Origin: Gemmatimonadales bacterium
GTDB lineage: Bacteria; Gemmatimonadota; Gemmatimonadetes; Gemmatimonadales; GWC2-71-9
DNA: 46,623 nucleotides
Assembly: GCA_036276435.1 (NCBI GenBank)
Contig: DASUOW010000152.1
Span: 1-46,623, forward strand
Direction of reading: 5' to 3'
In this document: piece by piece, positions 1 through 46,623 of the stretch
Numbering within the stretch: the first letter of the stretch is position 1
How the letters are laid out: every line of letters starts with the position of its first letter
Translations under genes and position numbers: made by a program
The notes under the pieces: generated by a model
The model's database searches: none
Told to the model about the DNA's origin: nothing
Seen by the model: the letters and a program-made list of their open reading frames with translations, nothing else

Positions 1-1417
1 CCGTCCACTTGGACGAGTCGAGCATGAACGGTACCCGCGTGATCCGGGGTTCGGCGGCGCAGAGGTTCAGGAACGTGGTCATGGCGCGCTCGGAGTCGAG
101 CATCGCCTCGTCCATGTTGATGTCGATCATCTGCGCGCCGCTCTCGACCTGCTGGCGCGCCACCTCGAGCGCTCCCTCGTAGTCGCCGGCGAGGACGAGC
201 TTGGCGAACTTCGCCGAGCCGGTGACGTTGGTGCGCTCGCCCACGTTCACGAAGCCCGTCTCGGGGCCGATGGCGATGGGCTCGAGACCGGCGAGCCGGA
301 GCCGCTTCGGCGGCGTCGGCAGCGTGCGCGGGGCCATCCCCTCGACCGCCTGCACGATGGCGCGGATGTGGGCGGGCGTGGTGCCGCAGCAGCCGCCGGC
401 CATGTTGAGGAAGCCGGCCTCGGCGAACTCGCGCAGCATCCCCGCCATGTACTCCGGGCCCTCGTCGTACTGGCCGAACTCGTTCGGCAGGCCTGCGTTG
501 GGATGCGTGCTGACGTACGTCGGCGCGATGCGCGAGAGCTCCTGCACGTACGGGCGCAGGTCCTTCGCGCCCAGCGCGCAGTTGAGCCCGATGGTGAGGG
601 GCCGCGCGTGCGCCACCGAGTTCCAGAACGCCTCGGTGGTCTGGCCCGAGAGGGTGCGGCCGCTCGCGTCGGTGATGGTGCCCGAGATCATGATCGGCAC
701 CCGCTCGCCCCGCCGGTCGAACACGCCCTCGACGGCGAAGATCGCGGCCTTCGCGTTCAGCGTGTCGAAGATCGTCTCGATCAGGATCAGGTCGGCGCCG
801 CCGTCCAGCAGGCCCTCGGTGGACTCGGTGTAGGCCGCCACCAGCTCGTCGAACGAGACGGCGCGGAACCCCGGGTCGTTCACGTCCGGCGAGAGCGAGC
901 AGGTGCGGTTGGTGGGGCCGAGCACGCCGGCCACGTAGCGCGGCCGCTCGGGCGAGGCCGCCTCGAAGGCGTCCGCCACCGAGCGCGCCAGGCGCGCCGA
1001 GGCCTCCGACAGCTCGCGCGCCAGGTGCGGCATGCCGTAGTCGGCCAGCGACGTGGCGTTCGAGTTGAACGAGTTGGTCTCGAGGATGTCCGCGCCCGCG
1101 TCGAGGTACGCCGCGTGGATGTCGCGGATGATCGCGGGCTGCGTGAGCGTGAGCAGGTCGTTGTGCCCGCGCAGGTCGCTCGGCCAGTCGGCGAAGCGCG
1201 TGCCGCGGTAGTCGGCCTCCTGCAGCCGGTAGCCCTGGATCATCGTGCCCATGGCGCCGTCGATGACGAGGATGCGCTGCTGGAGGAGCGTCTCCAGCGC
1301 GGCGAGGCGGCGCTCACGGGTCCACGGCGTGCCGTCGGCGACGGCCGCCGGCGCCCAGGAGGGCGCGGGGGCGATGGCGATGTCGCCGGCGGCGTGCACG
1401 GCGCAGTCGTGACTCAT
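1..1417 (-). CDS. metH: Cobalamin-dependent methionine synthase, N-terminal part (partial; runs off the window start)
   Basis: It is missing from the ORF track because there is no stop in the window. The ATG at 1417..1415 overlaps the metF stop by 4 nt (ATGA). My translation reads MSHDCAV...[16 protein letters not shown]...DILETNSFN...[10 protein letters not shown]...[11 protein letters not shown]...[12 protein letters not shown]...[16 protein letters not shown]...[11 protein letters not shown]...MLDSSKWT. This matches the Hcy-binding domain and the start of the pterin-binding domain of MetH. Confidence 0.93.
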
Positions 1418-2283
1418 GAGGATGCCTCCACGGCGGCCTTCTTCGGCCGGATGCCGAGGATGTGACAGATGGCGAACGAGAGGTCGGCGCGATTGAGGGT
1501 GTAGAAGTGGAACTCGCGCACGCCCTGCTCGGCGAGGCCCTGCACCTGTTCCGCGACGGTGGTGGCGGCCACGAGGCGGCGGGTCTCGACGTCGTCGTCG
1601 AGCCCGTCGAAGCGCTGGCCGAGCCACCGCGGCACGGAGGCCCCCGCCTTCTCGGCGAAGCCCACCATCGTGCGGAAGTTCGTCACCGGCATGATGCCGG
1701 GCACGATCTCGCAGAAGATGCCGCGCCGCCGCACCTTGTCGAGGAAGCGGAAGTAGTGGTCGTTGTCGAAGAAGAACTGCGTGATGGCCCGCGTGGCGCC
1801 GGCGTCGATCTTCCGCTTGAGGTGGTCGAGGTCGAGGTGCGGCGAGGTGGATTCCGGATGGCCCTCGGGGAAGCAGGCCACCGTGATCTCGAAGTCGCCG
1901 ACCGCCTTGAGGCCCGTCACCAGGTCGGCGGCGTAGCGGTAGCCGTCGGCCGGGGGCTCGTACACACCGCCCGCCGGCGGGTCGCCACGCAGCGCCACGA
2001 TGTGGCGCACGCCGGCGTCCCAGTAGTCCCGCGCCACCTGGTCCACCTCCGCGCACGTGGCGGCGACGCACGTCAGGTGCGCCGCCGGCACCAGCGGCGT
2101 CTCGGTCAGGATGCGCTTCACCGTGCGGTGCGTGCGCTCGCGCGTGCTCCCGCCGGCCCCGTAGGTCACGGAGACGAACCGTGGCGCGAGCGGCTCGAGC
2201 CGCTTGATCGCCCGCCAGAGGTTCTCCTCCATCTCGGGGGTCTTCGGCGGGAAGAACTCGAACGAGACCTGCAGTCCGCTCAT
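1414..2283 (-). CDS. metF: 5,10-methylenetetrahydrofolate reductase
   Basis: 289-aa ORF with an ATG start. [15 protein letters not shown]...[13 protein letters not shown]...HLTC...ALRGDPP is typical of the MetF/MTHFR family. It is translationally coupled to metH. Confidence 0.93.
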
Positions 2284-2299
2284 GCGGGTGATGCCTCAC

Positions 2300-2343
2300 A
2301 AAAAGATGCGCCCCCGGGATCCCTGCTAGGGCCCCGGGGGCGC
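2300..2343 (-). terminator. Intrinsic terminator-like hairpin in the metF leader (candidate riboswitch expression platform)
   Basis: On the minus strand, an 11-bp GC stem GCGCCCCCGGG (2343..2333) pairs with CCCGGGGGCGC (2318..2308). There is an inner CCCT/AGGG extension, and the stem is followed directly by ATCTTTTT (2307..2300). The hairpin lies about 17 nt upstream of the metF ATG, inside the 5' leader rather than after a gene. Confidence 0.6.
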
Positions 2344-2394
2344 AGCTTTAGCAGGTTGTTTTACGTGGCCGCAATCGGCTCAAATCGCCACGGT
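2341..2394 (-). promoter_or_regulatory. Candidate SAM-II-like riboswitch aptamer upstream of metF-metH
   Basis: Minus-strand RNA: ACCGUGGCGAUUUGAGCCGAUUGCGGCCACGUAAAACAACCUGCUAAAGCUGCG. CGUGGC/GCCACG form a 6-bp stem enclosing a U-rich loop (GAUUUG..GAUUGC). A 3' tail ending GCUAAAGCUGC resembles, from memory, the conserved SAM-II (metA motif) core. The tail overlaps the 5' arm of the downstream terminator by 3 nt. The gene context (metF-metH) fits SAM control. Confidence 0.45.
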
Positions 2395-2424
2395 ATTCAA
2401 TTTTGACTTCTCACAAGCAAATCT

Positions 2425-2439
2425 CGGACCGACGGTCCG
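2425..2439 (-). terminator. Small hairpin after the yggU stop (weak terminator candidate)
   Basis: CGGACC-gtc-GGTCCG (6-bp stem, 3-nt loop) lies 14 nt downstream of the DUF167 stop and is followed by AGATTTGCTTG on the minus strand. The stem is short and the T-tract is poor. Confidence 0.3.
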
Positions 2440-2452
2440 TTCGTGCAAGCCC

Positions 2453-2749
2453 TCACCCCGCGGGTACCCCGAGGCGCCGCGCCACCTCGGTGGGGGCGAG
2501 ACCGGCCACCTGGACGGCCTTGCTGCGGCTCGAGAGGCCGCCCACCAGGGTCACCGCCGCGCGGGGTAACTCCAAGGCGTCCGCGAGGAAGCGCACCAGC
2601 GCCTCGTTGGCGGCGCCGTCCACCGGCGGGGCGGCGAGCCGCACCTTGAGGGCGTCCCCGTGCGGGCCCGCCACCTCGTTCCGGGAGGCCCGCGGCTGCA
2701 CCCGGAGCGCCAATCGCGTCCCGTCGCCGGCCGCGGTGGCCCAGGTCAT
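2453..2749 (-). CDS. yggU: DUF167 (YggU) family protein
   Basis: This is the C-terminal 98 aa of over-extended ORF 2453..3481. MTWATAAGDGTRLALRVQPRASRNEV...LKVRLAAPPVDGAANEALVRFLADALELPRAAVTLVGGLSSRSKAVQV matches the DUF167 pattern. The ATG at 2749 overlaps the yggT stop (ATGA). Confidence 0.85.
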   Translation of the reverse strand: MTWATAAGDGTRLALRVQPRASRNEVAGPHGDALKVRLAAPPVDGAANEALVRFLADALELPRAAVTLVGGLSSRSKAVQVAGLAPTEVARRLGVPAG

Positions 2750-3336
2750 GTGCCGAGGAGGCGCAACACCGCCCAGCGGAGCACCATCAACACCAGGTAG
2801 GCCACGATGGGGCTGAAGTCGAACGCGCCCATGGGCGGCATCCGGCGCCGGATGGGTTCGAGCAGCCAGTCGGTGAGCCACACGAACGGCCGCATCCATT
2901 TGGCGTACTCCGACACGCCGAACCACGACGAGAATACCCGCACCAGCAGCGCGATGTTGAGCACGGTGAACACCCAGCTCACCAGCTGGAACACCAGCGC
3001 GCGCGGGCCCGCGTCGGCCACGTAGGCGAGGTCCATGACGAACTGCATCAGCCAGCGCACCAGCGCCAGGAGCACCAGCCCGCCCACGATGACGCCGCCG
3101 ATGAGCCACAGCGGCCCATCCTGCGGATTGCCGCCGGCGCGCAGCAGGCGGCGCTCGATGGGGTGCAGCACCGGGTCGCTCGCCTTGCGCACCAGCCGCG
3201 GCCACGCGCCGAACGGCTGCAGCCGCTTCGAGCGCACCAGCCAGTGGGTGACGGCCACGACCGATGCATAGCCGAATCCCACGACGATGAGGCCGCGCAG
3301 GACGCGGTCGAGCCACAGGGCGATCTCGGCGGCCAT
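2746..3336 (-). CDS. yggT: YggT family integral membrane protein
   Basis: Within ORF 2746..3402 I chose the ATG at 3336 (MAAEIALWLDRVLRGLIVVGF...). The protein has four hydrophobic segments with a duplicated YGGT-type repeat (..PIERRLLRAGGNP.. and ..LLEPIRRRMPPMGAFDFSPIVAYL..). Its start overlaps the upstream stop by 1 nt (TGATG). Confidence 0.8.
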   Translation of the reverse strand: MAAEIALWLDRVLRGLIVVGFGYASVVAVTHWLVRSKRLQPFGAWPRLVRKASDPVLHPIERRLLRAGGNPQDGPLWLIGGVIVGGLVLLALVRWLMQFVMDLAYVADAGPRALVFQLVSWVFTVLNIALLVRVFSSWFGVSEYAKWMRPFVWLTDWLLEPIRRRMPPMGAFDFSPIVAYLVLMVLRWAVLRLLGT

Positions 3337-3773
3337 CACCTGGGCGCGGCGGGAACGGGGCGTGCCACCTCGTACGTCCGCATCTCCGCGGCCGACTCGC
3401 ATGCCACGGTGAAGCGACCCTCGTTGAGCGACGCCTGCTCGAGCACGTCCTCGGTCGCCGAGCAGGCGACGATGCCGTCACCGGCGCGACGGAGGGTGCT
3501 CGTGAAGGCGATCGGGGCGGTGCCCGTGAGGAGGCGGGCGGTGGTGGGCGTGAGGCTGTCCACGCCCAGGTCGCGCAGGGCGTCGGCGGGGCGGCCCATG
3601 TGGGCGCTGCGATATTCGACGGCGCGATCGATCAGCTCGAACAGCTCGTTGCCGAGTGTCGTGGCGTCCGCCGGCACGTCGTCACGGGTGGCACCGTCCA
3701 CGACCGGTGGGGGGGCCGGCTTGCCGCACGCGATCACGAGCAGGACTCCCGCCGTCGCGAAGCGACGGATCAC
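3336..3773 (-). CDS. Lipoprotein of unknown function (145 aa)
   Basis: This is the tail of spurious ORF 3336..4583. The GTG at 3773 overlaps the desaturase stop (GTGA). The N-terminus VIRRFATAGVLLVIACGKPAPPP has a signal peptide and a lipobox (L-V-I-A-C). I recognised no family. Confidence 0.6.
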   Translation of the reverse strand: MIRRFATAGVLLVIACGKPAPPPVVDGATRDDVPADATTLGNELFELIDRAVEYRSAHMGRPADALRDLGVDSLTPTTARLLTGTAPIAFTSTLRRAGDGIVACSATEDVLEQASLNEGRFTVACESAAEMRTYEVARPVPAAPR

Positions 3774-4744
3774 GGCAGCCCGAACTCGCGATTGAACACC
3801 ACCTCGAACTGGAAGGTGCGTGCGCGGCTGCGCGTCTCGATGAGGTCGGCGATGCGCTCGAGGCGGCTCGGGATGCCCAGGATCTTCTCCTGCGCCTTCC
3901 GCCCCATGTCCGAAAGGCCGGTGATGTGCTCGATGCCCCAGGCGCGGATCTGCTCCTGCACGATCTTGAGGTAGTCGCGCGGGCCGTAGATGCCGGTGCG
4001 GCGGATCACGTCGGCGAGATCCTTGAAGCCGGGCATGGTGTGCCCCGGCATCTCGATGCCGGGCATGATGTGGGCGGCCGACTCGAGCGCCTGGTTCGGG
4101 TCGCGCTTGAGGATCTCGGCGAACACCTTGCGATAGAAGGCGAAGTGGCGCGCCTCGTCCTGGGCCACCTCGTGCAGGATCTTCCCGAGTCCCGGCTCGT
4201 ACTCGCCCACGATGCGCCCCGTCGCGGCGTGCGAGTACTGCGTGGCGCGCTCCTGCAGCGTGGTGTAGACGAACACCCGGTAGGGATCGTAGTCCCAGCC
4301 CGGATGGAAGCCTTCCTTGAGGTAGTCGAACTGCATCACCTCGAGGGTGCGCTGGTCGAAGAGCTCGGTGTCGCGGGTGTAGTCGTGCAGCACCTGGCCG
4401 TGGCGATCCTCCTCCGCGGTCCAGAGGTTGTTCCACTTGCGCCAGAAGCTGTCGTCGCCGAGGTGCACCGCGAGGAGGCGGTGGAAGTGGGGCAGGCCCT
4501 CTTCGGTCAGCGTGTTGAGCGCGAGGGCGGCGCGGGCGTTGTCGGGGATGCCCCGGGCCTGGTCGCGGAGCTTGCGCAGCCACTCGAGGCGGTCCTGCTC
4601 GGGCTCGGCGCCGAGCAGGTCGCTCGGGAACCAGATGGTCCGCTTCCGCTCATGGGCTTCCATGAGGTCGTGGACCTTCTTCTCGAGGTCCTTGAGGACC
4701 TCGACCTTGGAGAAGAGCTCGCGTGCGGAATCGGTGAGACTCAT
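3770..4744 (-). CDS. Soluble acyl-ACP desaturase family di-iron protein (DesA-like)
   Basis: 324 aa. It carries two EExxH-type iron motifs (WTAEEDRHG and AQDEARHFAFY), plus LNTLTEEGLPHF, as in stearoyl-ACP delta-9 desaturase and mycobacterial DesA1/DesA2. Confidence 0.88.
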   Translation of the reverse strand: MSLTDSARELFSKVEVLKDLEKKVHDLMEAHERKRTIWFPSDLLGAEPEQDRLEWLRKLRDQARGIPDNARAALALNTLTEEGLPHFHRLLAVHLGDDSFWRKWNNLWTAEEDRHGQVLHDYTRDTELFDQRTLEVMQFDYLKEGFHPGWDYDPYRVFVYTTLQERATQYSHAATGRIVGEYEPGLGKILHEVAQDEARHFAFYRKVFAEILKRDPNQALESAAHIMPGIEMPGHTMPGFKDLADVIRRTGIYGPRDYLKIVQEQIRAWGIEHITGLSDMGRKAQEKILGIPSRLERIADLIETRSRARTFQFEVVFNREFGLP

Positions 4745-4758
4745 GACCGCCTGTGGGT

Positions 4759-4797
4759 GCGGGTAGGGATGCTTCTGAAAAGTAATCCCGTACCCGC
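4759..4797 (-). other. Stem-loop between the GNAT stop and the desaturase start
   Basis: GCGGGTAGGGAT (4759..4770) pairs with ATCCCGTACCCGC (4785..4797) with a 1-nt bulge and a 14-nt loop. It could be the GNAT terminator or a desaturase leader element. Confidence 0.4.
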
Positions 4798-4813
4798 TCA
4801 GGTCGATTGCCGG

Positions 4814-5239
4814 CTACTCGTGGAGGGGCATCTCCATCAGCGTCCAGGTCCGCCCGAACATGTAGCGCGGGCGGCGGACCACCCGCTCCCATCCGAGCGT
4901 CTCCAGCATCGTCTCGGCGCGCTGGTCGTCGGTCCAGAACTCGGCCAGGTCGGCGCCTTCCTCCTTCGCGCGCTCCTCGAACGCCTGCAGGAGCGTGTGG
5001 GCGTGCCCCTGGCCGCGGTGGCTCTCCGCGACGGCGAGGTCGAGCAGGTGCGCGACGCCACCCCGCACGTAGAAGCGCAGCCCACCGACCCAGTCGCCGA
5101 GCTCGCTCGTGAGCCCGATGTAATGGTCGTGGAATCCGGTGGGGTGTCCGGCCTCCTCGGCCTCGCGCTCGAGGAGCTCGTTGAGCCACTCGGCGAAGTC
5201 CTGGTGCCGGTCCATCGAGGTGACCTTCACGTCGTTCAT
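4814..5239 (-). CDS. GNAT family N-acetyltransferase
   Basis: 141 aa. LLDLAVAESHRGQGHAHTLLQAFEERAKEEGA is a GNAT motif A-like acetyl-CoA site. A GGAGGAG Shine-Dalgarno lies just upstream of the ATG at 5239. Confidence 0.8.
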   Translation of the reverse strand: MNDVKVTSMDRHQDFAEWLNELLEREAEEAGHPTGFHDHYIGLTSELGDWVGGLRFYVRGGVAHLLDLAVAESHRGQGHAHTLLQAFEERAKEEGADLAEFWTDDQRAETMLETLGWERVVRRPRYMFGRTWTLMEMPLHE

Positions 5240-5507
5240 CTACTCCTCCAGCCTGTCGGACCGGCAGGGCCTTCTCACCGGTCTACACGAACGCAGCATA
5301 TCAAGTGCCACCCGGACCGGGTGACGCGACGCCGGGTACCAGTGGCCTTGCGACTTTCTATGTCGTGATGGGATAGCAAGTTGCCTGTCCGCCCGGCGCG
5401 CGACAAGTTCAAGGTGCACGGTGCCCGGCGTGTCGTCCTGTCGCAATCGGGGCGTATCGTCGGAAAGTGCGTCCGCAAAAGGCTACGACTGCGTCGGAGT
5501 AATCAAG

Positions 5508-5948
5508 ATGAGTTCATCCACGATATCCAGACGTGCCATCGTCCGCTGCCCGTTCTGCGACACGGCCAACCGGGTCGATCTCGTCCGCCTGGCCGATGGA
5601 CCCCGGTGCGGCGGCTGCCAGCGTCCGCTGCGACTCGACCGTCCGCTCGTCGCCACCGATGCGACACTCGACCAGCTGTTGCAGGGGGCCGAGGTGCCGG
5701 TGCTGGTGGACTTCTACGCCGACTGGTGCGGGCCCTGCAAGGTCATGGCGCCGACACTCGACGGCTTCGCGCACGACCGGGCCGGGGAAGTACTGGTGCT
5801 CAAGCTCGACACCGACGCGAATCCGATCGCGGCGCAGCGCTTCGGGATCCGCGGCATCCCGACGCTCATCGCGTTCCGCGGCGGGAAGGAATCGGGTCGC
5901 CACGTGGGCGCCACCGATCGCGCCACGCTCGAGCAGCTCGCGCGCTGA
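5508..5948 (+). CDS. trxC: Thioredoxin 2-type thioredoxin with an N-terminal zinc finger
   Basis: I chose the internal ATG at 5508 (GGAG lies 9 nt upstream). It has two CxxC pairs (CPFC...CGGC) followed by a thioredoxin fold with the WCGPC active site and RGIPTLI. Confidence 0.88.
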   Translation: MSSSTISRRAIVRCPFCDTANRVDLVRLADGPRCGGCQRPLRLDRPLVATDATLDQLLQGAEVPVLVDFYADWCGPCKVMAPTLDGFAHDRAGEVLVLKLDTDANPIAAQRFGIRGIPTLIAFRGGKESGRHVGATDRATLEQLAR

Positions 5949-5951
5949 GCG

Positions 5952-7505
5952 TCAGGCGAGCGTGGGGACGAAGGTCGGTGCGCGGCGCACCTTCGTCGCC
6001 TGCTCGAAGGCGTAGGCGAAGGCGAGCAACCGGGCCTCGTCGCGCGACTTGCCCATGAGGGTTAGGCCCACCGGCAGCTGGCGCACGGAACCCGCGGGCA
6101 CGGTGATGGCCGGATAGCCGCTGACCGCCGACAGGGCCGAATTGCCGCCGCCGAAGTGGTCGCCGGTGAGCAGGTCGGTGACCCACGCAGGCCCGCCCGT
6201 GGGTGCCACGATCGCGTCGAGCCGGTGCTTCGCGAACGCCGCGTCGAGCCCTTCCGTGCGCGCGTAGCGGCGGCTTGCCGCGAGCGCCTTCCGGTAGGCC
6301 GGTTCCGTGAGCGGGCCCTTCTTCTCCGCCATCTCGAACAGCTCCTGCCCGAACCACTGCAGCTCGCGGTCGGCGTTCGCGGTGTTGAACGCGATCAGGT
6401 CGGCGAGCGTGCGGTGCGGCTGGTCGGTGCGGGTGGCCAGGTAGGCCGCGAGGTCGCTCTTGAACTCGTAGAGCAGCACCTCGAACTCCGGCTCGCCCAC
6501 CTTCTTCGCGCTCGGGATCCGCACGGGATCGACGAGCTCGGCGCCCGCGTGCCGCAGCGCCGCGAGCGACTCCTCCATGATGGCATCGACCCGGGCGTCG
6601 AAGCCGAAGTCCTGCCGCAGCACGCCGATGCGGGCACCGTCGAGCGCGCCCGGCTCCAGCAGGCGGGAGTAGTCGCCGCCGCCGAGCGCCAGCGCGGACA
6701 GCAGCGCGGCGGCGTCAGTGACGGTGCGCGCCATCGGGCCGGCCGTGTCCTGCGAATGCGAGATCGGCACGATGCCGTCGCCGGGCAGCAGGCCCACGGT
6801 GGGCTTGAGGCCGACGAGCCCGCACTGATGGCTCGGGCAGACGATGGAGCCGTCCGTCTCGGTGCCGATGCCCACCACGGCGAGGTTGGCGGAAATGGCG
6901 GCACCGGTGCCCGAGCTCGAGCCGCAGGGGTTGCGGTCGAGCACGTACGGGTTGCGCGTCTGGCCGCCGCGCCCGCTCCAGCCGCTGCTCGAGCGGGTGG
7001 AGCGGAAGTTGGCCCACTCGCTCAGGTTCGTCTTGCCGAGGATGACGGCGCCGGCCGCGCGCAGCCTCGCGGCCACGCCCGCGTCACGCGGCGCGCTCGT
7101 GTCGGCGAGGGCCAGCGAGCCGGCGCTGGTCTTCATCCGGTCGCCGGTGTCGATGTTGTCCTTGATGAGCACCGGGATGCCGTGCAGCGGCCCGCGCACG
7201 CGGCCGGCGCGGCGCTCGTCGTCGAGCGTCGCGGCGATGGCGAGCGCCTCGGGATTCGTCTCGAGCACGCTGCGGAGCGCCGGGCCCGCGCGATCGACCT
7301 GGGCGATGCGCTGCAGGTAGTGCTCCACGAGGTCGCGCGCGCCGAAGCGGCCGGCGGCCATGCCGGACTGCAGTTCGGCGATGGTGACCTCGTCCATGGT
7401 GATGTCGAGGCCCGGGCGCGCGCCCGGCACGGCCGGCGTGCCGGGCGTCCATTTCGCGAGGCCGGCCGCGCCGGCCATGCCCGCGAGGAAGTCCCGTCGT
7501 TCCAT
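5952..7505 (-). CDS. Amidase-signature family amidase with a Tat signal
   Basis: This is the C-terminal 517 aa of fused ORF 5952..8786, starting at the ATG at 7505. [17 protein letters not shown] is a twin-arginine signal. [11 protein letters not shown] and GSSSGTGAA are AS-family catalytic motifs. Confidence 0.88.
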
Positions 7506-7507
7506 GC

Positions 7508-8860
7508 TCAGCTCCACCCGATGGCGACCGCGATCGCGATCGCGACCATGCAGATCCCCGACAGCACCAGCGTGGGGCGCCACACCCAGCGGAGCCACTC
7601 GTCGTACCCGACGCCGGTGGCGGCCAGCATGGCGAGCAGCGGGCCGGACGTCGGGATGAAGACGTCGGCCATGCCGGCGCCGAACTGGTAGGCGAGCACC
7701 GCCACCTGGCGCGACAGGCCGATCAGGTCGGAGACCGGGGCCAGTACCGGCATCGTCAGCACCGCGTGGCCGCTCGTGCTGGGCACCGGGACGTGGATGA
7801 GGCCGTGCGCCGCGAACATGCCCAGCGCCGCGGCGGTGCGTGGCAGGTGCGCCAGCGGCGTCGCGATGGCGTGCACGAGCGTGTCGACGATGTGACCCTG
7901 CTCGAGCACCACGAAGATGCCGCGCGCCACGCCAATGAGCAGCGCGCTGAAGGTCATGTCGCGCGCGCCGGCGACGAGCGCGTCGGCGGTGCCGTTGATG
8001 CCCAGGCCGCCCACGATCCCCGTGATGAGCCCCATCGCCAGGAACAGCATCGCCATCTTGTCGAAATCCCAGCCCCACTGCTGCGCACCCAGCAGGAAGA
8101 ACACGAACGTGAGGCCCACGACGAGGAGGACCACCACGTTGCGCCCCGACATGGAGGGGGCGGTGCCGGTGCGATCGTGCGCGGCGGCCAGCGCCGAACC
8201 GTTCGCCATCGCGAGGCGCCGCAGCGCCCAGAGCCAGTAGCCCACGCCGATGGCGAGGAACACCGTCCGGAAGCGCCAGCCCGAGCCCACCGGCACCTCG
8301 GCGACCTTCTGGGCGATGGTCACCATGAACGGGTCGACCGGCGAGAACGCGGCGGCCACCGTCGCCACGCCGAAGCTCATCGCGACGGCCATGAGCGGCG
8401 GCATGCCCAGCGCCGCGCAGAGCATCAGCAGGAGCGGTGCGAAGGCGACCAGTTCCTCCGACATCTGCAGCAGGGCGCCGGCCGCGGCGAAGACCAGCGC
8501 CACCGCGGGAATCACCAGCAGGCCCCGGCCCTGGAAGCGTCGGACCAGCGCATCGATCGCGGCGCGCAGCGCGCCGGTCCGCTCCACGACGGTGAAGCCC
8601 GCCCCGGAAAGGAAGACGAGCGCGATCACGCTCGCGGCCTGGATGATGCCGCGCGGGACCGCGGAGAGCGCCTCGACGATGCCCACCGGTGTGGCGGGCA
8701 CCGCCTTGTAGGTGCCCGCGACCACGACCGCCCGGCCGGTGGCCGGGTCGTCGCGACGCTCGAATTCCCCGGCGGGGACCACCCACGTCAGCATCGCCGC
8801 GATGGCGATGCAGGACAGCAGCAGGACGAACGGGTGGGGAAAGCGCCGGGCGGCCGTCAC
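7508..8860 (-). CDS. yfcC: YfcC family (DcuC-like) membrane transporter
   Basis: 450 aa with a GTG start at 8860. It is polytopic. The C-terminal STSGHAVLTMPVLAPVSDLIGLSRQVAVLAYQFGAG...IPTSGPLLAML closely parallels E. coli YfcC ([36 protein letters not shown]). Confidence 0.85.
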   Translation of the reverse strand: MTAARRFPHPFVLLLSCIAIAAMLTWVVPAGEFERRDDPATGRAVVVAGTYKAVPATPVGIVEALSAVPRGIIQAASVIALVFLSGAGFTVVERTGALRAAIDALVRRFQGRGLLVIPAVALVFAAAGALLQMSEELVAFAPLLLMLCAALGMPPLMAVAMSFGVATVAAAFSPVDPFMVTIAQKVAEVPVGSGWRFRTVFLAIGVGYWLWALRRLAMANGSALAAAHDRTGTAPSMSGRNVVVLLVVGLTFVFFLLGAQQWGWDFDKMAMLFLAMGLITGIVGGLGINGTADALVAGARDMTFSALLIGVARGIFVVLEQGHIVDTLVHAIATPLAHLPRTAAALGMFAAHGLIHVPVPSTSGHAVLTMPVLAPVSDLIGLSRQVAVLAYQFGAGMADVFIPTSGPLLAMLAATGVGYDEWLRWVWRPTLVLSGICMVAIAIAVAIGWS

Positions 8861-9130
8861 CTACAGCGTCTTACAGATCTTCTTGACCGGCACGACCTTC
8901 CCGCAGGCGATCGTCTCGTCCATGCCGCCCGTGATCGGGCCGCACGCGGTGGAGACCGCGTTGCGCACCGCCTCCTCCTCCGTGGCCGCCGAGGCGGTGG
9001 CCGAGTTGGTGCGGCCGCGGAAGTCGATGTCGACGGCGCACTCGTGGTTCTGCGAGGCGAGCGTGCTGTACAGCAGGTAGCCGCCGAGGAGGAGGAGGAT
9101 GGCGACGGTGATGAGGTTGCCCTTCTTCAT
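8861..9130 (-). CDS. Small secreted or membrane-anchored protein (89 aa) with 4 Cys
   Basis: ATG at 9130 within ORF 8861..9220. MKKGNLITVAILLLLGGYLLYSTLA is a signal peptide or anchor. The mature part has 4 cysteines. I recognised no family. Its stop abuts the yfcC start. Confidence 0.5.
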   Translation of the reverse strand: MKKGNLITVAILLLLGGYLLYSTLASQNHECAVDIDFRGRTNSATASAATEEEAVRNAVSTACGPITGGMDETIACGKVVPVKKICKTL

Positions 9131-9144
9131 GGGGCGCTCCGGTC

Positions 9145-9474
9145 TCAGGCCGACTCGGATTCCTCGGCGAGCCAGCGAAGGTAGGCGTCGCTCCCGTGGA
9201 TCACGGGCAGCGCGATGCATTCAGGGACGTCGTAGGGGTGGAGCTCCAGCAGGCGCCGCTCGAGCGCCGTCAGGCGGGTCGAGGCGGACTTGATCTCGAG
9301 GCGCCACTCGGTGGCGCGCTCGAGCTTCCCGTTCCATCGGTAGATGCTCGTCTGCGGCCCGAGCACCTGCGCGCACGCCGCCAGCCGCTCGGTCACCAGC
9401 GTCTCCGCGACCCGCTCGGCGGTCTCGCGGTCGGCGAAGCTGGTGACCAGGACGACGTACGACGGAAACGACAC
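9145..9474 (-). CDS. cutA: Divalent-cation tolerance protein CutA
   Basis: 109 aa with a GTG start. VVLVTSFADRETAERVAETLVTERLAACAQVLGPQTSIYRWNGKLE...ELHPYDVPECIALPV matches the CutA1 family pattern. Confidence 0.88.
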   Translation of the reverse strand: MSFPSYVVLVTSFADRETAERVAETLVTERLAACAQVLGPQTSIYRWNGKLERATEWRLEIKSASTRLTALERRLLELHPYDVPECIALPVIHGSDAYLRWLAEESESA

Positions 9475-9477
9475 TCG

Positions 9478-9870
9478 CTAGTTCGACTTCCCCGGCAGCC
9501 CGGGTGTCGCCTCGGGCGCGATGCCGTCGCTCACGGGGAGCACGGCGACGCGCCAGCCGCTCTTGAACTGGACCGTCAGGAAGTAGGCCGCGGTGTCGGC
9601 CGTCACGCCCACCACGTCGGGCAGCGACTTCGCGTAGGTGACGGCGGTGCCGATCTGCTCGGCGAACTCCTCCTGCGAGGTGCCCTTGTGGGCCTGCGCG
9701 AGGGCGCGGCCGATGGCAACCTTCTGGGCCTGCTCGGGACCGTACGCCGCGAACTGGTCGCCCGGCAGGTAGCCGTCCTGCTGGTCGAGCTTGCCGTAGC
9801 GGTCGTAGGTGGGGCACCCGCCGAGGGCGAGGGCCAGGGGAAGGACGAGAAGGCCGAGCGCACGACGCAT
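9478..9870 (-). CDS. Lipoprotein of unknown function (130 aa)
   Basis: This is the tail of over-extended ORF 9478..10815, with the ATG at 9870. MRRALGLLVLPLALALGGC has a signal peptide plus a lipobox. Confidence 0.6.
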   Translation of the reverse strand: MRRALGLLVLPLALALGGCPTYDRYGKLDQQDGYLPGDQFAAYGPEQAQKVAIGRALAQAHKGTSQEEFAEQIGTAVTYAKSLPDVVGVTADTAAYFLTVQFKSGWRVAVLPVSDGIAPEATPGLPGKSN

Positions 9871-9990
9871 TGCCGGATCCTGATCGGGTTCGGGTCTGGG
9901 GAGCCAGGCCACGTGCCCGGCGGCCGTAATTATCGGTGTCCGAACGGTTACGCGCAAACGGCCGGGGGGTTCCCCGGTTAGGATATCTCC

Positions 9991-10947
9991 ATGCCGACCC
10001 CCCTCCGCCGGACCCGTCGAGCCCTGCTGCCGGCTCTCGCCCTCCTGGCCACCCTCGCCGCGTGTGGGAAGCGGGAGCAGGCCAGCCCGCTCGTCGTCTT
10101 CAACGCCGGCAGCCTGGCGGCTCCCTTCCGGGACCTCCTGACGGCGTTTCAGGCCGCCAATCCCGGGGCCATTCCGGCCCAGGAGAACTCGGGCAGCCTC
10201 GAGGCGGCGCGGAAGATCACCGAGCTGGGCAAGGTGCCCGACGTCCTGGCCGTGGCCGACTACGCCGTCATCGACCGGCTCGTCCGGCCGGCGCACGCGA
10301 GCTGGCAGGTGATGTTCGCCCGGAACGCGATGGTGCTGGCCTATACCGACCGCTCGGCCGGCGCGGACGAGGTGACCGGCGCCAACTGGTGGCAGGTACT
10401 GCTGCGCCCCGAGGTGCGGGTGGGGCGCTCCGATCCGGCGCTGGACCCGGCCGGCTACCGGGCGCTGATGGTGCTCCAGCTGGCCGAGGCGCACTACGCA
10501 CAGCCGGGCCTGGCGGCGAAGCTCCTGCTGGCGATGCCGCCGCGCTTCGTGCGGCCCAAGGAGGCCGACCTCACGGCGCTGCTGCAGGCGGGCGAGCTCG
10601 ACTATGCGTGGACGTACCGCTCCATCGCGCAGACCACGGGGCTGCGGTTCGTGGAGCTGCCGGCGGAGATCGATCTCGGCGATCCCGCGCTCGCGAGCGG
10701 CTATGCGGCGGCGAAGGTGATGGTGCCGGGCGCGAAGCGGCTGGGCGGCGAGATGCTCGAGCTTGCCGGCGAGCCGATCGTGTATGCGCTCACCATCCCC
10801 ACGGCGGCGCCGCATCCCGAGCTGGCGCGCGCGTTCGTGCGCTTCGTGCTCTCGGATTCGGGGCGGGCGATCATCGAGCGGAACGGGTTGGTGCCGATCG
10901 TGCCGGTGATGGCGACGGGGGAGATGCCGGCGGGGTTGCGGGAGTAG
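9991..10947 (+). CDS. Periplasmic solute-binding lipoprotein, molybdate/tungstate/sulfate-type (ModA/WtpA-like)
   Basis: 318 aa. It has the lipobox LAAC. VVFNAGSLAAPFRDL...ENSGSLEAARKI..GKVPDVLAVADY...RSDPALDPAGYRAL is typical of oxyanion-binding SBP_bac_11-like proteins. No permease or ATPase is adjacent. Confidence 0.7.
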   Translation: MPTPLRRTRRALLPALALLATLAACGKREQASPLVVFNAGSLAAPFRDLLTAFQAANPGAIPAQENSGSLEAARKITELGKVPDVLAVADYAVIDRLVRPAHASWQVMFARNAMVLAYTDRSAGADEVTGANWWQVLLRPEVRVGRSDPALDPAGYRALMVLQLAEAHYAQPGLAAKLLLAMPPRFVRPKEADLTALLQAGELDYAWTYRSIAQTTGLRFVELPAEIDLGDPALASGYAAAKVMVPGAKRLGGEMLELAGEPIVYALTIPTAAPHPELARAFVRFVLSDSGRAIIERNGLVPIVPVMATGEMPAGLRE

Positions 10948-10976
10948 GCGCGGCGATCGAAGCAGCAGCCATCCTG

Positions 10977-11106
10977 CTCATTGCGAGGAGCGAGCGCAGC
11001 GAGCGACGAAGCAATCCCGGTGCGAAGAGCGGAACTCCATGTACGCGCACAGGGCTCCGCTCCATGCACCCGGATTGCTTCGGCCGCTGTGCGGCCTCGC
11101 AATGAG
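10977..11106. repeat. REP/MITE-like 130-bp palindromic element
   Basis: The left arm is CTCATTGCGAGG..CGAAGCAATCCCGG (10977..11020). The right arm is CCCGGATTGCTTCGGCCGCTGTGCGGCCTCGCAATGAG (11069..11106). There is an inner GAGCGGA/TCCGCTC pair. The right arm is itself a hairpin (ATTGC-ttc-GGCCGC-tgt-GCGGCC-tc-GCAAT). A related arm recurs at 34973..35008. Confidence 0.75.
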
Positions 11107-11221
11107 CATGCGGCGCAGCGCCCGTGGGAGGGGAGCGTCCCACCCCTGCGCGGGAAGCGTCGCGCCCCCGCACATCGCGGGCTATTTTGCCCTCCTCCAT
11201 ACCACTCCCGGACCAGGCCCC

Positions 11222-12850
11222 ATGAGCGGCGTCTCGAACATCCCCGTCCCCAAGAACGAGCCCGTGCTGGGCTATGCCCCGGGCTCCGCCGAGCGGGCCT
11301 CGCTGAAGGCCGCGCTGGCGGCGCTGAGCGGGGACGTGGCCGATATCCCCGCGATCGTGGGTGGCAAGGAGGTCCGCAGCGGGGACTGCATCGACGTCAC
11401 GTCGCCGCACCGCAACAAGCACGTCATCGCGCGGGCCCATCTGGCCAGCGAGGCGACGATCAAGGCGGCGGCCAAGGCCGCGGTGGAAGCGCAGAAGGAC
11501 TGGGCCGCGCTCCGCTTCGAGGACCGCGCCGCGGTGTTCCTGCGCGCCGCCGAGCTGCTGGCGACGACGCGCCGCATGCTGCTCAACGCCGCCACCATGC
11601 TCGGCCAGAGCAAGACGGCGTACCAGGCCGAGATCGACTCGGCGTGCGAGCTGATCGACTTCCTCCGCTACAACGTGCACTTCGCGGAGAAGATCCACCG
11701 CGAGCAGCCGGATTCGTCGCCGGGGATGTGGAACCGGATGGACCACCGGCCGCTCGAGGGCTTCGTGTACGCCGTGACGCCGTTCAACTTCACCGCGATC
11801 GCCGGCAACCTGCCCACCGCGCCGGCGCTGATGGGCGGCACGGCGGTGTGGAAGCCGTCGCACACCGCGCTGCTGAGCAACTACTACATCATGCGCCTCC
11901 TCGAGGAGGCGGGCCTGCCGCCGGGCGTCATCAACTTCGTGCCGGCCGAGCCGGTGCGCTGCACCGGCGTTCTGCTCGACGAGCCGATGCTCGCGGGCGT
12001 GCACTTCACCGGCTCGACGCCGGTGTTCCGCAGCATCATGCACGGCGTGTCGGAGCGACTCGACCGCTACCGCTCGTACCCGCGCATCGTTGGCGAGACG
12101 GGCGGCAAGGACTTCGTGGTGGCGCACCCGTCGGCGGAGGCGCAGCAGGTGGCGGTGGGCCTCGTGCGCGGCGCGTTCGAGTACCAGGGCCAGAAGTGCA
12201 GCGCCGCGTCGCGCGCCTACATCCCGGCGTCGCTGTGGCCCGAGGTGCAGGACCGCATGGTTGCCATGATGGACGAGATCCGCATGGGCGACGTGGCGGA
12301 CTTCCGCAACTTCATGGGTGCCGTGATCGACGACCGCGCCTTCAAGCGCATCAGCGAGGCCATCGCGCACGCGCGGCAGGCCGCGGGCGTGACCGTCGTG
12401 AAGGGCGGCGGGGCCGACTCGCGCGAGGGCTGGTTCGTGGAGCCCACGCTGCTCACGGCCGAGGACCCGGGCTACCGGCTGATGTGCGAGGAGCTCTTCG
12501 GGCCCGTGCTCACGGTGCACGTCTACCAGGATGCCAGGTGGCGCGACACGCTGGACCTGGTGGACCGCACGTCGCCGTACGCGCTCACCGGGGCGGTGTT
12601 CGCGCGTGACCGCGCGGCGGTCGCCGAGGCGAGCGAGGTGCTGCGGCAGGCGGCGGGCAACTTCTACATCAACGACAAGCCGACGGGCGCGGTGGTGGGG
12701 CAGCAGCCCTTCGGCGGCGCCCGGGCCAGCGGCACCAACGACAAGGCGGGCTCGATCCTCAACCTGCTCCGCTGGGTGTCGCCGCGCAGCATCAAGGAGA
12801 CGCTCGTGCCGCCCACCGACTGGCGCTACCCCTTCATGGGCGCCGAGTGA
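11222..12850 (+). CDS. pruA: L-glutamate gamma-semialdehyde (1-pyrroline-5-carboxylate) dehydrogenase
   Basis: I chose the ATG at 11222 within ORF 11039..12850 (542 aa). The upstream part of the ORF runs through the repeat. It has aldehyde dehydrogenase motifs (VTPFNFTAI, VGETGGKDF, EYQGQKCSAASR). The N-terminal VPKNEP..GYAPGS and C-terminal GARASGTNDKAGS are typical of PruA. Confidence 0.9.
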   Translation: MSGVSNIPVPKNEPVLGYAPGSAERASLKAALAALSGDVADIPAIVGGKEVRSGDCIDVTSPHRNKHVIARAHLASEATIKAAAKAAVEAQKDWAALRFEDRAAVFLRAAELLATTRRMLLNAATMLGQSKTAYQAEIDSACELIDFLRYNVHFAEKIHREQPDSSPGMWNRMDHRPLEGFVYAVTPFNFTAIAGNLPTAPALMGGTAVWKPSHTALLSNYYIMRLLEEAGLPPGVINFVPAEPVRCTGVLLDEPMLAGVHFTGSTPVFRSIMHGVSERLDRYRSYPRIVGETGGKDFVVAHPSAEAQQVAVGLVRGAFEYQGQKCSAASRAYIPASLWPEVQDRMVAMMDEIRMGDVADFRNFMGAVIDDRAFKRISEAIAHARQAAGVTVVKGGGADSREGWFVEPTLLTAEDPGYRLMCEELFGPVLTVHVYQDARWRDTLDLVDRTSPYALTGAVFARDRAAVAEASEVLRQAAGNFYINDKPTGAVVGQQPFGGARASGTNDKAGSILNLLRWVSPRSIKETLVPPTDWRYPFMGAE

Positions 12851-13650
12851 GCCGGGCGCTCGCCCTCCTGCTGGTCCTCGCCGCCCCTGCGCTCCATGCG
12901 CAGGGGCGTGCGCCTTCCTACGGGCCGGCGCAGTTCCGCTGCGTGCGCTTCGAGGAGCGGAGCGGGAGCGACGTCACCACCGAGACGGGCACGCGCCGCG
13001 CCGCCGCCCGGGCGGGCCGCGTGGGCGAGCTGGTGCTGGCGGGCATCCCGCGCGACGACGGCGTGACGCTGGTGTCGTGGTACGACCGGCTCGCGGTCTG
13101 GCGCGTGGCGGCGGATGATTCGCTGGCCCCGGATACCGATGGCGTGCTCGGTGGCCGGTTCCGCGGCACGCTGTCGGCGGACGGGCGCTACGTGGCGGTG
13201 CAGCGGCCCTTCGTGCCGAACGCGGTGCGCGAGCTCTCGGACGTGGCGAGCGCGCTGGACGACCTGCTGCCTCCCCTGCCGGCGCGCGCGCTGGCCGTGG
13301 GCGAGGCGTTCCGTCTCGCCGACACGCTCGCGATCCAGCGGCTGGCCGACAGTGCGGGGCTGCAGCGCTACCGCGTGGAACGCGAAACGGCGGGGCGCGT
13401 GGCGCCCCCGGCCGGCGACACGCTGACGCCGCCCTTCGACCGGGCAGTGCGGGACAACGGCACCTTCGCGTGGCATCCGGAGCACGGCGTGCTCCGCTAC
13501 GAGCGACGCCTGGAGATCGAGGTGCTGGTGCCGCCGGGCGGCGCGGTGAAGCGCGCCGTGCGCTCCGAGGTGGCGCAGCGCACGGCGCTGGTGCGGCTCA
13601 GGGAGGATGCCGGCGCCTGCGCCGCGCTGACGCCGGCCGACTTCGAGTAG
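12847..13650 (+). CDS. Secreted hypothetical protein (267 aa)
   Basis: The GTG at 12847 overlaps the pruA stop (GTGA). MSRALALLLVLAAPALHAQG is a cleavable signal peptide. I recognised no family. Confidence 0.55.
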   Translation: MSRALALLLVLAAPALHAQGRAPSYGPAQFRCVRFEERSGSDVTTETGTRRAAARAGRVGELVLAGIPRDDGVTLVSWYDRLAVWRVAADDSLAPDTDGVLGGRFRGTLSADGRYVAVQRPFVPNAVRELSDVASALDDLLPPLPARALAVGEAFRLADTLAIQRLADSAGLQRYRVERETAGRVAPPAGDTLTPPFDRAVRDNGTFAWHPEHGVLRYERRLEIEVLVPPGGAVKRAVRSEVAQRTALVRLREDAGACAALTPADFE

Positions 13651-13656
13651 GAGCGC

Positions 13657-14091
13657 TCAGGGCCAGCGCGCGAGCATCTGGCGCAGTTCGTCGCGGTGGT
13701 TGCTCTCGTCGGCGAGCAGGGTGTCGAAGTCGGCCGCCAGGCCGATCTCGCCCGCCGCCTCCGCCATGCCGCGACGCTTGATGTAGCGCTGGATGGTCTC
13801 GAGCTCGGCCTCGAGGGCCGCCTGCACCATCTCCTTGGCGTCGTGCACCACCTTCACCGGGGCGGGCTCCGCCGCGGGCACGCCGCCGAGCGCCGAGATC
13901 TTGTCGGCCAGCAGCTGGGCATGGCCAAGCTCCTCGGGGATCTCCGAGGCGAAGAAGGCCCGCAGCTCCTGCCGATACGGGCCCTGCACCATGCTGGCGT
14001 AGAGCCGGTACATGATCACGGCCTGGAACTCGCCGCGCAGGTCCTCGTTGAGCCCGTCGATCAGCGCCTTCATTGCGTCGCTCACGGTCAA
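13657..14091 (-). CDS. Ferritin-like (bacterioferritin/Dps superfamily) protein
   Basis: The ORF is 144 aa. It has a four-helix di-iron-like pattern (LNEDLRGEFQAVIMY...EELGHAQLL...ALEAELETIQRY...ADESNHRDEL). The start is uncertain: TTG 14091, GTG 14085 or ATG 14073. An AAGGAG lies at 14102..14097. Confidence 0.75.
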   Translation of the reverse strand: MTVSDAMKALIDGLNEDLRGEFQAVIMYRLYASMVQGPYRQELRAFFASEIPEELGHAQLLADKISALGGVPAAEPAPVKVVHDAKEMVQAALEAELETIQRYIKRRGMAEAAGEIGLAADFDTLLADESNHRDELRQMLARWP

Positions 14092-14148
14092 GTCACTCCT
14101 TGAGAGTTCTGGTGTCCTGCGGATGTCGCGGGGGTGCCGTCGACGTAT

Positions 14149-14901
14149 CTACCCCACATGCCCGGCACGGATGCCGAGCGGCCAGCGAACGATGCGCCGG
14201 GACCCCGTGTCGCGCCAGCGAGGCGCCAAGCGCTCCGCGAGCTCGGCGAGCGGGTCGCGGCCCTCCGCCACCCGCCCGCGCGCCACCGCCGACCAGGTAC
14301 CGACGTAGCCCAGCAATTCGTCACGGGACATGACGGCGTGCATCTCCATCGCGGGAACCGCGATGGGCTCGAAGGGGAAGGGCAGCGTGGTGAAGCCCGC
14401 GTCGACCAGCACCCGCTCGGGCGGCCAGTAGCGACCGATCCGCTCCTCGTAGAACCACGTCAGGATCGGGTCGAGATCGTCGCCGGCCTGCATGGCGCCG
14501 TAGCACCAGAGCGCGACGGCGCCCCGCGGCGCCAGCACCCGGCGCGCCTCGGCGTAGAACGCGTCGAGGTCGAACCAGTGGGCCGCCTGTGCCGCGGTGA
14601 CGAGATCCACGGCGCCGTCGGCCAGCCCCGACTGCGACTCGCGGCCCTCGACGTAGGTGACGCGCTCATGCCGCGTGGCGTGCGCCAACTGTCCCGCGCT
14701 CGGGTCGGTGGCGCGCACCTGCTCGAAGTGCTCGGCGAGGCCGATCGCCGCCTGCCCGGAGCCGGTGCCGCAGTCCCAGGCGAGCCGGCGGCCCGGCGCC
14801 ACGGAGGCGAGGAAGGCGAACAGCTCGGCGGGATAGTGCGGCCGGAAGCGCGCGTAGTCCGCGGCCTGCTCCGAGAAGTGGTCGGCGAAGCCCGGGCTCA
14901 C
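14149..14901 (-). CDS. Class I SAM-dependent methyltransferase (Methyltransf_11-like)
   Basis: The GTG at 14901 overlaps the permease stop (GTGA), giving 250 aa. LAWDCGTGSGQAAIGLAEHF is the SAM motif I. DLVTAAQAAHWFD and LAPRGAVALWCY are post-I motifs. Confidence 0.82.
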   Translation of the reverse strand: MSPGFADHFSEQAADYARFRPHYPAELFAFLASVAPGRRLAWDCGTGSGQAAIGLAEHFEQVRATDPSAGQLAHATRHERVTYVEGRESQSGLADGAVDLVTAAQAAHWFDLDAFYAEARRVLAPRGAVALWCYGAMQAGDDLDPILTWFYEERIGRYWPPERVLVDAGFTTLPFPFEPIAVPAMEMHAVMSRDELLGYVGTWSAVARGRVAEGRDPLAELAERLAPRWRDTGSRRIVRWPLGIRAGHVG

Positions 14902-15689
14902 GGTGCCCCGGCTGCACGCGCCGGCCGGGGACGACCGATGAGGCGCGCCTCCGGATCGAACAGCAGCGTGGCGAGCAGGAAGGCCACCACGGTCCACGCC
15001 ACGAGCACCACCACGTTCAGGCCGAACCCGTACTCCGCCGGCTGTCCGAACGCGCGCCGTACCAGCTCCACCATGTGCGTCACGGGGTTGACCGACGCGA
15101 AGAGGGCGAGCGGCCGCGGCAGCTGCTCGGCCGGGTAGAGCGCCCCGCTCAGGAACAGGAGCGGGAAGAGGAGCACGTTGATGATCCCGGCGAAGTTCTC
15201 CACCGAGCGCAGCCGCGACGCCACCAGCAGCCCCAGCACCGCGGAGACCGCCGAGGCCACCACGAGCGTGCCGACGGCGAGCAGCAGCTGCGGCAGCGTC
15301 GGGCTCGTGATGAACGGCGCCGCGGCGAGCACCACGAGCGCCTGCGTCGTGCCCATCACCGTCGCCGAGAGCGTGCGCCCGAACAGCACGGCACCCGGGC
15401 CGGCGGGACTCGCGAGCATGAGCCGCAGCATGCCGAACTCGCGATCGTAGACGGTGGACACCGCCGTCAAGGCGCCGCCGAAGAGGCACGCCATGACCAG
15501 CACGCCCGGGTACACGAACTCCCGGTAGGGCATCCCCGACGGCAGTTGCGCGATGGCGTTGTAGCCCGTGGCCACGAGCAGGAGCCACACGAATGGGCGC
15601 GCGATGCCGCCGAGGAGGCGGCTGGGCTGCCGCCGCACGCGACGCAGGTCGCGCGTGGTGATGGCGAGGGCGGTGGTGAGCGCGCTCAT
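14898..15689 (-). CDS. ABC-2 type transporter permease
   Basis: 263 aa. The ATG at 15689 overlaps the ATPase stop (ATGA). It has six hydrophobic segments, and the N-terminal TTRDLRRVRRQPSRLLGGIARPFVWLL is typical of DrrB/ABC-2 exporters. Confidence 0.85.
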   Translation of the reverse strand: MSALTTALAITTRDLRRVRRQPSRLLGGIARPFVWLLLVATGYNAIAQLPSGMPYREFVYPGVLVMACLFGGALTAVSTVYDREFGMLRLMLASPAGPGAVLFGRTLSATVMGTTQALVVLAAAPFITSPTLPQLLLAVGTLVVASAVSAVLGLLVASRLRSVENFAGIINVLLFPLLFLSGALYPAEQLPRPLALFASVNPVTHMVELVRRAFGQPAEYGFGLNVVVLVAWTVVAFLLATLLFDPEARLIGRPRPARAAGAP

Positions 15690-16609
15690 GCCGTCACCCG
15701 CGCGCCGGTGCGCGCGAAGTAGGCGTCCTCGAGCGTGGGCGCGCGGAGCACCGAGCGGGTGAGGCCCGTGGCGCCGGCGGCGCGCTCGAGAACGTGCTCC
15801 TTGCGGCCGTCCAGCCCGATGCGCACCGCGCCCTCGCTCGGCACGACGAGCTTCGCGAGCCCCTCACCCTGCAGCGCCGCCGCGAACGCCGCGGCGCCCG
15901 GCCCATCCACCTCGAGCACCGCGTCACCGAACGGTGCCAGCAGCTCGCGCGGCGTGCCGTCGGCCACCACCCGGCCCTTGGCCAGCATGAGCACGCGGTC
16001 GGCGGGTTCGGCCTCGTCGAGGTAGTGGGTCGAGAAGAGCACCGCCGTGCCGCGCGCGCGCCGCTCGGTGTCGAGGAATCCCCACAGCCGCTCGCGGTGC
16101 TCGGGGTCGAGGCCCACGGTGGGCTCGTCGAGGATGAGCAGCGCGGGCGCGTGCAGCGTGGCGCGCGCGATGTCGGCGAGGCGGCGCCAGCCGCCCGACA
16201 GCTCGCGCGCGAGCTGGCCGGCGCGGGGCCCGAGCCCCATGCGTTCCAGCGCACCGTCGACGGCGGCGCGCGTGTCGCGGCGCGCCACCCCGGCCATGCC
16301 GGCGGCGAACTCGAGATTCTCGCGGACGGTGAGGAACGGGTCGACGGTGGGCTCCTGGAACACGAGCCCGAGGCGGCAGCGCGCGGCGCGACGCGCGCCC
16401 GTCACGTCGTGCCCGAAGATGCGCGCACTGCCGCGGCTGGGCGAAAGCAGCGTGGCCAGCAGCAGCATCGCGGTGGTCTTGCCGGCACCGTTGGGCCCGA
16501 GGAGGCCGACCAGCGCGCCGGAGGGCACGACGAGGTCCAGCGCCTCGAGGGCGCGGACCTCGCCGTAGTCGCGGCCGAGGCCGGCGGCCTCGATCGCGGG
16601 GGTGCTCAC
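15686..16609 (-). CDS. ABC transporter ATP-binding protein (DrrA/ABC-2 exporter type)
   Basis: The GTG at 16609 overlaps the pqqE stop (GTGA), giving 307 aa. It has Walker A GPNGAGKTT, the signature LSGGWRR and Walker B LLILDEPTVGLD, plus a C-terminal extension of about 80 aa as in DrrA-like ATPases. Confidence 0.88.
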   Translation of the reverse strand: MSTPAIEAAGLGRDYGEVRALEALDLVVPSGALVGLLGPNGAGKTTAMLLLATLLSPSRGSARIFGHDVTGARRAARCRLGLVFQEPTVDPFLTVRENLEFAAGMAGVARRDTRAAVDGALERMGLGPRAGQLARELSGGWRRLADIARATLHAPALLILDEPTVGLDPEHRERLWGFLDTERRARGTAVLFSTHYLDEAEPADRVLMLAKGRVVADGTPRELLAPFGDAVLEVDGPGAAAFAAALQGEGLAKLVVPSEGAVRIGLDGRKEHVLERAAGATGLTRSVLRAPTLEDAYFARTGARVTA

Positions 16610-17697
16610 GCCGTCTGCGGCTCCGGGGCGATCCTGCGGTAGGTGAACGGCACCTCGCGGCCCGCCTGGCCCAGCGCATCGCTGATCAGGTGATGATGCG
16701 GGCTCAGGTGGCAGATGGGGTCGGCGTTGGCCGCGTCGCCGGTGAGCGCGAACGCCTGGCAGCGGCAGCCGCCGAAGTCGACGCACTTCCGCTCGCAGCT
16801 CACGCACGGCTCCTTCATCCACGCGTCGCCGCGGAACGCGGTGAACAGCGGCGACTCCTGCCAGATCCACTCGAGCGAATGGTCCTTCACGTTCGGCATG
16901 GGGAGCGTGGTGATGTTCGTGGCGCCGTGGCACGGCAGCGCCTTCCCGTCCGGCGCCATCACCACGTACACCTTGCCCCAGCCGCCGTAGCACGGCTTGG
17001 GGTACTTCTCGTAGTAGTCCGGCAGCACGAACACCATCTGCATCCGGCCACGATACTTCTGCCGCAGCCGCTCGGCCACCTCGAAGGCGCGGTCCACCTG
17101 TTCGGGCGAGGGCATGAGCGCCTCGCGGTTCACGAGCCCCCAGCCGTAGTACTGCGTGTTGGCCAGCTCGACGCGGTCGGCGCCCAGGTCGGCGGCGAGC
17201 TCGATGATCTGCTCGATGCGGTCGAGGTTCTCGCGGTGCAGCACCACGTTCACCGTGAAGGCGAAGTCCAGCTCCTTCACCAGCGCCGCGGCGGCCCGCT
17301 TCTGCTTCACCGAGCGCACGCCGGCGATCCGCTCGGCGTTGTCGTCGTCGGCGTCCTGCAGCGAGATCTGGATGTGCTCGAGCCCCGCTTCCTTGAAGCG
17401 CTCGGCGCGCTGGCGGGTCAGGCCGAGGCCCGAGGTCACGAGGGTGGTGTAGAAGCCCTCCCTTCGCGCGTGCTCCGCGATCTCCTCGCAGTCCTTCCGC
17501 ACGAGCGGCTCGCCGCCCGAGAGGCCGAGCTGCAGCACGCCGAGCCGGCGCGCCTCGGTGAGCACGCGCTTCCAGGTGTCGGTGTCGAGCTCCTGGTTCG
17601 CCCGGATGAGGTCGAGCGGATTGGAGCAGTAGGGGCAGTGCAGCGGGCAGCGATGCGTCAGCTCCGCCAGCAGCGTGGTCGGTCGGTCAGTGGTCAC
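16606..17697 (-). CDS. pqqE: PqqA peptide cyclase, radical SAM/SPASM enzyme PqqE
   Basis: 363 aa with a GTG start. It has the CPLHCPYC radical-SAM cluster motif and a C-terminal SPASM cysteine cluster (CYGGWG...CHG...CVSCERKCVDFGGCRCQA). The start overlaps pqqD by 11 nt. Confidence 0.93.
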   Translation of the reverse strand: MTTDRPTTLLAELTHRCPLHCPYCSNPLDLIRANQELDTDTWKRVLTEARRLGVLQLGLSGGEPLVRKDCEEIAEHARREGFYTTLVTSGLGLTRQRAERFKEAGLEHIQISLQDADDDNAERIAGVRSVKQKRAAAALVKELDFAFTVNVVLHRENLDRIEQIIELAADLGADRVELANTQYYGWGLVNREALMPSPEQVDRAFEVAERLRQKYRGRMQMVFVLPDYYEKYPKPCYGGWGKVYVVMAPDGKALPCHGATNITTLPMPNVKDHSLEWIWQESPLFTAFRGDAWMKEPCVSCERKCVDFGGCRCQAFALTGDAANADPICHLSPHHHLISDALGQAGREVPFTYRRIAPEPQTA

Positions 17698-17977
17698 GGA
17701 TCAGCTCCCGCGCGACGAGCCCGTCGAGGTACTCCGTCACGTCCTTGAGGATCTCCTCGACGCTCGCGCTGTCCTCGGCGCCGTAGCGCGACTTGAGCGC
17801 CGCGGCGATGTCGGCAAGCGTGCGACGGCCGTCGAGCAGCTTGAGGATCTCGGCGCCCGTCTCGTTCAGCAGCACCGCGCCCTCGGGATACAGCAGCACG
17901 GGGCGGTTGCGCACGGCGTCGAACTCGACGCGGGCGAAGCGCCAGAGCGAGGGGGTCGAGGTGGGGATGAGCGCCAT
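17687..17977 (-). CDS. pqqD: PQQ biosynthesis peptide chaperone PqqD
   Basis: 96 aa. PVLLYPEGAVLLNETGAEILKLLDGRRTLADI is the PqqD/RRE pattern. It lies between pqqC and pqqE. Confidence 0.9.
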   Translation of the reverse strand: MALIPTSTPSLWRFARVEFDAVRNRPVLLYPEGAVLLNETGAEILKLLDGRRTLADIAAALKSRYGAEDSASVEEILKDVTEYLDGLVARELIRDH

Positions 17978-17983
17978 CGTGCG

Positions 17984-18736
<753 letters not shown>

Positions 18737-18738
18737 GG

Positions 18739-19308
18739 TCACTGTCCGGAGGGGCCCACGTAGTCGGGCACGCCGTTGGGGTAGTCGTTGGTGGCGCCGC
18801 CGGCCTTCACGGTGCGCGCCACGCGATCGGCGAAGCTGCGGGTGCCGATGCGCGTCATCGCCACGGGCTCGCCCTTGAGCTCGGTGGAGTCGTCGAGGAC
18901 GATCTCGCCGGTGGGCACGTGGATGAGCTGGCCCGTCAGCAGCCAGATGAGGTTGCTGGTCTTGCTCACCTTCAGCATCACCACCCAGGCGGCGCCGGAC
19001 CGGCGCGCCGCCTCGCGGGCGCAGGCCACGGTGACGCGGCACGCGGCATCGGCCGGCACGACGACCGCCTGTGCGCCGAGGCGATCCCGCAGGCGGTCGT
19101 TCATCGTCGCCGTCGCCGTCGTCGCCGCCACGGTATCGCTGGCCTCGAGCACGTTGGCCTGCTCGTTGTAGAGCGCCGTGGGGAGCAGTGCCACCTTCGC
19201 GTCGGGCGCCGCGAGGGGTGGCCGGGCGGGACTGACGGCCACGCCCTGCGCCGAGGCGAGGGCAGGTGATGCGAGCAGGCCGAGCAGCACGGCGGTCGAA
19301 CGGATCAT
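18739..19308 (-). CDS. Secreted protein of unknown function embedded between pqqB and pqqC (189 aa)
   Basis: ATG at 19308 with a GAGGAG Shine-Dalgarno. The signal peptide is MIRSTAVLLGLLASPALASA/QG. The stop lies 2 nt before the pqqC ATG and the start lies 20 nt after the pqqB stop. It has two Cys (ACRVTVAC). I could not assign a family with confidence. Confidence 0.7.
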   Translation of the reverse strand: MIRSTAVLLGLLASPALASAQGVAVSPARPPLAAPDAKVALLPTALYNEQANVLEASDTVAATTATATMNDRLRDRLGAQAVVVPADAACRVTVACAREAARRSGAAWVVMLKVSKTSNLIWLLTGQLIHVPTGEIVLDDSTELKGEPVAMTRIGTRSFADRVARTVKAGGATNDYPNGVPDYVGPSGQ

Positions 19309-19328
19309 CGTTTCCGGCTCCTCGCGTC

Positions 19329-20237
19329 TCAGACGTCGAACGTCATGCCGTCCATCCCGACCTCGATGCCCGCCTGCGCCACGGCGGCGCGCTCGGGCGA
19401 GTCCTCGAGCAGGATGGGATTGGTGTTGTTGATGTGAACGTACACGCGGCGGGGCGTCGCGAGCCCGGCGAGCTGCGCGAGGCTGCCGCCCTCGCCGGAG
19501 AGCGGCAGGTGGTCGATTTCGCGCGCGCGCTTAGTGCCCACGCCGAGCGCGATCATCTCGTCATCGGTCCAGAAGGTGCCGTCGAAGAGCAGCAGGTCGG
19601 CGGCGCCCAGGCGCGCGAGGAGCCGGGCATCGAGGCCGCCGCAGGCCGGTGCATAGGCCAGCGTGCCGCCGGTGCGACGATCGTGCACGAAGAGGCCCAC
19701 GGTATGACCGGGCTCGTCCCGCGATGCGAAGCGCGGCGGCCCCGCCGGCACCACGAACGGTTCCACCGTGATGCCGCTTGGCCCTTCGCCCGGGTGGGCC
19801 AGCTCCGTGGGCATGCCCACCGAGAGGGCGCAGGTGCGCACCTCGGCGAACGCGCGCGTCACGGGCAGGAGGCGCGTGTCGTGGTCGAGGGTGTGCAGCA
19901 CGGGCGGCGTGGCGTACAGCTGGAGCGAGCGGCCCTCGCGCAGCAGCACGAGGCCCAGCGAGTGGTCGAGCTCGGCGTCGGTCAGGACCACGCCGGCCAC
20001 GGCCACGTGCCGGTTCCCCTCGGGCTCCGCCACCGGCAGTCGCGCCAGCTGCTCGCGCACGTCGGGCGAGGCATTGAGCAGGAACCAGCGGTTCCCGTCC
20101 GCGCTCACCGCCACCGACGACTGCGTGCGCGGCCGCGCCCGGCCGGGCTCGCGACGCGCGACCCGGCAGGTGGGGCACCAGCAGTTCCACTGCGGGAAGC
20201 CGCCGCCGGCGGCCGTTCCCAGGAGGATGACCCTCAT
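19329..20237 (-). CDS. pqqB: PQQ biosynthesis protein PqqB (metallo-beta-lactamase fold)
   Basis: 302 aa. MRVILLGTAAGGGFPQWNCWCPTC...LTDAELDH...VHINNTNPIL is the typical PqqB signature. Confidence 0.92.
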   Translation of the reverse strand: MRVILLGTAAGGGFPQWNCWCPTCRVARREPGRARPRTQSSVAVSADGNRWFLLNASPDVREQLARLPVAEPEGNRHVAVAGVVLTDAELDHSLGLVLLREGRSLQLYATPPVLHTLDHDTRLLPVTRAFAEVRTCALSVGMPTELAHPGEGPSGITVEPFVVPAGPPRFASRDEPGHTVGLFVHDRRTGGTLAYAPACGGLDARLLARLGAADLLLFDGTFWTDDEMIALGVGTKRAREIDHLPLSGEGGSLAQLAGLATPRRVYVHINNTNPILLEDSPERAAVAQAGIEVGMDGMTFDV

Positions 20238-20240
20238 CGG

Positions 20241-20267
20241 AATAGAAAAGGCCCGCTTGCGCGAGCC
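20241..20267 (-). terminator. Hairpin plus U-tract between pqqA and pqqB (attenuator or RNA-stabilising stem-loop)
   Basis: On the minus strand, GGCUCGC-GCAA-GCGGGCC is a 7-bp stem (one G-U pair) with a GNRA loop at 20267..20250. It is followed by UUUUCUAUU (20249..20241). The U-tract ends 3 nt before the pqqB ATG. Confidence 0.6.
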
Positions 20268-20293
20268 CCTTCACCCTTCATCACCTGAATCGC

Positions 20294-20368
20294 TTACAGG
20301 GTCGCGACGTAGGCGGTGACTTCCATCGTGACGGCGACGATCTCGGCTTCGGGCTTGGTCCAGCGCAT
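20294..20368 (-). CDS. pqqA: PQQ precursor peptide PqqA (24 aa)
   Basis: It is too short for the ORF track. My translation is ATG CGC TGG ACC AAG CCC GAA GCC GAG ATC GTC GCC GVC... = MRWTKPEAEIVAVTMEVTAYVATL*, containing the conserved W-x-K-P and E-x-x-x-Y (EVTAY) cross-link residues. A GGAGG lies 6 nt upstream of the ATG. It sits directly upstream of pqqB. Confidence 0.85.
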   Translation of the reverse strand: MRWTKPEAEIVAVTMEVTAYVATL

Positions 20369-20408
20369 TGTTGCCTCCAGAGGGTTGGTGGTCTGACGCC
20401 CTCTCTTT

Positions 20409-20425
20409 AGGCAGAGTTCATGCCG
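20409..20425 (-). promoter_or_regulatory. Candidate sigma-54 (-24/-12) promoter for the pqq operon
   Basis: The minus strand reads cGGCATGAACTCTGCc, against the consensus TGGCACG-N4-TTGCW. GG and GC have the correct 12-nt register. It lies about 40 nt upstream of the pqqA ATG and directly downstream of a sigma-54 activator gene. Confidence 0.55.
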
Positions 20426-20507
20426 TTTTCAGAGGGCCACTTGGTCAGGAGGCAAAACCGCTTTCGACAACGACTTAGCGAAATGCCATCGGACGCGGGC
20501 CGATGCT

Positions 20508-20563
20508 TCACCCCACCCATTGGGTTCCTTCACCCACCCAACGTTGGGTCATCTCACCCACCG
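20508..20563 (-). promoter_or_regulatory. Three TCACCC(C)ACC direct repeats containing two ACCCA..TGGGT palindromes (candidate enhancer/UAS)
   Basis: The repeats start at 20509, 20530 and 20554, with spacing of 21 and 24 bp. The palindromes are ACCCAtTGGGT (20515..20525) and ACCCAACGTTGGGT (20536..20549, a perfect 14-mer). They lie 85-140 bp upstream of the -24 element. The last repeat overlaps the regulator's stop codon. Confidence 0.45.
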
Positions 20564-21936
20564 ATGCCGTACTTCTTGAGCCGATAGCGGAGCGTATCCC
20601 GGCTGATGCCGAGGCGCTGCGCCGCCCGGGTCTGGTTGCCGCCGCTCTGCTGCAGGGCCTGTTCGAGCATGGCGCGCTCCCATTGTCCGAGGTCCATCCC
20701 ATCGGGCGGAAGGCCGGGCACCGGAGCCGGGGCCCCGCCATCGGGCTGCATGAGCTCGTCGGGATTGTTGAGCGAGAGATGCTCGGCACCCAGCTCCGCC
20801 TCGTGGCTCCAGAGGATGGCGCGCTCCATCACGTGGCTCAGCTCGCGCACGTTGCCGGGCCACGGGTAGGCGCGCAGCAGCGCCTGCGCCTCGGCGCTGA
20901 TGCGGCGCACGTCGCGGCCGTACTTGGCGGCGTACTGCTTGAGGAAGTGCTCGGCCAGGATCAGCACGTCGTCGGCCCGTTCGCGCAGCGGCGGCAGGCG
21001 GAGCAGGATCACGGCGAGGCGGAAGAAGAGGTCCTTCCGGAACCGCTCGCCCTGCACGTCCTTCTGGAGGTCGCGGTTGGTGGCGGCCAGGATCCGCACG
21101 TCGATCTTGCGGTCCCGGATGCCGCCGACACGGCGCACCGTGCGGTCCTCGATGGCCCGCAGCAGCTTGCCCTGCAGCGCCAGCTCGATGTCGCCCACCT
21201 CGTCGAGGAAGATGAACCCGCCCTCGGCGGCCTCGAACAGCCCGAGCTTCGATTCCTTGGCGTCGGTGAAGGCGCCGCGCTCGTAGCCGAACAGCTCGGC
21301 CTCCATGAGCGTGGCGGGCAGCGCCGTGCAGTTCACGTCGATGAACGGCCGGCCGCTCCGCGGGCCCGAGGCGTGGATGGTGCGCGCCACGAGGCCCTTG
21401 CCGGTGCCCGTCTCGCCGGTGATGAGCACGGGCGGCGTCTCGTCGAGCGCCGCCACCTGGCGCGCGCGGTCGAGCACCGCGCGCATCGCCGGCGAGTCGC
21501 CGAGGATGCCGCCGAGGGACACCTCGCGGGTGGCCTGCTTGCGGTAGTACGACAGCTCCTGCCGCAGCCGCGAGTTCTCCCGGGCGCGGTCGGCGAGGAG
21601 CTTCAGCTCGTCGAGGTCGACGGGCTTCTTGATGTAGTCGAACGCCCCGAGCTTGACGGCCTCCACCGCGCCCTCGATGGAGCCGAACGCCGTCATCACC
21701 ACCACCGAGATGGTCGGGTCGAACTCCCGCACCTTCCTCAGCAGCTCGATGCCGTTCATGCCCGGCAGCCGCACGTCGGTGAACACCACGTCGGGCTTGA
21801 GCCGCTCGAGCATCTCGAGCGCCGACTCGGCGTCGCCCGCCACCTCCGTCTCGTAGCCCGCCTCGGTGAGGAAGACCTTCACCACCCGGGCGAGGGTGCG
21901 CTCGTCGTCGACGACGAGAATGGTGCCGTTGCTCAT
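20554..21936 (-). CDS. Sigma-54-dependent response regulator (NtrC family: REC, AAA+ and Fis-type HTH domains)
   Basis: I chose the ATG at 21936 within over-extended ORF 20554..23481 (460 aa). It has a REC domain (ILVVDDE...DVRLPGMNG), Walker A GETGTGKG, the sigma-54 contact loop GAFTDA (GAFTGA variant), and a C-terminal HTH (NQTRAAQRLGISRDTLRYRLKKYG). There is an ATGA overlap with the kinase stop. Confidence 0.92.
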   Translation of the reverse strand: MSNGTILVVDDERTLARVVKVFLTEAGYETEVAGDAESALEMLERLKPDVVFTDVRLPGMNGIELLRKVREFDPTISVVVMTAFGSIEGAVEAVKLGAFDYIKKPVDLDELKLLADRARENSRLRQELSYYRKQATREVSLGGILGDSPAMRAVLDRARQVAALDETPPVLITGETGTGKGLVARTIHASGPRSGRPFIDVNCTALPATLMEAELFGYERGAFTDAKESKLGLFEAAEGGFIFLDEVGDIELALQGKLLRAIEDRTVRRVGGIRDRKIDVRILAATNRDLQKDVQGERFRKDLFFRLAVILLRLPPLRERADDVLILAEHFLKQYAAKYGRDVRRISAEAQALLRAYPWPGNVRELSHVMERAILWSHEAELGAEHLSLNNPDELMQPDGGAPAPVPGLPPDGMDLGQWERAMLEQALQQSGGNQTRAAQRLGISRDTLRYRLKKYGIGG

Positions 21937-23456
21937 GCCACCCCTGCCGGCTCGCGAGCCGGGGCTGCGGGAAGGACGAGCCGCACCGTGGTGCCCTCGC
22001 CCGGGGCGCTCGTGATCTCGAGCCGTCCGCCGTGCTGCTCCACGAACCGCCGCGCGATGGCGAGCCCGAGCCCGGTGCCCTCGCTGCGCGTGGTGAAGAA
22101 CGGCTCGCACACGTTCGGCAGCACGTCGGCGGGGATGCCGCGGCCCGTGTCGCGGATGTCGAGCAGGACGCGATCCGCCGCCGCGGCGCCCTCGAGCCGG
22201 AGCCGGCCGCCGCCGGGCATGGCGTCGAGCGCGTTGGAGACGATCTCCAGGATCGCCGTCTCCACCTTCATCGGGTCGACGTGCACGTCGGGCAGCGCCT
22301 CGGGGATCGCCACCTCGAGCGCGATGCCGCGATCGGCCAGCAGGCTGCGCATCGGGGCGATGGCCCCGTCGACCAGCGCGCCGAGCCGCTCGCGCATCTG
22401 GTGCGTGGGGGCGGGCCGCGAGAAGGTGAGCAGGTGCGCGATGCGCTTGTCGAGGCGGTCCACTTCCTCGATGATCGCCTGCAGCGACTCGCGCGCGGCC
22501 GGCGAATCGGGGTGCCGGAGGGCCAGCTGCGCCGAGGCGCGCAGGCTCGCCAGCGGGTTGCGGAGGCCGTGCGCCACCGCCGCCGCCATCTGGCCCACCG
22601 AGGCGAGCTTCTCCGACTCCACGAGCTGGGCCTGCGTACGCTCGAGCTGCGCGATCTTCGCCGCAAGCTCCGCGTTGAGCGACTCGCGCGCCGCACTCGA
22701 CTCGCGCAGCCGCGCCGTCATGTCCCCGAAGGAGCGCGCGAGGTCGCCGATCTCGTCGCGCGCGTCGGTGCGGATGGGATGGTCGAGGTTGCCGGCGCCC
22801 ACCACGGCCATCGCGCTCCGCAGGTCGTTGATGGGCCGCACGAGGCTCCGCGCGAACGCCGCCGCGAGCAGCAGCCCGGCCGCGATCGCGGCGGCCATGA
22901 TGGTGAAGAGCAGGCGCCGCTCGCGATCGACGATCTCCTCCACGCGCACGAAGGCGCGCTGCACGGTGGCGATGCGCGCCTGGCGGTAGATCTCGTGATT
23001 GAGCGTGGTCAGCTCGGGGAAGAGCCGCGTCTTGAGCTCGCGCTGCGCGAGGCGGTAGCCCTCGTCGCGCCGGCGGGCGGTGGTGAGCACCATGACGCTG
23101 TCGGTGACGGAGTCGATCTGGGCGCGCAGCCGACGCACCTGCTCGGCATAGCGCCGCTCCTCCGGGCGCAGGTCGGCCTCCCAGCGCTCGATCCAGTAGG
23201 TCACCACCTGCCGGTTGGTCTCCAGCTCGCGCGGCACGTCCTCCTCGAACCCGCTGAGCGCCCGCCAGACGATCTCCCCCTGCGCCTGCAGCGCCGACTC
23301 CACCTCGGCGTAGGTCCGCGAGCGCCCGAGCCCCTGGCCCAGGTTCTCGAGCGCCTCGCGTTCCAGCCGGTTGCTGCGATAGGCGAGCGCCGCCACGAGG
23401 AGCAGCGGGATCGCCATCAGCGCGAAGGCGAGTCCGAGGCGGCGTTGGAAGGTCAT
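21933..23456 (-). CDS. Sensor histidine kinase with an extracytoplasmic sensor, HAMP, HisKA and HATPase domains
   Basis: 507 aa. It has two TM segments flanking a domain of about 170 aa, a HAMP domain (INDLRSAMAVVGAGNLDHPI...EIGDLARSFGDM), an H-box (AAVAHGLRNPL) and N/G boxes (IVSNALDAM, DTGRGIP, GTGLGLAI). Confidence 0.9.
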   Translation of the reverse strand: MTFQRRLGLAFALMAIPLLLVAALAYRSNRLEREALENLGQGLGRSRTYAEVESALQAQGEIVWRALSGFEEDVPRELETNRQVVTYWIERWEADLRPEERRYAEQVRRLRAQIDSVTDSVMVLTTARRRDEGYRLAQRELKTRLFPELTTLNHEIYRQARIATVQRAFVRVEEIVDRERRLLFTIMAAAIAAGLLLAAAFARSLVRPINDLRSAMAVVGAGNLDHPIRTDARDEIGDLARSFGDMTARLRESSAARESLNAELAAKIAQLERTQAQLVESEKLASVGQMAAAVAHGLRNPLASLRASAQLALRHPDSPAARESLQAIIEEVDRLDKRIAHLLTFSRPAPTHQMRERLGALVDGAIAPMRSLLADRGIALEVAIPEALPDVHVDPMKVETAILEIVSNALDAMPGGGRLRLEGAAAADRVLLDIRDTGRGIPADVLPNVCEPFFTTRSEGTGLGLAIARRFVEQHGGRLEITSAPGEGTTVRLVLPAAPAREPAGVA

Positions 23457-23589
23457 GAAGGCAAGATACAGCGTCCGGCAAACCTTTTCATCGCTTGTGG
23501 ATACAATTTCTGAGACGCGGCGGGTGGAAAGTCTTGCCCCGCCGAGTCTGAAGGTCTACTATAGGAGAGCCCAGCCGGGAGGCCCTCTG

Positions 23590-24702
23590 ATGGCGGATGC
23601 GTTTCGAAGCGCCGACGACTTCGACGAACAGGCCCACCAGCTGTACAACGAAGCTCGCTACGACGAAGCCCTCGCCCTGCTGCGCGAGGGTCTCTCCCTC
23701 TACCCCAACTCCGTCGAACTGCACATCGGCTCCGCCTACGCCTGGATGGCGATGGAGGAGTTCGCCTGGTCGCGCCGCAGCTTCGACACCGCGCTGACGC
23801 TCGATCCCGATCACGAGGACGCGCTCGCCGGCATGGGCGAGGTGCTCCTGAAGCTCGGCGATCGCACCGGGGCGATGCGCTGCTTCGAGCGCATCGTGGC
23901 GCTGGGGTTCCAGGACGACCTCGAGCTCATGCTGCAGCTCGGCCGTGCGAGCTTCCGCGAGGGCCTGCTGGCGCAGGCGCACCGCTACTTCGAGCTGGCC
24001 GTGGGCGCGCATCCCGACTCGCCCGACGCGGCGGCGTGCCTGGGGTACGCCGCGCACCGGCTGGGCAACGATGCCGGCGCACTCTTCTGGATCCGGCGCG
24101 CCCTCGAGATCGAGCCGCACTACGCCGAGGCGCGCATCTACCTCGCCAACATGCTGTACGACCGGGGCGAGACCGAGGCGGCGCTGCGCCACCTCGAGCG
24201 CACCGAGCCGGACGATCACTACGACGAGCTGGGCCTGTGGCGCTGCGTCGAGCTCAAGAAGGTGGTCTATCGCCTGCCCGACGAGGATCCCGAGCTCGCG
24301 CCGTGGTACCAGCGCCTGGGCGAGGTGGCCGGCGAGCCCGACCCGCTCGAGATGCTCCTCAACGAGATCGAGGCGCAGCTGCCCGACGGCACGGTGCGCA
24401 ACCCGCACCAGCTCGAGCTCTTCGGCACGCTGCTCACCGAGCTGCACGCCATGCAGAAGCGGCCCGGCGACCATCACTTCATCGCGACGCTCGCCGGCCA
24501 GACGTTCCGCGGCACCTGGGAGGAGATCCTTCACCAGATGAAGGAGGCCGAGCCCGAGTATGCCGACGCCCCGATGCAGGAGTTCATGGCGAGCCTCGCC
24601 CGGCGCGGCCGCACCGAGACCGGCATCGTGATCCCCACGACGGACGCCGAGGCGTTCATCCGCGGCAGCGCCCAGGCTGGGGTGTTGCGCATCATCCAGT
24701 AG
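23590..24702 (+). CDS. TPR-repeat protein with an uncharacterised C-terminal domain
   Basis: I chose the ATG at 23590 (GGGAGG lies upstream), giving 370 aa. The N-terminal ~210 aa contain several TPR-like repeats (YNEARYDEALALLREGLSLYPNS..., AEARIYLANMLYDRGETEAALRHLE). I did not recognise the C-terminal ~150 aa. Confidence 0.75.
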   Translation: MADAFRSADDFDEQAHQLYNEARYDEALALLREGLSLYPNSVELHIGSAYAWMAMEEFAWSRRSFDTALTLDPDHEDALAGMGEVLLKLGDRTGAMRCFERIVALGFQDDLELMLQLGRASFREGLLAQAHRYFELAVGAHPDSPDAAACLGYAAHRLGNDAGALFWIRRALEIEPHYAEARIYLANMLYDRGETEAALRHLERTEPDDHYDELGLWRCVELKKVVYRLPDEDPELAPWYQRLGEVAGEPDPLEMLLNEIEAQLPDGTVRNPHQLELFGTLLTELHAMQKRPGDHHFIATLAGQTFRGTWEEILHQMKEAEPEYADAPMQEFMASLARRGRTETGIVIPTTDAEAFIRGSAQAGVLRIIQ

Positions 24703-24723
24703 GGTGGGGACGCACCCGGGGAG

Positions 24724-24865
24724 GTCATTCCGAGCGCAGCGAGGAACCTGCTCGGCGACCGCCCCGACATCCGTGGCTTTGCCCTGATGGACGGACTGCT
24801 GGCCGGGGCTGGCGCCGCAGGGGTCGGCCGGATTCGAGCCGGTTCCTCGCTGCGCTTGGAATGAC
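24724..24865. repeat. MITE-like 142-bp element with 25-bp terminal inverted repeats
   Basis: GTCATTCCGAGCGCAGCGAGGAACC (24724..24748) matches the reverse complement of 24841..24865 (GTCATTCCAAGCGCAGCGAGGAACC) at 24 of 25 positions. It is intergenic between the TPR and M16 genes and has no coding capacity. It shares the TCATTsCGAG / GCGCAGCGAG core with the element at 10977. Confidence 0.8.
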
Positions 24866-24958
24866 GTCTTTCATCACCATGACATCGCGGGTCCCTTTCA
24901 TCGCCTCTCGACGTCCGACTCTGGACTCCGAACCACGCCCCGTTTCTCTTTCGCGCCC

Positions 24959-27586
24959 ATGACCCTCTCCTCGACGCTCGCGCCCGCCGGCCGCTGGACC
25001 GCCGGTGTCCATCGCGAGGTGCTGCCCAACGGCCTGACGCTGCTCGTGCAGCGCGACGACTCGGCACCCGCCGTGGCGGTCGTGACCCACGTGCGCGCCG
25101 GCTTCTTCGACGAGCCCGATCACTGGGTGGGCATCTCGCACGTGCTCGAGCACATGTTCTTCAAGGGGACGCCCACGCGCGGCGTCGGCGCCATCGCGCG
25201 GGAGACGAAGGCCGCCGGCGGCTACCTCAACGCCTCCACCAGCTACGACGGCACGTCGTACTTCGTGGTGCTGCCGGCGTCGCAGCTCGCCGCGGGCATC
25301 GCGGTGCAGGCCGATGCGCTCCGCCACTCGCTCATCGACGCCGGCGAGCTCAAGCGCGAGCTGCAGGTCATCATCCAGGAGGCGCGCCGCAAGCAGGACT
25401 CGCCCGACGCGGTGGCCCACGAGACGCTGTTCGAGGTGATGTTCGACCGGCACCGCATCCGCCGCTGGCGCATCGGCCGCGAGGCGGAGCTGGCCGCGTT
25501 CACCCGCGACGACGTGGCCGGCTACTACCACTCGCGCTACGTGCCGGCGCGCACCGTGGTGTCGGTGGTGGGCGCCATCGACGTCGACGAGGCCGTGGCC
25601 CTCCTCCGCCGCACCTACGGCGACTGGCCCGCGGCCGACGGCGCGGTGAACCCGAGTCCCGAGGAGCCGGCGCATCGCGGCGTGCGCGCGCGCACGCTGC
25701 GCGGCGACGTGTCGCGCGCCGAGCTGGTGCTGGGGTGGCACACCGTGCCACCGCTCCACGCCGACGCCATCGCGCTCGACATGGCGGCGGGCCTGCTCTG
25801 CTCGGGCCGGGGCGCGTGGCTCTATCGGCTGCTGCGCGAGCCCGGGGTCGTCACGGGCATCGGCGCCTCCAACTTCACGCCCACCGAGCTCGGCGTGTTC
25901 ACCATCGCCGCCGATCTCGAGCCGGCCCAGCTCGACCGTGCGCTCGAGGGCATCGCGGCGGCCGTGGCGCGGCTCGTCACCGAAGGCCCGGGCGCCGTGG
26001 AGCTCGAGCGGGCGCGCACGCTGATGCGCTCGCGCTGGGCGCGCCGCATGGAGTCGATGGAGGGCCGCGCCGCCGCCCTCGCCGCCACCGAGGCGCTCGG
26101 CGGCATCCATCTGCTCGACGAGGACTTCGAGCAGCTCGCCGCCGTGACGGCCGAGGATGTGCGCCGCGTGGCCGAGCGCTACCTGGCGCCGGACGCCGTG
26201 AACGGGGTCGTGTTCCTGCCCGAGGGCGAGGGCGAGGACCTCACGCCCGAGCGGCTCGCCGCCGCCTTCGCCACGTCGGGCCGCACCGCCATCGTGCCGC
26301 CGGTGCTGCCGGGGCTGCCGGTGACACCGGCGCGGACCGTGAGCGGGTCGCGCACCGCCGACGTGCTGCACGTGCCGCTGCCCGGCGTCGACCTGCTCGT
26401 GCGCCGCAAGGCGGGCGTGCCGTCGGTGACGCTGGGCTATTACGTGCCGCGCTACACCATCGAGGACCCGGCCCACGCGGGCCTCGGCGCGCTCACCATC
26501 CGCAGCGTGGTGCGCGGCGCGGGCACGCTCGACGCGTCGGCGCTGGCATACGCCACCGAGGGCCTGGGCGGCACGCTCTCCGCGAGCGCGTCGCTCGACT
26601 GGACGGGCCTCAGCCTGGGAGCGCTCAGCGACAACCTCGGACCCGCGGCGGTGCTGCTGCGCCTCGCGGCGCGCGAGCCCGCCCTCGCCGAGACGGACGT
26701 GCTCGCCGAGCGCGGCGTGATGGCGGAGGAGGCCCGGCAGGTGGCGGACGACATGTTCCGCTACCCGTTCCAGCTCGCCTTCGCGGCCGCGTTCGCGGAG
26801 CGCGGCTACGGCCGCTCCATCGGCGGGCTGCCCGAGACGCTCGCGACGCTGGACGTGGCGCAGGTGCGCGAGTGGCACCGCACGCGCTTCGCGCCGGCGC
26901 GCGCCACCATCGTCGCCGTCGGCGACCTGGATCCCGACCGTGCGGCCGCCGAGCTCGCCGGCATCTTCGGCGACCTGCCCGCGGCCGTCGCGGGCGAGCT
27001 GCCGCCGCCGCAGGCGCAGCGGCCCGACGCCGACGCCTGGTCGCGCGTCGTGGAGCGTGACAAGAAGCAGACGGCGTTCGCGATGGTGTTCCCGGGCCCG
27101 GGTCGCCGCGACCCGTTCCGCCACGCCGCTGACGTGTGGAGCGCCATCGCCAGCGGGCTCGGCGGCCGGCTCTTCGAGGCGCTGCGCGACAAGCGCTCGC
27201 TCGCCTACACCGTGCTGGGCAGCTCGTGGTCGCGGCGCGACGGCGGCGCGATGCTCACCTACATCGCCACCTCGCCGGAGCGCGAGGAGGAAGCGCGCGC
27301 CGCGATGCTGGTGGAGCTGCGGCGCTTCGCGGACGAACTCGTGTCGGAGGCGGAGCTGGCGCTGGGCGTGAACTACCTGGCGGGGCAGGCGGAGGTGCAC
27401 CGGCAGAGCGGTGCCGCGGTGCTGGGCGAGATCGTCGACGCGTGGATCGCGGGCGAGGGCCTGCAGGAGCTCCACGATCCGGCCGCACGGTATCGCGGCG
27501 TCACCGCCGAGATGGTGCGCGAGGTGGCGGCGCGCTACCTCACCGGGCCGCGCGCCGAGGGCGTCGTGCGGGGAGTGCGCCGCTAG
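24959..27586 (+). CDS. Double-domain M16 (pitrilysin/insulinase) family zinc peptidase (PqqL/PqqF-G-like architecture)
   Basis: 875 aa. The first half has the inverted zinc motif HVLEHMFFKGT. The second half is M16-like but lacks HxxEH. There is no obvious signal peptide. Confidence 0.85.
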   Translation: MTLSSTLAPAGRWTAGVHREVLPNGLTLLVQRDDSAPAVAVVTHVRAGFFDEPDHWVGISHVLEHMFFKGTPTRGVGAIARETKAAGGYLNASTSYDGTSYFVVLPASQLAAGIAVQADALRHSLIDAGELKRELQVIIQEARRKQDSPDAVAHETLFEVMFDRHRIRRWRIGREAELAAFTRDDVAGYYHSRYVPARTVVSVVGAIDVDEAVALLRRTYGDWPAADGAVNPSPEEPAHRGVRARTLRGDVSRAELVLGWHTVPPLHADAIALDMAAGLLCSGRGAWLYRLLREPGVVTGIGASNFTPTELGVFTIAADLEPAQLDRALEGIAAAVARLVTEGPGAVELERARTLMRSRWARRMESMEGRAAALAATEALGGIHLLDEDFEQLAAVTAEDVRRVAERYLAPDAVNGVVFLPEGEGEDLTPERLAAAFATSGRTAIVPPVLPGLPVTPARTVSGSRTADVLHVPLPGVDLLVRRKAGVPSVTLGYYVPRYTIEDPAHAGLGALTIRSVVRGAGTLDASALAYATEGLGGTLSASASLDWTGLSLGALSDNLGPAAVLLRLAAREPALAETDVLAERGVMAEEARQVADDMFRYPFQLAFAAAFAERGYGRSIGGLPETLATLDVAQVREWHRTRFAPARATIVAVGDLDPDRAAAELAGIFGDLPAAVAGELPPPQAQRPDADAWSRVVERDKKQTAFAMVFPGPGRRDPFRHAADVWSAIASGLGGRLFEALRDKRSLAYTVLGSSWSRRDGGAMLTYIATSPEREEEARAAMLVELRRFADELVSEAELALGVNYLAGQAEVHRQSGAAVLGEIVDAWIAGEGLQELHDPAARYRGVTAEMVREVAARYLTGPRAEGVVRGVRR

Positions 27587-29304
27587 CGCTTCCCGAGCGG
27601 CACCGGCTGCGGGATCGCGGCCCCGTCGTGGCGCGGGTCCGACGCGCCCGAGTGCACCCCGTGCCCATCGTCACGCACCGCCTGCCCGAAGCCGAACTCC
27701 CCGCTGCGCGGCCGCGGCACCGTCACCTCGTGCCCAAGCGGCCTCAGCGCGTCGCGGCTCGCCGCCGGCACCCGGTCCTCGACGAGCACGTCGCACCCCT
27801 CGAACGTCGGCTTGGTGAAGCGCCCCGCCTCCAGCGCCTGCTGGATCGAGAGGCCGTGGTCCACGACGTTCGACACGAACTGCGCGTGCGCCTGCGCCTG
27901 GTTCCACCCGCCCATGATCCCGAAGCCGATGCGCACGTCGCCCTTGGCCATGAAGCCGGGGATGATGGTGTGCAGCGGCCGCTTGCGCGGCGCGAGCGTG
28001 TTGGGATGTCCCGGCTCGAGCGTGAAGAGCGCGCCGCGGTTCTGCAGCATGAAGCCGGTGCCGGCCGCCACGAAGCCCGACCCGAAGCCGGCGTAGTTGC
28101 TCTGGATGAGCGAGACGATGTTGCCCTCGGCGTCGATCGTCGAGAGGTAGATGGTGTCGTGCCCCTTCATGTCGCTCACGCCGGCGAGCTGCGTCGGCTC
28201 CACCCGGCACTGTGCCCGCGCCGGATCGATGCGGCGCGCCCGCTCCGCCGTGCGCGACGGGTCGAGCAGCGTCGCCACCGGGATCTCGCCGAAGCGCGGA
28301 TCGCCCACGTAGCGCAGCATGTCGGCGTAGGCGAGCTTCTTCGCCTCGATCATGACGTGCAGGCCGCGCGGGTCGTGCAGGCCCCACTCGCCCAGGGGGT
28401 GGTGCGCCATCAGGTCGAGCATCAGCAGTGCGGCGATGCCCTGACCGTTCGGCGGCAGCTCGCTCACCGTCCAGCCGCGATAGGTCGTGGAGATCGGCGT
28501 CACCCACTCGGCCGTGAACTCGGCGAGGTCGGCGGCGATCATCGTGCCACCCGCGCCGCGCACGAGGGCCACCACGGCGTCGGCCGTCGGCCCGCGATAG
28601 AAGCCGTCACGGCCCTTCTCGGCGATGCGCCGCAGCGTGCGGGCGAGGCCCGGATTGCGGAACAGCTCGCCTTCGGCCGGTGCGCGCCCGTTCACCAGGA
28701 ACGTCGCCGCCGCGGCATCCTGCCCGCGCAGCAGCGGCTCGGAGGCGCGCCATCCGCGCGCCGTCACCTCGGCCACGGGAAAGCCCTCCTCCGCGTAGCG
28801 GATCGCCGGGGCGAGCAGCCGATCGAAGCCCAGCGCCCCGAACCGCTCGCGCAGCGCGTCCCATCCCGCCACGGCACCGGGCACGGTGATGGTCTCGACG
28901 CTGCGGAAGGGCATCGCGTCGATGCCCCGCGCCCGCATCGCCTCGGCGCTCTGCCCGGTGGCGGACCAGCCGCTGGCGTTGAGGCCGAACAGCTTGCCGG
29001 ACTTCGCCTCGTACACGATGGCGAAGAGGTCGCCGCCGATGCCGTTGCTCGTCGGCTCGACGAGGCCGAGGACGGCGTTGGCCGCGATGGCGGCGTCGAT
29101 GGCGTTGCCGCCCTGCTCGAGGATCTGCACGCCGGCGGACGAGGCGAGCGGGCTGCTGGTGGCGACGATGCCGTACCGCGTGTGCACCACCGAACGGCCC
29201 GGCACCACGCGGGCCCGGGCATCCGGCTGGGGAGCGTTCTGGGCGGTCATGGGGGCCACGAGGGCGAGAAGGGCGAGCGAGCAGGCGAGCGGCGCACGGA
29301 TCAT
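27583..29304 (-). CDS. ggt: Gamma-glutamyltranspeptidase
   Basis: 573 aa with a signal peptide (MIRAPLACSLALLALVAPMTAQ). It has the autoprocessing/nucleophile region GHDTIYLST (Thr) and GGxxQ-type C-terminal motifs (GIMGGWNQAQ). It converges on the M16 gene with a 4-nt overlap. Confidence 0.92.
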   Translation of the reverse strand: MIRAPLACSLALLALVAPMTAQNAPQPDARARVVPGRSVVHTRYGIVATSSPLASSAGVQILEQGGNAIDAAIAANAVLGLVEPTSNGIGGDLFAIVYEAKSGKLFGLNASGWSATGQSAEAMRARGIDAMPFRSVETITVPGAVAGWDALRERFGALGFDRLLAPAIRYAEEGFPVAEVTARGWRASEPLLRGQDAAAATFLVNGRAPAEGELFRNPGLARTLRRIAEKGRDGFYRGPTADAVVALVRGAGGTMIAADLAEFTAEWVTPISTTYRGWTVSELPPNGQGIAALLMLDLMAHHPLGEWGLHDPRGLHVMIEAKKLAYADMLRYVGDPRFGEIPVATLLDPSRTAERARRIDPARAQCRVEPTQLAGVSDMKGHDTIYLSTIDAEGNIVSLIQSNYAGFGSGFVAAGTGFMLQNRGALFTLEPGHPNTLAPRKRPLHTIIPGFMAKGDVRIGFGIMGGWNQAQAHAQFVSNVVDHGLSIQQALEAGRFTKPTFEGCDVLVEDRVPAASRDALRPLGHEVTVPRPRSGEFGFGQAVRDDGHGVHSGASDPRHDGAAIPQPVPLGKR

Positions 29305-29313
29305 GGGACTGGC

Positions 29314-29640
29314 CTAGAGTGCGGGAAGGGTCACGCCGAGGCGCCGGGCGAGCACGTCGAGGCCGCGCTGCAGCGACATGTGGGCGAGCGCGATCATGTC
29401 GATGAGGCAGCGTCCCTCGTCGGGCATCGCGCGCAGCACGATGTGCCCCTCGCGGCAGAGATGCGCGACGCTGCTGCCGCCCTGCACCTCGCGCGTCACC
29501 GGCGGACCGACAGCCGAGAACCCGAGGGCGCCGGCCGCCGCCACCACGGCCACCGCAAGCTGATCGGGGTCGGCGAGCCGCGTCGTCGCGATGCCCGTCA
29601 CCTCGATGTAGCGGTGGACGAAGGTGGCCTTCCCCGGCAT
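29314..29640 (-). CDS. Small AdoMet-decarboxylase-fold (SpeH/PF02675-like) protein, apparently lacking the processing serine
   Basis: 108 aa. By eye, HRYIEV....SSVAHLCREGHIVLRAMPDEGRCLIDMIALA aligns to T. maritima SpeH HLVAEFYEC...[28 protein letters not shown], with the E-S self-cleavage site replaced by E-G. Its start overlaps the upstream stop (TGATG). Confidence 0.45.
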   Translation of the reverse strand: MPGKATFVHRYIEVTGIATTRLADPDQLAVAVVAAAGALGFSAVGPPVTREVQGGSSVAHLCREGHIVLRAMPDEGRCLIDMIALAHMSLQRGLDVLARRLGVTLPAL

Positions 29641-30419
29641 CAGGTCACGCGGGCCGGCCAGCGGGCCACGGCGTCCTTGTAGCCCTCGGGCACCCCGATG
29701 TCGTAGCAGCGCGCGGTGGTGACGACGCCCGCGAGCCGCTGCTGGGACGCGAGCCGCTGCAGCACCGGCCGGTCATCGAGCTCGGCGCCCGGTGGCAGCA
29801 CCCCGGCCGCCTCCTCGAAGGCGCCGAAGATGTCGCCGGGGAACACCACGCGGCCGAGCGGCGCCAGGGCGGACGCGGCGCCGCCGGTGTCGAAGCGCGC
29901 CTGGCTGGAGCCGCGCCCCTCGAGCTGCGTCACGCGCACCACCTCGCCCTCGAGCGGCTCCGTCGTGGCGCGGCCGAACGCGCCCACGTGCTCGGCATCC
30001 TGCTGGGCCACGTCGCCGAGGAGCACGGTGGGCCGCTTGCTCACGCGGTACCCGGCGAGGAGCGTCGAGGTCGGGTTGGGCCCGTCGAAGAGCTGGTCGG
30101 GCTGCAGCAGCACGAAGGGCGAGCCCGCGAGCGCCTCCTGGGCACAGAGCAGCGCGTCGCCGAGGCCGCGGAAGGCGGGCTGCGGGATGAACTCGAGCTC
30201 GAGCGGGCCCTGGTACTGGCGTGCCGCCGCCTCGACCACCGGCTTGTGCGGGTTCACCACGAGCACGACGCGCAGGAGCCCGGCGCCGGCCGCCTCGTCG
30301 AGGGCCCAGTAGAGCAGCGGCTTGAGGCCGACGGGCAGCATCTCCTTCGGCACCCACTGCGTGATGGGGCGCAGGCGCCGACCGAGTCCGCCACAGGGAA
30401 TGACCGCGGTATCGAGCAT
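29640..30419 (-). CDS. Sugar-1-phosphate nucleotidyltransferase (GalU/RmlA-like)
   Basis: 259 aa. The N-terminal AVIPCGGLGRRLRPITQWVPKEMLPV matches the G-x-G-x-R-x(n)-PK(E/P)ML nucleotidyltransferase signature. Confidence 0.8.
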   Translation of the reverse strand: MLDTAVIPCGGLGRRLRPITQWVPKEMLPVGLKPLLYWALDEAAGAGLLRVVLVVNPHKPVVEAAARQYQGPLELEFIPQPAFRGLGDALLCAQEALAGSPFVLLQPDQLFDGPNPTSTLLAGYRVSKRPTVLLGDVAQQDAEHVGAFGRATTEPLEGEVVRVTQLEGRGSSQARFDTGGAASALAPLGRVVFPGDIFGAFEEAAGVLPPGAELDDRPVLQRLASQQRLAGVVTTARCYDIGVPEGYKDAVARWPARVT

Positions 30420-30498
30420 GTGTCAGGCGGCAGGGACGGCACGGGCCGTCGTGTATGTTTCGTCGCGCATGGCCGGAGCATCGGGGAGCAGGCGCAGC

Positions 30499-31080
30499 AT
30501 GGGCCCCGCACGGACGAGGGGAGGGGTGGTGGCCGAAGCTAGTCCGAGCCCGAGGAGCGAGCAAGCGCGCCCGCGCTGGGGCGTGGCCGACGTGCTGTCG
30601 GCGGTGCGCATTCCGCTCGCCGTGGCGTTCGTGCTGGTGCCGGAGCGCAACGCGCGCTTCGTGATCCTCGCGCTCGCGGCGGCGTCGGACCTGCTCGACG
30701 GATGGATCGCGCGGCGGCTGGGCCCCTCGCGGCTGGGGCCGTTCGTGGACCCGGTGGCCGACAAGCTCTTCATGGTGGCGGCGTTCGGCGTGGTGGCGGT
30801 GTCGGGACGCCTCGCGTGGTACGAGATCGCCGGACTGCTGCTGCGGGACTTCGTGGCGACGGTGGCGTTCATCGTGGTGACGGTGCGCGGCCGGCCGGCC
30901 TCGATCCCGGCGCGCGCCGGCGGCAAGGCGGTGACGGTGGTGCAGGTGGCCACGCTGCTGGCCTTCCTGCTCGGGTCGGAGCTGCTGCGGCCGCTGGCGT
31001 GGGCCGCGGCGGCCGTCTCCATCTACGCCATCTGGGACTATTACCGGGCGGCGCCGGCCGAGCGCCGGCCCGTGGGCTGA
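30499..31080 (+). CDS. CDP-alcohol phosphatidyltransferase (PgsA-like)
   Basis: I chose the ATG at 30499 (GGGGAG lies 10 nt upstream). The alternative is the ATG at 30469. It has the D-x2-D-G-x2-A-R...G-x3-D-x3-D motif (SDLLDGWIARRLGPSRLGPFVDPVADK) and is multi-TM. Confidence 0.8.
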   Translation: MGPARTRGGVVAEASPSPRSEQARPRWGVADVLSAVRIPLAVAFVLVPERNARFVILALAAASDLLDGWIARRLGPSRLGPFVDPVADKLFMVAAFGVVAVSGRLAWYEIAGLLLRDFVATVAFIVVTVRGRPASIPARAGGKAVTVVQVATLLAFLLGSELLRPLAWAAAAVSIYAIWDYYRAAPAERRPVG

Positions 31081-31098
31081 TCAACAAGGAGCATCCGC

Positions 31099-31509
31099 AT
31101 GGCCGGCGAGGCGAAGCAGGTCGAGCTGACGTGGGAAGGGGGACAGTCGTTCCGGGGGGGCGTGCCGGGTCGGCCGACGGCGCTCGTCGATGGCGACGGC
31201 GCCGCGGCACCATCGCCCGTGGACCAGCTGCTCATCGCCGCCGCCTCGTGCACCGGCATCGACGTGGTGCTGATCCTCGAGAAGATGCGGGCGACGATCG
31301 CGAGCTTCCGCATCGAGGTGGCCGGGGAGCGGCGCACCGAGGCGCCCAGGCGCTTCCTGGCCATCCACTTCCGCTTCCTCATCAGCGGCGAGGGCATCGA
31401 CGAGACGAAGCTGCGGCGGGCCGTCGACCTCTCGCTGGAGAAGTACTGCTCCGTCGTCCACTCCCTCGCGCCCGACATCCGCATCACCTACGACGCCGTG
31501 GTCGGGTAG
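31099..31509 (+). CDS. OsmC/Ohr family peroxiredoxin-like protein
   Basis: 136 aa with an AAGGAG Shine-Dalgarno. The two conserved Cys contexts (AAASCTGIDVV and LEKYCSVVHSL) are typical of OsmC. Confidence 0.85.
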   Translation: MAGEAKQVELTWEGGQSFRGGVPGRPTALVDGDGAAAPSPVDQLLIAAASCTGIDVVLILEKMRATIASFRIEVAGERRTEAPRRFLAIHFRFLISGEGIDETKLRRAVDLSLEKYCSVVHSLAPDIRITYDAVVG

Positions 31510-31518
31510 AAACGCAAC

Positions 31519-31544
31519 ACGCCCCGGCAGGTCAGCCGGGGCGT
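31519..31544. terminator. Bidirectional terminator hairpin between convergent genes
   Basis: ACGCCCCGGC-aggtca-GCCGGGGCGT is a perfect 10-bp stem. It lies 10 nt after the osmC stop and 26 nt after the stop of the minus-strand small ORF. There is no clear T-tract. Confidence 0.55.
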
Positions 31545-31569
31545 GCAGGTGACATCGAACCTTGGTGGC

Positions 31570-31833
31570 TCAGTCCACGCCGGCGGTCGCCGTGGTGCGT
31601 CGCACCGGCTGGCAGTACCGCTCGCCCAGCTCGCGGAGCGAATTGAGTTCCACGTCGGTCAGATCCTCGTAACGCTCCGTGAGATACTGCATCGTGTCGT
31701 CGAACCATTCCTTCTGGTGCTCGGGGAGCGCTTCGATCACGCCACACCTCAGGATGTGGCTGAAGAGCTCATCGCGGGCCTGGTCGAACGTGGACGCAAC
31801 GGTGGGCGCTCGGCGGATCTTCTTCTTGGTCAT
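31570..31833 (-). CDS. Small hypothetical protein (87 aa)
   Basis: I chose the ATG at 31833 within over-extended ORF 31570..32355, with a GGAGAAGAGGGAAAGG purine-rich Shine-Dalgarno region. MTKKKIRRAPTVASTFDQARDELFSHILRCGVIEALPEHQKEWFDDTMQYLTERYEDL is a helical, charged sequence with realistic composition. I recognised no family. Confidence 0.5.
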   Translation of the reverse strand: MTKKKIRRAPTVASTFDQARDELFSHILRCGVIEALPEHQKEWFDDTMQYLTERYEDLTDVELNSLRELGERYCQPVRRTTATAGVD

Positions 31834-31860
31834 GCCTTTCCCTCTTCTCCTGTTTGCGGT

Positions 31861-31942
31861 GCTGCCTCGTGGCAGCCGAAGTATAACCCGTTTGCACCAT
31901 TTGGTGCAATCTCCCTGCCAACCGCCTGAACCGCAGGGAGAT
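31861..31942. promoter_or_regulatory. Three palindromes in the divergent spacer
   Basis: GCTGCC-tcgt-GGCAGC (31861..31876). TTGCACCA-tt-TGGTGCAA (31892..31909, a perfect 8-bp inverted repeat, operator-like). ATCTCCCTGC-N14-GCAGGGAGAT (31909..31942, a perfect 10-bp inverted repeat). Confidence 0.5.
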
Positions 31943-32037
31943 GCGCCAACGGGGGCCGCTTGCACAGGCGACCATCCATTACCTTTATCCGCTTGCGCGC
32001 GGGGATAGTTCCGGCCCCGCGCGGCCCTCGAGGACGC

Positions 32038-32340
32038 ATGCCCGACCACGAAGAGACCTACGACGACGAACGTGCGCGGCGCCTGGAGGCGCTGCTGCGC
32101 GAGGTCGCCGCGCACATCCTGCGACTGGACGGCGAGCAGCGCCTGCTCGCCGAGACGGCCGACCTGCTGCGCCTGCTGGGCGAGGCGCGCAGCGAGCTGT
32201 TCCATTATGAAGTCCGCTGCACCTACGACACGCCCGAGGTGGCCGACCACCGGCGCATCGTGTCGGAGGCCGAGCGGGAACCATTCACGCCCGAGGACCC
32301 GGAGGACGACGAACCATGGCGGCCCAGCCCGCTGGACTGA
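32038..32340 (+). CDS. Small acidic hypothetical protein (100 aa)
   Basis: I chose the ATG at 32038 within ORF 31960..32340. MPDHEETYDDERARRLEALLREV... is helical with an acidic, proline-rich tail. Its 3' end overlaps the dsbA-like start by 25 nt. I recognised no family. Confidence 0.45.
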   Translation: MPDHEETYDDERARRLEALLREVAAHILRLDGEQRLLAETADLLRLLGEARSELFHYEVRCTYDTPEVADHRRIVSEAEREPFTPEDPEDDEPWRPSPLD

Positions 32341-33011
32341 AGCGTTTCTACACACTGCTCGTGGTGCTGGGCCTCGCCGGCGCGGTCGCCATCGGGATGC
32401 TGATGCGGCGCAAGCCGGTCAGCATTCCCGTGAACGTGACCGTGCAGGCCTCCGACACGGCCGGCTTCCGGGGTTACCTGCTGGGGCGGCCGGACGCGCC
32501 GGTGGAGGTCACCGAGTTCGGCGACTACCAGTGTCCCGCCTGTGCCGGGTTCGACATGGTCCAGTTCCCGACGGTGAAGGAACGCCTCATCGACGGCGGC
32601 CGGGTGCGCTGGCGCTATCGCGACTTCCCGCTCGACAACATCCACGCCAACGCGCGCGTTACGGCCCACGCCGCCGCGTGCGCCGACGAGCAGGGGAAGT
32701 ACTGGGACGCGCACCGGTTCATCTACGAGGCGCAGTCCGACTGGTCGCGCAGCCGCAATCCGGCCGGCGACATGCGCTCGATCGCGAAGTCGATCGGCCT
32801 CGACCTGGGCAAGTACGACGACTGCATGCAGTCGGCGCGCTACGCCGGGCGCATCCAGGCGAGCTACGACGAGGCGGTGAAGCTGGGGGTGTCCTCGACG
32901 CCGAGCTTCATGGTGGGCGGCCGCCTCTACGCCGGCGCGCTGCCGTACGACGAGCTGAAGAAGCTGGTGGACTCGCTGGCCGGCGCCCCGGCGGCGCCCG
33001 CCGCGCCCTGA
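32316..33011 (+). CDS. DsbA-family thiol:disulfide oxidoreductase, membrane-anchored
   Basis: 231 aa. It has an N-terminal TM anchor (FYTLLVVLGLAGAVAIGMLM) and a thioredoxin fold with a CPAC active site (EFGDYQCPACAGF), followed by ..GVSSTPSFMVGG. Confidence 0.85.
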   Translation: MAAQPAGLKRFYTLLVVLGLAGAVAIGMLMRRKPVSIPVNVTVQASDTAGFRGYLLGRPDAPVEVTEFGDYQCPACAGFDMVQFPTVKERLIDGGRVRWRYRDFPLDNIHANARVTAHAAACADEQGKYWDAHRFIYEAQSDWSRSRNPAGDMRSIAKSIGLDLGKYDDCMQSARYAGRIQASYDEAVKLGVSSTPSFMVGGRLYAGALPYDELKKLVDSLAGAPAAPAAP

Positions 33012-33030
33012 GCCCGCGCCGCCCCACTCG

Positions 33031-34953
33031 ATGAGCCATGGCACCGCGCTGTCCCGGCGCGATCTCGCGCTGCTCTCGTTCGCCGCGCTCGGGGTCGTCT
33101 ACGGCGACATCGGCACGAGCCCGCTGTACGCGTTCGAGGAGTGCTTCTCCGGCCCGCACGGCGTGCCGGTGACGCACGACAACGTCCTCGGCGTGCTGTC
33201 GCTGATCTTCTGGTCGCTCAACTTCGTGGTCTCCTTCAAGTACATCTCGATCGTCCTGCGGGCCGACAACCGGGGCGAGGGCGGCATCCTCGCCCTGCTC
33301 GCGCTGACGCGGCGCTCCGGCACGTCGAAGGGCATCGGGCTGGTCATGGGCGTGGGCCTCTTCGGCGCCGCGCTGCTGTACGGCGACGGCATCATCACGC
33401 CCGCCATCTCGGTGCTGGGTGCGGTGGAAGGCCTCGAGACGCTCACGCCGGCCTTCAAGGAGTGGGTGGTGCCGCTGGCGGTGGTGATCATCACCGGCCT
33501 CTTCTTCGTGCAGCGCCGCGGCACGGCGGGCGTGGGCGCCATCTTCGGGCCGGTGACGACCCTCTGGTTCATCTGCATCGCGATCCTCGGCGTGATGGGC
33601 ATCATGCGCGAGCCCGCGGTGCTCGCCGCCGTGAACCCGATGCACGCCGCCCGCTTCCTGGCCACCGGCGGCTGGGACGCCTTCGAGGTGCTCGCGGCGG
33701 TCGTGCTGGTGGTGACGGGCGGCGAGGCGCTCTACGCCGACATGGGCCATTTCGGGCCGCGGCCGATCCGGATCGCCTGGTACGCCGTGGTGCTGCCCGC
33801 CCTGGTGCTCAACTACTTCGGGCAGGGCGCGCTGCTGCTGCAGGATCCGACGGCGGCGAGCGACCCCTTCTACTCGCTCGTGCCGAGGTGGGCGCTGATC
33901 CCGATGATCGCGATCGCGACGGCGGCGGCGATCGTGGCGTCGCAGGCGCTCATCTCCGGCGCGTACTCGCTGACGCAGCAGGCCATCCAGCTGGGCTTCA
34001 GCCCGCGCATGCGGATCGTGCACACCTCCGAGGCGGCCAAGGGCCAGATCTACATGCCCGAGATCAACGCCGCGCTCTGGCTCGCGTGCATCGGGCTGGT
34101 GGTCACGTTCCGCAGCGCCGGCGCGCTGGCGAGCACGTACGGCGTGGCCGTGACGGGGACGATGTTCGTGACCTCGATCCTCTTCATCATCGTGGCACGC
34201 GAGCGGTGGCAGTGGCCGACGTGGCGCGTGGCCCTCGTGGGCAGCCTCTTCCTGGTGGTGGATGTCGCGTTCCTGCTGGCGAACCTGCTGAAGATCCCCT
34301 CGGGCGGCTGGTTCCCGCTGCTGGTCGCGGGGATCGTCTTCCTGCTGATGTCCACCTGGAAGCTCGGGCGCAAGCGCCTCTCGGCGATCGTGGCGGAGAA
34401 CACGCTGCCGTTCGACCTCTTCCTGCCCGACCTGGGCAAGCGCAACCTGCCGCGCGTGCCCGGCACCGCGGTGTTCATGACGTCGGAGCCGTCGGGCGCG
34501 CCGCCGGTGCTGCTGCACCACCTCAAGCACAACAAGGTGCTGCACGAGCGCGTGCTGATCATGTCGGTGGCGTCGGAGGAGATCCCGACGGTGGGCGACG
34601 ACGAGCGCGTCACCTGCGAGCCGCTGGGGCAGGGGTTCTACCTGGTGAAGGCGCGCTACGGCTTCATGGAGACGCCCGACGTGCCCAAGGTGCTCGCCCT
34701 CCTGCCGTCCGAGCTGGAGGAGCAGGGCCACCACACCAGCGCCTTCAAGGTGCAGGACACGAGCTTCTACCTGGGCCGCGAGACGCTCATCGTCGGCAAG
34801 AAGGCGATGAAGGCCGACGCGCGGTTCGGCCGGATGCTGCGCTGGCGGCGGAGCCTGTTCGCCCTCATGTCGCGGAACGCGCAGAGCGCGACGGCGTTCT
34901 TCCAGCTGCCGCCGAACCGGGTGGTGGAGCTGGGCGCGCAGATACAGTTCTGA
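33031..34953 (+). CDS. kup: KUP/HAK/KT family potassium transporter
   Basis: 640 aa. The N-terminal LGVVYGDIGTSPLYAF, together with GGEALYADMGHFG and NYFGQGALLL, are hallmark Kup motifs. Confidence 0.93.
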   Translation: MSHGTALSRRDLALLSFAALGVVYGDIGTSPLYAFEECFSGPHGVPVTHDNVLGVLSLIFWSLNFVVSFKYISIVLRADNRGEGGILALLALTRRSGTSKGIGLVMGVGLFGAALLYGDGIITPAISVLGAVEGLETLTPAFKEWVVPLAVVIITGLFFVQRRGTAGVGAIFGPVTTLWFICIAILGVMGIMREPAVLAAVNPMHAARFLATGGWDAFEVLAAVVLVVTGGEALYADMGHFGPRPIRIAWYAVVLPALVLNYFGQGALLLQDPTAASDPFYSLVPRWALIPMIAIATAAAIVASQALISGAYSLTQQAIQLGFSPRMRIVHTSEAAKGQIYMPEINAALWLACIGLVVTFRSAGALASTYGVAVTGTMFVTSILFIIVARERWQWPTWRVALVGSLFLVVDVAFLLANLLKIPSGGWFPLLVAGIVFLLMSTWKLGRKRLSAIVAENTLPFDLFLPDLGKRNLPRVPGTAVFMTSEPSGAPPVLLHHLKHNKVLHERVLIMSVASEEIPTVGDDERVTCEPLGQGFYLVKARYGFMETPDVPKVLALLPSELEEQGHHTSAFKVQDTSFYLGRETLIVGKKAMKADARFGRMLRWRRSLFALMSRNAQSATAFFQLPPNRVVELGAQIQF

Positions 34954-34972
34954 CCGGGGGCTGCGCCCCCGG
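34954..34972 (+). terminator. GC hairpin immediately after the kup stop
   Basis: CCGGGGGC-tgc-GCCCCCGG is an 8-bp stem starting 1 nt after the TGA. There is no T-tract. Confidence 0.45.
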
Positions 34973-35008
34973 TCATTGCGAGGCCGCGCAGCGGCCGCGG
35001 CAATCCCG
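34973..35008. repeat. Single REP-like hairpin unit of the 10977 family
   Basis: TCATTGCGAGGCCGCGCAGCGGCCGCGGCAATCCCG folds as ATTGC-gag-GGCCGC-gca-GCGGCC-gcg-GCAAT. It closely matches the right arm of the 10977..11106 element (reverse complement CTCATTGCGAGGCCGCACAGCGGCCGAAGCAATCCGGG). Confidence 0.7.
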
Positions 35009-35025
35009 CTGCACTGCGCGGAGCC

Positions 35026-36150
35026 CTATCCGGTCGCGAGCCCCAGCTCCCCCGGTGCGGCCGACAGCTGCCCCCGTTCGGCCTCCTCCTCCACCACGCA
35101 CTGGATGAAGTGCAGCTTGGTGACCACGGCCCGGTTCATCACGAACGGGTAGATGTCCGGCTGCCCCATGCTGCGCGCCGTCTCGTTCAGCACGGCCGTG
35201 AGCACCACCCACGCATTCATCCAGTCGAGGAACATCCCCGCGCTCGCCGCGGGCTCCCGCCGGTAGAGCACGTCCGCGGTGAAGGGCGTGATCTGCAGCC
35301 GGACCTTCGTGGTGTCGATGCCGTAGCTCGCGACGGTCTGCAGCGTCGAGCGCAGGTGCATGTAGTGCGCCCAGCTCTCGGCCCAGTCCTCCCACGGGTG
35401 CATGGTGGCGTAGCTGCTGATGTAGCGATTGCGCCAGTCGGACGGCGGCCCCTCGCGGTAGTTCCGCTGCAGCGCCTCGCCGTAGTCCGCCCGCTCGTCG
35501 CCGAACAGCTCGCGGAAGCGCGGCAGCCACGCCGTGTCGCGGACCAGCACGTTCCAGTAGTAGTGCCCGATCTCGTGGCGCAGGTGCCCGAGCACCGTGC
35601 GGTAGGGCTCGCTGAGCGCGTCGCGGTGCTGCTCGCGGTAGTCGTCGTCGGCTTCGGCGACGTTGATGGTGATGAGCCCGCCGGCGTGGCCGGTGAGCAC
35701 CGGCGGCTCGTCCGGCAGCGACTCGAGGAAGTCGAAGACGAGGCCGGCGGGGTTGTCGGCGCTGCGCGGTCCGATGGGCAGGCCCCAGCTCTGCAGCGCG
35801 AAGAGGAGCCGCCGCTTGGCCGACTCGATGTCCGCCAGCCGCTTGGCGTTCCGCGGCCGCGTGAGGTCGGGAATGGTGCGCGTGAGCCGGCACGAGACGC
35901 AGGCGGTGTGCGGCTCGCCGTCCGGGATGAGCCAGTTGCAGAGCGCCGCCTTCGTCCGGTGCTCGCAGAACCAGAAGCGCGGCGCCGGCCGTCGCGCGTC
36001 GCCCGTCAGCGACCAGGTGCCGTCGCCGTGGGAGGTCAGGGCGCCGAGCGCGTGACTGGTCGGGTCGTAGGCCACCTCCGACCGGCAGGCCAGGCAGTGG
36101 GTGTTGTCGAAGAAGAGCGGCTGGCCGCACGCGCACTGGAACGTCTTCAT
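35026..36150 (-). CDS. Putative zinc-ribbon plus zinc-metallopeptidase domain protein (HExxH)
   Basis: 374 aa. It has an N-terminal Cys-rich zinc ribbon (CACGQ...CLAC, ...CVSC) and an HEIGH zinc motif (LGHLRHEIGHYYW). Its start lies 1 nt after the pflA stop. Confidence 0.7.
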   Translation of the reverse strand: MKTFQCACGQPLFFDNTHCLACRSEVAYDPTSHALGALTSHGDGTWSLTGDARRPAPRFWFCEHRTKAALCNWLIPDGEPHTACVSCRLTRTIPDLTRPRNAKRLADIESAKRRLLFALQSWGLPIGPRSADNPAGLVFDFLESLPDEPPVLTGHAGGLITINVAEADDDYREQHRDALSEPYRTVLGHLRHEIGHYYWNVLVRDTAWLPRFRELFGDERADYGEALQRNYREGPPSDWRNRYISSYATMHPWEDWAESWAHYMHLRSTLQTVASYGIDTTKVRLQITPFTADVLYRREPAASAGMFLDWMNAWVVLTAVLNETARSMGQPDIYPFVMNRAVVTKLHFIQCVVEEEAERGQLSAAPGELGLATG

Positions 36151-36151
36151 G

Positions 36152-36988
36152 TCAGAAGGCCTTCAGCCCTTCCTTCCGGAACACCTCGCACGCCTGCTCG
36201 CACAGCTCGGTCGTCGGCGGCTCGGTGGACGGCAGCGTGTAGTCCAGCCCGAGCCGCTCCCACTTGAAGCGGCCCATCTGGTGGAACGGCAGCACCTCGA
36301 CGCGTTCGACGTTGCCGAGTTTCGCGGCGAAACCCGCGATCCGGGCGATGTCGTCCATGTCGTCGGTGAGGCCCGGCACGAGGACGAAGCGTACCCAGAT
36401 GGGGCGCCGCCGGGCAGCGAGACGCTCGGCGAACGCCAGCGTGTGCGCCGGATCCATGCCCGTCAGGCGGCGGTGTCGGTCGGGGTCCCACGTCTTCAGG
36501 CCGAGCATCACGAGGTCGATGGTATCGAGCTCGGCGTCGGTGAGGTGCTCGCCGTTGTAGCCGTTGGTCTCGATGGTGGTATGGATGCCCATCGCGTGCA
36601 CCGCGCCGAGCAGCTTCGCGGCGAAGCGGTGCTGCATGAGCGGGTCCCCGCCGCTCAGGGTGAAGCCGCCCTTCATGGCCTTCAGGCCGTGGCCGTACTT
36701 CCGCACCTCGTCGGCGGCGCGGGTGACCGTCACCGGCAGCCCGTTGGAGAGGGTCCAGGTGTCCGGGTTGTGGCAGTACCGGCACCGCCACATGCACCCG
36801 GTGGTCCAGGCCACCAGCCGGACGCCGGGACCATCGACGGCGGAGCCGGTGGTGAAGGAGTGCAGGAAGCCCATGTCGCCGGTGCGGAGCGCCGTGCGCA
36901 CGTCGGTCTCCGGCACGCCGGTGCCGAGGTCGACCCGGAGCTCGAAGGGGCTCTTCGCCTCCAGCGGGGTCATCAGCTCCTCAGGCAT
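36152..36988 (-). CDS. pflA: Pyruvate formate-lyase activating enzyme (radical SAM)
   Basis: 278 aa. It has [26 protein letters not shown] (the Cx3Cx2C glycyl-radical activase motif). Its start overlaps the pflB stop by 8 nt. Confidence 0.9.
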
Positions 36989-39257
36989 CGCGCACCTCCC
37001 CGTGGAAGGTACGATTGATGACGTCCATCTGCTGCTCGCGCGTCAGCCGCACGAAGTTCACGGCGTAGCCCGACACCCGGATCGTCAGCGTCGGATACTT
37101 CTCCGGGTGGTCCATCGCGTCGAGCAGCATCTCGCGGTTCAGCACGTTGATGTTCATGTGGAACCCGGTCACGCCGAAGAACGCATCCAGCATCGCCGTC
37201 AGGTTGGTGACGCGATCGCCCTCGACCCGGCCGAGGCCGGAGGGGACGAGCGTGGTGGTGAGCGAGATGCCGTCCGCCGCGTCGCGGAAGGGGATCTTGG
37301 CCACCGACGCCGCCGAGGCGTGGATGCCGTGGCTGTCCCGCCCGTGCATGGGGTTGGCGCCGGGGGCGAACGGCTCGCCCTTGCGGCGGCCGTCGGGGGT
37401 GTTCCCGGTGGCCTTCCCGTACACCACGTTCGAGGTGATGGTGAGGATGGACTGGGTGTGGATGGCATTCCGGTACGTCGGGTACTTCCGCAGCTTCTCC
37501 ATGAAGGTGCTCACGACCCAGGCCGCGATGTGGTCCACGCGGTTGTCGTGGTTCCCGAACATCGGGAAGGTGCCCTCGGTGACGAAGTCGGTGATGAGCC
37601 CCGTCTCGTCGCGCACCGGGCGGACCTTCGCGTACTTGATCGCCGAGAGGCTGTCGGCCACCACCGACAGGCCCGCCATGCCGAACGCCATCGTGCGGAC
37701 CGGCCCGTGGTCGTGCAGGGCCATCTCGATGCGCTCGTAGGCGTACTTGTCGTGCATGTAGTGGATGACGTTCATGGCGCTCACGTACACCTCGGCCAGC
37801 CAGTCCATCATGCGCTCGAGGCGCTCGGCGACCTCGTCGAGCGACAGCACGTCGCCCTGGAGCGGCGCGAGCGCCGGGCCCACCTGCTCGCCCGAGACCT
37901 CGTCACGGCCGCCGTTGATGGCGTAGAGCAGGCACTTGGCCATGTTGGCCCTGGCGCCGAAGAACTGCATCTGCTTCCCGACCGTCATGGGCGAGACGCA
38001 GCACGCGATGGCGCCGTCGTCGCCGAGGGCGCGGCGCATCATCTCGTCGCTCTCGAACTGGAGCGAGCTGGTGTCGATCGCCACCTTGGCCGCGAACCGG
38101 CGGAACCCGTCCGGCAGGCGGGGCGAGTACCAGATGGTGAGGTTCGGTTCCGGCGCCGGCCCCAGGTTGTACAGGGTGTGCAGCACGCGGAAGCTCGTCT
38201 TCGTGACGAGCGGCCGGCCGTCGTCGCCCATCCCGCCGATCGATTCGGTCACCCAGGTCGGGTCGCCGGCGAAGAGCTCGTCGTACTCCGGGGTGCGCAG
38301 GAAGCGCACGATGCGGAGCTTGATGACGAAGTCGTCGATGATCTCCTGGGCCTGTGCCTCGGTGAGCGTGCCGTTCGCGAGGTCGCGCTCGAAGTAGACG
38401 TCGAGGAACGTCGAGACGCGTCCCAGCGACATCGCGGCGCCGTTCTGCTCCTTCACCGCCGCCAGGTAGCCGAAGTAGAGCCACTGCACCGCCTCGGTGG
38501 CGTTGCGCGCCGGCTGGGTGATGTCGAAGCCGTACGCCTTCCCCATCTGCGCCAGCTCCTTCAGCGCGCGGATCTGCTCGGAGAGCTCCTCGCGGTCGCG
38601 GATGATCGCTTCCGACGACGGCAGCGGATCGAGCGCGGCCTTCTCCGCCTGCTTCTGCTCGATGAGGCGCGCCACGCCGTAGAGCGCCACGCGCCGGTAG
38701 TCGCCGATGATCCGGCCGCGGCCGTAGGCGTCCGGCAGGCCGGTCAGGATGTGCGAGCTGCGGCACTTCCGGATGTCGGCGGTATAGGCGTCGAAGACGC
38801 CGTCGTTGTGGGTCTTCCGGTACTTGGTGAAGGTGTCCACGAGCACCGGGTCCGGCTCGTAGCCGTACGCCTTGAGGGCGCTGAGCACCATGCGGATGCC
38901 GCCGTTGGGCATCACGGCGCGCTTGAGCGGGGCGTCGGTCTGGAGGCCGACGATGATCTCGGCGTCCTTGTCGATGTAGCCGGGCGCGTGGGCCGTGATC
39001 GAGCTGGGCACCTGCGAGATGTCCAGCACGCCCTTCTTCCGCTCCTCCTTGAAGAGCTCGGTGAGCGCGGCCCAGATGCGCCGGGTCCGCTCCGTGGCCG
39101 GCTGCAGGAACTGGTGGTCGCCGTCGTAGGGCGTGTAGTTCGTCTGGATGAAGGCGCGAACGTCGATCTGCCTCTGCCAGAGCAGCCCGGTGAATCCCTC
39201 CCATGCGGAAGGCGCTGCCGCGGGTGCGGCCGGCGCCGGTGCCGTCATCGTCATCAT
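36981..39257 (-). CDS. pflB: Pyruvate formate-lyase (formate C-acetyltransferase), a glycyl radical enzyme
   Basis: 758 aa with an AGGAG Shine-Dalgarno. It has the catalytic Cys pair ([10 protein letters not shown]) and the glycyl radical motif [12 protein letters not shown] near the C-terminus. Confidence 0.95.
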
Positions 39258-39278
39258 GTGCTCCTGGATTCTGCGCCC

Positions 39279-40475
39279 TCAGGCGCGGGGGCCGGCGATG
39301 CCGAGCATCGCGCCGGTGTGCCGTGCGATCATCAGTTCCTCGTTGGTCGGGATCACCCAGGCCGAGACCCGGCTGCCCGCCGTGGAGATCCGGGGACCGT
39401 GCCGCTCGTTCGCCGCGGGGTCCAGCGCCACGCCGAGCCAGGCGGACGCCTCGCCGATGCGGCGGCGGATCTCCACCGAGCGCTCGCCGATGCCGGCGGT
39501 GAAGACGATCCCGTCCACGCCGCCCAGCACCGCGGCAAGCGCCCCGACCTGCTTCGCCGCCTGATAGACGAAGTAGTCCACGGCCAGCCGCGCGGCGGGT
39601 TCCGTGCTCGCGAGCAGGTCGCGCATGTCGTTGCTCGTACCGGAGATGCCCAGGAGCCCCGACTGCTTGTAGAGCATCGTCTCCACGTCCTTCGCGGACA
39701 GGCCCAGGCCCTGGAAGAGGTGGAGGATCACGCCGGGGTCCACGGTGCCGGGCCGCGTGCCCATGCAGAGGCCGTCGAGCGCGGTGAAGCCGAGCGTGCT
39801 GTCGACGCTCTTGCGCTGCCTGAGCGCGCACATGCTGGCGCCGCTGCCGAGGTGGGCCACGATCACGCGGCCCTCGGCGATCTCCGGCGCGACCTCGGGC
39901 AGCACCGAGGCGATGTACTCGTAGGACAGGCCGTGAAAGCCGTAGCGCTGCACGCCCGCGTCGCGGACGGCCTTCGGCAGCGGCACCAGTTCGGCCACGG
40001 CGGGCTGGTCGCGGTGGAAGCTGGTGTCGAAGCAGGCGACCTGCGGCACGCCCGGCAGCCGGTCGGCCACGGCCTCGATCGCCGCGATGTTGTGGGGCTG
40101 GTGCAGGGGGGCGAGCGGGACCAGTTGCCTGAGCGCGTCGATCACGGCCGGCGTGACCACGACGGGACCGGCGTACGCCGCGCCGCCGTGCACCACGCGG
40201 TGGCCCACGCCGAGGATGCGGGCGCCGCCGTAGCAGGAGCGGAGCCAGCCGGCGAGCGCCTCGAGGGCTGCGCGGCCGTCGCGCACCGAGGGAGCGAGCG
40301 TCTCGTCGACGAGGAGGGTGCCGTCGCCGTCCTTCGCGCCGAGGCGCGGGGCGGTGCCGATGCCCTCGATCTGGCCGCGTGCCGCGAGCTGCCAGCCGGC
40401 GTCGGCGGGGCGGCGATAGACGCAGAACTTGAGGCTCGACGAGCCGGCGTTGAGTACGAGTGCGTAGTCGTCCAT
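39279..40475 (-). CDS. ackA: Acetate kinase
   Basis: 398 aa. VLNAGSSSLKF, GHRVVHGG, FDTSFH, YGFHGLSY and TAGIGE are acetate/propionate kinase signatures. Confidence 0.93.
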   Translation of the reverse strand: MDDYALVLNAGSSSLKFCVYRRPADAGWQLAARGQIEGIGTAPRLGAKDGDGTLLVDETLAPSVRDGRAALEALAGWLRSCYGGARILGVGHRVVHGGAAYAGPVVVTPAVIDALRQLVPLAPLHQPHNIAAIEAVADRLPGVPQVACFDTSFHRDQPAVAELVPLPKAVRDAGVQRYGFHGLSYEYIASVLPEVAPEIAEGRVIVAHLGSGASMCALRQRKSVDSTLGFTALDGLCMGTRPGTVDPGVILHLFQGLGLSAKDVETMLYKQSGLLGISGTSNDMRDLLASTEPAARLAVDYFVYQAAKQVGALAAVLGGVDGIVFTAGIGERSVEIRRRIGEASAWLGVALDPAANERHGPRISTAGSRVSAWVIPTNEELMIARHTGAMLGIAGPRA

Positions 40476-40497
40476 GTCGCGTCCCTCCGGGCCGCGA

Positions 40498-41448
40498 TCA
40501 GGTCGCGGAAACCTGTCCCTGCCGCCGGGCGTGTGCCGCGAGCACGGCGACCGCGCAGCTGGCGACCTTGGACCGCACGCTGTCGGCGCGGCTGGTCAGG
40601 ATGATGGGCACCCGTGCACCCAGCACGAGGCCGGCGCTGTCGGCGTTGGCCAGGAAGCTCAGCTGCTTCGCGACCATGTTCCCGGCCTCGAGGTCGGGCG
40701 CGAGCAGGATGTCGGGGTCGCCGGCCACGGCCGAGGTGATCTTCTTCACCTTCGCCGCCTCGGCGCTGATCGCGTTGTCGAACGCGAGCGGGCCGTCGAG
40801 CAGGCCGCCGGTGATCTGGCCCCGCTCCGCCATCTTGCAGAGCGCGGCGGCATCGATGGTGGCGGGCATCTTCGACGTCACCGTCTCGACCGCGGCGAGG
40901 ATGGCCACCTTGGGACGCTCCACGCCGAAGGTGCGCGCGAGGTCGATGGCGTTCTGGCAGATGTCGGCCTTCTCGTCGAGCGTCGGCGCGATGTTGATGG
41001 CGCCGTCGGTGACGATCAGCACCTTGTGGTAGGTGGGCACGTCCATCAGGAACACGTGGCTCAGGCGGCGGCCGGTGCGGAGGCCCGTCTCGCGCGCCAC
41101 CACCGCGCCGAGCAGCTCATCGGTGTGGAGGCTGCCCTTCATCAGCAGCTCGGCCCGGCCCTCGCGGACCAGGGCCACCGCCTTCGCGGCGGCGGCGCGG
41201 CTGTCCGCCACGTCCACGATCTCCGCGTCGGCGAGGTCGATGCCGCCCGCGGTCGCGAGCTCCTGGATCTTCGCGGCCGGCCCGACCAGGATCGGCGCGA
41301 TCAGGCCCTCGCGCGCGGCGTCCATGGCCGCGGCCAGCGCCGACGCCTCGCAGGGATACGCCACCGCGGTCGGAATCGGGTCGAGGTCGCGGCAGCGCTC
41401 CAGCACCCGTTCGTACTTGCCCGTTCCGGGCTTGATCGTCGCAGTCAT
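40498..41448 (-). CDS. pta: Phosphate acetyl/butyryl-transferase (short PTA_PTB type)
   Basis: 316 aa. It has LLMKGSLHTDELL, ...VTDGAINIAP...LDGPLAFDNA...PDLEAGN motifs. It lies between sdaA and ackA. Confidence 0.85.
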   Translation of the reverse strand: MTATIKPGTGKYERVLERCRDLDPIPTAVAYPCEASALAAAMDAAREGLIAPILVGPAAKIQELATAGGIDLADAEIVDVADSRAAAAKAVALVREGRAELLMKGSLHTDELLGAVVARETGLRTGRRLSHVFLMDVPTYHKVLIVTDGAINIAPTLDEKADICQNAIDLARTFGVERPKVAILAAVETVTSKMPATIDAAALCKMAERGQITGGLLDGPLAFDNAISAEAAKVKKITSAVAGDPDILLAPDLEAGNMVAKQLSFLANADSAGLVLGARVPIILTSRADSVRSKVASCAVAVLAAHARRQGQVSAT

Positions 41449-41472
41449 CGTGGAATTTCCTCAAGGGACGAC

Positions 41473-41499
41473 GGGGCCGGCCGCAGGGCGGCCGACCCC
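41473..41499 (-). other. GC-rich stem-loop in the sdaA-pta spacer
   Basis: GGGGCCGGCCG-caggg-CGGCCGACCCC is an 11-bp stem with 1 mismatch, flanked by CGAC/GTCG. It has no T-tract and lies inside a co-directional operon. Confidence 0.4.
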
Positions 41500-41538
41500 G
41501 TGTCGTTCATCTCGTCTCCGGCACGGAACCTCGTCCGC

Positions 41539-43161
41539 TCAGCAGAGCACCAGCGAGACCGCGAGGCCGCCTTCCGAGGTCTCCTTGTACTTCGCGTTCA
41601 TCTCCTTCGCGGTGAGCGCCATGGCGTTCACCGTGGTGTCGAAGTCGACCCGGCGGTCGATCGGGATCTCGTTGCTGGCGATCATGAACCCGACCCACGA
41701 CTTCACGGCCCCGAACGCGCAGCGTTCGATGCACGGCACCTGCACGAATCCCGCGACCGGGTCGCAGGTCATGCCGAGGTGGTGCTCCAGCGCCGATTCG
41801 GCCGAGTTGGCCACCACCTGATGCGGGAAGCCGTGCGCCTCGGCGAGGAAGGCCGCGCCCATCGCGGACGCCACCCCGATCTCGGCCTGACAGCCGCCCT
41901 CGGCGCCGGCCAGCGTCGCGTTGTGCTTGCACAGGTAGCCGATGCACGCCGCGGCGAGCATGCCCTTGCGGATCTTCTCCTGCGACAGCTTCCGGCCCCC
42001 GCCCTCGCCCACGATGTAGACCAGGGCCGGCATCACGCCCGCCGAGCCGCCGGTCGGTGCCGTCACGACCAGGTGACCGCGGGCGTTCTCCTCCGAGCCC
42101 GCGAGCGCATACGCCGCCACCACGCCGACGCCGCGCTGGCCCTGGTACTCGTCGTCCATGGCGCGCTTGTAGACCTCGCCGGCCTTCGTCTTCAGCTTGA
42201 TGGGGCCGGGGAGCGTGGCGACCGGTGCATTCAGGCCCGACTTCACGATGTTGGTCATCGCGGTCGTGATCTTGTCGATGAATGCGTTGATCTCGGCCTC
42301 GCTCCGCCCCGAGACGGCCATCTCGTTCGCCATGACCAGCTGCGATATCGATAGCTTGTGCTTGTCGGCGTGCGCCTGCAGCTCCTTCATCGTCGAATAG
42401 GGGTACTTGGGAGCCCCCTTCTTGGGCGGCTCGTAGCCCTTCCACTCGATGAAGCCGCCGCCCACCGAGTAGTACTCCAGCTCGTGCAGCACCTCGGGGC
42501 CGGCCATCAGCTTGCACGTCATGGTATTGGCGTGCGGGAACTCGCCCTTGGGCGCGTCGTAGATGATGTCCTTGAGCGAGACGTCGAACGACTTCTCGCC
42601 CAGCTTCACCGGGAAGCTCTGGTCCGGCTTCGCGGCCAGTTCGTCGAGGAACAGCGGGTCGATCGTCGCCGGCTCCTTGCCGATCACGCCGGCGAGCGCC
42701 GCGCGCTCGGTGCCGTGCCCCTTGCCGGTGGCGCTGAGGCTGCCGAAGAGGTGCACCTTCATGCCCGTGGCCTTGGCCAGGGTCTCCGGCGGGAGCTTGG
42801 TGCAGCGCTCGTAGAAGTCGTAGGTGATGCGCATCGGCCCGATGGTGTGCGAGCTCGAGGGCCCGGGACCGACCTTGTAGAACTCGTCGATCACCGTCAT
42901 CACCGGCCCCTTCGACTTCTTCGCGACGTTCAGCTCGGCCGCGAGCTTGCCGGACGCCGCCGCCGGGGGGGCGGCCGGCGCCTGGGGAAGGTCACCCTTC
43001 TTCGGTCCGGGGATGTTGCAGCCGGTGATCACCGTCGCGGCGCCGATCACGGCACTCTTCATGAGGAAGGTGCGGCGATCCATGCCTTCCGGCACTTCGT
43101 CCGAGGTGAGTTCCGGGATCGGAAAGCGCGAGGGCGCGTCTTCCCCTGTCTTGCGAGACAT
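41539..43161 (-). CDS. sdaA: Single-chain Fe-S L-serine dehydratase with an N-terminal extension of about 87 aa carrying a Tat-like signal and a lipobox
   Basis: 540 aa. The catalytic body starts around MTVIDEFYKVGPGPSSSHTIGPM. It has the beta-domain, then the alpha-domain (VTAPTGGSAGVMPA, CQAEIGVASAM, TCDPVAGFVQVPCIERCA). The extension contains GMDRRTFLMKSAVIGAATVITGC. Codon usage in the extension looks coding. The internal Met88 is an alternative start. Confidence 0.88.
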   Translation of the reverse strand: MSRKTGEDAPSRFPIPELTSDEVPEGMDRRTFLMKSAVIGAATVITGCNIPGPKKGDLPQAPAAPPAAASGKLAAELNVAKKSKGPVMTVIDEFYKVGPGPSSSHTIGPMRITYDFYERCTKLPPETLAKATGMKVHLFGSLSATGKGHGTERAALAGVIGKEPATIDPLFLDELAAKPDQSFPVKLGEKSFDVSLKDIIYDAPKGEFPHANTMTCKLMAGPEVLHELEYYSVGGGFIEWKGYEPPKKGAPKYPYSTMKELQAHADKHKLSISQLVMANEMAVSGRSEAEINAFIDKITTAMTNIVKSGLNAPVATLPGPIKLKTKAGEVYKRAMDDEYQGQRGVGVVAAYALAGSEENARGHLVVTAPTGGSAGVMPALVYIVGEGGGRKLSQEKIRKGMLAAACIGYLCKHNATLAGAEGGCQAEIGVASAMGAAFLAEAHGFPHQVVANSAESALEHHLGMTCDPVAGFVQVPCIERCAFGAVKSWVGFMIASNEIPIDRRVDFDTTVNAMALTAKEMNAKYKETSEGGLAVSLVLC

Positions 43162-43292
43162 AGGCCACCTGTCCTTGGATGCGAGTGCGTGGGGGCGAGA
43201 CTACCTCACCATCTCGAATGTGACGGCGCTCGCCGGCGTCGGCTACTCGCAATTCTCTCAGGTGGCCCGACGATGAAAGGACGGTGAAGGGA

Positions 43293-44696
43293 TCATGGCC
43301 GCGGCACCACCGCGAGCTCCCGCACCAGCCGGTAGAGGAATTCCTGCCCCTCGTAGAACGACTCCACCTTCATCCGCTCGTCCCGCCCGTGCGCCCGGTT
43401 GTCCTCGATGTCGCCGAAGAGGCCCGAGACGCCGTACACCGGGATGCCCGCGTTGCGGAAGAAGATGCCGTCGGTGGCGCCCGTGCTCATGAAGGGCACG
43501 ACCGGCACGCCGGGCCACATGCTCGCCGTCTGGCGCTCGATGGCGCCGAGGATCGCGGGATCGAGCGGCGTGGGGTCGCTCACCACGCCGGAATGGGCCT
43601 CGCGCAGCACCGAGATCGCGACGCCGGGATCGTCGATCGCGCGGGCCAGCGCGGCCTGGACCTCCTCGGGCCGCTCGCCGGGCAGCAGGCGGCAGTTCAC
43701 GGTGGCGCGCGCCTGCTGCGGCAGCGCATTCGAGGCGTGGCCCGCCTCCACGAGCGTCGCCACGCAGGTGGTGCGGAGGATGGCGCGCGTGAGCGGCTCG
43801 GCGTCGAGTGCGGTGAGGGCGGCCCGGTCGGCGGGGTTGCGCGCGATGGCGGCCATGGACTGGCCGAGGGGACCCGGCTCGAGCGGCGCCATGCGGCGGA
43901 AGTACTCGCGCGTGGTCTCGTTGAGGCGCGCGGGGAACTCGACCGCCTGCACCTTGAGCAGTGCCGCCGCGAGCCGGTAGATCGGCGTGTCCTTCCGCGG
44001 GATCGAGCTGTGGCCGCCCCGGTCGCGCGCCTCGAGCACGAACGACTGGTAGACCTTCTCCGTCGTCTGCACCCGGTTGGCGAGCCGCTTGCCGTCGCGC
44101 CGGGCGCCGCCGCCGCCCTCGTTGAGCACGAATGCGCTGCGCACGAGCGCCGGGTGCTCCTTCACGAGCCAGGCAGCGCCGTTGTCGGGGCCGCCCTCCT
44201 CGTCGGCGGTGAGGGCCACGATCAGGTCGCGGTCGGGCACGAAGCCCTCGCGCCGGTACCGGATCAGGTTGGCGATCCAGATGGCGGCCATCGCCTTGTC
44301 GTCCACCGTGCCGCGGCCGTAGAACCAGCCGTCCTGCTCGGTGAGCTCGAAGGGCGCGATCGTCCAGTCGCTCGCGCGCGCCTCGACCACGTCGATGTGC
44401 GCGAGCAGCAGGATCGGCGGCGCCGCGCCGCGGCCGCGATAGCGCGCGACCAGGTTGCCCTTCCGCGCCACGGGCTCGAGCACCTGCACGTCCTCCTTCG
44501 GCAGGCCGGCGGCCAGGAGCCGCTTCGCCATCGCCTCGGCGGCGACGGTGGTGCTGCCGGTGGAGTGCGACGTGTTGATGCCGACGAGCTCCGCGTAGAT
44601 CTCGCGCGCCAGCGCCTTGTCGAGCGGCGGGGAGTTCGGGATGGACTGGGCGGCAAGGGGCGCGGCAAGCAGCAGCAGCGCGACGGGGAGACGCAT
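43293..44696 (-). CDS. Secreted M20/M25/M40 family metallopeptidase
   Basis: 467 aa with the signal peptide MRLPVALLLLAAPLAAQS. It has M20 metal and catalytic motifs (LLAHIDVV, GRGTVDDK, TADEEGG). Confidence 0.85.
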   Translation of the reverse strand: MRLPVALLLLAAPLAAQSIPNSPPLDKALAREIYAELVGINTSHSTGSTTVAAEAMAKRLLAAGLPKEDVQVLEPVARKGNLVARYRGRGAAPPILLLAHIDVVEARASDWTIAPFELTEQDGWFYGRGTVDDKAMAAIWIANLIRYRREGFVPDRDLIVALTADEEGGPDNGAAWLVKEHPALVRSAFVLNEGGGGARRDGKRLANRVQTTEKVYQSFVLEARDRGGHSSIPRKDTPIYRLAAALLKVQAVEFPARLNETTREYFRRMAPLEPGPLGQSMAAIARNPADRAALTALDAEPLTRAILRTTCVATLVEAGHASNALPQQARATVNCRLLPGERPEEVQAALARAIDDPGVAISVLREAHSGVVSDPTPLDPAILGAIERQTASMWPGVPVVPFMSTGATDGIFFRNAGIPVYGVSGLFGDIEDNRAHGRDERMKVESFYEGQEFLYRLVRELAVVPRP

Positions 44697-44857
44697 GAGG
44701 GCGAATCCTGACGATGGAAGGAGTGGTGGAGGATCGTGCGGCGCGGTTTGCGAGGCAAGAGGCGCCGCTGTGCGTCGATATGATGACGGGGGCCGGTCGG
44801 CACCGCGCGATCATGGGGCATGCCCCCTTGCGTCCCTTCTCCCGCCGAGCCGACTAT

Positions 44858-45402
44858 ATGGGCATGGCTGCGCCGCTCTACTACAGCGCCGAGATGGTCC
44901 GGCAACTGCCGGACGACGGCAACCGGTACGAGGTCGTGCACGGGGAGCTGCTGGTGACCCCGTCGCCACGGCCTCTCCACCAGCTCGTGCTCGCCCGGCT
45001 GCAGCTCGCGGTCGGGAAGTATCTGGAGCGCGAGCCCATCGGCGTGCTGCTGTCCTCGCCGGCAGACATCTCGTGGGCGCCCGATGTGCTCGTCCAGCCC
45101 GACCTGTTCGCCGTGGACATGGACGAGGCGCGCACCATGACGTGGGCGCGCATGCAGCACCTGCCGCTGGTGGTGGAGGTCCTGAGTCCGTCCTCCACCC
45201 GGGCCGATCGCTTCACCAAGCGACGGCTCTACCAGGAAGTCGGCGTGCCACTCTACTGGATGGTGGATGCGGACGCGCAGCTGGTGGAGCGCTGGACGCC
45301 CGACATGACCTTTCCCGCCTTCGAACGCGAACGGCTCGCGTGGCACCCCGAGGGGGCCCGCGAGCCGTTCACGCTGGATCTCGTCGAGCTCTTCCGGCCG
45401 CT

Positions 45403-45406
<4 letters not shown>
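44858..45406 (+). CDS. Uma2 family (DUF820) PD-(D/E)xK nuclease-like protein
   Basis: I chose the ATG at 44858 (the alternative is 44864) within ORF 44714..45406. [14 protein letters not shown]...QPDLFAV...[10 protein letters not shown]...[17 protein letters not shown] matches the Uma2 pattern. Confidence 0.8.

Positions 45407-46623
<1,217 letters not shown>

Follow-up and report, generated by a model that had tools for sequence, protein, structure and literature searches.

How does PQQ, which is made in the cytoplasm, reach the quinoproteins that use it in the periplasm? A first-pass annotation of the 46,623-nt stretch of DNA analysed here (the window, a MAG contig of a Gemmatimonadales soil bacterium) stated that the export route of PQQ is not firmly assigned, and described a pqq operon joined to an ABC-2 exporter, an architecture that it did not recognise from earlier descriptions. 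Our literature searches agreed on both points, turning up neither an assigned route nor a published description of such an operon. Judged from its sequence, the locus offers a concrete candidate for the exit of PQQ from the cytoplasm. We lean, with modest confidence, towards the reading that it is a PQQ operon extended by a coupled ABC-2 pair under predicted sigma-54 control, and that this pair most likely exports PQQ or its last intermediate.

Organization of the operon

Eleven co-directional genes on the minus strand had been annotated, from a histidine kinase to a methyltransferase; all of them and their junctions were found where they had been placed. In the direction of transcription, the features are as follows.

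21933..23456, minus strand: sensor histidine kinase (Pfam HAMP, HisKA, HATPase_c; hydropathy)
20554..21936, minus strand: sigma-54 enhancer-binding response regulator of NtrC type, with REC, AAA+ Sigma54_activat and Fis-type HTH domains
20521..20560, unstranded: a pair of 16-bp dyads (minus-strand sequences TGGGTGAGATGACCCA and TGGGTGAAGGAACCCA), unique in the window and predicted to serve as upstream activator sites
20410..20425, minus strand: predicted -24/-12 promoter of sigma-54 type (GG-N10-GC), CGGCATGAACTCTGCC, 56 nt before the ATG of pqqA
20294..20368, minus strand: pqqA, 24-aa precursor peptide MRWTKPEAEIVAVTMEVTAYVATL, with the E16-x3-Y20 motif in its sequence
20245..20272, minus strand: GC-rich hairpin with a GNRA loop (GCAA) and a U-rich tail in the pqqA-pqqB spacer (RNAfold)
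19329..20237, minus strand: pqqB (TIGR02108, 368 bits; cut-off 245)
18739..19308, minus strand: X, secreted 189-aa DUF3280 (PF11684) protein (Pfam 31.5 bits, a marginal pass of the cut-off of 30.1)
17984..18736, minus strand: pqqC (TIGR02111, 315.7 bits; cut-off 240)
17687..17977, minus strand: pqqD (TIGR03859, 72.9 bits; cut-off 46)
16606..17697, minus strand: pqqE, radical SAM/SPASM (TIGR02109, 534.9 bits; cut-off 381)
15686..16609, minus strand: DrrA/PedB-type ABC ATPase, extended at the C terminus (ABC_tran, 102.7 bits; gathering score 25)
14898..15689, minus strand: ABC-2 permease with six hydrophobic segments (ABC2_membrane, 104.4 bits; gathering score 26.9; hydropathy)
14149..14901, minus strand: class I SAM methyltransferase, Tmt1/4HG2-like family (Pfam Methyltransf_11; GTGA overlap with the permease)
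13657..14091, minus strand: ferritin-like/Dps-like gene (Pfam Ferritin, 83.7 bits)

PqqB, PqqC, PqqD and PqqE each score above their NCBIfam equivalog cut-off, and PqqA is 78-100% identical across all loci. The annotated order of pqqA (24 aa), hairpin, pqqB, the signal-peptide protein X (189 aa), pqqC, pqqD and pqqE holds. The kinase and activator genes share the ATGA overlap described for them, pqqD and pqqE overlap by 11 nt, and the three overlaps reported downstream were verified: the GTG start of the ATPase gene overlaps the pqqE stop (GTGA), the ATPase gene runs into the permease gene through ATGA, and the permease gene into the methyltransferase gene through GTGA. The 185-nt region between the activator gene and pqqA was said to carry repeats and a GG-N10-GC element; the repeats are TGGGT/ACCCA dyads and the element is the predicted promoter listed above. 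Folding of the pqqA-pqqB spacer gave -23.7 kcal/mol (RNAfold), and an equivalent hairpin occurs in 22/22 other loci examined. By its features this hairpin is terminator/attenuator-like; it was not among the hits of a simple terminator scan.

The ferritin-like gene does begin 57 nt beyond the methyltransferase gene, at 14091. It occurs only in the closest relatives of the window (L008, L035, L036, L040) and probably lies outside the system. A syntenic M16 peptidase gene (24959-27586) reaches 84 bits with TIGR02110 (PqqF/G-type protease; cut-off 320).

An ABC-2 type pair related to DrrAB and PedBC

The nucleotide-binding domain and the permease are separate proteins that both exceed their Pfam gathering scores, as in ABC-2 type exporters. 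The ATPase translation shows the Walker A and B, signature and H-loop motifs. The operon contains no substrate-binding-protein gene, and the permease, a member of the ABC-2 fold family, has the architecture of an exporter. The best NCBIfam match of the ATPase is TIGR03864 (PedB), at 219.9 bits against a cut-off of 302.25, and the permease reaches 132.5 bits with TIGR03861 (PedC; cut-off 241.35). The subfamily cut-offs of the DrrA and DrrB models are likewise missed (TIGR01188, 207.7 versus 312.45 bits; TIGR01247, 137.4 versus 223.05 bits). We regard the pair as a subfamily of its own, with DrrAB and PedBC as relatives.

The ABC pair is fixed to pqqE

Using the permease as query, we collected 27 loci from a species-level genome scan and 80 more from a metagenome scan. 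The lineages that carry the locus are uncultured. Recurrence in more than 100 independent loci places the layout far beyond chance. Wherever a permease-orthologue locus had enough upstream sequence to be evaluated (n=71), pqqE lies directly upstream of the ATPase gene (71/71), and none of these 71 loci has a permease orthologue apart from pqqE. The 4-nt overlap between pqqE and the ATPase gene is retained in 64/71 loci, and that between the ATPase and permease genes in 79 of about 93. Moreover, in their pairwise distances the ABC proteins track the Pqq proteins (r = 0.82-0.88) as closely as Pqq proteins track one another (r = 0.76-0.85); the two sets have thus diverged in step.

The seven-gene block of pqqABCDE and the ABC pair is also present in Acidobacteriota (L028, L030, L115-L117), amid unrelated flanks and with the pair bordered by pqqE on one side and a pqq-associated S9 peptidase gene on the other; these gene orders support the view that the block travels as a unit into Acidobacteriota. 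Within Gemmatimonadales, the flanks are syntenic too (TPR, M16 peptidase, 267-aa hypothetical, P5C dehydrogenase), and part of the conservation is therefore vertical inheritance. In one lineage of Gemmatimonadota (L121) the order is kinase-activator-pqqA-B-X-C-D-E, with the same downstream synteny and no ABC pair. Most known PQQ producers have no such pair either. Export of PQQ therefore cannot depend on this pair universally, nor can the pair be obligatory.

Protein X and the methyltransferase as probable optional passengers

X has a type I signal peptide, two invariant Cys and no lipobox Cys, and its homologues carry a precomputed PF11684 annotation. The best Foldseek matches of its AlphaFold model (pLDDT 87.9) are PelC, the TolB N-domain, FlgT and LpoB, with probability 1.0 and TM-scores of 0.4-0.6. 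On this model, X is a periplasmic PelC/TolB-N-like protein, which would have the alpha/beta periplasmic scaffold fold common to PelC, the TolB N-terminal domain and LpoB. X differs from this group in several ways: it is not a lipoprotein, its identity to the PelC and TolB hits is 12-24%, and neither polysaccharide genes nor a Tol-Pal system form its context. Among 54 permease-selected loci, X separates pqqB from pqqC in 3; it is absent from 51/54, and is missing from a relative with 96-98% identity in PqqB and PqqC. Eight of 13 sampled homologues are pqq-linked and five stand in unrelated contexts, in which X has paralogues. X is tightly coupled to its neighbours pqqB and pqqC in several deep lineages (the window, L007, L009, L010, L041, L120, L121 and the P0010 contig). 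From this distribution, X is an accessory protein, patchy and recurrently pqq-linked, that appears to be an optional, lineage-variable passenger.

The methyltransferase matches 4HG2 (E = 1.6e-65) and the yeast trans-aconitate methyltransferase 3G5T (E = 3.6e-10) in the PDB. Its gene is directly downstream of the permease gene in 5/81 loci, which makes it a lineage-restricted add-on and, like X, an apparently optional passenger. Judged by gene content, the core of the system is pqqABCDE with the ABC ATPase and the ABC-2 permease, and X and the methyltransferase are add-ons. The first-pass annotation had called for a neighbourhood survey of X and the ABC pair and had suggested one module of biosynthesis, export and periplasmic handling. 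In the survey the pair adjoins pqqE in every evaluable locus, as a fixed and translationally coupled extension of it; a single module with X and the methyltransferase among its parts is not supported.

Predicted sigma-54 control

In the kinase, transmembrane segments at aa 5-28 and 180-207 surround a periplasmic domain of about 150 aa and are followed by HAMP, HisKA and HATPase_c domains. Its gene is directly upstream of the activator gene in the Gemmatimonadales loci with enough flank. The activator scores 211 bits for Sigma54_activat, 109 bits for Response_reg and 61 bits for HTH_8 (Pfam), and lies under every NCBIfam equivalog cut-off. Its sigma-54 contact motif reads GAFTDA rather than the canonical GAFTGA; the variant is conserved throughout the 37 orthologues, and it may count against the sigma-54 reading.

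The dyads are about 95-135 bp upstream of the -24 element. In the 46.6-kb window, TGGGT/ACCCA dyads match 3 and 2 times, where 0.08 and 0.14 matches would be expected, and none lies outside this spacer. In 45 loci totalling 653 kb, 88/89 such dyads are within 350 nt upstream of pqqA, and every Gemmatimonadales locus with the kinase/activator pair has the paired dyads. Within the window, the -24/-12 motif alone is not significant (2 matches versus 1.97 expected). The strict motif YGGCAY-N6-TGC is present in 37/38 activator-containing Gemmatimonadales loci scanned, and the exception, L007, comes close with GGGCATGAACCCTGC. In the seven loci without the activator, both the motif and the dyads are missing, and the kinase/activator pair, the dyads and the promoter are all absent from the Acidobacteriota versions of the operon. 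The enhancer-dependent control proposed earlier is thus strongly supported in silico, in that motif and dyads track the presence and absence of the activator, and the operon is predicted to depend on sigma-54. The gene for sigma-54 itself, rpoN, is not among the genes of the 46.6-kb window.

Proposed function and alternative explanations

We propose that the pqqABCDE operon of this Gemmatimonadales bacterium was extended in evolution by a translationally coupled ABC-2 exporter pair. The membrane kinase, with its periplasmic sensor domain, would phosphorylate the NtrC-type activator, which would bind the two 16-bp dyads upstream of the -24/-12 promoter and drive sigma-54 RNA polymerase to transcribe pqqA. 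The hairpin after pqqA may keep the precursor-peptide message more abundant than the read-through transcript from pqqB to the permease gene. The ABC pair would then pump finished PQQ, or the last intermediate, from the cytoplasm to the periplasm, where quinoproteins use PQQ. Co-transcription, the direction of transport and the substrate are what we infer from the genomic arrangement, for which PQQ export would be the best inference. Counting against such export, ABC-2 exporters usually take bulky or amphipathic substrates, and PQQ is a small trianion.

Alternatively, the ABC pair may act as reported for PedBC, in quinoprotein metallation or in the handling of lanthanides or other metals rather than in PQQ movement. 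Co-expression with PQQ synthesis would be explained, because active dehydrogenases need both. PedA1A2BC is required for lanthanide-dependent growth in P. putida, where it is reported as a lanthanide importer and not for PQQ export (PMC12997753). Both systems have ABC-2 architecture and are tied genomically to PQQ biology, and the closest named homologue of the ATPase is PedB, whose model TIGR03864 belongs to a PQQ-dependent alcohol dehydrogenase system. The nearest relatives on plasmids of cultured bacteria (permease 37-39% identity, ATPase 45%) are bona fide PedB/PedC, encoded beside PedA1- and PedA2-like genes, PedF and PQQ-dependent dehydrogenases. However, true PedB/PedC members pass their cut-offs (330-338 and 402-443 bits), whereas our pair scores well under them. 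Unlike the Ped loci L118 and L119, the operon has neither a PedA1 binding protein nor a PedA2 YVTN beta-propeller. The window ATPase (307 aa) has a DrrA-type C-terminal extension that PedB (250 aa) lacks, and in the Acidobacteriota member the DrrA/DrrB models score above the Ped models. In addition, PedA1A2BC adjoins dehydrogenase genes, whereas the window pair adjoins biosynthesis genes, being joined to pqqE, and the methyltransferase gene. A role in metal handling therefore seems unlikely to us.

We judge it equally improbable that the pair exports another pathway product (peptide left over from PqqA, a reactive intermediate or PQQ in modified form) or provides self-protection, a role of ABC-2 pumps in many RiPP and antibiotic clusters. 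The strict linkage to pqqE fits this explanation equally well, as do the homology to DrrAB-type resistance and export pumps and, in the window's own clade, the coupling of a carboxyl-methyltransferase-like gene to the permease gene. However, that methyltransferase is too rare for a modified product to be what the pair exports in general, and we know of no PQQ-pathway by-product that needs export.

Less probable still is that X, the ABC pair and the methyltransferase form one obligatory module of biosynthesis, export and periplasmic handling. The tight coupling of the secreted X in several deep lineages, and window junctions that are all overlaps or a few nt, would fit such a module; the distribution of X and of the methyltransferase already contradicts it, and the scaffold fold predicted for X has no evident small-molecule site. 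About as improbable, an unrelated efflux system held beside pqqE by regional synteny would accord with the conserved Gemmatimonadales flanks and with the L121 lineage, but it is at odds with the retained stop/start overlap, the lack of orthologues apart from pqqE in the 71 evaluable loci, the intact block amid different flanks in Acidobacteriota and the co-divergence with Pqq proteins.

We thus retain export of PQQ or its last intermediate as the preferred function. As a more tentative extension, which we hold to be possible rather than probable, the pqqE-coupled pair may be a dedicated inner-membrane PQQ exporter, which would supply the step that is missing from synthesis in the cytoplasm to use in the periplasm. 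Since PedBC are its closest named relatives, PQQ or the PQQ loading of quinoproteins may also be the target of the wider PedBC-like clade, and not purely lanthanide ions.

Comparison with known systems

Canonical pqq operons include pqqABCDEF of Klebsiella, pqqABC/DE with pqqFG of Methylorubrum, and pqqFABCDE of Pseudomonas with an S9 peptidase gene. The locus shares with them the order pqqA-B-C-D-E, a 24-aa PqqA with the E-x3-Y motif and a hairpin after pqqA, and the Acidobacteriota versions keep the adjoining S9 peptidase gene. Unlike them, it has an ABC ATPase and an ABC-2 permease translationally coupled to pqqE, predicted sigma-54/EBP two-component control, in some loci a secreted protein encoded between pqqB and pqqC, and no clear pqqF.

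Other proteins linked to PQQ traffic lie outside pqq operons. The TonB-dependent importer PqqU and the periplasmic binding protein PqqT serve PQQ uptake or retention. META1p2359, a fused ABC exporter unlinked to pqq genes, has been hypothesized to act on PQQ; PQQ export by this different kind of exporter in M. extorquens is only a speculation (PMC7391723). DrrAB/NodIJ-type exporters resemble the pair in their two-gene ATPase and permease, the DrrA-type C-terminal domain and comparable model scores. Their context is antibiotic or Nod-factor clusters, whereas that of the window pair is cofactor biosynthesis.

Architecture of the operon

The window is a 46,623-bp contig from a Gemmatimonadales metagenome-assembled genome (MAG). 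Reading of the sequence bore out the first-pass annotation, in that every element it had listed is present on the minus strand of the window, in the following order and together with two genes of the 5' flank:

24959-27586 (+), two-unit M16 peptidase, 875 aa; syntenic in the related loci L007 and L026
23455-24702 (+), TPR protein diverging from the kinase gene; syntenic in L007 and L026
23456-21933 (-), HAMP histidine kinase, ATGA overlap with the activator gene
21936-20554 (-), NtrC-type sigma-54 activator, followed by a 185-nt spacer and pqqA
20425-20410 (-), predicted -24/-12 element CGGCATGAACTCTGCC
20368-20294 (-), pqqA, 24 aa, with E-x3-Y
20272-20245 (-), GC-rich hairpin with a GCAA loop and U-rich tail, 3' of pqqA
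then (-), pqqB, X (189 aa, signal peptide), pqqC, pqqD and pqqE
16609-15686 (-), ABC ATPase, GTGA overlap with pqqE
15689-14898 (-), ABC-2 permease, ATGA overlap with the ATPase gene
14901-14149 (-), class I methyltransferase, GTGA overlap with the permease gene
57 nt beyond the methyltransferase gene, a ferritin-like gene

PqqB, PqqC, PqqD and PqqE passed the NCBIfam equivalog cut-offs, and the remaining domain calls agreed with those made at first reading. A promoter/terminator scan, which missed the pqqA hairpin, found no sigma-70 promoter or terminator from pqqB through the methyltransferase gene and gave only two weak matches, both within the activator gene. We regard the architecture of this locus as established, namely a pqqABCDE operon with a coupled ABC-2 pair, under predicted control by sigma-54 and an enhancer-binding protein (EBP).

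Elsewhere in the window, we noted genes for a gamma-glutamyltranspeptidase (27583-29313) and a Kup K+ transporter (32959-34953). Fermentative capacity of this Gemmatimonadales genome is suggested by genes for pyruvate formate-lyase and acetate kinase (36981-40595 (-)).

The ABC pair is inherited with the pqq genes

A scan for permease orthologues in one genome per species yielded 27 loci with 58-83% identity (25 Gemmatimonadales MAGs and two Acidobacteriota MAGs), and a metagenome scan with the permease alignment added 80 further loci with 56-90% identity. All matches come from uncultured MAGs, and the proteins of the window were mapped onto all loci from both scans. pqqE lies directly upstream of the ATPase gene in all 71 loci with enough upstream sequence, and the 4-nt stop/start overlap between them is kept in 64 of the 71, across two phyla. 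The ATPase/permease overlap is likewise kept in 79 of about 93 loci; the loci lacking overlaps look like frameshifts or small gaps. Because the loci were selected via the permease, these counts show that the pair always adjoins pqqE; they do not show the converse, a pair beside every pqqE. Pairwise distances of the ABC proteins correlate with those of PqqB and PqqE (r = 0.82-0.88) as tightly as distances among the Pqq proteins correlate with one another (r = 0.76-0.85), indicating that the pair has long been co-inherited with the pathway.

Gemmatimonadales loci share their flanks as well: the TPR and M16 peptidase genes diverge from the kinase gene on the 5' side, and on the 3' side the operon end faces convergent genes for a 267-aa hypothetical protein, P5C dehydrogenase and a binding protein. 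Taken alone, conservation of the pair within such a gene order thus counts for little. The Acidobacteriota loci L028, L030, L115 and L116/L117 are the decisive test cases against plain synteny. Their flanks resemble neither those of the window nor one another and the kinase and activator genes are absent, and the pqqA-B-C-D-E-ATPase-permease block is whole, with the same overlaps. The Acidobacteriota proteins are 66-75% similar to some Gemmatimonadales versions, equal to the similarity among the latter, which fits a putative transfer of the whole pqq-ABC block between the two groups. A gene of the S9 prolyl-oligopeptidase family, a known pqq-operon accessory in pseudomonads, adjoins the Acidobacteriota block and encodes PD40 repeats:

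L028, 3597-5750, upstream of pqqA
L030, 10576-12846, immediately 3' of the permease gene
L116, 7610-9568 (also in L117), starting 7 nt past the permease gene

The L115 MAG also encodes a quinohemoprotein-type PQQ-dependent dehydrogenase (PQQ repeats and a cytochrome c domain; 16004-17962 (-)), some 6 kb downstream of its pqq-ABC block.

The M16 peptidase of the window gave a weak N-terminal match to the PqqF model (84 bits against a cut-off of 320), and a PqqF/G-like role is possible. The methyltransferase gene lies directly 3' of the permease gene in 5 of 81 loci and is restricted to the clade of the window; beyond the window, only its nearest relatives carry the ferritin-like gene. PDB 4HG2 is a close match to the methyltransferase, and yeast trans-aconitate methyltransferase (Tmt1) is a more distant relative. 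The Tmt1 family methylates carboxylates and PQQ is a tricarboxylate; that the enzyme might methylate a PQQ carboxyl is pure speculation.

X is a recurrent companion of the operon

Besides its type I signal peptide, the secreted protein X (DUF3280, PF11684) has two invariant cysteines and a highly conserved core (KVSKTSNLIWL...DDSTELKGE). Its structure, predicted with confidence (pLDDT 87.9), matches PelC, the TolB N-terminal domain, FlgT and LpoB, and the modeled fold is that of a periplasmic scaffold with no obvious cofactor site. The distribution of X rules it out as a conserved operon member: no more than 3 of 54 permease-selected loci have it between pqqB and pqqC, and it is absent from the metagenome contig L038 (1092-1115), in which a 20-nt gap separates pqqB and pqqC although PqqB shares 96% and PqqC 98% identity with the window's. 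Such a near-identical operon lacking X implies a very recent gain or loss of the gene. Among 13 X homologues with visible context, eight are flanked by pqqB and pqqC (the window, the P0010 contig and loci L007, L009, L010, L041, L120 and L121), and five in unrelated places. A neighbor-joining tree of the homologues is star-like and does not separate pqq-linked orthologues from paralogues. X is thus a recurrent yet dispensable companion of the pqq operon, with paralogues elsewhere.

Predicted regulation of pqqA

Comparison of the activator-pqqA spacers across loci revealed YGGCAY-N6-TGC (-24 GG/-12 GC) upstream of pqqA in 37 of 38 Gemmatimonadales loci scanned; L007 carries the near-match GGGCATGAACCCTGC in its place. 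The pattern by itself is not significant within the window, and the case for a -24/-12 promoter comes from its position and its co-variation with the activator. Some 115-135 bp upstream of the -24 element there is usually a pair of 16-bp dyads (consensus TGGGTGA-N2-TCACCCA). The loci total 653 kb and contain 89 such dyads, of which 88 fall at most 350 nt upstream of pqqA; those of the window (20560-20521) are its only copies. The seven loci without the activator have neither promoter motif nor dyads. The window has another good sigma-54-type site, TGGCACTTGATATGCT (5295-5310 (-)), which precedes a gene for a GNAT acetyltransferase (4814-5239) by about 56-70 nt; an acyl-ACP-type fatty-acid desaturase gene (3770-4813) comes next.

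In most Gemmatimonadales loci (L009, L013, L017, L019 and others), a third dyad copy occurs about 40 nt past the predicted start site, between two other hairpins of a leader of about 100 nt. The window has no third dyad, and its pqqA leader is about 45 nt (20409-20369). The leader copy is nearly invariant, hairpin 1 shows some compensatory changes, and an Rfam search of the window region and six related loci gave no match in the pqqA leader or the rest of the operon. A riboswitch was rejected, as covariation elsewhere is modest and the central "hairpin" has the near-invariant sequence of the upstream dyads; this shared sequence makes a DNA site the more likely reading.

The activator has all EBP domains, and its sigma-54 contact loop (residues 221-226) reads GAFTDA rather than GAFTGA in 37 of 37 orthologues. 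Two membrane segments of the kinase surround a periplasmic domain of about 150 aa. The hairpin 3' of pqqA is present in all loci examined, with a different sequence in the Acidobacteriota copies. In other PQQ producers, the pqqA message is well known to exceed the full-length transcript, and the conserved hairpin would fit a similar excess here. Sensor kinase, activator, dyad consensus and promoter together make up a clear-cut predicted sigma-54/EBP regulon for PQQ synthesis. The searchable literature yielded no description of sigma-54 control of pqqA, nor of any pqq operon into which an ABC exporter is built.

Function of the ABC pair

The pair is a two-gene ABC-2 system with no binding-protein gene. 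In the ATPase, Walker A, signature, Walker B and H-loop are intact and a DrrA-type C-terminal extension is present. Membership of PedBC (the PedB ATPase and PedC permease of PedA1A2BC) and of the DrrA/DrrB-type exporters was rejected, since the curated cut-offs are not reached by the best named models for either the ATPase (PedB, TIGR03864, 219.9 bits; DrrA, 207.7 bits) or the permease (DrrB, 137 bits; PedC, 132.5 bits). Public annotations give both genes as generic ABC transporter subunits.

PQQ is synthesized in the cytoplasm and used in the periplasm. Uptake systems (PqqU and PqqT) are known, and we found no assigned export route in the searchable literature. The most likely function of the pair, at about even odds, is to move PQQ, or the last intermediate on the way to it, out across the inner membrane, because the architecture is of exporter type, the pair was never seen away from pqqE among the permease-selected loci, it travels with the pathway between phyla, and PQQ must cross the inner membrane by some route.

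Alternatively, the pair may have a Ped-like, metal-related role; PedBC kin have been reported to be lanthanide importers (PMC12997753), and the pair itself falls below the Ped cut-offs. It may also export another product of the pathway or serve self-protection. That the pair is an unrelated neighbor of pqqE is far less likely, given the intact block in Acidobacteriota.

PQQ export through this pair cannot be universal, since many PQQ producers lack such a pair and so does a Gemmatimonadota operon. In the latter (metagenome contig L121, 1705-8839, a lineage found on many contigs), kinase-activator-pqqA-B-X-C-D-E is followed by the usual downstream neighbors without the ATPase and permease genes, a natural "deletion" lineage useful in comparisons. 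As a pump that has no binding protein and whose ATPase gene overlaps pqqE, the pair is a specific, clonable candidate for PQQ export; E. coli makes apo-glucose dehydrogenase and does not make PQQ.

The nearest relatives on plasmids of cultured bacteria are genuine PedB and PedC (permease 37-39% and ATPase 45% identity). Unlike the pair of the window, these proteins pass the Ped cut-offs, and their genes adjoin PedA1-like and PedA2-like genes, PedF and PQQ-dependent dehydrogenases. The pair therefore forms a separate subfamily, and its closest named kin are likewise tied to PQQ biology. In evolutionary terms, this locus connects PedBC, a poorly understood group of transporters, with PQQ biosynthesis.

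Follow-up and report, generated by a model that had tools for sequence, protein, structure and literature searches.

A DUF3280 gene between pqqB and pqqC in a Gemmatimonadales bacterium encodes a candidate periplasmic accessory of PQQ and quinoprotein systems

Introduction

PQQ is synthesised in the cytoplasm, yet the dehydrogenases that use it are periplasmic. Its passage across the inner membrane, its protection from loss and its loading into apo-enzymes are still poorly understood. In Methylorubrum, the periplasmic solute-binding protein PqqT binds PQQ as part of an import ABC system. For the receptor PqqU, the published criterion is Y, F or W at position 99 together with R304 and R365 (PMC12124388). 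PedD, an exported pentapeptide protein, is a recognised and uncharacterised accessory of PQQ-ADH clusters in Pseudomonas (PMC12997753).

Here we analyse a stretch of 46,623 nt (the window; contig DASUOW010000152.1, assembly GCA_036276435.1) from a soil Gemmatimonadales bacterium, in which a gene of the Pfam family PF11684 (DUF3280) lies between pqqB and pqqC. We found no paper linking DUF3280 to PQQ; the one paper found to mention PF11684 names it among families enriched in Calvin-cycle genomes (PMC7895386). The naming of the family invites confusion: NCBI and the Pfam text label PF11684 'DUF2380', a name that in papers denotes PF09533, the unrelated Myxococcus SitA6 lipoprotein toxin/nuclease family.

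The gene and its operon

The DUF3280 gene (18739..19308, minus strand, 189 aa) lies in the order histidine kinase, sigma-54 response regulator, pqqA, pqqB, DUF3280, pqqC, pqqD, pqqE, ABC ATPase, ABC-2 permease and methyltransferase-like ORF. Because long ORFs arise commonly by chance at a GC content of 71%, that of the window, the reality of this ORF was checked. Its ATG is the first start codon past the upstream in-frame stop and is preceded by a Shine-Dalgarno sequence, GAGGAG, 9 nt upstream (19318..19323, minus strand, read from the sequence). GC at codon positions 1, 2 and 3 is 0.71, 0.55 and 0.93, dN/dS against the closest copies is 0.26-0.38, and the product has 736 homologues with E values down to 1e-87; a Pfam profile match and a structure model, described below, complete this evidence. 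The ORF is a real gene, more than a chance reading frame, and the 189-aa frame with its GAGGAG singled out in the original prediction is confirmed by coding statistics and homologues.

The neighbouring genes, all on the minus strand, were assigned with NCBIfam models: pqqB (19329..20237; TIGR02108, 368 bits, cut-off 245), pqqC (17984..18736; TIGR02111, 316 bits, cut-off 240), pqqD (17687..17977; TIGR03859, 73 bits, cut-off 46) and pqqE (16606..17697; TIGR02109, 535 bits, cut-off 381). The scores of the first two, above the cut-offs of equivalog models, verify the neighbours that had been recognised by eye. A pqqA gene (20294..20368, minus strand) encodes 24 residues, MRWTKPEAEIVAVTMEVTAYVATL, with the E-x3-Y motif; upstream of it are a sigma-54-dependent response regulator (20554-21936) and a histidine kinase (21933-23456). 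On the other side, an ABC transporter ATPase (15686..16609, minus strand), which begins with a GTG and overlaps the end of pqqE by 4 nt, is followed by an ABC-2 type permease (14898..15689, minus strand). The pqqB stop codon (19329-19331) is separated by 20 nt from the DUF3280 ORF, and the stop codon of the latter (18739-18741) by 2 nt from the pqqC ATG (18734-18736; TGAccATG), the same spacings as originally given. The operon is tightly packed, with short gaps and 4-nt overlaps, and a promoter/terminator scan found no promoter- or terminator-like sites within it. The DUF3280 gene is embedded in the pqq operon.

Between pqqA and pqqB (20238-20296, minus strand) lies a 12-bp GC-rich hairpin followed by a U-run (-23.7 kcal/mol, z -3.3), which could set the ratio of pqqA to pqqB-E expression; the simple terminator scan did not call it. 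The ABC ATPase and permease genes (14898-16609, minus strand) follow pqqE with 4-nt overlaps, and such a pair after pqqE recurs in more than 12 related operons, with or without the DUF3280 insert. Their best NCBIfam matches are ABC families of PQQ-ADH systems, TIGR03864 and TIGR03861, both below cut-off. We regard the pair as a candidate PQQ exporter, which, if true, would address how PQQ leaves the cytoplasm. The kinase and regulator are kept in most related Gemmatimonadales-type pqq operons (52-92% identity for the kinase and 66-94% for the regulator), an arrangement that suggests dedicated two-component control of PQQ synthesis. In this lineage, both pairs commonly accompany pqqABCDE, whether or not the insert is present.

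Several further genes were noted in the window. On the plus strand, pointing away from the regulator genes, 23455-27586 encodes a TPR protein and an M16 zinc peptidase of 932 aa with two modules; the same two genes adjoin the pqq operon in a related locus, L005. The peptidase could supply a PqqF/G-type protease; PqqF and PqqL are not its closest matches among solved structures, and it is not specifically PqqF- or PqqL-like. The same strand continues after the ABC genes (13657-14901, minus) with an ORF resembling SAM methyltransferases, which begins with a GTG that overlaps the stop codon of the permease gene, and with a gene for a ferritin-like/Dps protein; the methyltransferase also follows the permease in L005 and L089. 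A cluster for pyruvate formate-lyase, its radical-SAM activase, acetate kinase and phosphotransacetylase (35026-41460, minus strand) points to a capacity for mixed-acid fermentation in this Gemmatimonadales genome.

Protein family, export and predicted fold

The window protein matches PF11684 over residues 38-147 with 31.5 bits (E 2.5e-7), a narrow margin above the gathering threshold of 30.1, yet the family label is the same in the precomputed annotation and in all homologues listed. The profile match places in PF11684 (DUF3280) a protein that the original prediction had left unassigned by eye. Relatives score 39-61 bits against the same profile; homologues with names are Gemmatimonadales or Gemmatimonadota MAG proteins, and nearly all of the 736 homologues are from Gemmatimonadales. 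An NCBIfam search of the protein returned nothing meaningful, the family profile matched no PDB sequence, and tblastn of 72,556 plasmids gave no match. In an alignment of 67 homologues with ~55% overall identity, KVSKTSNLIW, LDDSTELKG and R.FA.RV.RT show little or no variation, and a K-x-S-K-x-S-x-L-x-W / E-L-K-G core is common, along with a Cys pair, to the window protein and distant PF11684 members.

A Sec signal peptide is predicted at residues 1-20 (19249..19308, minus strand) from its shape and conservation: MIRSTAVLLGLLASPALASA, followed by QG, has R3, a hydrophobic core and A-S-A, with n-, h- and c-regions of the classic type. At the expected cleavage site, between ASA and QG, A20 is nearly invariant and Q21 invariant in the 67-homologue alignment. 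The signal peptide contains neither a lipobox Cys nor a twin-Arg motif, and there is no Cys before residue 90. The protein is probably exported via Sec, and the cleavable signal peptide of the original prediction (ALASA/QG) remains likely, with the AxA-Q site conserved in the homologues. The two nearby cysteines that had been noticed in ACRVTVAC are C90 and C96 (C-x5-C; 19021..19041, minus strand), and their conservation extends across the family: among relatives 24-58% identical, C96 never changes and the conservation of C90 is at least 90%, with a spacing that varies from x3 to x6. Since the pair persists in distant relatives with variable spacing, we consider it probable that C90 and C96 form a structural disulfide. 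The G/P-rich C-terminal tail, NDYPNGVPDYVGPSGQ, is likewise present as described, though variable, and is modelled with low confidence.

The AlphaFold2 model (mean pLDDT 88, pTM 0.80) contains a folded core at residues 38-170 (18799..19197, minus strand; mean pLDDT of 10-residue blocks 89-98) of beta-beta-alpha-beta-alpha-beta-beta-beta-alpha topology, within which the KVSKTSNLIW and LDDSTELKG segments lie. Foldseek against the PDB retrieved PelC, TolB, FlgT, LpoB and CsgG with probability 1.0 and E values of 1.7e-6 to 3e-4, together with HpaA in the same E range, and TM scores on target length for the LpoB/TolB-N/PelC/FlgT group were 0.55-0.64. As modelled, the window protein is a single-domain, TolB-N-like periplasmic module with no lipid anchor; structure prediction, which had been proposed as a check, yielded a confident TolB-N/LpoB/PelC-like alpha/beta fold. 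The Pfam profiles of LpoB (PF13036) and TolB_N (PF04052) did not match the window protein itself; among its relatives, P0173 exceeds the threshold for LpoB (24.7 against 22.3) and P0146 that for TolB_N (24.2 against 22.4). Neither profile searches nor Foldseek gave a solute-binding-protein domain or similarity in the window protein.

Distribution of the insert

How far the arrangement is kept was determined in two samples. The first was a genome scan with one representative genome per species, in which 83 stretches encode the DUF3280 family; the 80 that were kept all belong to Gemmatimonadales/Gemmatimonadota. The gene lies between pqqB and pqqC in seven of them (L044, L047, L049, L052, L064, L075 and L081) and is not pqq-linked in the other 73. 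The same order is found in three loci with homologues 67-82% identical to the window protein (L005, L006 and L007), where the gene overlaps pqqC by 4 nt. Together with the window, the arrangement is thus kept in 11 loci, whose PqqB proteins are only 55-65% identical at the extremes. The second sample comprised 80 pqq operons recovered from metagenomes by a scan for PqqC relatives, and none of the 80 carries the insert. With this absence, and with no NCBIfam PQQ model matching it, the window protein stands outside the canonical PqqA-G set, and the pqqB-DUF3280-pqqC architecture is a rare operon variant.

The insert behaves as a cleanly delimited cassette, present or absent among near-identical operons. 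In the insert-free L088, with 94% identity in PqqB and 96-97% in PqqC, a gap of 17 nt separates the two genes. A PqqC tree puts all placeable insert-bearing operons in one clade (L081 was too fragmented and was left out), and the insert-free L088, L089, L090 and L101 are nested among them. The DUF3280 tree does not group the pqq-linked copies together (0/100 bootstraps for their monophyly), which led us to reject a specialised pqq paralogue of single origin. Their close relatives include the non-pqq copies L012 and L027, which sit among unrelated genes, and one genome holds both a pqq-linked (L081) and an unlinked (L061) copy. A shortened loop before C90 was considered as a signature of pqq linkage and rejected, as it occurs in L012 and L027 and is absent from the pqq-linked L044, L047, L064 and L075. 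Since the pqq-linked copies are polyphyletic and have close relatives outside pqq operons, the gene appears to move in and out of the operon; judged from this distribution, it is a mobile, dispensable addition and not part of the biosynthetic core. The original prediction had asked whether the position is conserved, and the answer is divided: the position is kept in 11 loci, and the gene is missing from the whole PqqC-based sample. It had also held that absence from relatives with the same operon would speak against a PQQ role, and such absence was found in part, in the 80 PqqC-sampled operons with L088 among them; of the 80 genome loci with the family, 73 lie outside pqq operons.

The surroundings of the unlinked copies differ by sub-clade and include aminotransferase, SRPBCC, DinB, TPR and DUF4403 genes, among others. 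No pqq, PqqU or quinoprotein gene was found within ~6 kb of the 73 unlinked Gemmatimonadales loci, and no single neighbour is conserved across the ~77 Gemmatimonadales loci compared, where the largest neighbour cluster, of 17 loci, reflects sub-clade synteny. One synteny block has a 'PQQ' beta-propeller gene 1-2 kb downstream, but its product resembles BamB and is no quinoprotein (TIGR03075, 112 bits, cut-off 480), and a gene on the opposite strand sets it off from DUF3280; it was rejected as evidence of a PQQ connection.

Distant relatives

Other links to PQQ come from relatives 30-42% identical to the window protein, outside its own subfamily. In at least nine proteins, DUF3280 is fused to a DoxX/DoxD-like membrane domain, with weak DoxD matches (25-28 bits). 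Two such fusion genes (L168 and L170) are divergent from a cluster in which a TonB receptor gene stands between two genes for small proteins. In L168 this cluster is followed by a PQQ-dependent dehydrogenase of the methanol/ethanol family (689 bits, cut-off 480) and then by a cytochrome c, and L170 has a cut homologue of the dehydrogenase at the same place. The L168 receptor has PqqU as its best NCBIfam family (373 bits, against 160 for the next) and E. coli PqqU as its best PDB match (E 2e-85; next match 4e-14), and it keeps F99, K274, R304 and R365. In three further loci (L172, L173 and L174), DUF3280 is unfused, shares ~35% identity with the copy in L168 and is likewise encoded divergently from a TonB receptor; these receptors are 37-39% identical to those of L168 and L170, have PqqU as best family and keep F99, R304 and R365. 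Both receptor lineages score 319-373 bits for PqqU against 160-186 for the next NCBIfam family, values far under the PqqU equivalog cut-off of 1200 bits. The divergent pairing of DUF3280 with receptors bearing the PqqU signature (3759-8068 in L168) may represent an uncharacterised PQQ-scavenging module. Small unannotated proteins (182 and 196 aa) flank the receptor; a DoxD-like gene lies nearby in L173, and an ECF sigma factor gene in L172 and L174. Another distant member, L169, shows no PQQ link.

DUF3280 is also fused to a pentapeptide-repeat domain, in either domain order, in 7 of 10 long representatives. Secreted fusions of this kind are P0131, P0145, P0156, P0163, P0178, P0190 and P0161, the first of which has a second, degenerate DUF3280-like stretch. 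The pentapeptide domain of the fusions and a pentapeptide protein from a Ruegeria XoxF5 cluster share a non-repeat LAAAT..PADLS cap, an NQxMGxMR insert and an AKNxDKA tail, and the Ruegeria gene adjoins genes for a 'quinoprotein relay' and a SoxYZ-like carrier. The NQxMGxMR insert recurs in a Methylorubrum homologue; a homologue from Methylocella, with an uninformative gene context, aligns over the same architecture but falls outside the strict motif patterns. A plain tblastn search with this domain was non-discriminating (a prophage gene also matched), and motifs and best-domain scores were used instead: the shared non-repeat motifs are lacking in the prophage pentapeptide protein, and the scores were 147, 125 and 115 bits (125 for the Ruegeria protein), against 41 for this generic prophage protein. 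A 204-aa gene upstream of the Ruegeria pentapeptide gene was considered as a DUF3280 member and rejected.

Discussion

We propose, giving the idea an even chance, that the window protein is a dispensable periplasmic accessory of PQQ and quinoprotein systems which acts by docking to a partner. The ~17 kDa PF11684 protein, predicted to be Sec-exported and to be co-expressed with pqqABCDE, would consist of a single TolB-N/LpoB/PelC-like domain and, by analogy with the same fold elsewhere, would dock onto another envelope protein. Conceivable partners are PQQ transporters, apo-dehydrogenases and PedD-like proteins, and through such docking the cofactor would more easily reach, or stay with, its periplasmic enzymes. 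Both the PQQ-related activity and the docking mechanism are what we infer from comparative data. The gaps of 20 and 2 nt, the overlaps with pqqC in L005-L007 and the uninterrupted operon argue for this proposal, as do the upkeep of the gene order in 11 loci with divergent PqqB, the pairing with PqqU-like receptors in two DUF3280 lineages, the dehydrogenase gene of L168 and the pentapeptide fusion; PelC, the TolB N-domain, FlgT and LpoB are all periplasmic protein-interaction modules. Against it stand the 73 unlinked loci, the 80 PqqC-sampled operons lacking the insert, the polyphyly of the pqq-linked copies, the receptor scores below the equivalog cut-off, and the restriction of the receptor and fusion links to relatives of 30-42% identity. 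The PQQ-related role put forward in the original prediction is supported by the comparative evidence of receptor pairing and XoxF-type fusion, and weakened by the unlinked majority and the dispensability of the insert.

A rival reading is a general envelope protein unrelated to PQQ, i.e., a free-standing docking module, perhaps associated with the cell wall or outer membrane like LpoB, TolB-N or PelC, which landed by chance in the pqq operon of one clade and has been carried along. We consider this explanation unlikely on balance and yet serious, because the window subfamily is mostly unlinked to PQQ, in contexts that vary by sub-clade, and because the insert is dispensable, a clean cassette of polyphyletic origin; the structural neighbours, moreover, all act in envelope assembly and not in cofactor handling. 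Chance does not readily explain the pairing with PqqU-like receptors across 37% receptor identity, the XoxF-type fusion and the PQQ-ADH neighbour, or the retention of the insert, tight against or overlapping pqqC, across deep operon divergence. By our own rough estimate, fewer than 1% of random loci would have a pqq or PqqU gene no more than two genes away, and three lineage-level PQQ links plus a fusion seem unlikely to have arisen by chance. A soluble periplasmic carrier that takes PQQ from an exporter in producers, or from PqqU in scavengers, and delivers it to apo-quinoproteins would draw on the same genomic contexts as the docking accessory, and the invariant basic and aromatic residues K113, K116, K145, R157, R162, R165, W108 and W122 could conceivably bind the tricarboxylate PQQ. 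We judge such a carrier, one of the roles raised in the original prediction, improbable: the fold is that of a TolB-N-like protein-docking module, a class in which no Foldseek-matched member is a small-molecule carrier, similarity to solute-binding proteins is lacking, and the gene is dispensable in near-identical operons.

That the protein serves the ABC-2 exporter downstream of pqqE, as its periplasmic subunit or partner, has next to no likelihood; an exporter partner had also been raised originally. Insert and exporter genes share the operon and are both non-canonical additions to pqqABCDE, but all four combinations occur: both (the window, L005, L049 and L052), insert alone (L044, L047, L064 and L075), exporter alone (L089, L091-93, L096, L099, L105, L109, L119 and more) and neither (L101, L110 and L131). 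The presence of the insert is independent of the exporter, and we rejected this partnership on co-occurrence. It is also highly improbable that the protein is a thiol-disulfide redox protein, with a redox-active Cys pair coupled to the quinone pool via DoxX/DoxD and acting, for example, on quinoprotein disulfides. The fusions to DoxX/DoxD, the separate DoxD-like gene in the L173 cluster and the family-wide Cys pair would fit such a role, but the DoxD matches are weak, the fold is not thioredoxin-like, and a spacing of x3 to x6 is typical of a structural staple and not of a catalytic CxxC.

Returning to the docking accessory, we speculate, with considerable reservation, that DUF3280 as a whole is an unrecognised periplasmic part of PQQ trafficking or quinoprotein maturation, which can be encoded in the pqq operon of producers, is partnered with PqqU in scavengers, works with PedD-type proteins and is sometimes anchored by DoxX. 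At the family level, the association with PQQ is suggestive. If the speculation is true, it offers an entry point to the steps that lie between the transport of PQQ and its insertion into apo-enzymes. A real PQQ link would also hint for the first time at what PedD-type proteins do; otherwise the locus amounts to a variant pqq operon with an itinerant envelope gene in it. An anonymous DUF becomes a concrete candidate, through an operon insert, pairing with receptors of PqqU signature, a neighbouring PQQ alcohol dehydrogenase and an XoxF-type pentapeptide fusion. Binding and interaction tests should be easy, since the window protein is small and soluble.

Compared with known systems, PqqT fills the role that was originally proposed for the window protein, but it has a solute-binding-protein fold, to which the window protein bears no likeness in sequence or structure. 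PqqU (YncD), the TonB-dependent PQQ importer, has its signature kept in the receptors that pair with distant DUF3280 members; PqqU forms a barrel in the outer membrane and has no homology to the window protein, and none is encoded in the window. PedD and the pentapeptide proteins of XoxF clusters are exported, uncharacterised accessories, and relatives of the window protein are fused to a domain of the XoxF-cluster type; pentapeptide proteins are beta-helices, whereas the window protein has an entirely different fold and no pentapeptide repeats. LpoB, TolB-N, PelC and FlgT are periplasmic and act by docking, and the window protein has, as modelled, the same fold. LpoB and PelC are lipoproteins, in contrast to the window protein, which has no lipobox or anchor, and TolB has a beta-propeller that the window protein does not have; the Cys pair and the KVSKTSNLIW and LDDSTELKG motifs set the DUF3280 family apart from this group. 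Pfam describes PF11684 as proteobacterial, whereas the members found here form a large Gemmatimonadales branch, alike in size and in the Cys pair. With the window protein, a Pfam family that is known but uncharacterised, and whose fold is a known one, gains a new member.

Follow-up and report, generated by a model that had tools for sequence, protein, structure and literature searches.

The stretch of DNA analysed here (46,623 nt, referred to below as the window) carries on its minus strand five contiguous genes, coding for an Fe-S L-serine dehydratase (SDH), a phosphate acetyltransferase (Pta), an acetate kinase (AckA), a pyruvate formate-lyase (PFL) and its activase (PflA). Synteny extends to most of 80 related loci, compared as 17-kb stretches. 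Across phyla the SDH gene heads a conserved cassette with the composition SDH, MFS, Pta, AckA, PFL, PflA; the MFS gene is absent from the window. The features of the window cassette are as follows.

41539..43161, minus strand: L-serine dehydratase precursor ORF, single-chain (type 2) Fe-S enzyme, 540 aa, complete; matches to TIGR00720 and 4rqo
41471..41501, minus strand: 14-bp G+C hairpin without a U-tract in the 90-nt gap between SDH and pta; z = -2.1, no terminator call; possibly an attenuator or stabiliser
40498..41448, minus strand: phosphate acetyltransferase (short PTA_PTB type), next after SDH; PRK11890, 505 bits; syntenic in 59/75 loci
39279..40475, minus strand: acetate kinase; syntenic in 59/71 loci
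36981..39278, minus strand: pyruvate formate-lyase (formate C-acetyltransferase); TIGR01255, 1132 bits with a cut-off of 994; syntenic in 46/64 loci
36152..37042, minus strand: PFL-activating radical-SAM enzyme; TIGR02493, 264 bits with a cut-off of 232; syntenic in 43/61 loci

The SDH ORF begins with ATG, and no other in-frame ATG, GTG or TTG occurs between this codon and the upstream stop (~43200). Its product is a single-chain Fe-S L-serine dehydratase (L-SD) with both domains in one polypeptide and with scores over the curated cut-offs, the identity assigned to it by an earlier, sequence-only reading of this DNA. The Pfam search of the 540-aa protein placed SDH_beta at aa 93-241 (129.5 bits, 1.8e-37) and SDH_alpha at aa 267-534 (216.6 bits, 6.2e-64); TIGR00720 (sda_mono) gave 383 bits against a cut-off of 345.1. 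The Legionella L-SD (LpLSD, PDB 4rqo) matched with E=3e-81. This alignment sets in at aa 90, which leaves ~87 residues ahead of the canonical start.

In LpLSD three conserved Cys ligate the [4Fe-4S] cluster, His61 is the catalytic base and Cys458 is the C-terminal Cys (PMC12647591). Residues C424, C466 and C477 of the window SDH align with the LpLSD cluster ligands, and C540 is its last residue, located beyond the alpha domain. These four Cys and H149 are invariant in a 50-sequence alignment. Judged by these residues the enzyme appears catalytically intact, and serine-deaminating activity is predicted. Textbooks treat Fe-S L-serine dehydratases as cytoplasmic, and their cluster is oxygen-labile; to our knowledge no member of this enzyme class is periplasmic.

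The 87-aa extension, encoded on the minus strand (which the sequence-only reading did not state), reads ...EGMDRRTFLMKSAVIGAATVITGCNIPGPKK and includes DRRTFLMK, a weakly hydrophobic Leu-free core and the lipobox ITGC. The twin-arginine motif, hydrophobic core and L/I-T-G-C described earlier are thus present exactly as noted, and so is the GC3-rich codon usage: GC3 is 0.86 in codons 1-87 and 0.96 in the SDH core, while overall GC of the upstream intergenic DNA is 0.63. Residues R29-R30 are located at nt 43072-43077, Cys48 at nt 43018-43020 and Met88 at nt 42898-42900. From the N terminus on, the precursor is divided as follows.

43081..43161, minus strand: signal n-region, aa 1-27; acidic, variable in sequence, with P24 and G26 at least 90% conserved; residues 1-23 disordered in the AF2 model
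43057..43080, minus strand: twin-arginine motif D28-R-R-T-F-L-M-K35; invariance in the alignment, TIGR01409 match at aa 28-47
43021..43056, minus strand: signal h-region S36-G47 (SAVIGAATVITG); weakly hydrophobic, zero Leu; lone AF2 helix at 29-46
43018..43029, minus strand: lipobox I45-T-G-C48, predicted Lgt/LspA site by motif match; Cys48 would be the lipidated N-terminus
42946..43017, minus strand: Pro/Ala-rich linker, aa 49-72; sequence unconstrained, length constrained, disordered in the AF2 model
42898..42945, minus strand: conserved pre-core segment, aa 73-88, L-S-x-D-L-x-V-V-K-K-x-K-G-P-V-M; ends at Met88, the ancestral start position
42439..42885, minus strand: SDH beta domain, aa 93-241, with catalytic His149 in TGKGHGT; Pfam, alignment
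41560..42363, minus strand: SDH alpha (catalytic) domain, aa 267-534, with cluster ligands C424, C466 and C477; Pfam, alignment

The octapeptide at aa 28-35 fits the Tat consensus S/T-R-R-x-F-L-K at the boundary of n- and h-regions. The best 12-mer of the h-region has a Kyte-Doolittle value of 1.93 and 0 Leu, whereas the values of four Sec-type signals from the window are 2.3-2.8, with 5-6 Leu each. Model TIGR01409 (cut-off 16.7) gave a borderline 16.2 bits on aa 1-60 and 18.6 bits on the isolated aa 27-56; Pfam TAT_signal PF10518, with 8.7-9.4 bits, stayed far under its cut-off of 22.7. By its motif, its weak hydrophobicity and the TIGR01409 score of the isolated segment the signal is Tat-like rather than Sec-like in character. 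The AF2 model, which is of modest quality (pLDDT 66) and was used solely for the N-terminal pattern of disorder and helix, has a lone helix 29-46 between disordered stretches and a fold that starts at about residue 91. Residues I45-T46-G47-C48, at the end of the h-region, match the lipobox motif [LVI][ASTVI][GAS]C (PMC12462473).

A comparison with orthologues, suggested in the sequence-only reading, found the extension in 120 of the 120 best database homologues (77-91% identity, 514-584 aa). Relatives are encoded in at least 545 species genomes; all are MAG or metagenome sequences, and their taxon labels are approximate. The motif RR-x-F-[LM] is kept in 195 of 201 related sequences. The 50-sequence alignment shows no variation at D28, R29, R30 and F32 and at least 90% conservation at each of P24, G26, M34, R35 and A37. 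The distance from RR to the core is 61-68 aa in all relatives, and the frame of the extension is open in the window and in 73/80 related loci. At the codon level, purifying selection acts on RR and the hydrophobic stretch: synonymous changes make up 0.52 of the codon differences there, as compared with 0.19 in the linker and 0.66-0.69 in the catalytic domains. The N-terminal feature is far beyond chance.

The nearest signal-less relative of the SDH subfamily, from Nitratidesulfovibrio, is 48% identical, and on sequence grounds the signal-bearing SDH is a distinct subfamily of L-SDs, its predicted signal and anchor being common to hundreds of soil bacterial species. Signal peptides with RR or KR also occur in three further L-SD lineages, of which two could be placed, one among Syntrophales MAGs (P0129) and one among Desulfovibrionaceae MAGs (P0134); the third (P0153) has KR together with a lipobox.

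Cleavage sites past the hydrophobic region are of two kinds. A lipobox was found in 146 of the 195 RR-bearing relatives, among them the closest ones (P0001-P0003), which share it with the window protein. The Cys is absent in the other 49/195, most of which show a basic residue and, after it, a signal-peptidase-I (SPase-I) site of the SA|EE or ANA|Q type (...TGR-x-x-SA|EE); all 16 proteobacterial and myxococcal loci belong to this Cys-less, SPase-I-type class. The two kinds of site are alternatives at the same position, directly past the hydrophobic region. Such a swap makes sense solely for a working export signal and hence argues that the extension is no relic. The earlier suggestion of an exported lipoprotein stands in part: the Tat-like motif, the weak core, the TIGR01409 score of the isolated segment and the swap itself favour export, but the lipobox is not universal in the subfamily.

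The sequence-only reading did not include the context that tells most, namely the conserved SDH-(MFS)-Pta-AckA-PFL-PflA cassette. The cassette proteins are 72-82% identical among MAGs whose labels span several phyla of soil bacteria that are nominally aerobic, and a few signal-bearing SDH copies sit outside the cassette. An MFS gene is present in 55/77 loci (in 50 of them directly 3' of SDH on the same strand) and missing from 22/77. The MFS proteins of the relatives have weak matches to ACS-family (organic anion) models of NCBIfam, 69-78 bits with cut-offs near 395, and no PDB relative was found by sequence; the substrate assigned to them is, for both reasons, putative. In some Bryobacteraceae loci and in the Binatia loci a gene for a DcaP-type outer-membrane porin lies directly upstream of SDH.

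Searches for further components gave the following. A conserved upstream partner was considered and rejected, the neighbours being diverse (OEP, ADH, DASS transporter, sigma-54 activator, histidine kinase, DUF2950); the window's secreted M20 peptidase has no synteny in the related loci. Crude all-against-all clustering of neighbouring ORFs returned no further conserved cassette member. There is no PLP dehydratase in the cassette, no transporter in the window cassette and no TatA-like ORF in the window. An FNR/CRP-type box (TTGAT-N4-ATCAA, up to 2 mismatches) within 300 nt upstream occurs in 3/68 loci against 2.2 in shuffled sequences, which gives no support for such regulation. A scan of 39000-45000 for sigma-70 promoters and intrinsic terminators found nothing relevant.

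As the signal for export and lipid anchoring is strongly conserved, deamination of serine probably takes place outside the cytoplasm, and fermentation of the pyruvate follows. On balance we favour, with some confidence, an interpretation in which the catalytically intact SDH with its Tat signal and lipobox would be an exported, lipid-anchored periplasmic serine deaminase, whose pyruvate would be imported and fermented anaerobically. The SDH would fold and receive its [4Fe-4S] cluster in the cytoplasm, be exported in folded form by TatABC, and be lipidated and cleaved at Cys48 by Lgt and LspA. It would then be tethered via a flexible Pro/Ala linker of ~40 residues on the periplasmic side of a membrane, where it would convert L-serine to pyruvate and ammonium. 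Pyruvate uptake may proceed via the organic-anion-type MFS encoded directly downstream in most relatives; in the window organism the carrier would have to be encoded outside the cassette. In the cytoplasm PFL, its activase, phosphotransacetylase and acetate kinase would turn pyruvate into acetate, formate and ATP. Since PFL belongs to the glycyl-radical enzymes, the cassette is expected to work under anoxia, and an oxygen-labile cluster could therefore be viable in the periplasm. Against export counts the simpler pathway that a cytoplasmic dehydratase would offer, as PFL, PflA, Pta and AckA are all cytoplasmic. Other points against it are the borderline TIGR01409 and low PF10518 scores, the oxygen lability of the cluster and the lack of an MFS gene in the window.

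Two alternatives seem unlikely, to a similar degree. According to one, SDH is exported and is not the entry step to PFL; it would release ammonium for nitrogen scavenging, remove toxic serine or act on another beta-hydroxy amino acid, and the MFS would carry something else, e.g. formate, acetate or serine. Such a role is consistent with the weak ACS-like scores of the MFS and its lack of a PDB relative, with its absence from the window and from part of the loci, and with the few signal-bearing copies outside the cassette; the Desulfovibrionaceae signal-bearing L-SD adjoins genes with PPDK_N and PEP-utilizers domains and not an SDH-PFL cassette. It is at odds with the tight one-strand order SDH-(MFS)-Pta-AckA-PFL-PflA across the labelled phyla and with catalytic residues that are those of L-serine-specific enzymes.

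The other alternative is dual localisation, with an exported precursor and a cytoplasmic isoform that would start at Met88 and feed PFL directly, in keeping with the cytoplasmic location of all downstream pathway enzymes. Met88 stands at the canonical L-SD start, where the 4rqo alignment sets in (aa 90), and is kept in 71/76 loci, which leaves room for such an isoform; the remaining 5/76 have ATC (Ile) there, and in the further signal-bearing L-SD lineages this site is not occupied by Met. The codons just ahead, AAG-GGN (K85-G86), can pass for a Shine-Dalgarno sequence (AAGGGG or AAGGGA, the former in the window) at a distance of 6-7 nt from Met88. Enrichment of this internal Shine-Dalgarno at Gly86 was apparent relative to overall Gly codon usage and was gone in a control restricted to Gly codons that follow AAG at other sites of the same genes: GGG or GGA at Gly86 in 32/66 loci is not significant against 38% (p=0.10), and this pattern is not counted as evidence. 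Moreover, the residues K-G-P-V-M-T around Met88 are all conserved as amino acids, which points to constraint at the protein level.

It is very improbable that the RR peptide acts in the cytoplasm as a docking or regulatory element, for example as a chaperone's binding site or as a tether of the enzyme to the inner face of the membrane or to the transporter. The n-region is unusually long, and its conserved P-x-G-x-D ahead of RR exceeds the known needs of Tat recognition; however, a weakly hydrophobic core of 12 residues is too short to serve as a transmembrane anchor, the alternation of lipobox and SPase-I sites would be pointless in a peptide that does not cross the membrane and undergo cleavage, and no conserved chaperone gene was found in the cassette in related loci. 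The least probable account, the second option of the sequence-only reading, in which the extension is a non-functional relic or is untranslated and the real protein starts at Met88, draws on the start position of canonical L-SDs and the AAGGGG ahead of Met88 in the window, and is effectively refuted by the conservation data: an extension open in the window and 73/80 loci and present in all 120 best homologues, invariant RR and F, purifying selection, GC3 of 0.86 and replacement of Met88 by Ile in five loci.

Returning to the exported, lipid-anchored SDH, we propose more tentatively that a horizontally spreading cassette (five genes in the window, six in most relatives, including the MFS) may split serine fermentation across the inner membrane. 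Taken as a whole, this proposal would have SDH held by a lipid anchor in Acidobacteriota and present as a soluble enzyme in Proteobacteria and Myxococcota, releasing pyruvate and ammonium in the periplasm, with a dedicated MFS importing pyruvate for PFL-Pta-AckA substrate-level phosphorylation in anoxic soil microsites. If true, the reactive 2-aminoacrylate intermediate and excess serine would be kept out of the cytoplasm, and among [4Fe-4S] hydro-lyases SDH would be the first one located in the periplasm. A conserved exported form would add a non-redox Fe-S hydro-lyase to the range of Tat cargo and would demonstrate that the deamination of amino acids can be shifted to the periplasm. It would also raise the questions of how an oxygen-labile cluster survives outside the cytoplasm and whether compartmentation counters 2-aminoacrylate or serine toxicity. 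The sharing of the cassette among several labelled phyla points to a common fermentative survival module of anoxic soil niches. In the searchable literature we found no description of a Tat-dependent, periplasmic or exported serine dehydratase, and nothing relevant on an SDH-PFL cassette in Acidobacteria.

Compared with the known type 2 L-SDs (SdaA, SdaB and TdcG of E. coli and LpLSD, 4rqo), the window SDH has the same beta-alpha order, cluster Cys, catalytic His and C-terminal Cys. The known enzymes start at the Met88 position and are cytoplasmic; the window SDH adds an 87-aa Tat/lipoprotein signal and linker.

Fe-S proteins exported by Tat include hydrogenase small subunits, Rieske proteins, HiPIP and NrfC/DmsB-type subunits, which receive their clusters in the cytoplasm and are exported folded via an RR signal. 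These are electron-transfer proteins, whereas SDH is a non-redox hydro-lyase with an exposed substrate-binding iron; we know of no report of such a hydro-lyase cluster in the periplasm. Tat-dependent lipoproteins, with an RR signal ending in a lipobox, have been described in haloarchaea and Streptomyces (PMC2945643, PMC12462473). The window SDH has the same combination, with I-T-G-C as its lipobox. Unlike those organisms, the SDH hosts are diderm soil bacteria, as judged by the labels of related MAGs, and unlike those lipoproteins, SDH orthologues alternate by lineage between predicted lipoprotein and soluble (SPase-I) forms.

At the pathway level, the tdcABCDEFG operon of E. coli serves anaerobic degradation of threonine and serine with cytoplasmic enzymes, the amino acid being imported by TdcC (HAAAP family). 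Like the cassette, it joins the dehydratase of a hydroxy-amino acid to a PFL-type keto-acid formate-lyase, an acyl kinase and a transporter, for ATP formation at substrate level under anoxia. The window cassette likewise unites the three tdc-type enzymes (dehydratase, formate-lyase of PFL type, acyl kinase) in a single unit. It differs from tdc in the export signal of its dehydratase, in the weakly ACS-like MFS of the relatives, in the inclusion of Pta and PflA, and in having neither an HAAAP importer (TdcC) nor a PLP-dependent dehydratase (TdcB). The closest concept of conversion in the periplasm followed by uptake is that of AnsB and GGT of Campylobacter jejuni, periplasmic deamidases whose product is imported and catabolised; these are Sec-exported, cofactor-free hydrolases, whereas the window SDH is an Fe-S-dependent lyase with a Tat-type signal.

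The gene for the Fe–S L-serine dehydratase (SDH) is followed downstream, on the same strand of the window, by genes for phosphotransacetylase (Pta), acetate kinase (AckA), pyruvate formate-lyase (PFL) and its activase (PflA):

43293–44696, minus strand, M20/M28-family peptidase with Sec-type signal MRLPVALLLLAAPLAAQ, directly upstream of SDH
41539–43161, minus strand, SDH, 540 aa, using the earliest start codon that follows the upstream stop
41471–41501, minus strand, 14-bp G+C hairpin ACGGGGUCGGCCGC-CCU-GCGGCCGGCCCCGU, in the 90-nt gap from the SDH stop to the pta start
40498–41448, minus strand, Pta (PRK11890, 505 bits)
39279–40475, minus strand, AckA (Pfam Acetate_kinase, 347.5 bits)
36981–39278, minus strand, PFL (TIGR01255, 1132 bits)
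36152–37042, minus strand, PflA (TIGR02493, 264 bits)

SDH has the Pfam domains SDH_beta (aa 93–241) and SDH_alpha (aa 267–534), scores 383 bits with TIGR00720 (cut-off 345) and aligns from aa 90 on with the Legionella enzyme LpLSD (4rqo; E = 3e-81). Cluster cysteines C424, C466 and C477, catalytic H149 (His61 of LpLSD) and C-terminal C540 (Cys458 of LpLSD) are aligned with LpLSD and invariant in a 50-sequence alignment; the roles of these residues follow PMC12647591 (citing Thoden et al. 2014). All sequence-level defining features of the type 2 Fe–S L-serine dehydratase (L-SD) family are present, and the protein is a bona fide single-chain member. Its homologues are named simply ‘L-serine ammonia-lyase’ in databases.

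About 87 residues, MSRKTGEDAPSRFPIPELTSDEVPEGM-DRRTFLMK-SAVIGAATVITG-C-NIPGPKK..., precede the canonical SDH start (Met88, nt 42898–42900) in the same frame, as the sequence-only reading had reported. The GC3-rich codon usage it described is also there (GC3 0.86 vs 0.96 in the core; the overall GC of the upstream intergenic DNA is 0.63), and conservation among orthologues, which it had proposed to check, was found in 120 of the 120 best database homologues (77–91% identity, 514–584 aa). Residues D28, R29, R30 and F32 are invariant across the 50-sequence alignment; conservation reaches at least 90% at P24, G26, M34, R35 and A37. Selection was measured as the synonymous share of differing codon pairs in a codon alignment of the window and 73 GTDB loci. 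This share was 0.52 both for the twin arginine (RR) with the hydrophobic region and for the conserved pre-core segment (aa 73–88), 0.66–0.69 in the catalytic domains and just 0.19 in the Pro/Ala linker, whose length is fixed but whose sequence is free; the RR-to-GPGPSSSH distance is 61–68 aa everywhere. Judging from these comparisons, the extension is translated and under selection.

The sequence-only reading had offered two alternatives, an exported lipid-anchored enzyme or a relic extension with the real start at Met88. The relic is refuted, because the extension is universal in the best homologues, selected at the codon level and has a linker of fixed length, and because 5 of 76 loci have Ile (ATC) at residue 88; the exported, lipid-anchored alternative stands as a prediction. 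That an additional cytoplasmic form starts at Met88 beside an exported precursor is improbable: codon bias pointing to an internal ribosome-binding site fell short of significance (p = 0.10), and the non-universal Met88 counts against this form as well.

All three signal elements named by the sequence-only reading, a twin-arginine motif, a hydrophobic core and a lipobox, are present. The segment D-R-R-T-F-L-M-K agrees with the S/T-R-R-x-F-L-K consensus of Tat signals. The region SAVIGAATVITG is a short core of low hydrophobicity, with a best 12-mer KD of 1.93 (family mean 1.89) and no Leu, in contrast to KD 2.3–2.8 and 5–6 Leu in four Sec-type signals from the same window. I-T-G-C48 matches the lipobox definition [LVI][ASTVI][GAS]C (PMC12462473). 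The TIGR01409 (TAT_signal_seq) score is borderline (18.6 bits for aa 27–56 and 16.2 for aa 1–60; cut-off 16.7), and the Pfam TAT_signal score is below threshold. By its motifs, the segment would qualify both as a Tat signal and as a lipoprotein signal. In an AlphaFold model of modest quality and low confidence (pLDDT 66), residues 1–23 and 51–88 are disordered, a lone helix spans 29–46 and the fold starts at about residue 91; as modelled, the N-terminus is a signal peptide plus tether outside the enzyme fold. A useful contrast within the window is the SBP_bac_11 solute-binding protein (9982–10947, plus strand), whose N-terminus MPTPLRRTRRALLPALALLATLAAC has arginine pairs, a Leu-rich core and the lipobox LAAC.

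Gene order in the cassette is conserved among the best 80 GTDB loci. Counting only those loci with enough downstream sequence, Pta was present in 59 of 75, AckA in 59 of 71, PFL in 46 of 64 and PflA in 43 of 61. An MFS transporter (∼400–420 aa), weakly similar to the anion:cation symporter family (TIGR00893, 69–78 bits), was found in 55 of 77 loci; in 50 of these 55 it is the next gene 3′ of SDH and co-oriented with it, and the SDH stop codon often overlaps the MFS start codon. The window has the minority arrangement, with pta directly after SDH and no MFS gene; the hairpin, strong and without a U-tract, occupies the place of the MFS gene in most relatives; it might act as an attenuator or stabilise the mRNA, or it might be a remnant.

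Genes upstream of SDH vary: a DcaP-type outer-membrane porin lies directly 5′ of SDH in some Bryobacteraceae and in the Binatia loci, and the M20/M28-family peptidase of the window showed no synteny in the 80 related loci. A zinc-ribbon + Peptidase_Mx gene (35026–36162, minus strand) overlaps pflA at its end by 11 nt, so that co-transcription with the cassette is possible in this organism. In the two related loci with a called pflA (L081 and L083) no such gene was seen behind it; these loci have an enoyl-CoA hydratase gene nearby instead. On an Acidobacteriota contig (L082, 13810–16086) gene prediction split PFL into two pieces, of 297 and 352 aa, which may reflect a pseudogene or an assembly error. 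Elsewhere in the window, a radical-SAM/SPASM protein (16606–17700) and a metallo-beta-lactamase-fold protein (19329–20270), both on the minus strand and identified by Pfam domains, resemble PqqE and PqqB and may mark a PQQ biosynthesis cluster.

We consider it fairly probable that SDH is a Tat-exported, lipid-anchored periplasmic serine deaminase whose pyruvate is imported and fermented anaerobically. The cluster would be inserted and the protein folded in the cytoplasm; folded SDH would then be exported via Tat, lipidated and cleaved at Cys48, and held on the periplasmic side by a linker of ∼40 residues. The tethered enzyme would deaminate L-serine, giving pyruvate and ammonium; the cassette MFS, where there is one, would import the pyruvate, and PFL, Pta and AckA would turn it into acetate and formate with ATP synthesis. 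Use of PFL, a glycyl-radical enzyme, means that the cassette should work under anoxia, which would remove the obvious objection of an oxygen-labile SDH cluster. The weak MFS assignment and the SDH copies found outside the cassette leave some room for an exported SDH that serves some other physiology or an MFS that carries a different substrate, to which we give a low probability.

Among 201 SDH-related sequences, 146 have RR with a lipobox and 49 have RR without the Cys; most of the latter show, at the same position, a basic residue and then a site of signal-peptidase-I type, e.g. VITGR-AISA/EE, GRPVPANA/Q and GRSISA/QE. The soluble type was seen in 16 of 16 loci labelled Gammaproteobacteria, Steroidobacteraceae, proteobacterium, Deltaproteobacteria or Myxococcota, the lipobox type in most Acidobacteriota-labelled loci. 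A swap of one processing signal for another with RR and hydrophobic region kept makes sense only if the peptide functions in export, and it is the most telling comparative result for SDH export. A cytoplasmic docking role of the RR peptide would leave this alternation unexplained and is very unlikely.

RR is missing in the other six sequences: two are cut by contig ends, one is broken, two have D-S-R in place of D-R-R with the lipobox kept (L041 and L047) and one has lost the whole signal (L076). The copies in L041, L047 and L076 (SDH at ∼8001–9611) all lie outside the Pta-AckA-PFL fermentation cassette and may be paralogues drifting from Tat export.

SDH relatives, all of them uncultured MAG or metagenome sequences, occur in at least 545 GTDB species genomes. 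The best 80 loci come from MAGs labelled Acidobacteriota (Vicinamibacteria, Bryobacteraceae, Thermoanaerobaculia, Terriglobia), Myxococcota, Steroidobacteraceae and other Gammaproteobacteria, Binatia and Verrucomicrobiia, with 72–82% protein identity across these labels. SDH, Pta, AckA and PFL are each ∼70–85% identical between phylum labels (L001–L080 vs window 36152–43161); identity this high suggests lateral spread of the whole cassette among soil bacteria. Two contigs of one Bryobacteraceae MAG (CAWJQP01; L005 and L044) each carry a signal-bearing SDH with a DcaP-like porin upstream and pta downstream, a duplication of the cassette within one genome or bin.

The SDH clade corresponds essentially to one cluster in a library clustered at 50% identity, where its nearest signal-less relative, from Nitratidesulfovibrio, is 48% identical. 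Three further lineages within this L-SD subfamily also bear N-terminal signals: P0129 (MDRRDFCK...TLA/K; Syntrophales MAGs), P0134 (MTLRRTFLK...; Desulfovibrionaceae MAGs) and the unplaced P0153 (HKRCFLK with a lipobox). The divergent fragment P0235 (SRRDLGL...FASC) is similar to the main clade in its pre-core. In a Desulfovibrionaceae MAG (L089, 547–7823) an RR-signal L-SD of the P0134/P0278 lineage follows two large PPDK_N + PEP-utilizers genes, between which lie a dCache histidine kinase and a response regulator; this pyruvate/PEP-related context differs from the cassette. In a rough neighbour-joining tree all signal-bearing lineages fall into a single subfamily, with signal-less lineages interspersed among them, which would fit either a single gain with losses or several gains.

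Tat-exported Fe–S proteins are known. Across 8.3 million searchable papers, no description of an Fe–S serine dehydratase that is exported or periplasmic turned up. Tat-dependent lipoproteins are known from haloarchaea (PMC2945643). In its logic the cassette is like the E. coli tdc operon, from which it differs in the transporter and in the predicted localisation of the dehydratase.
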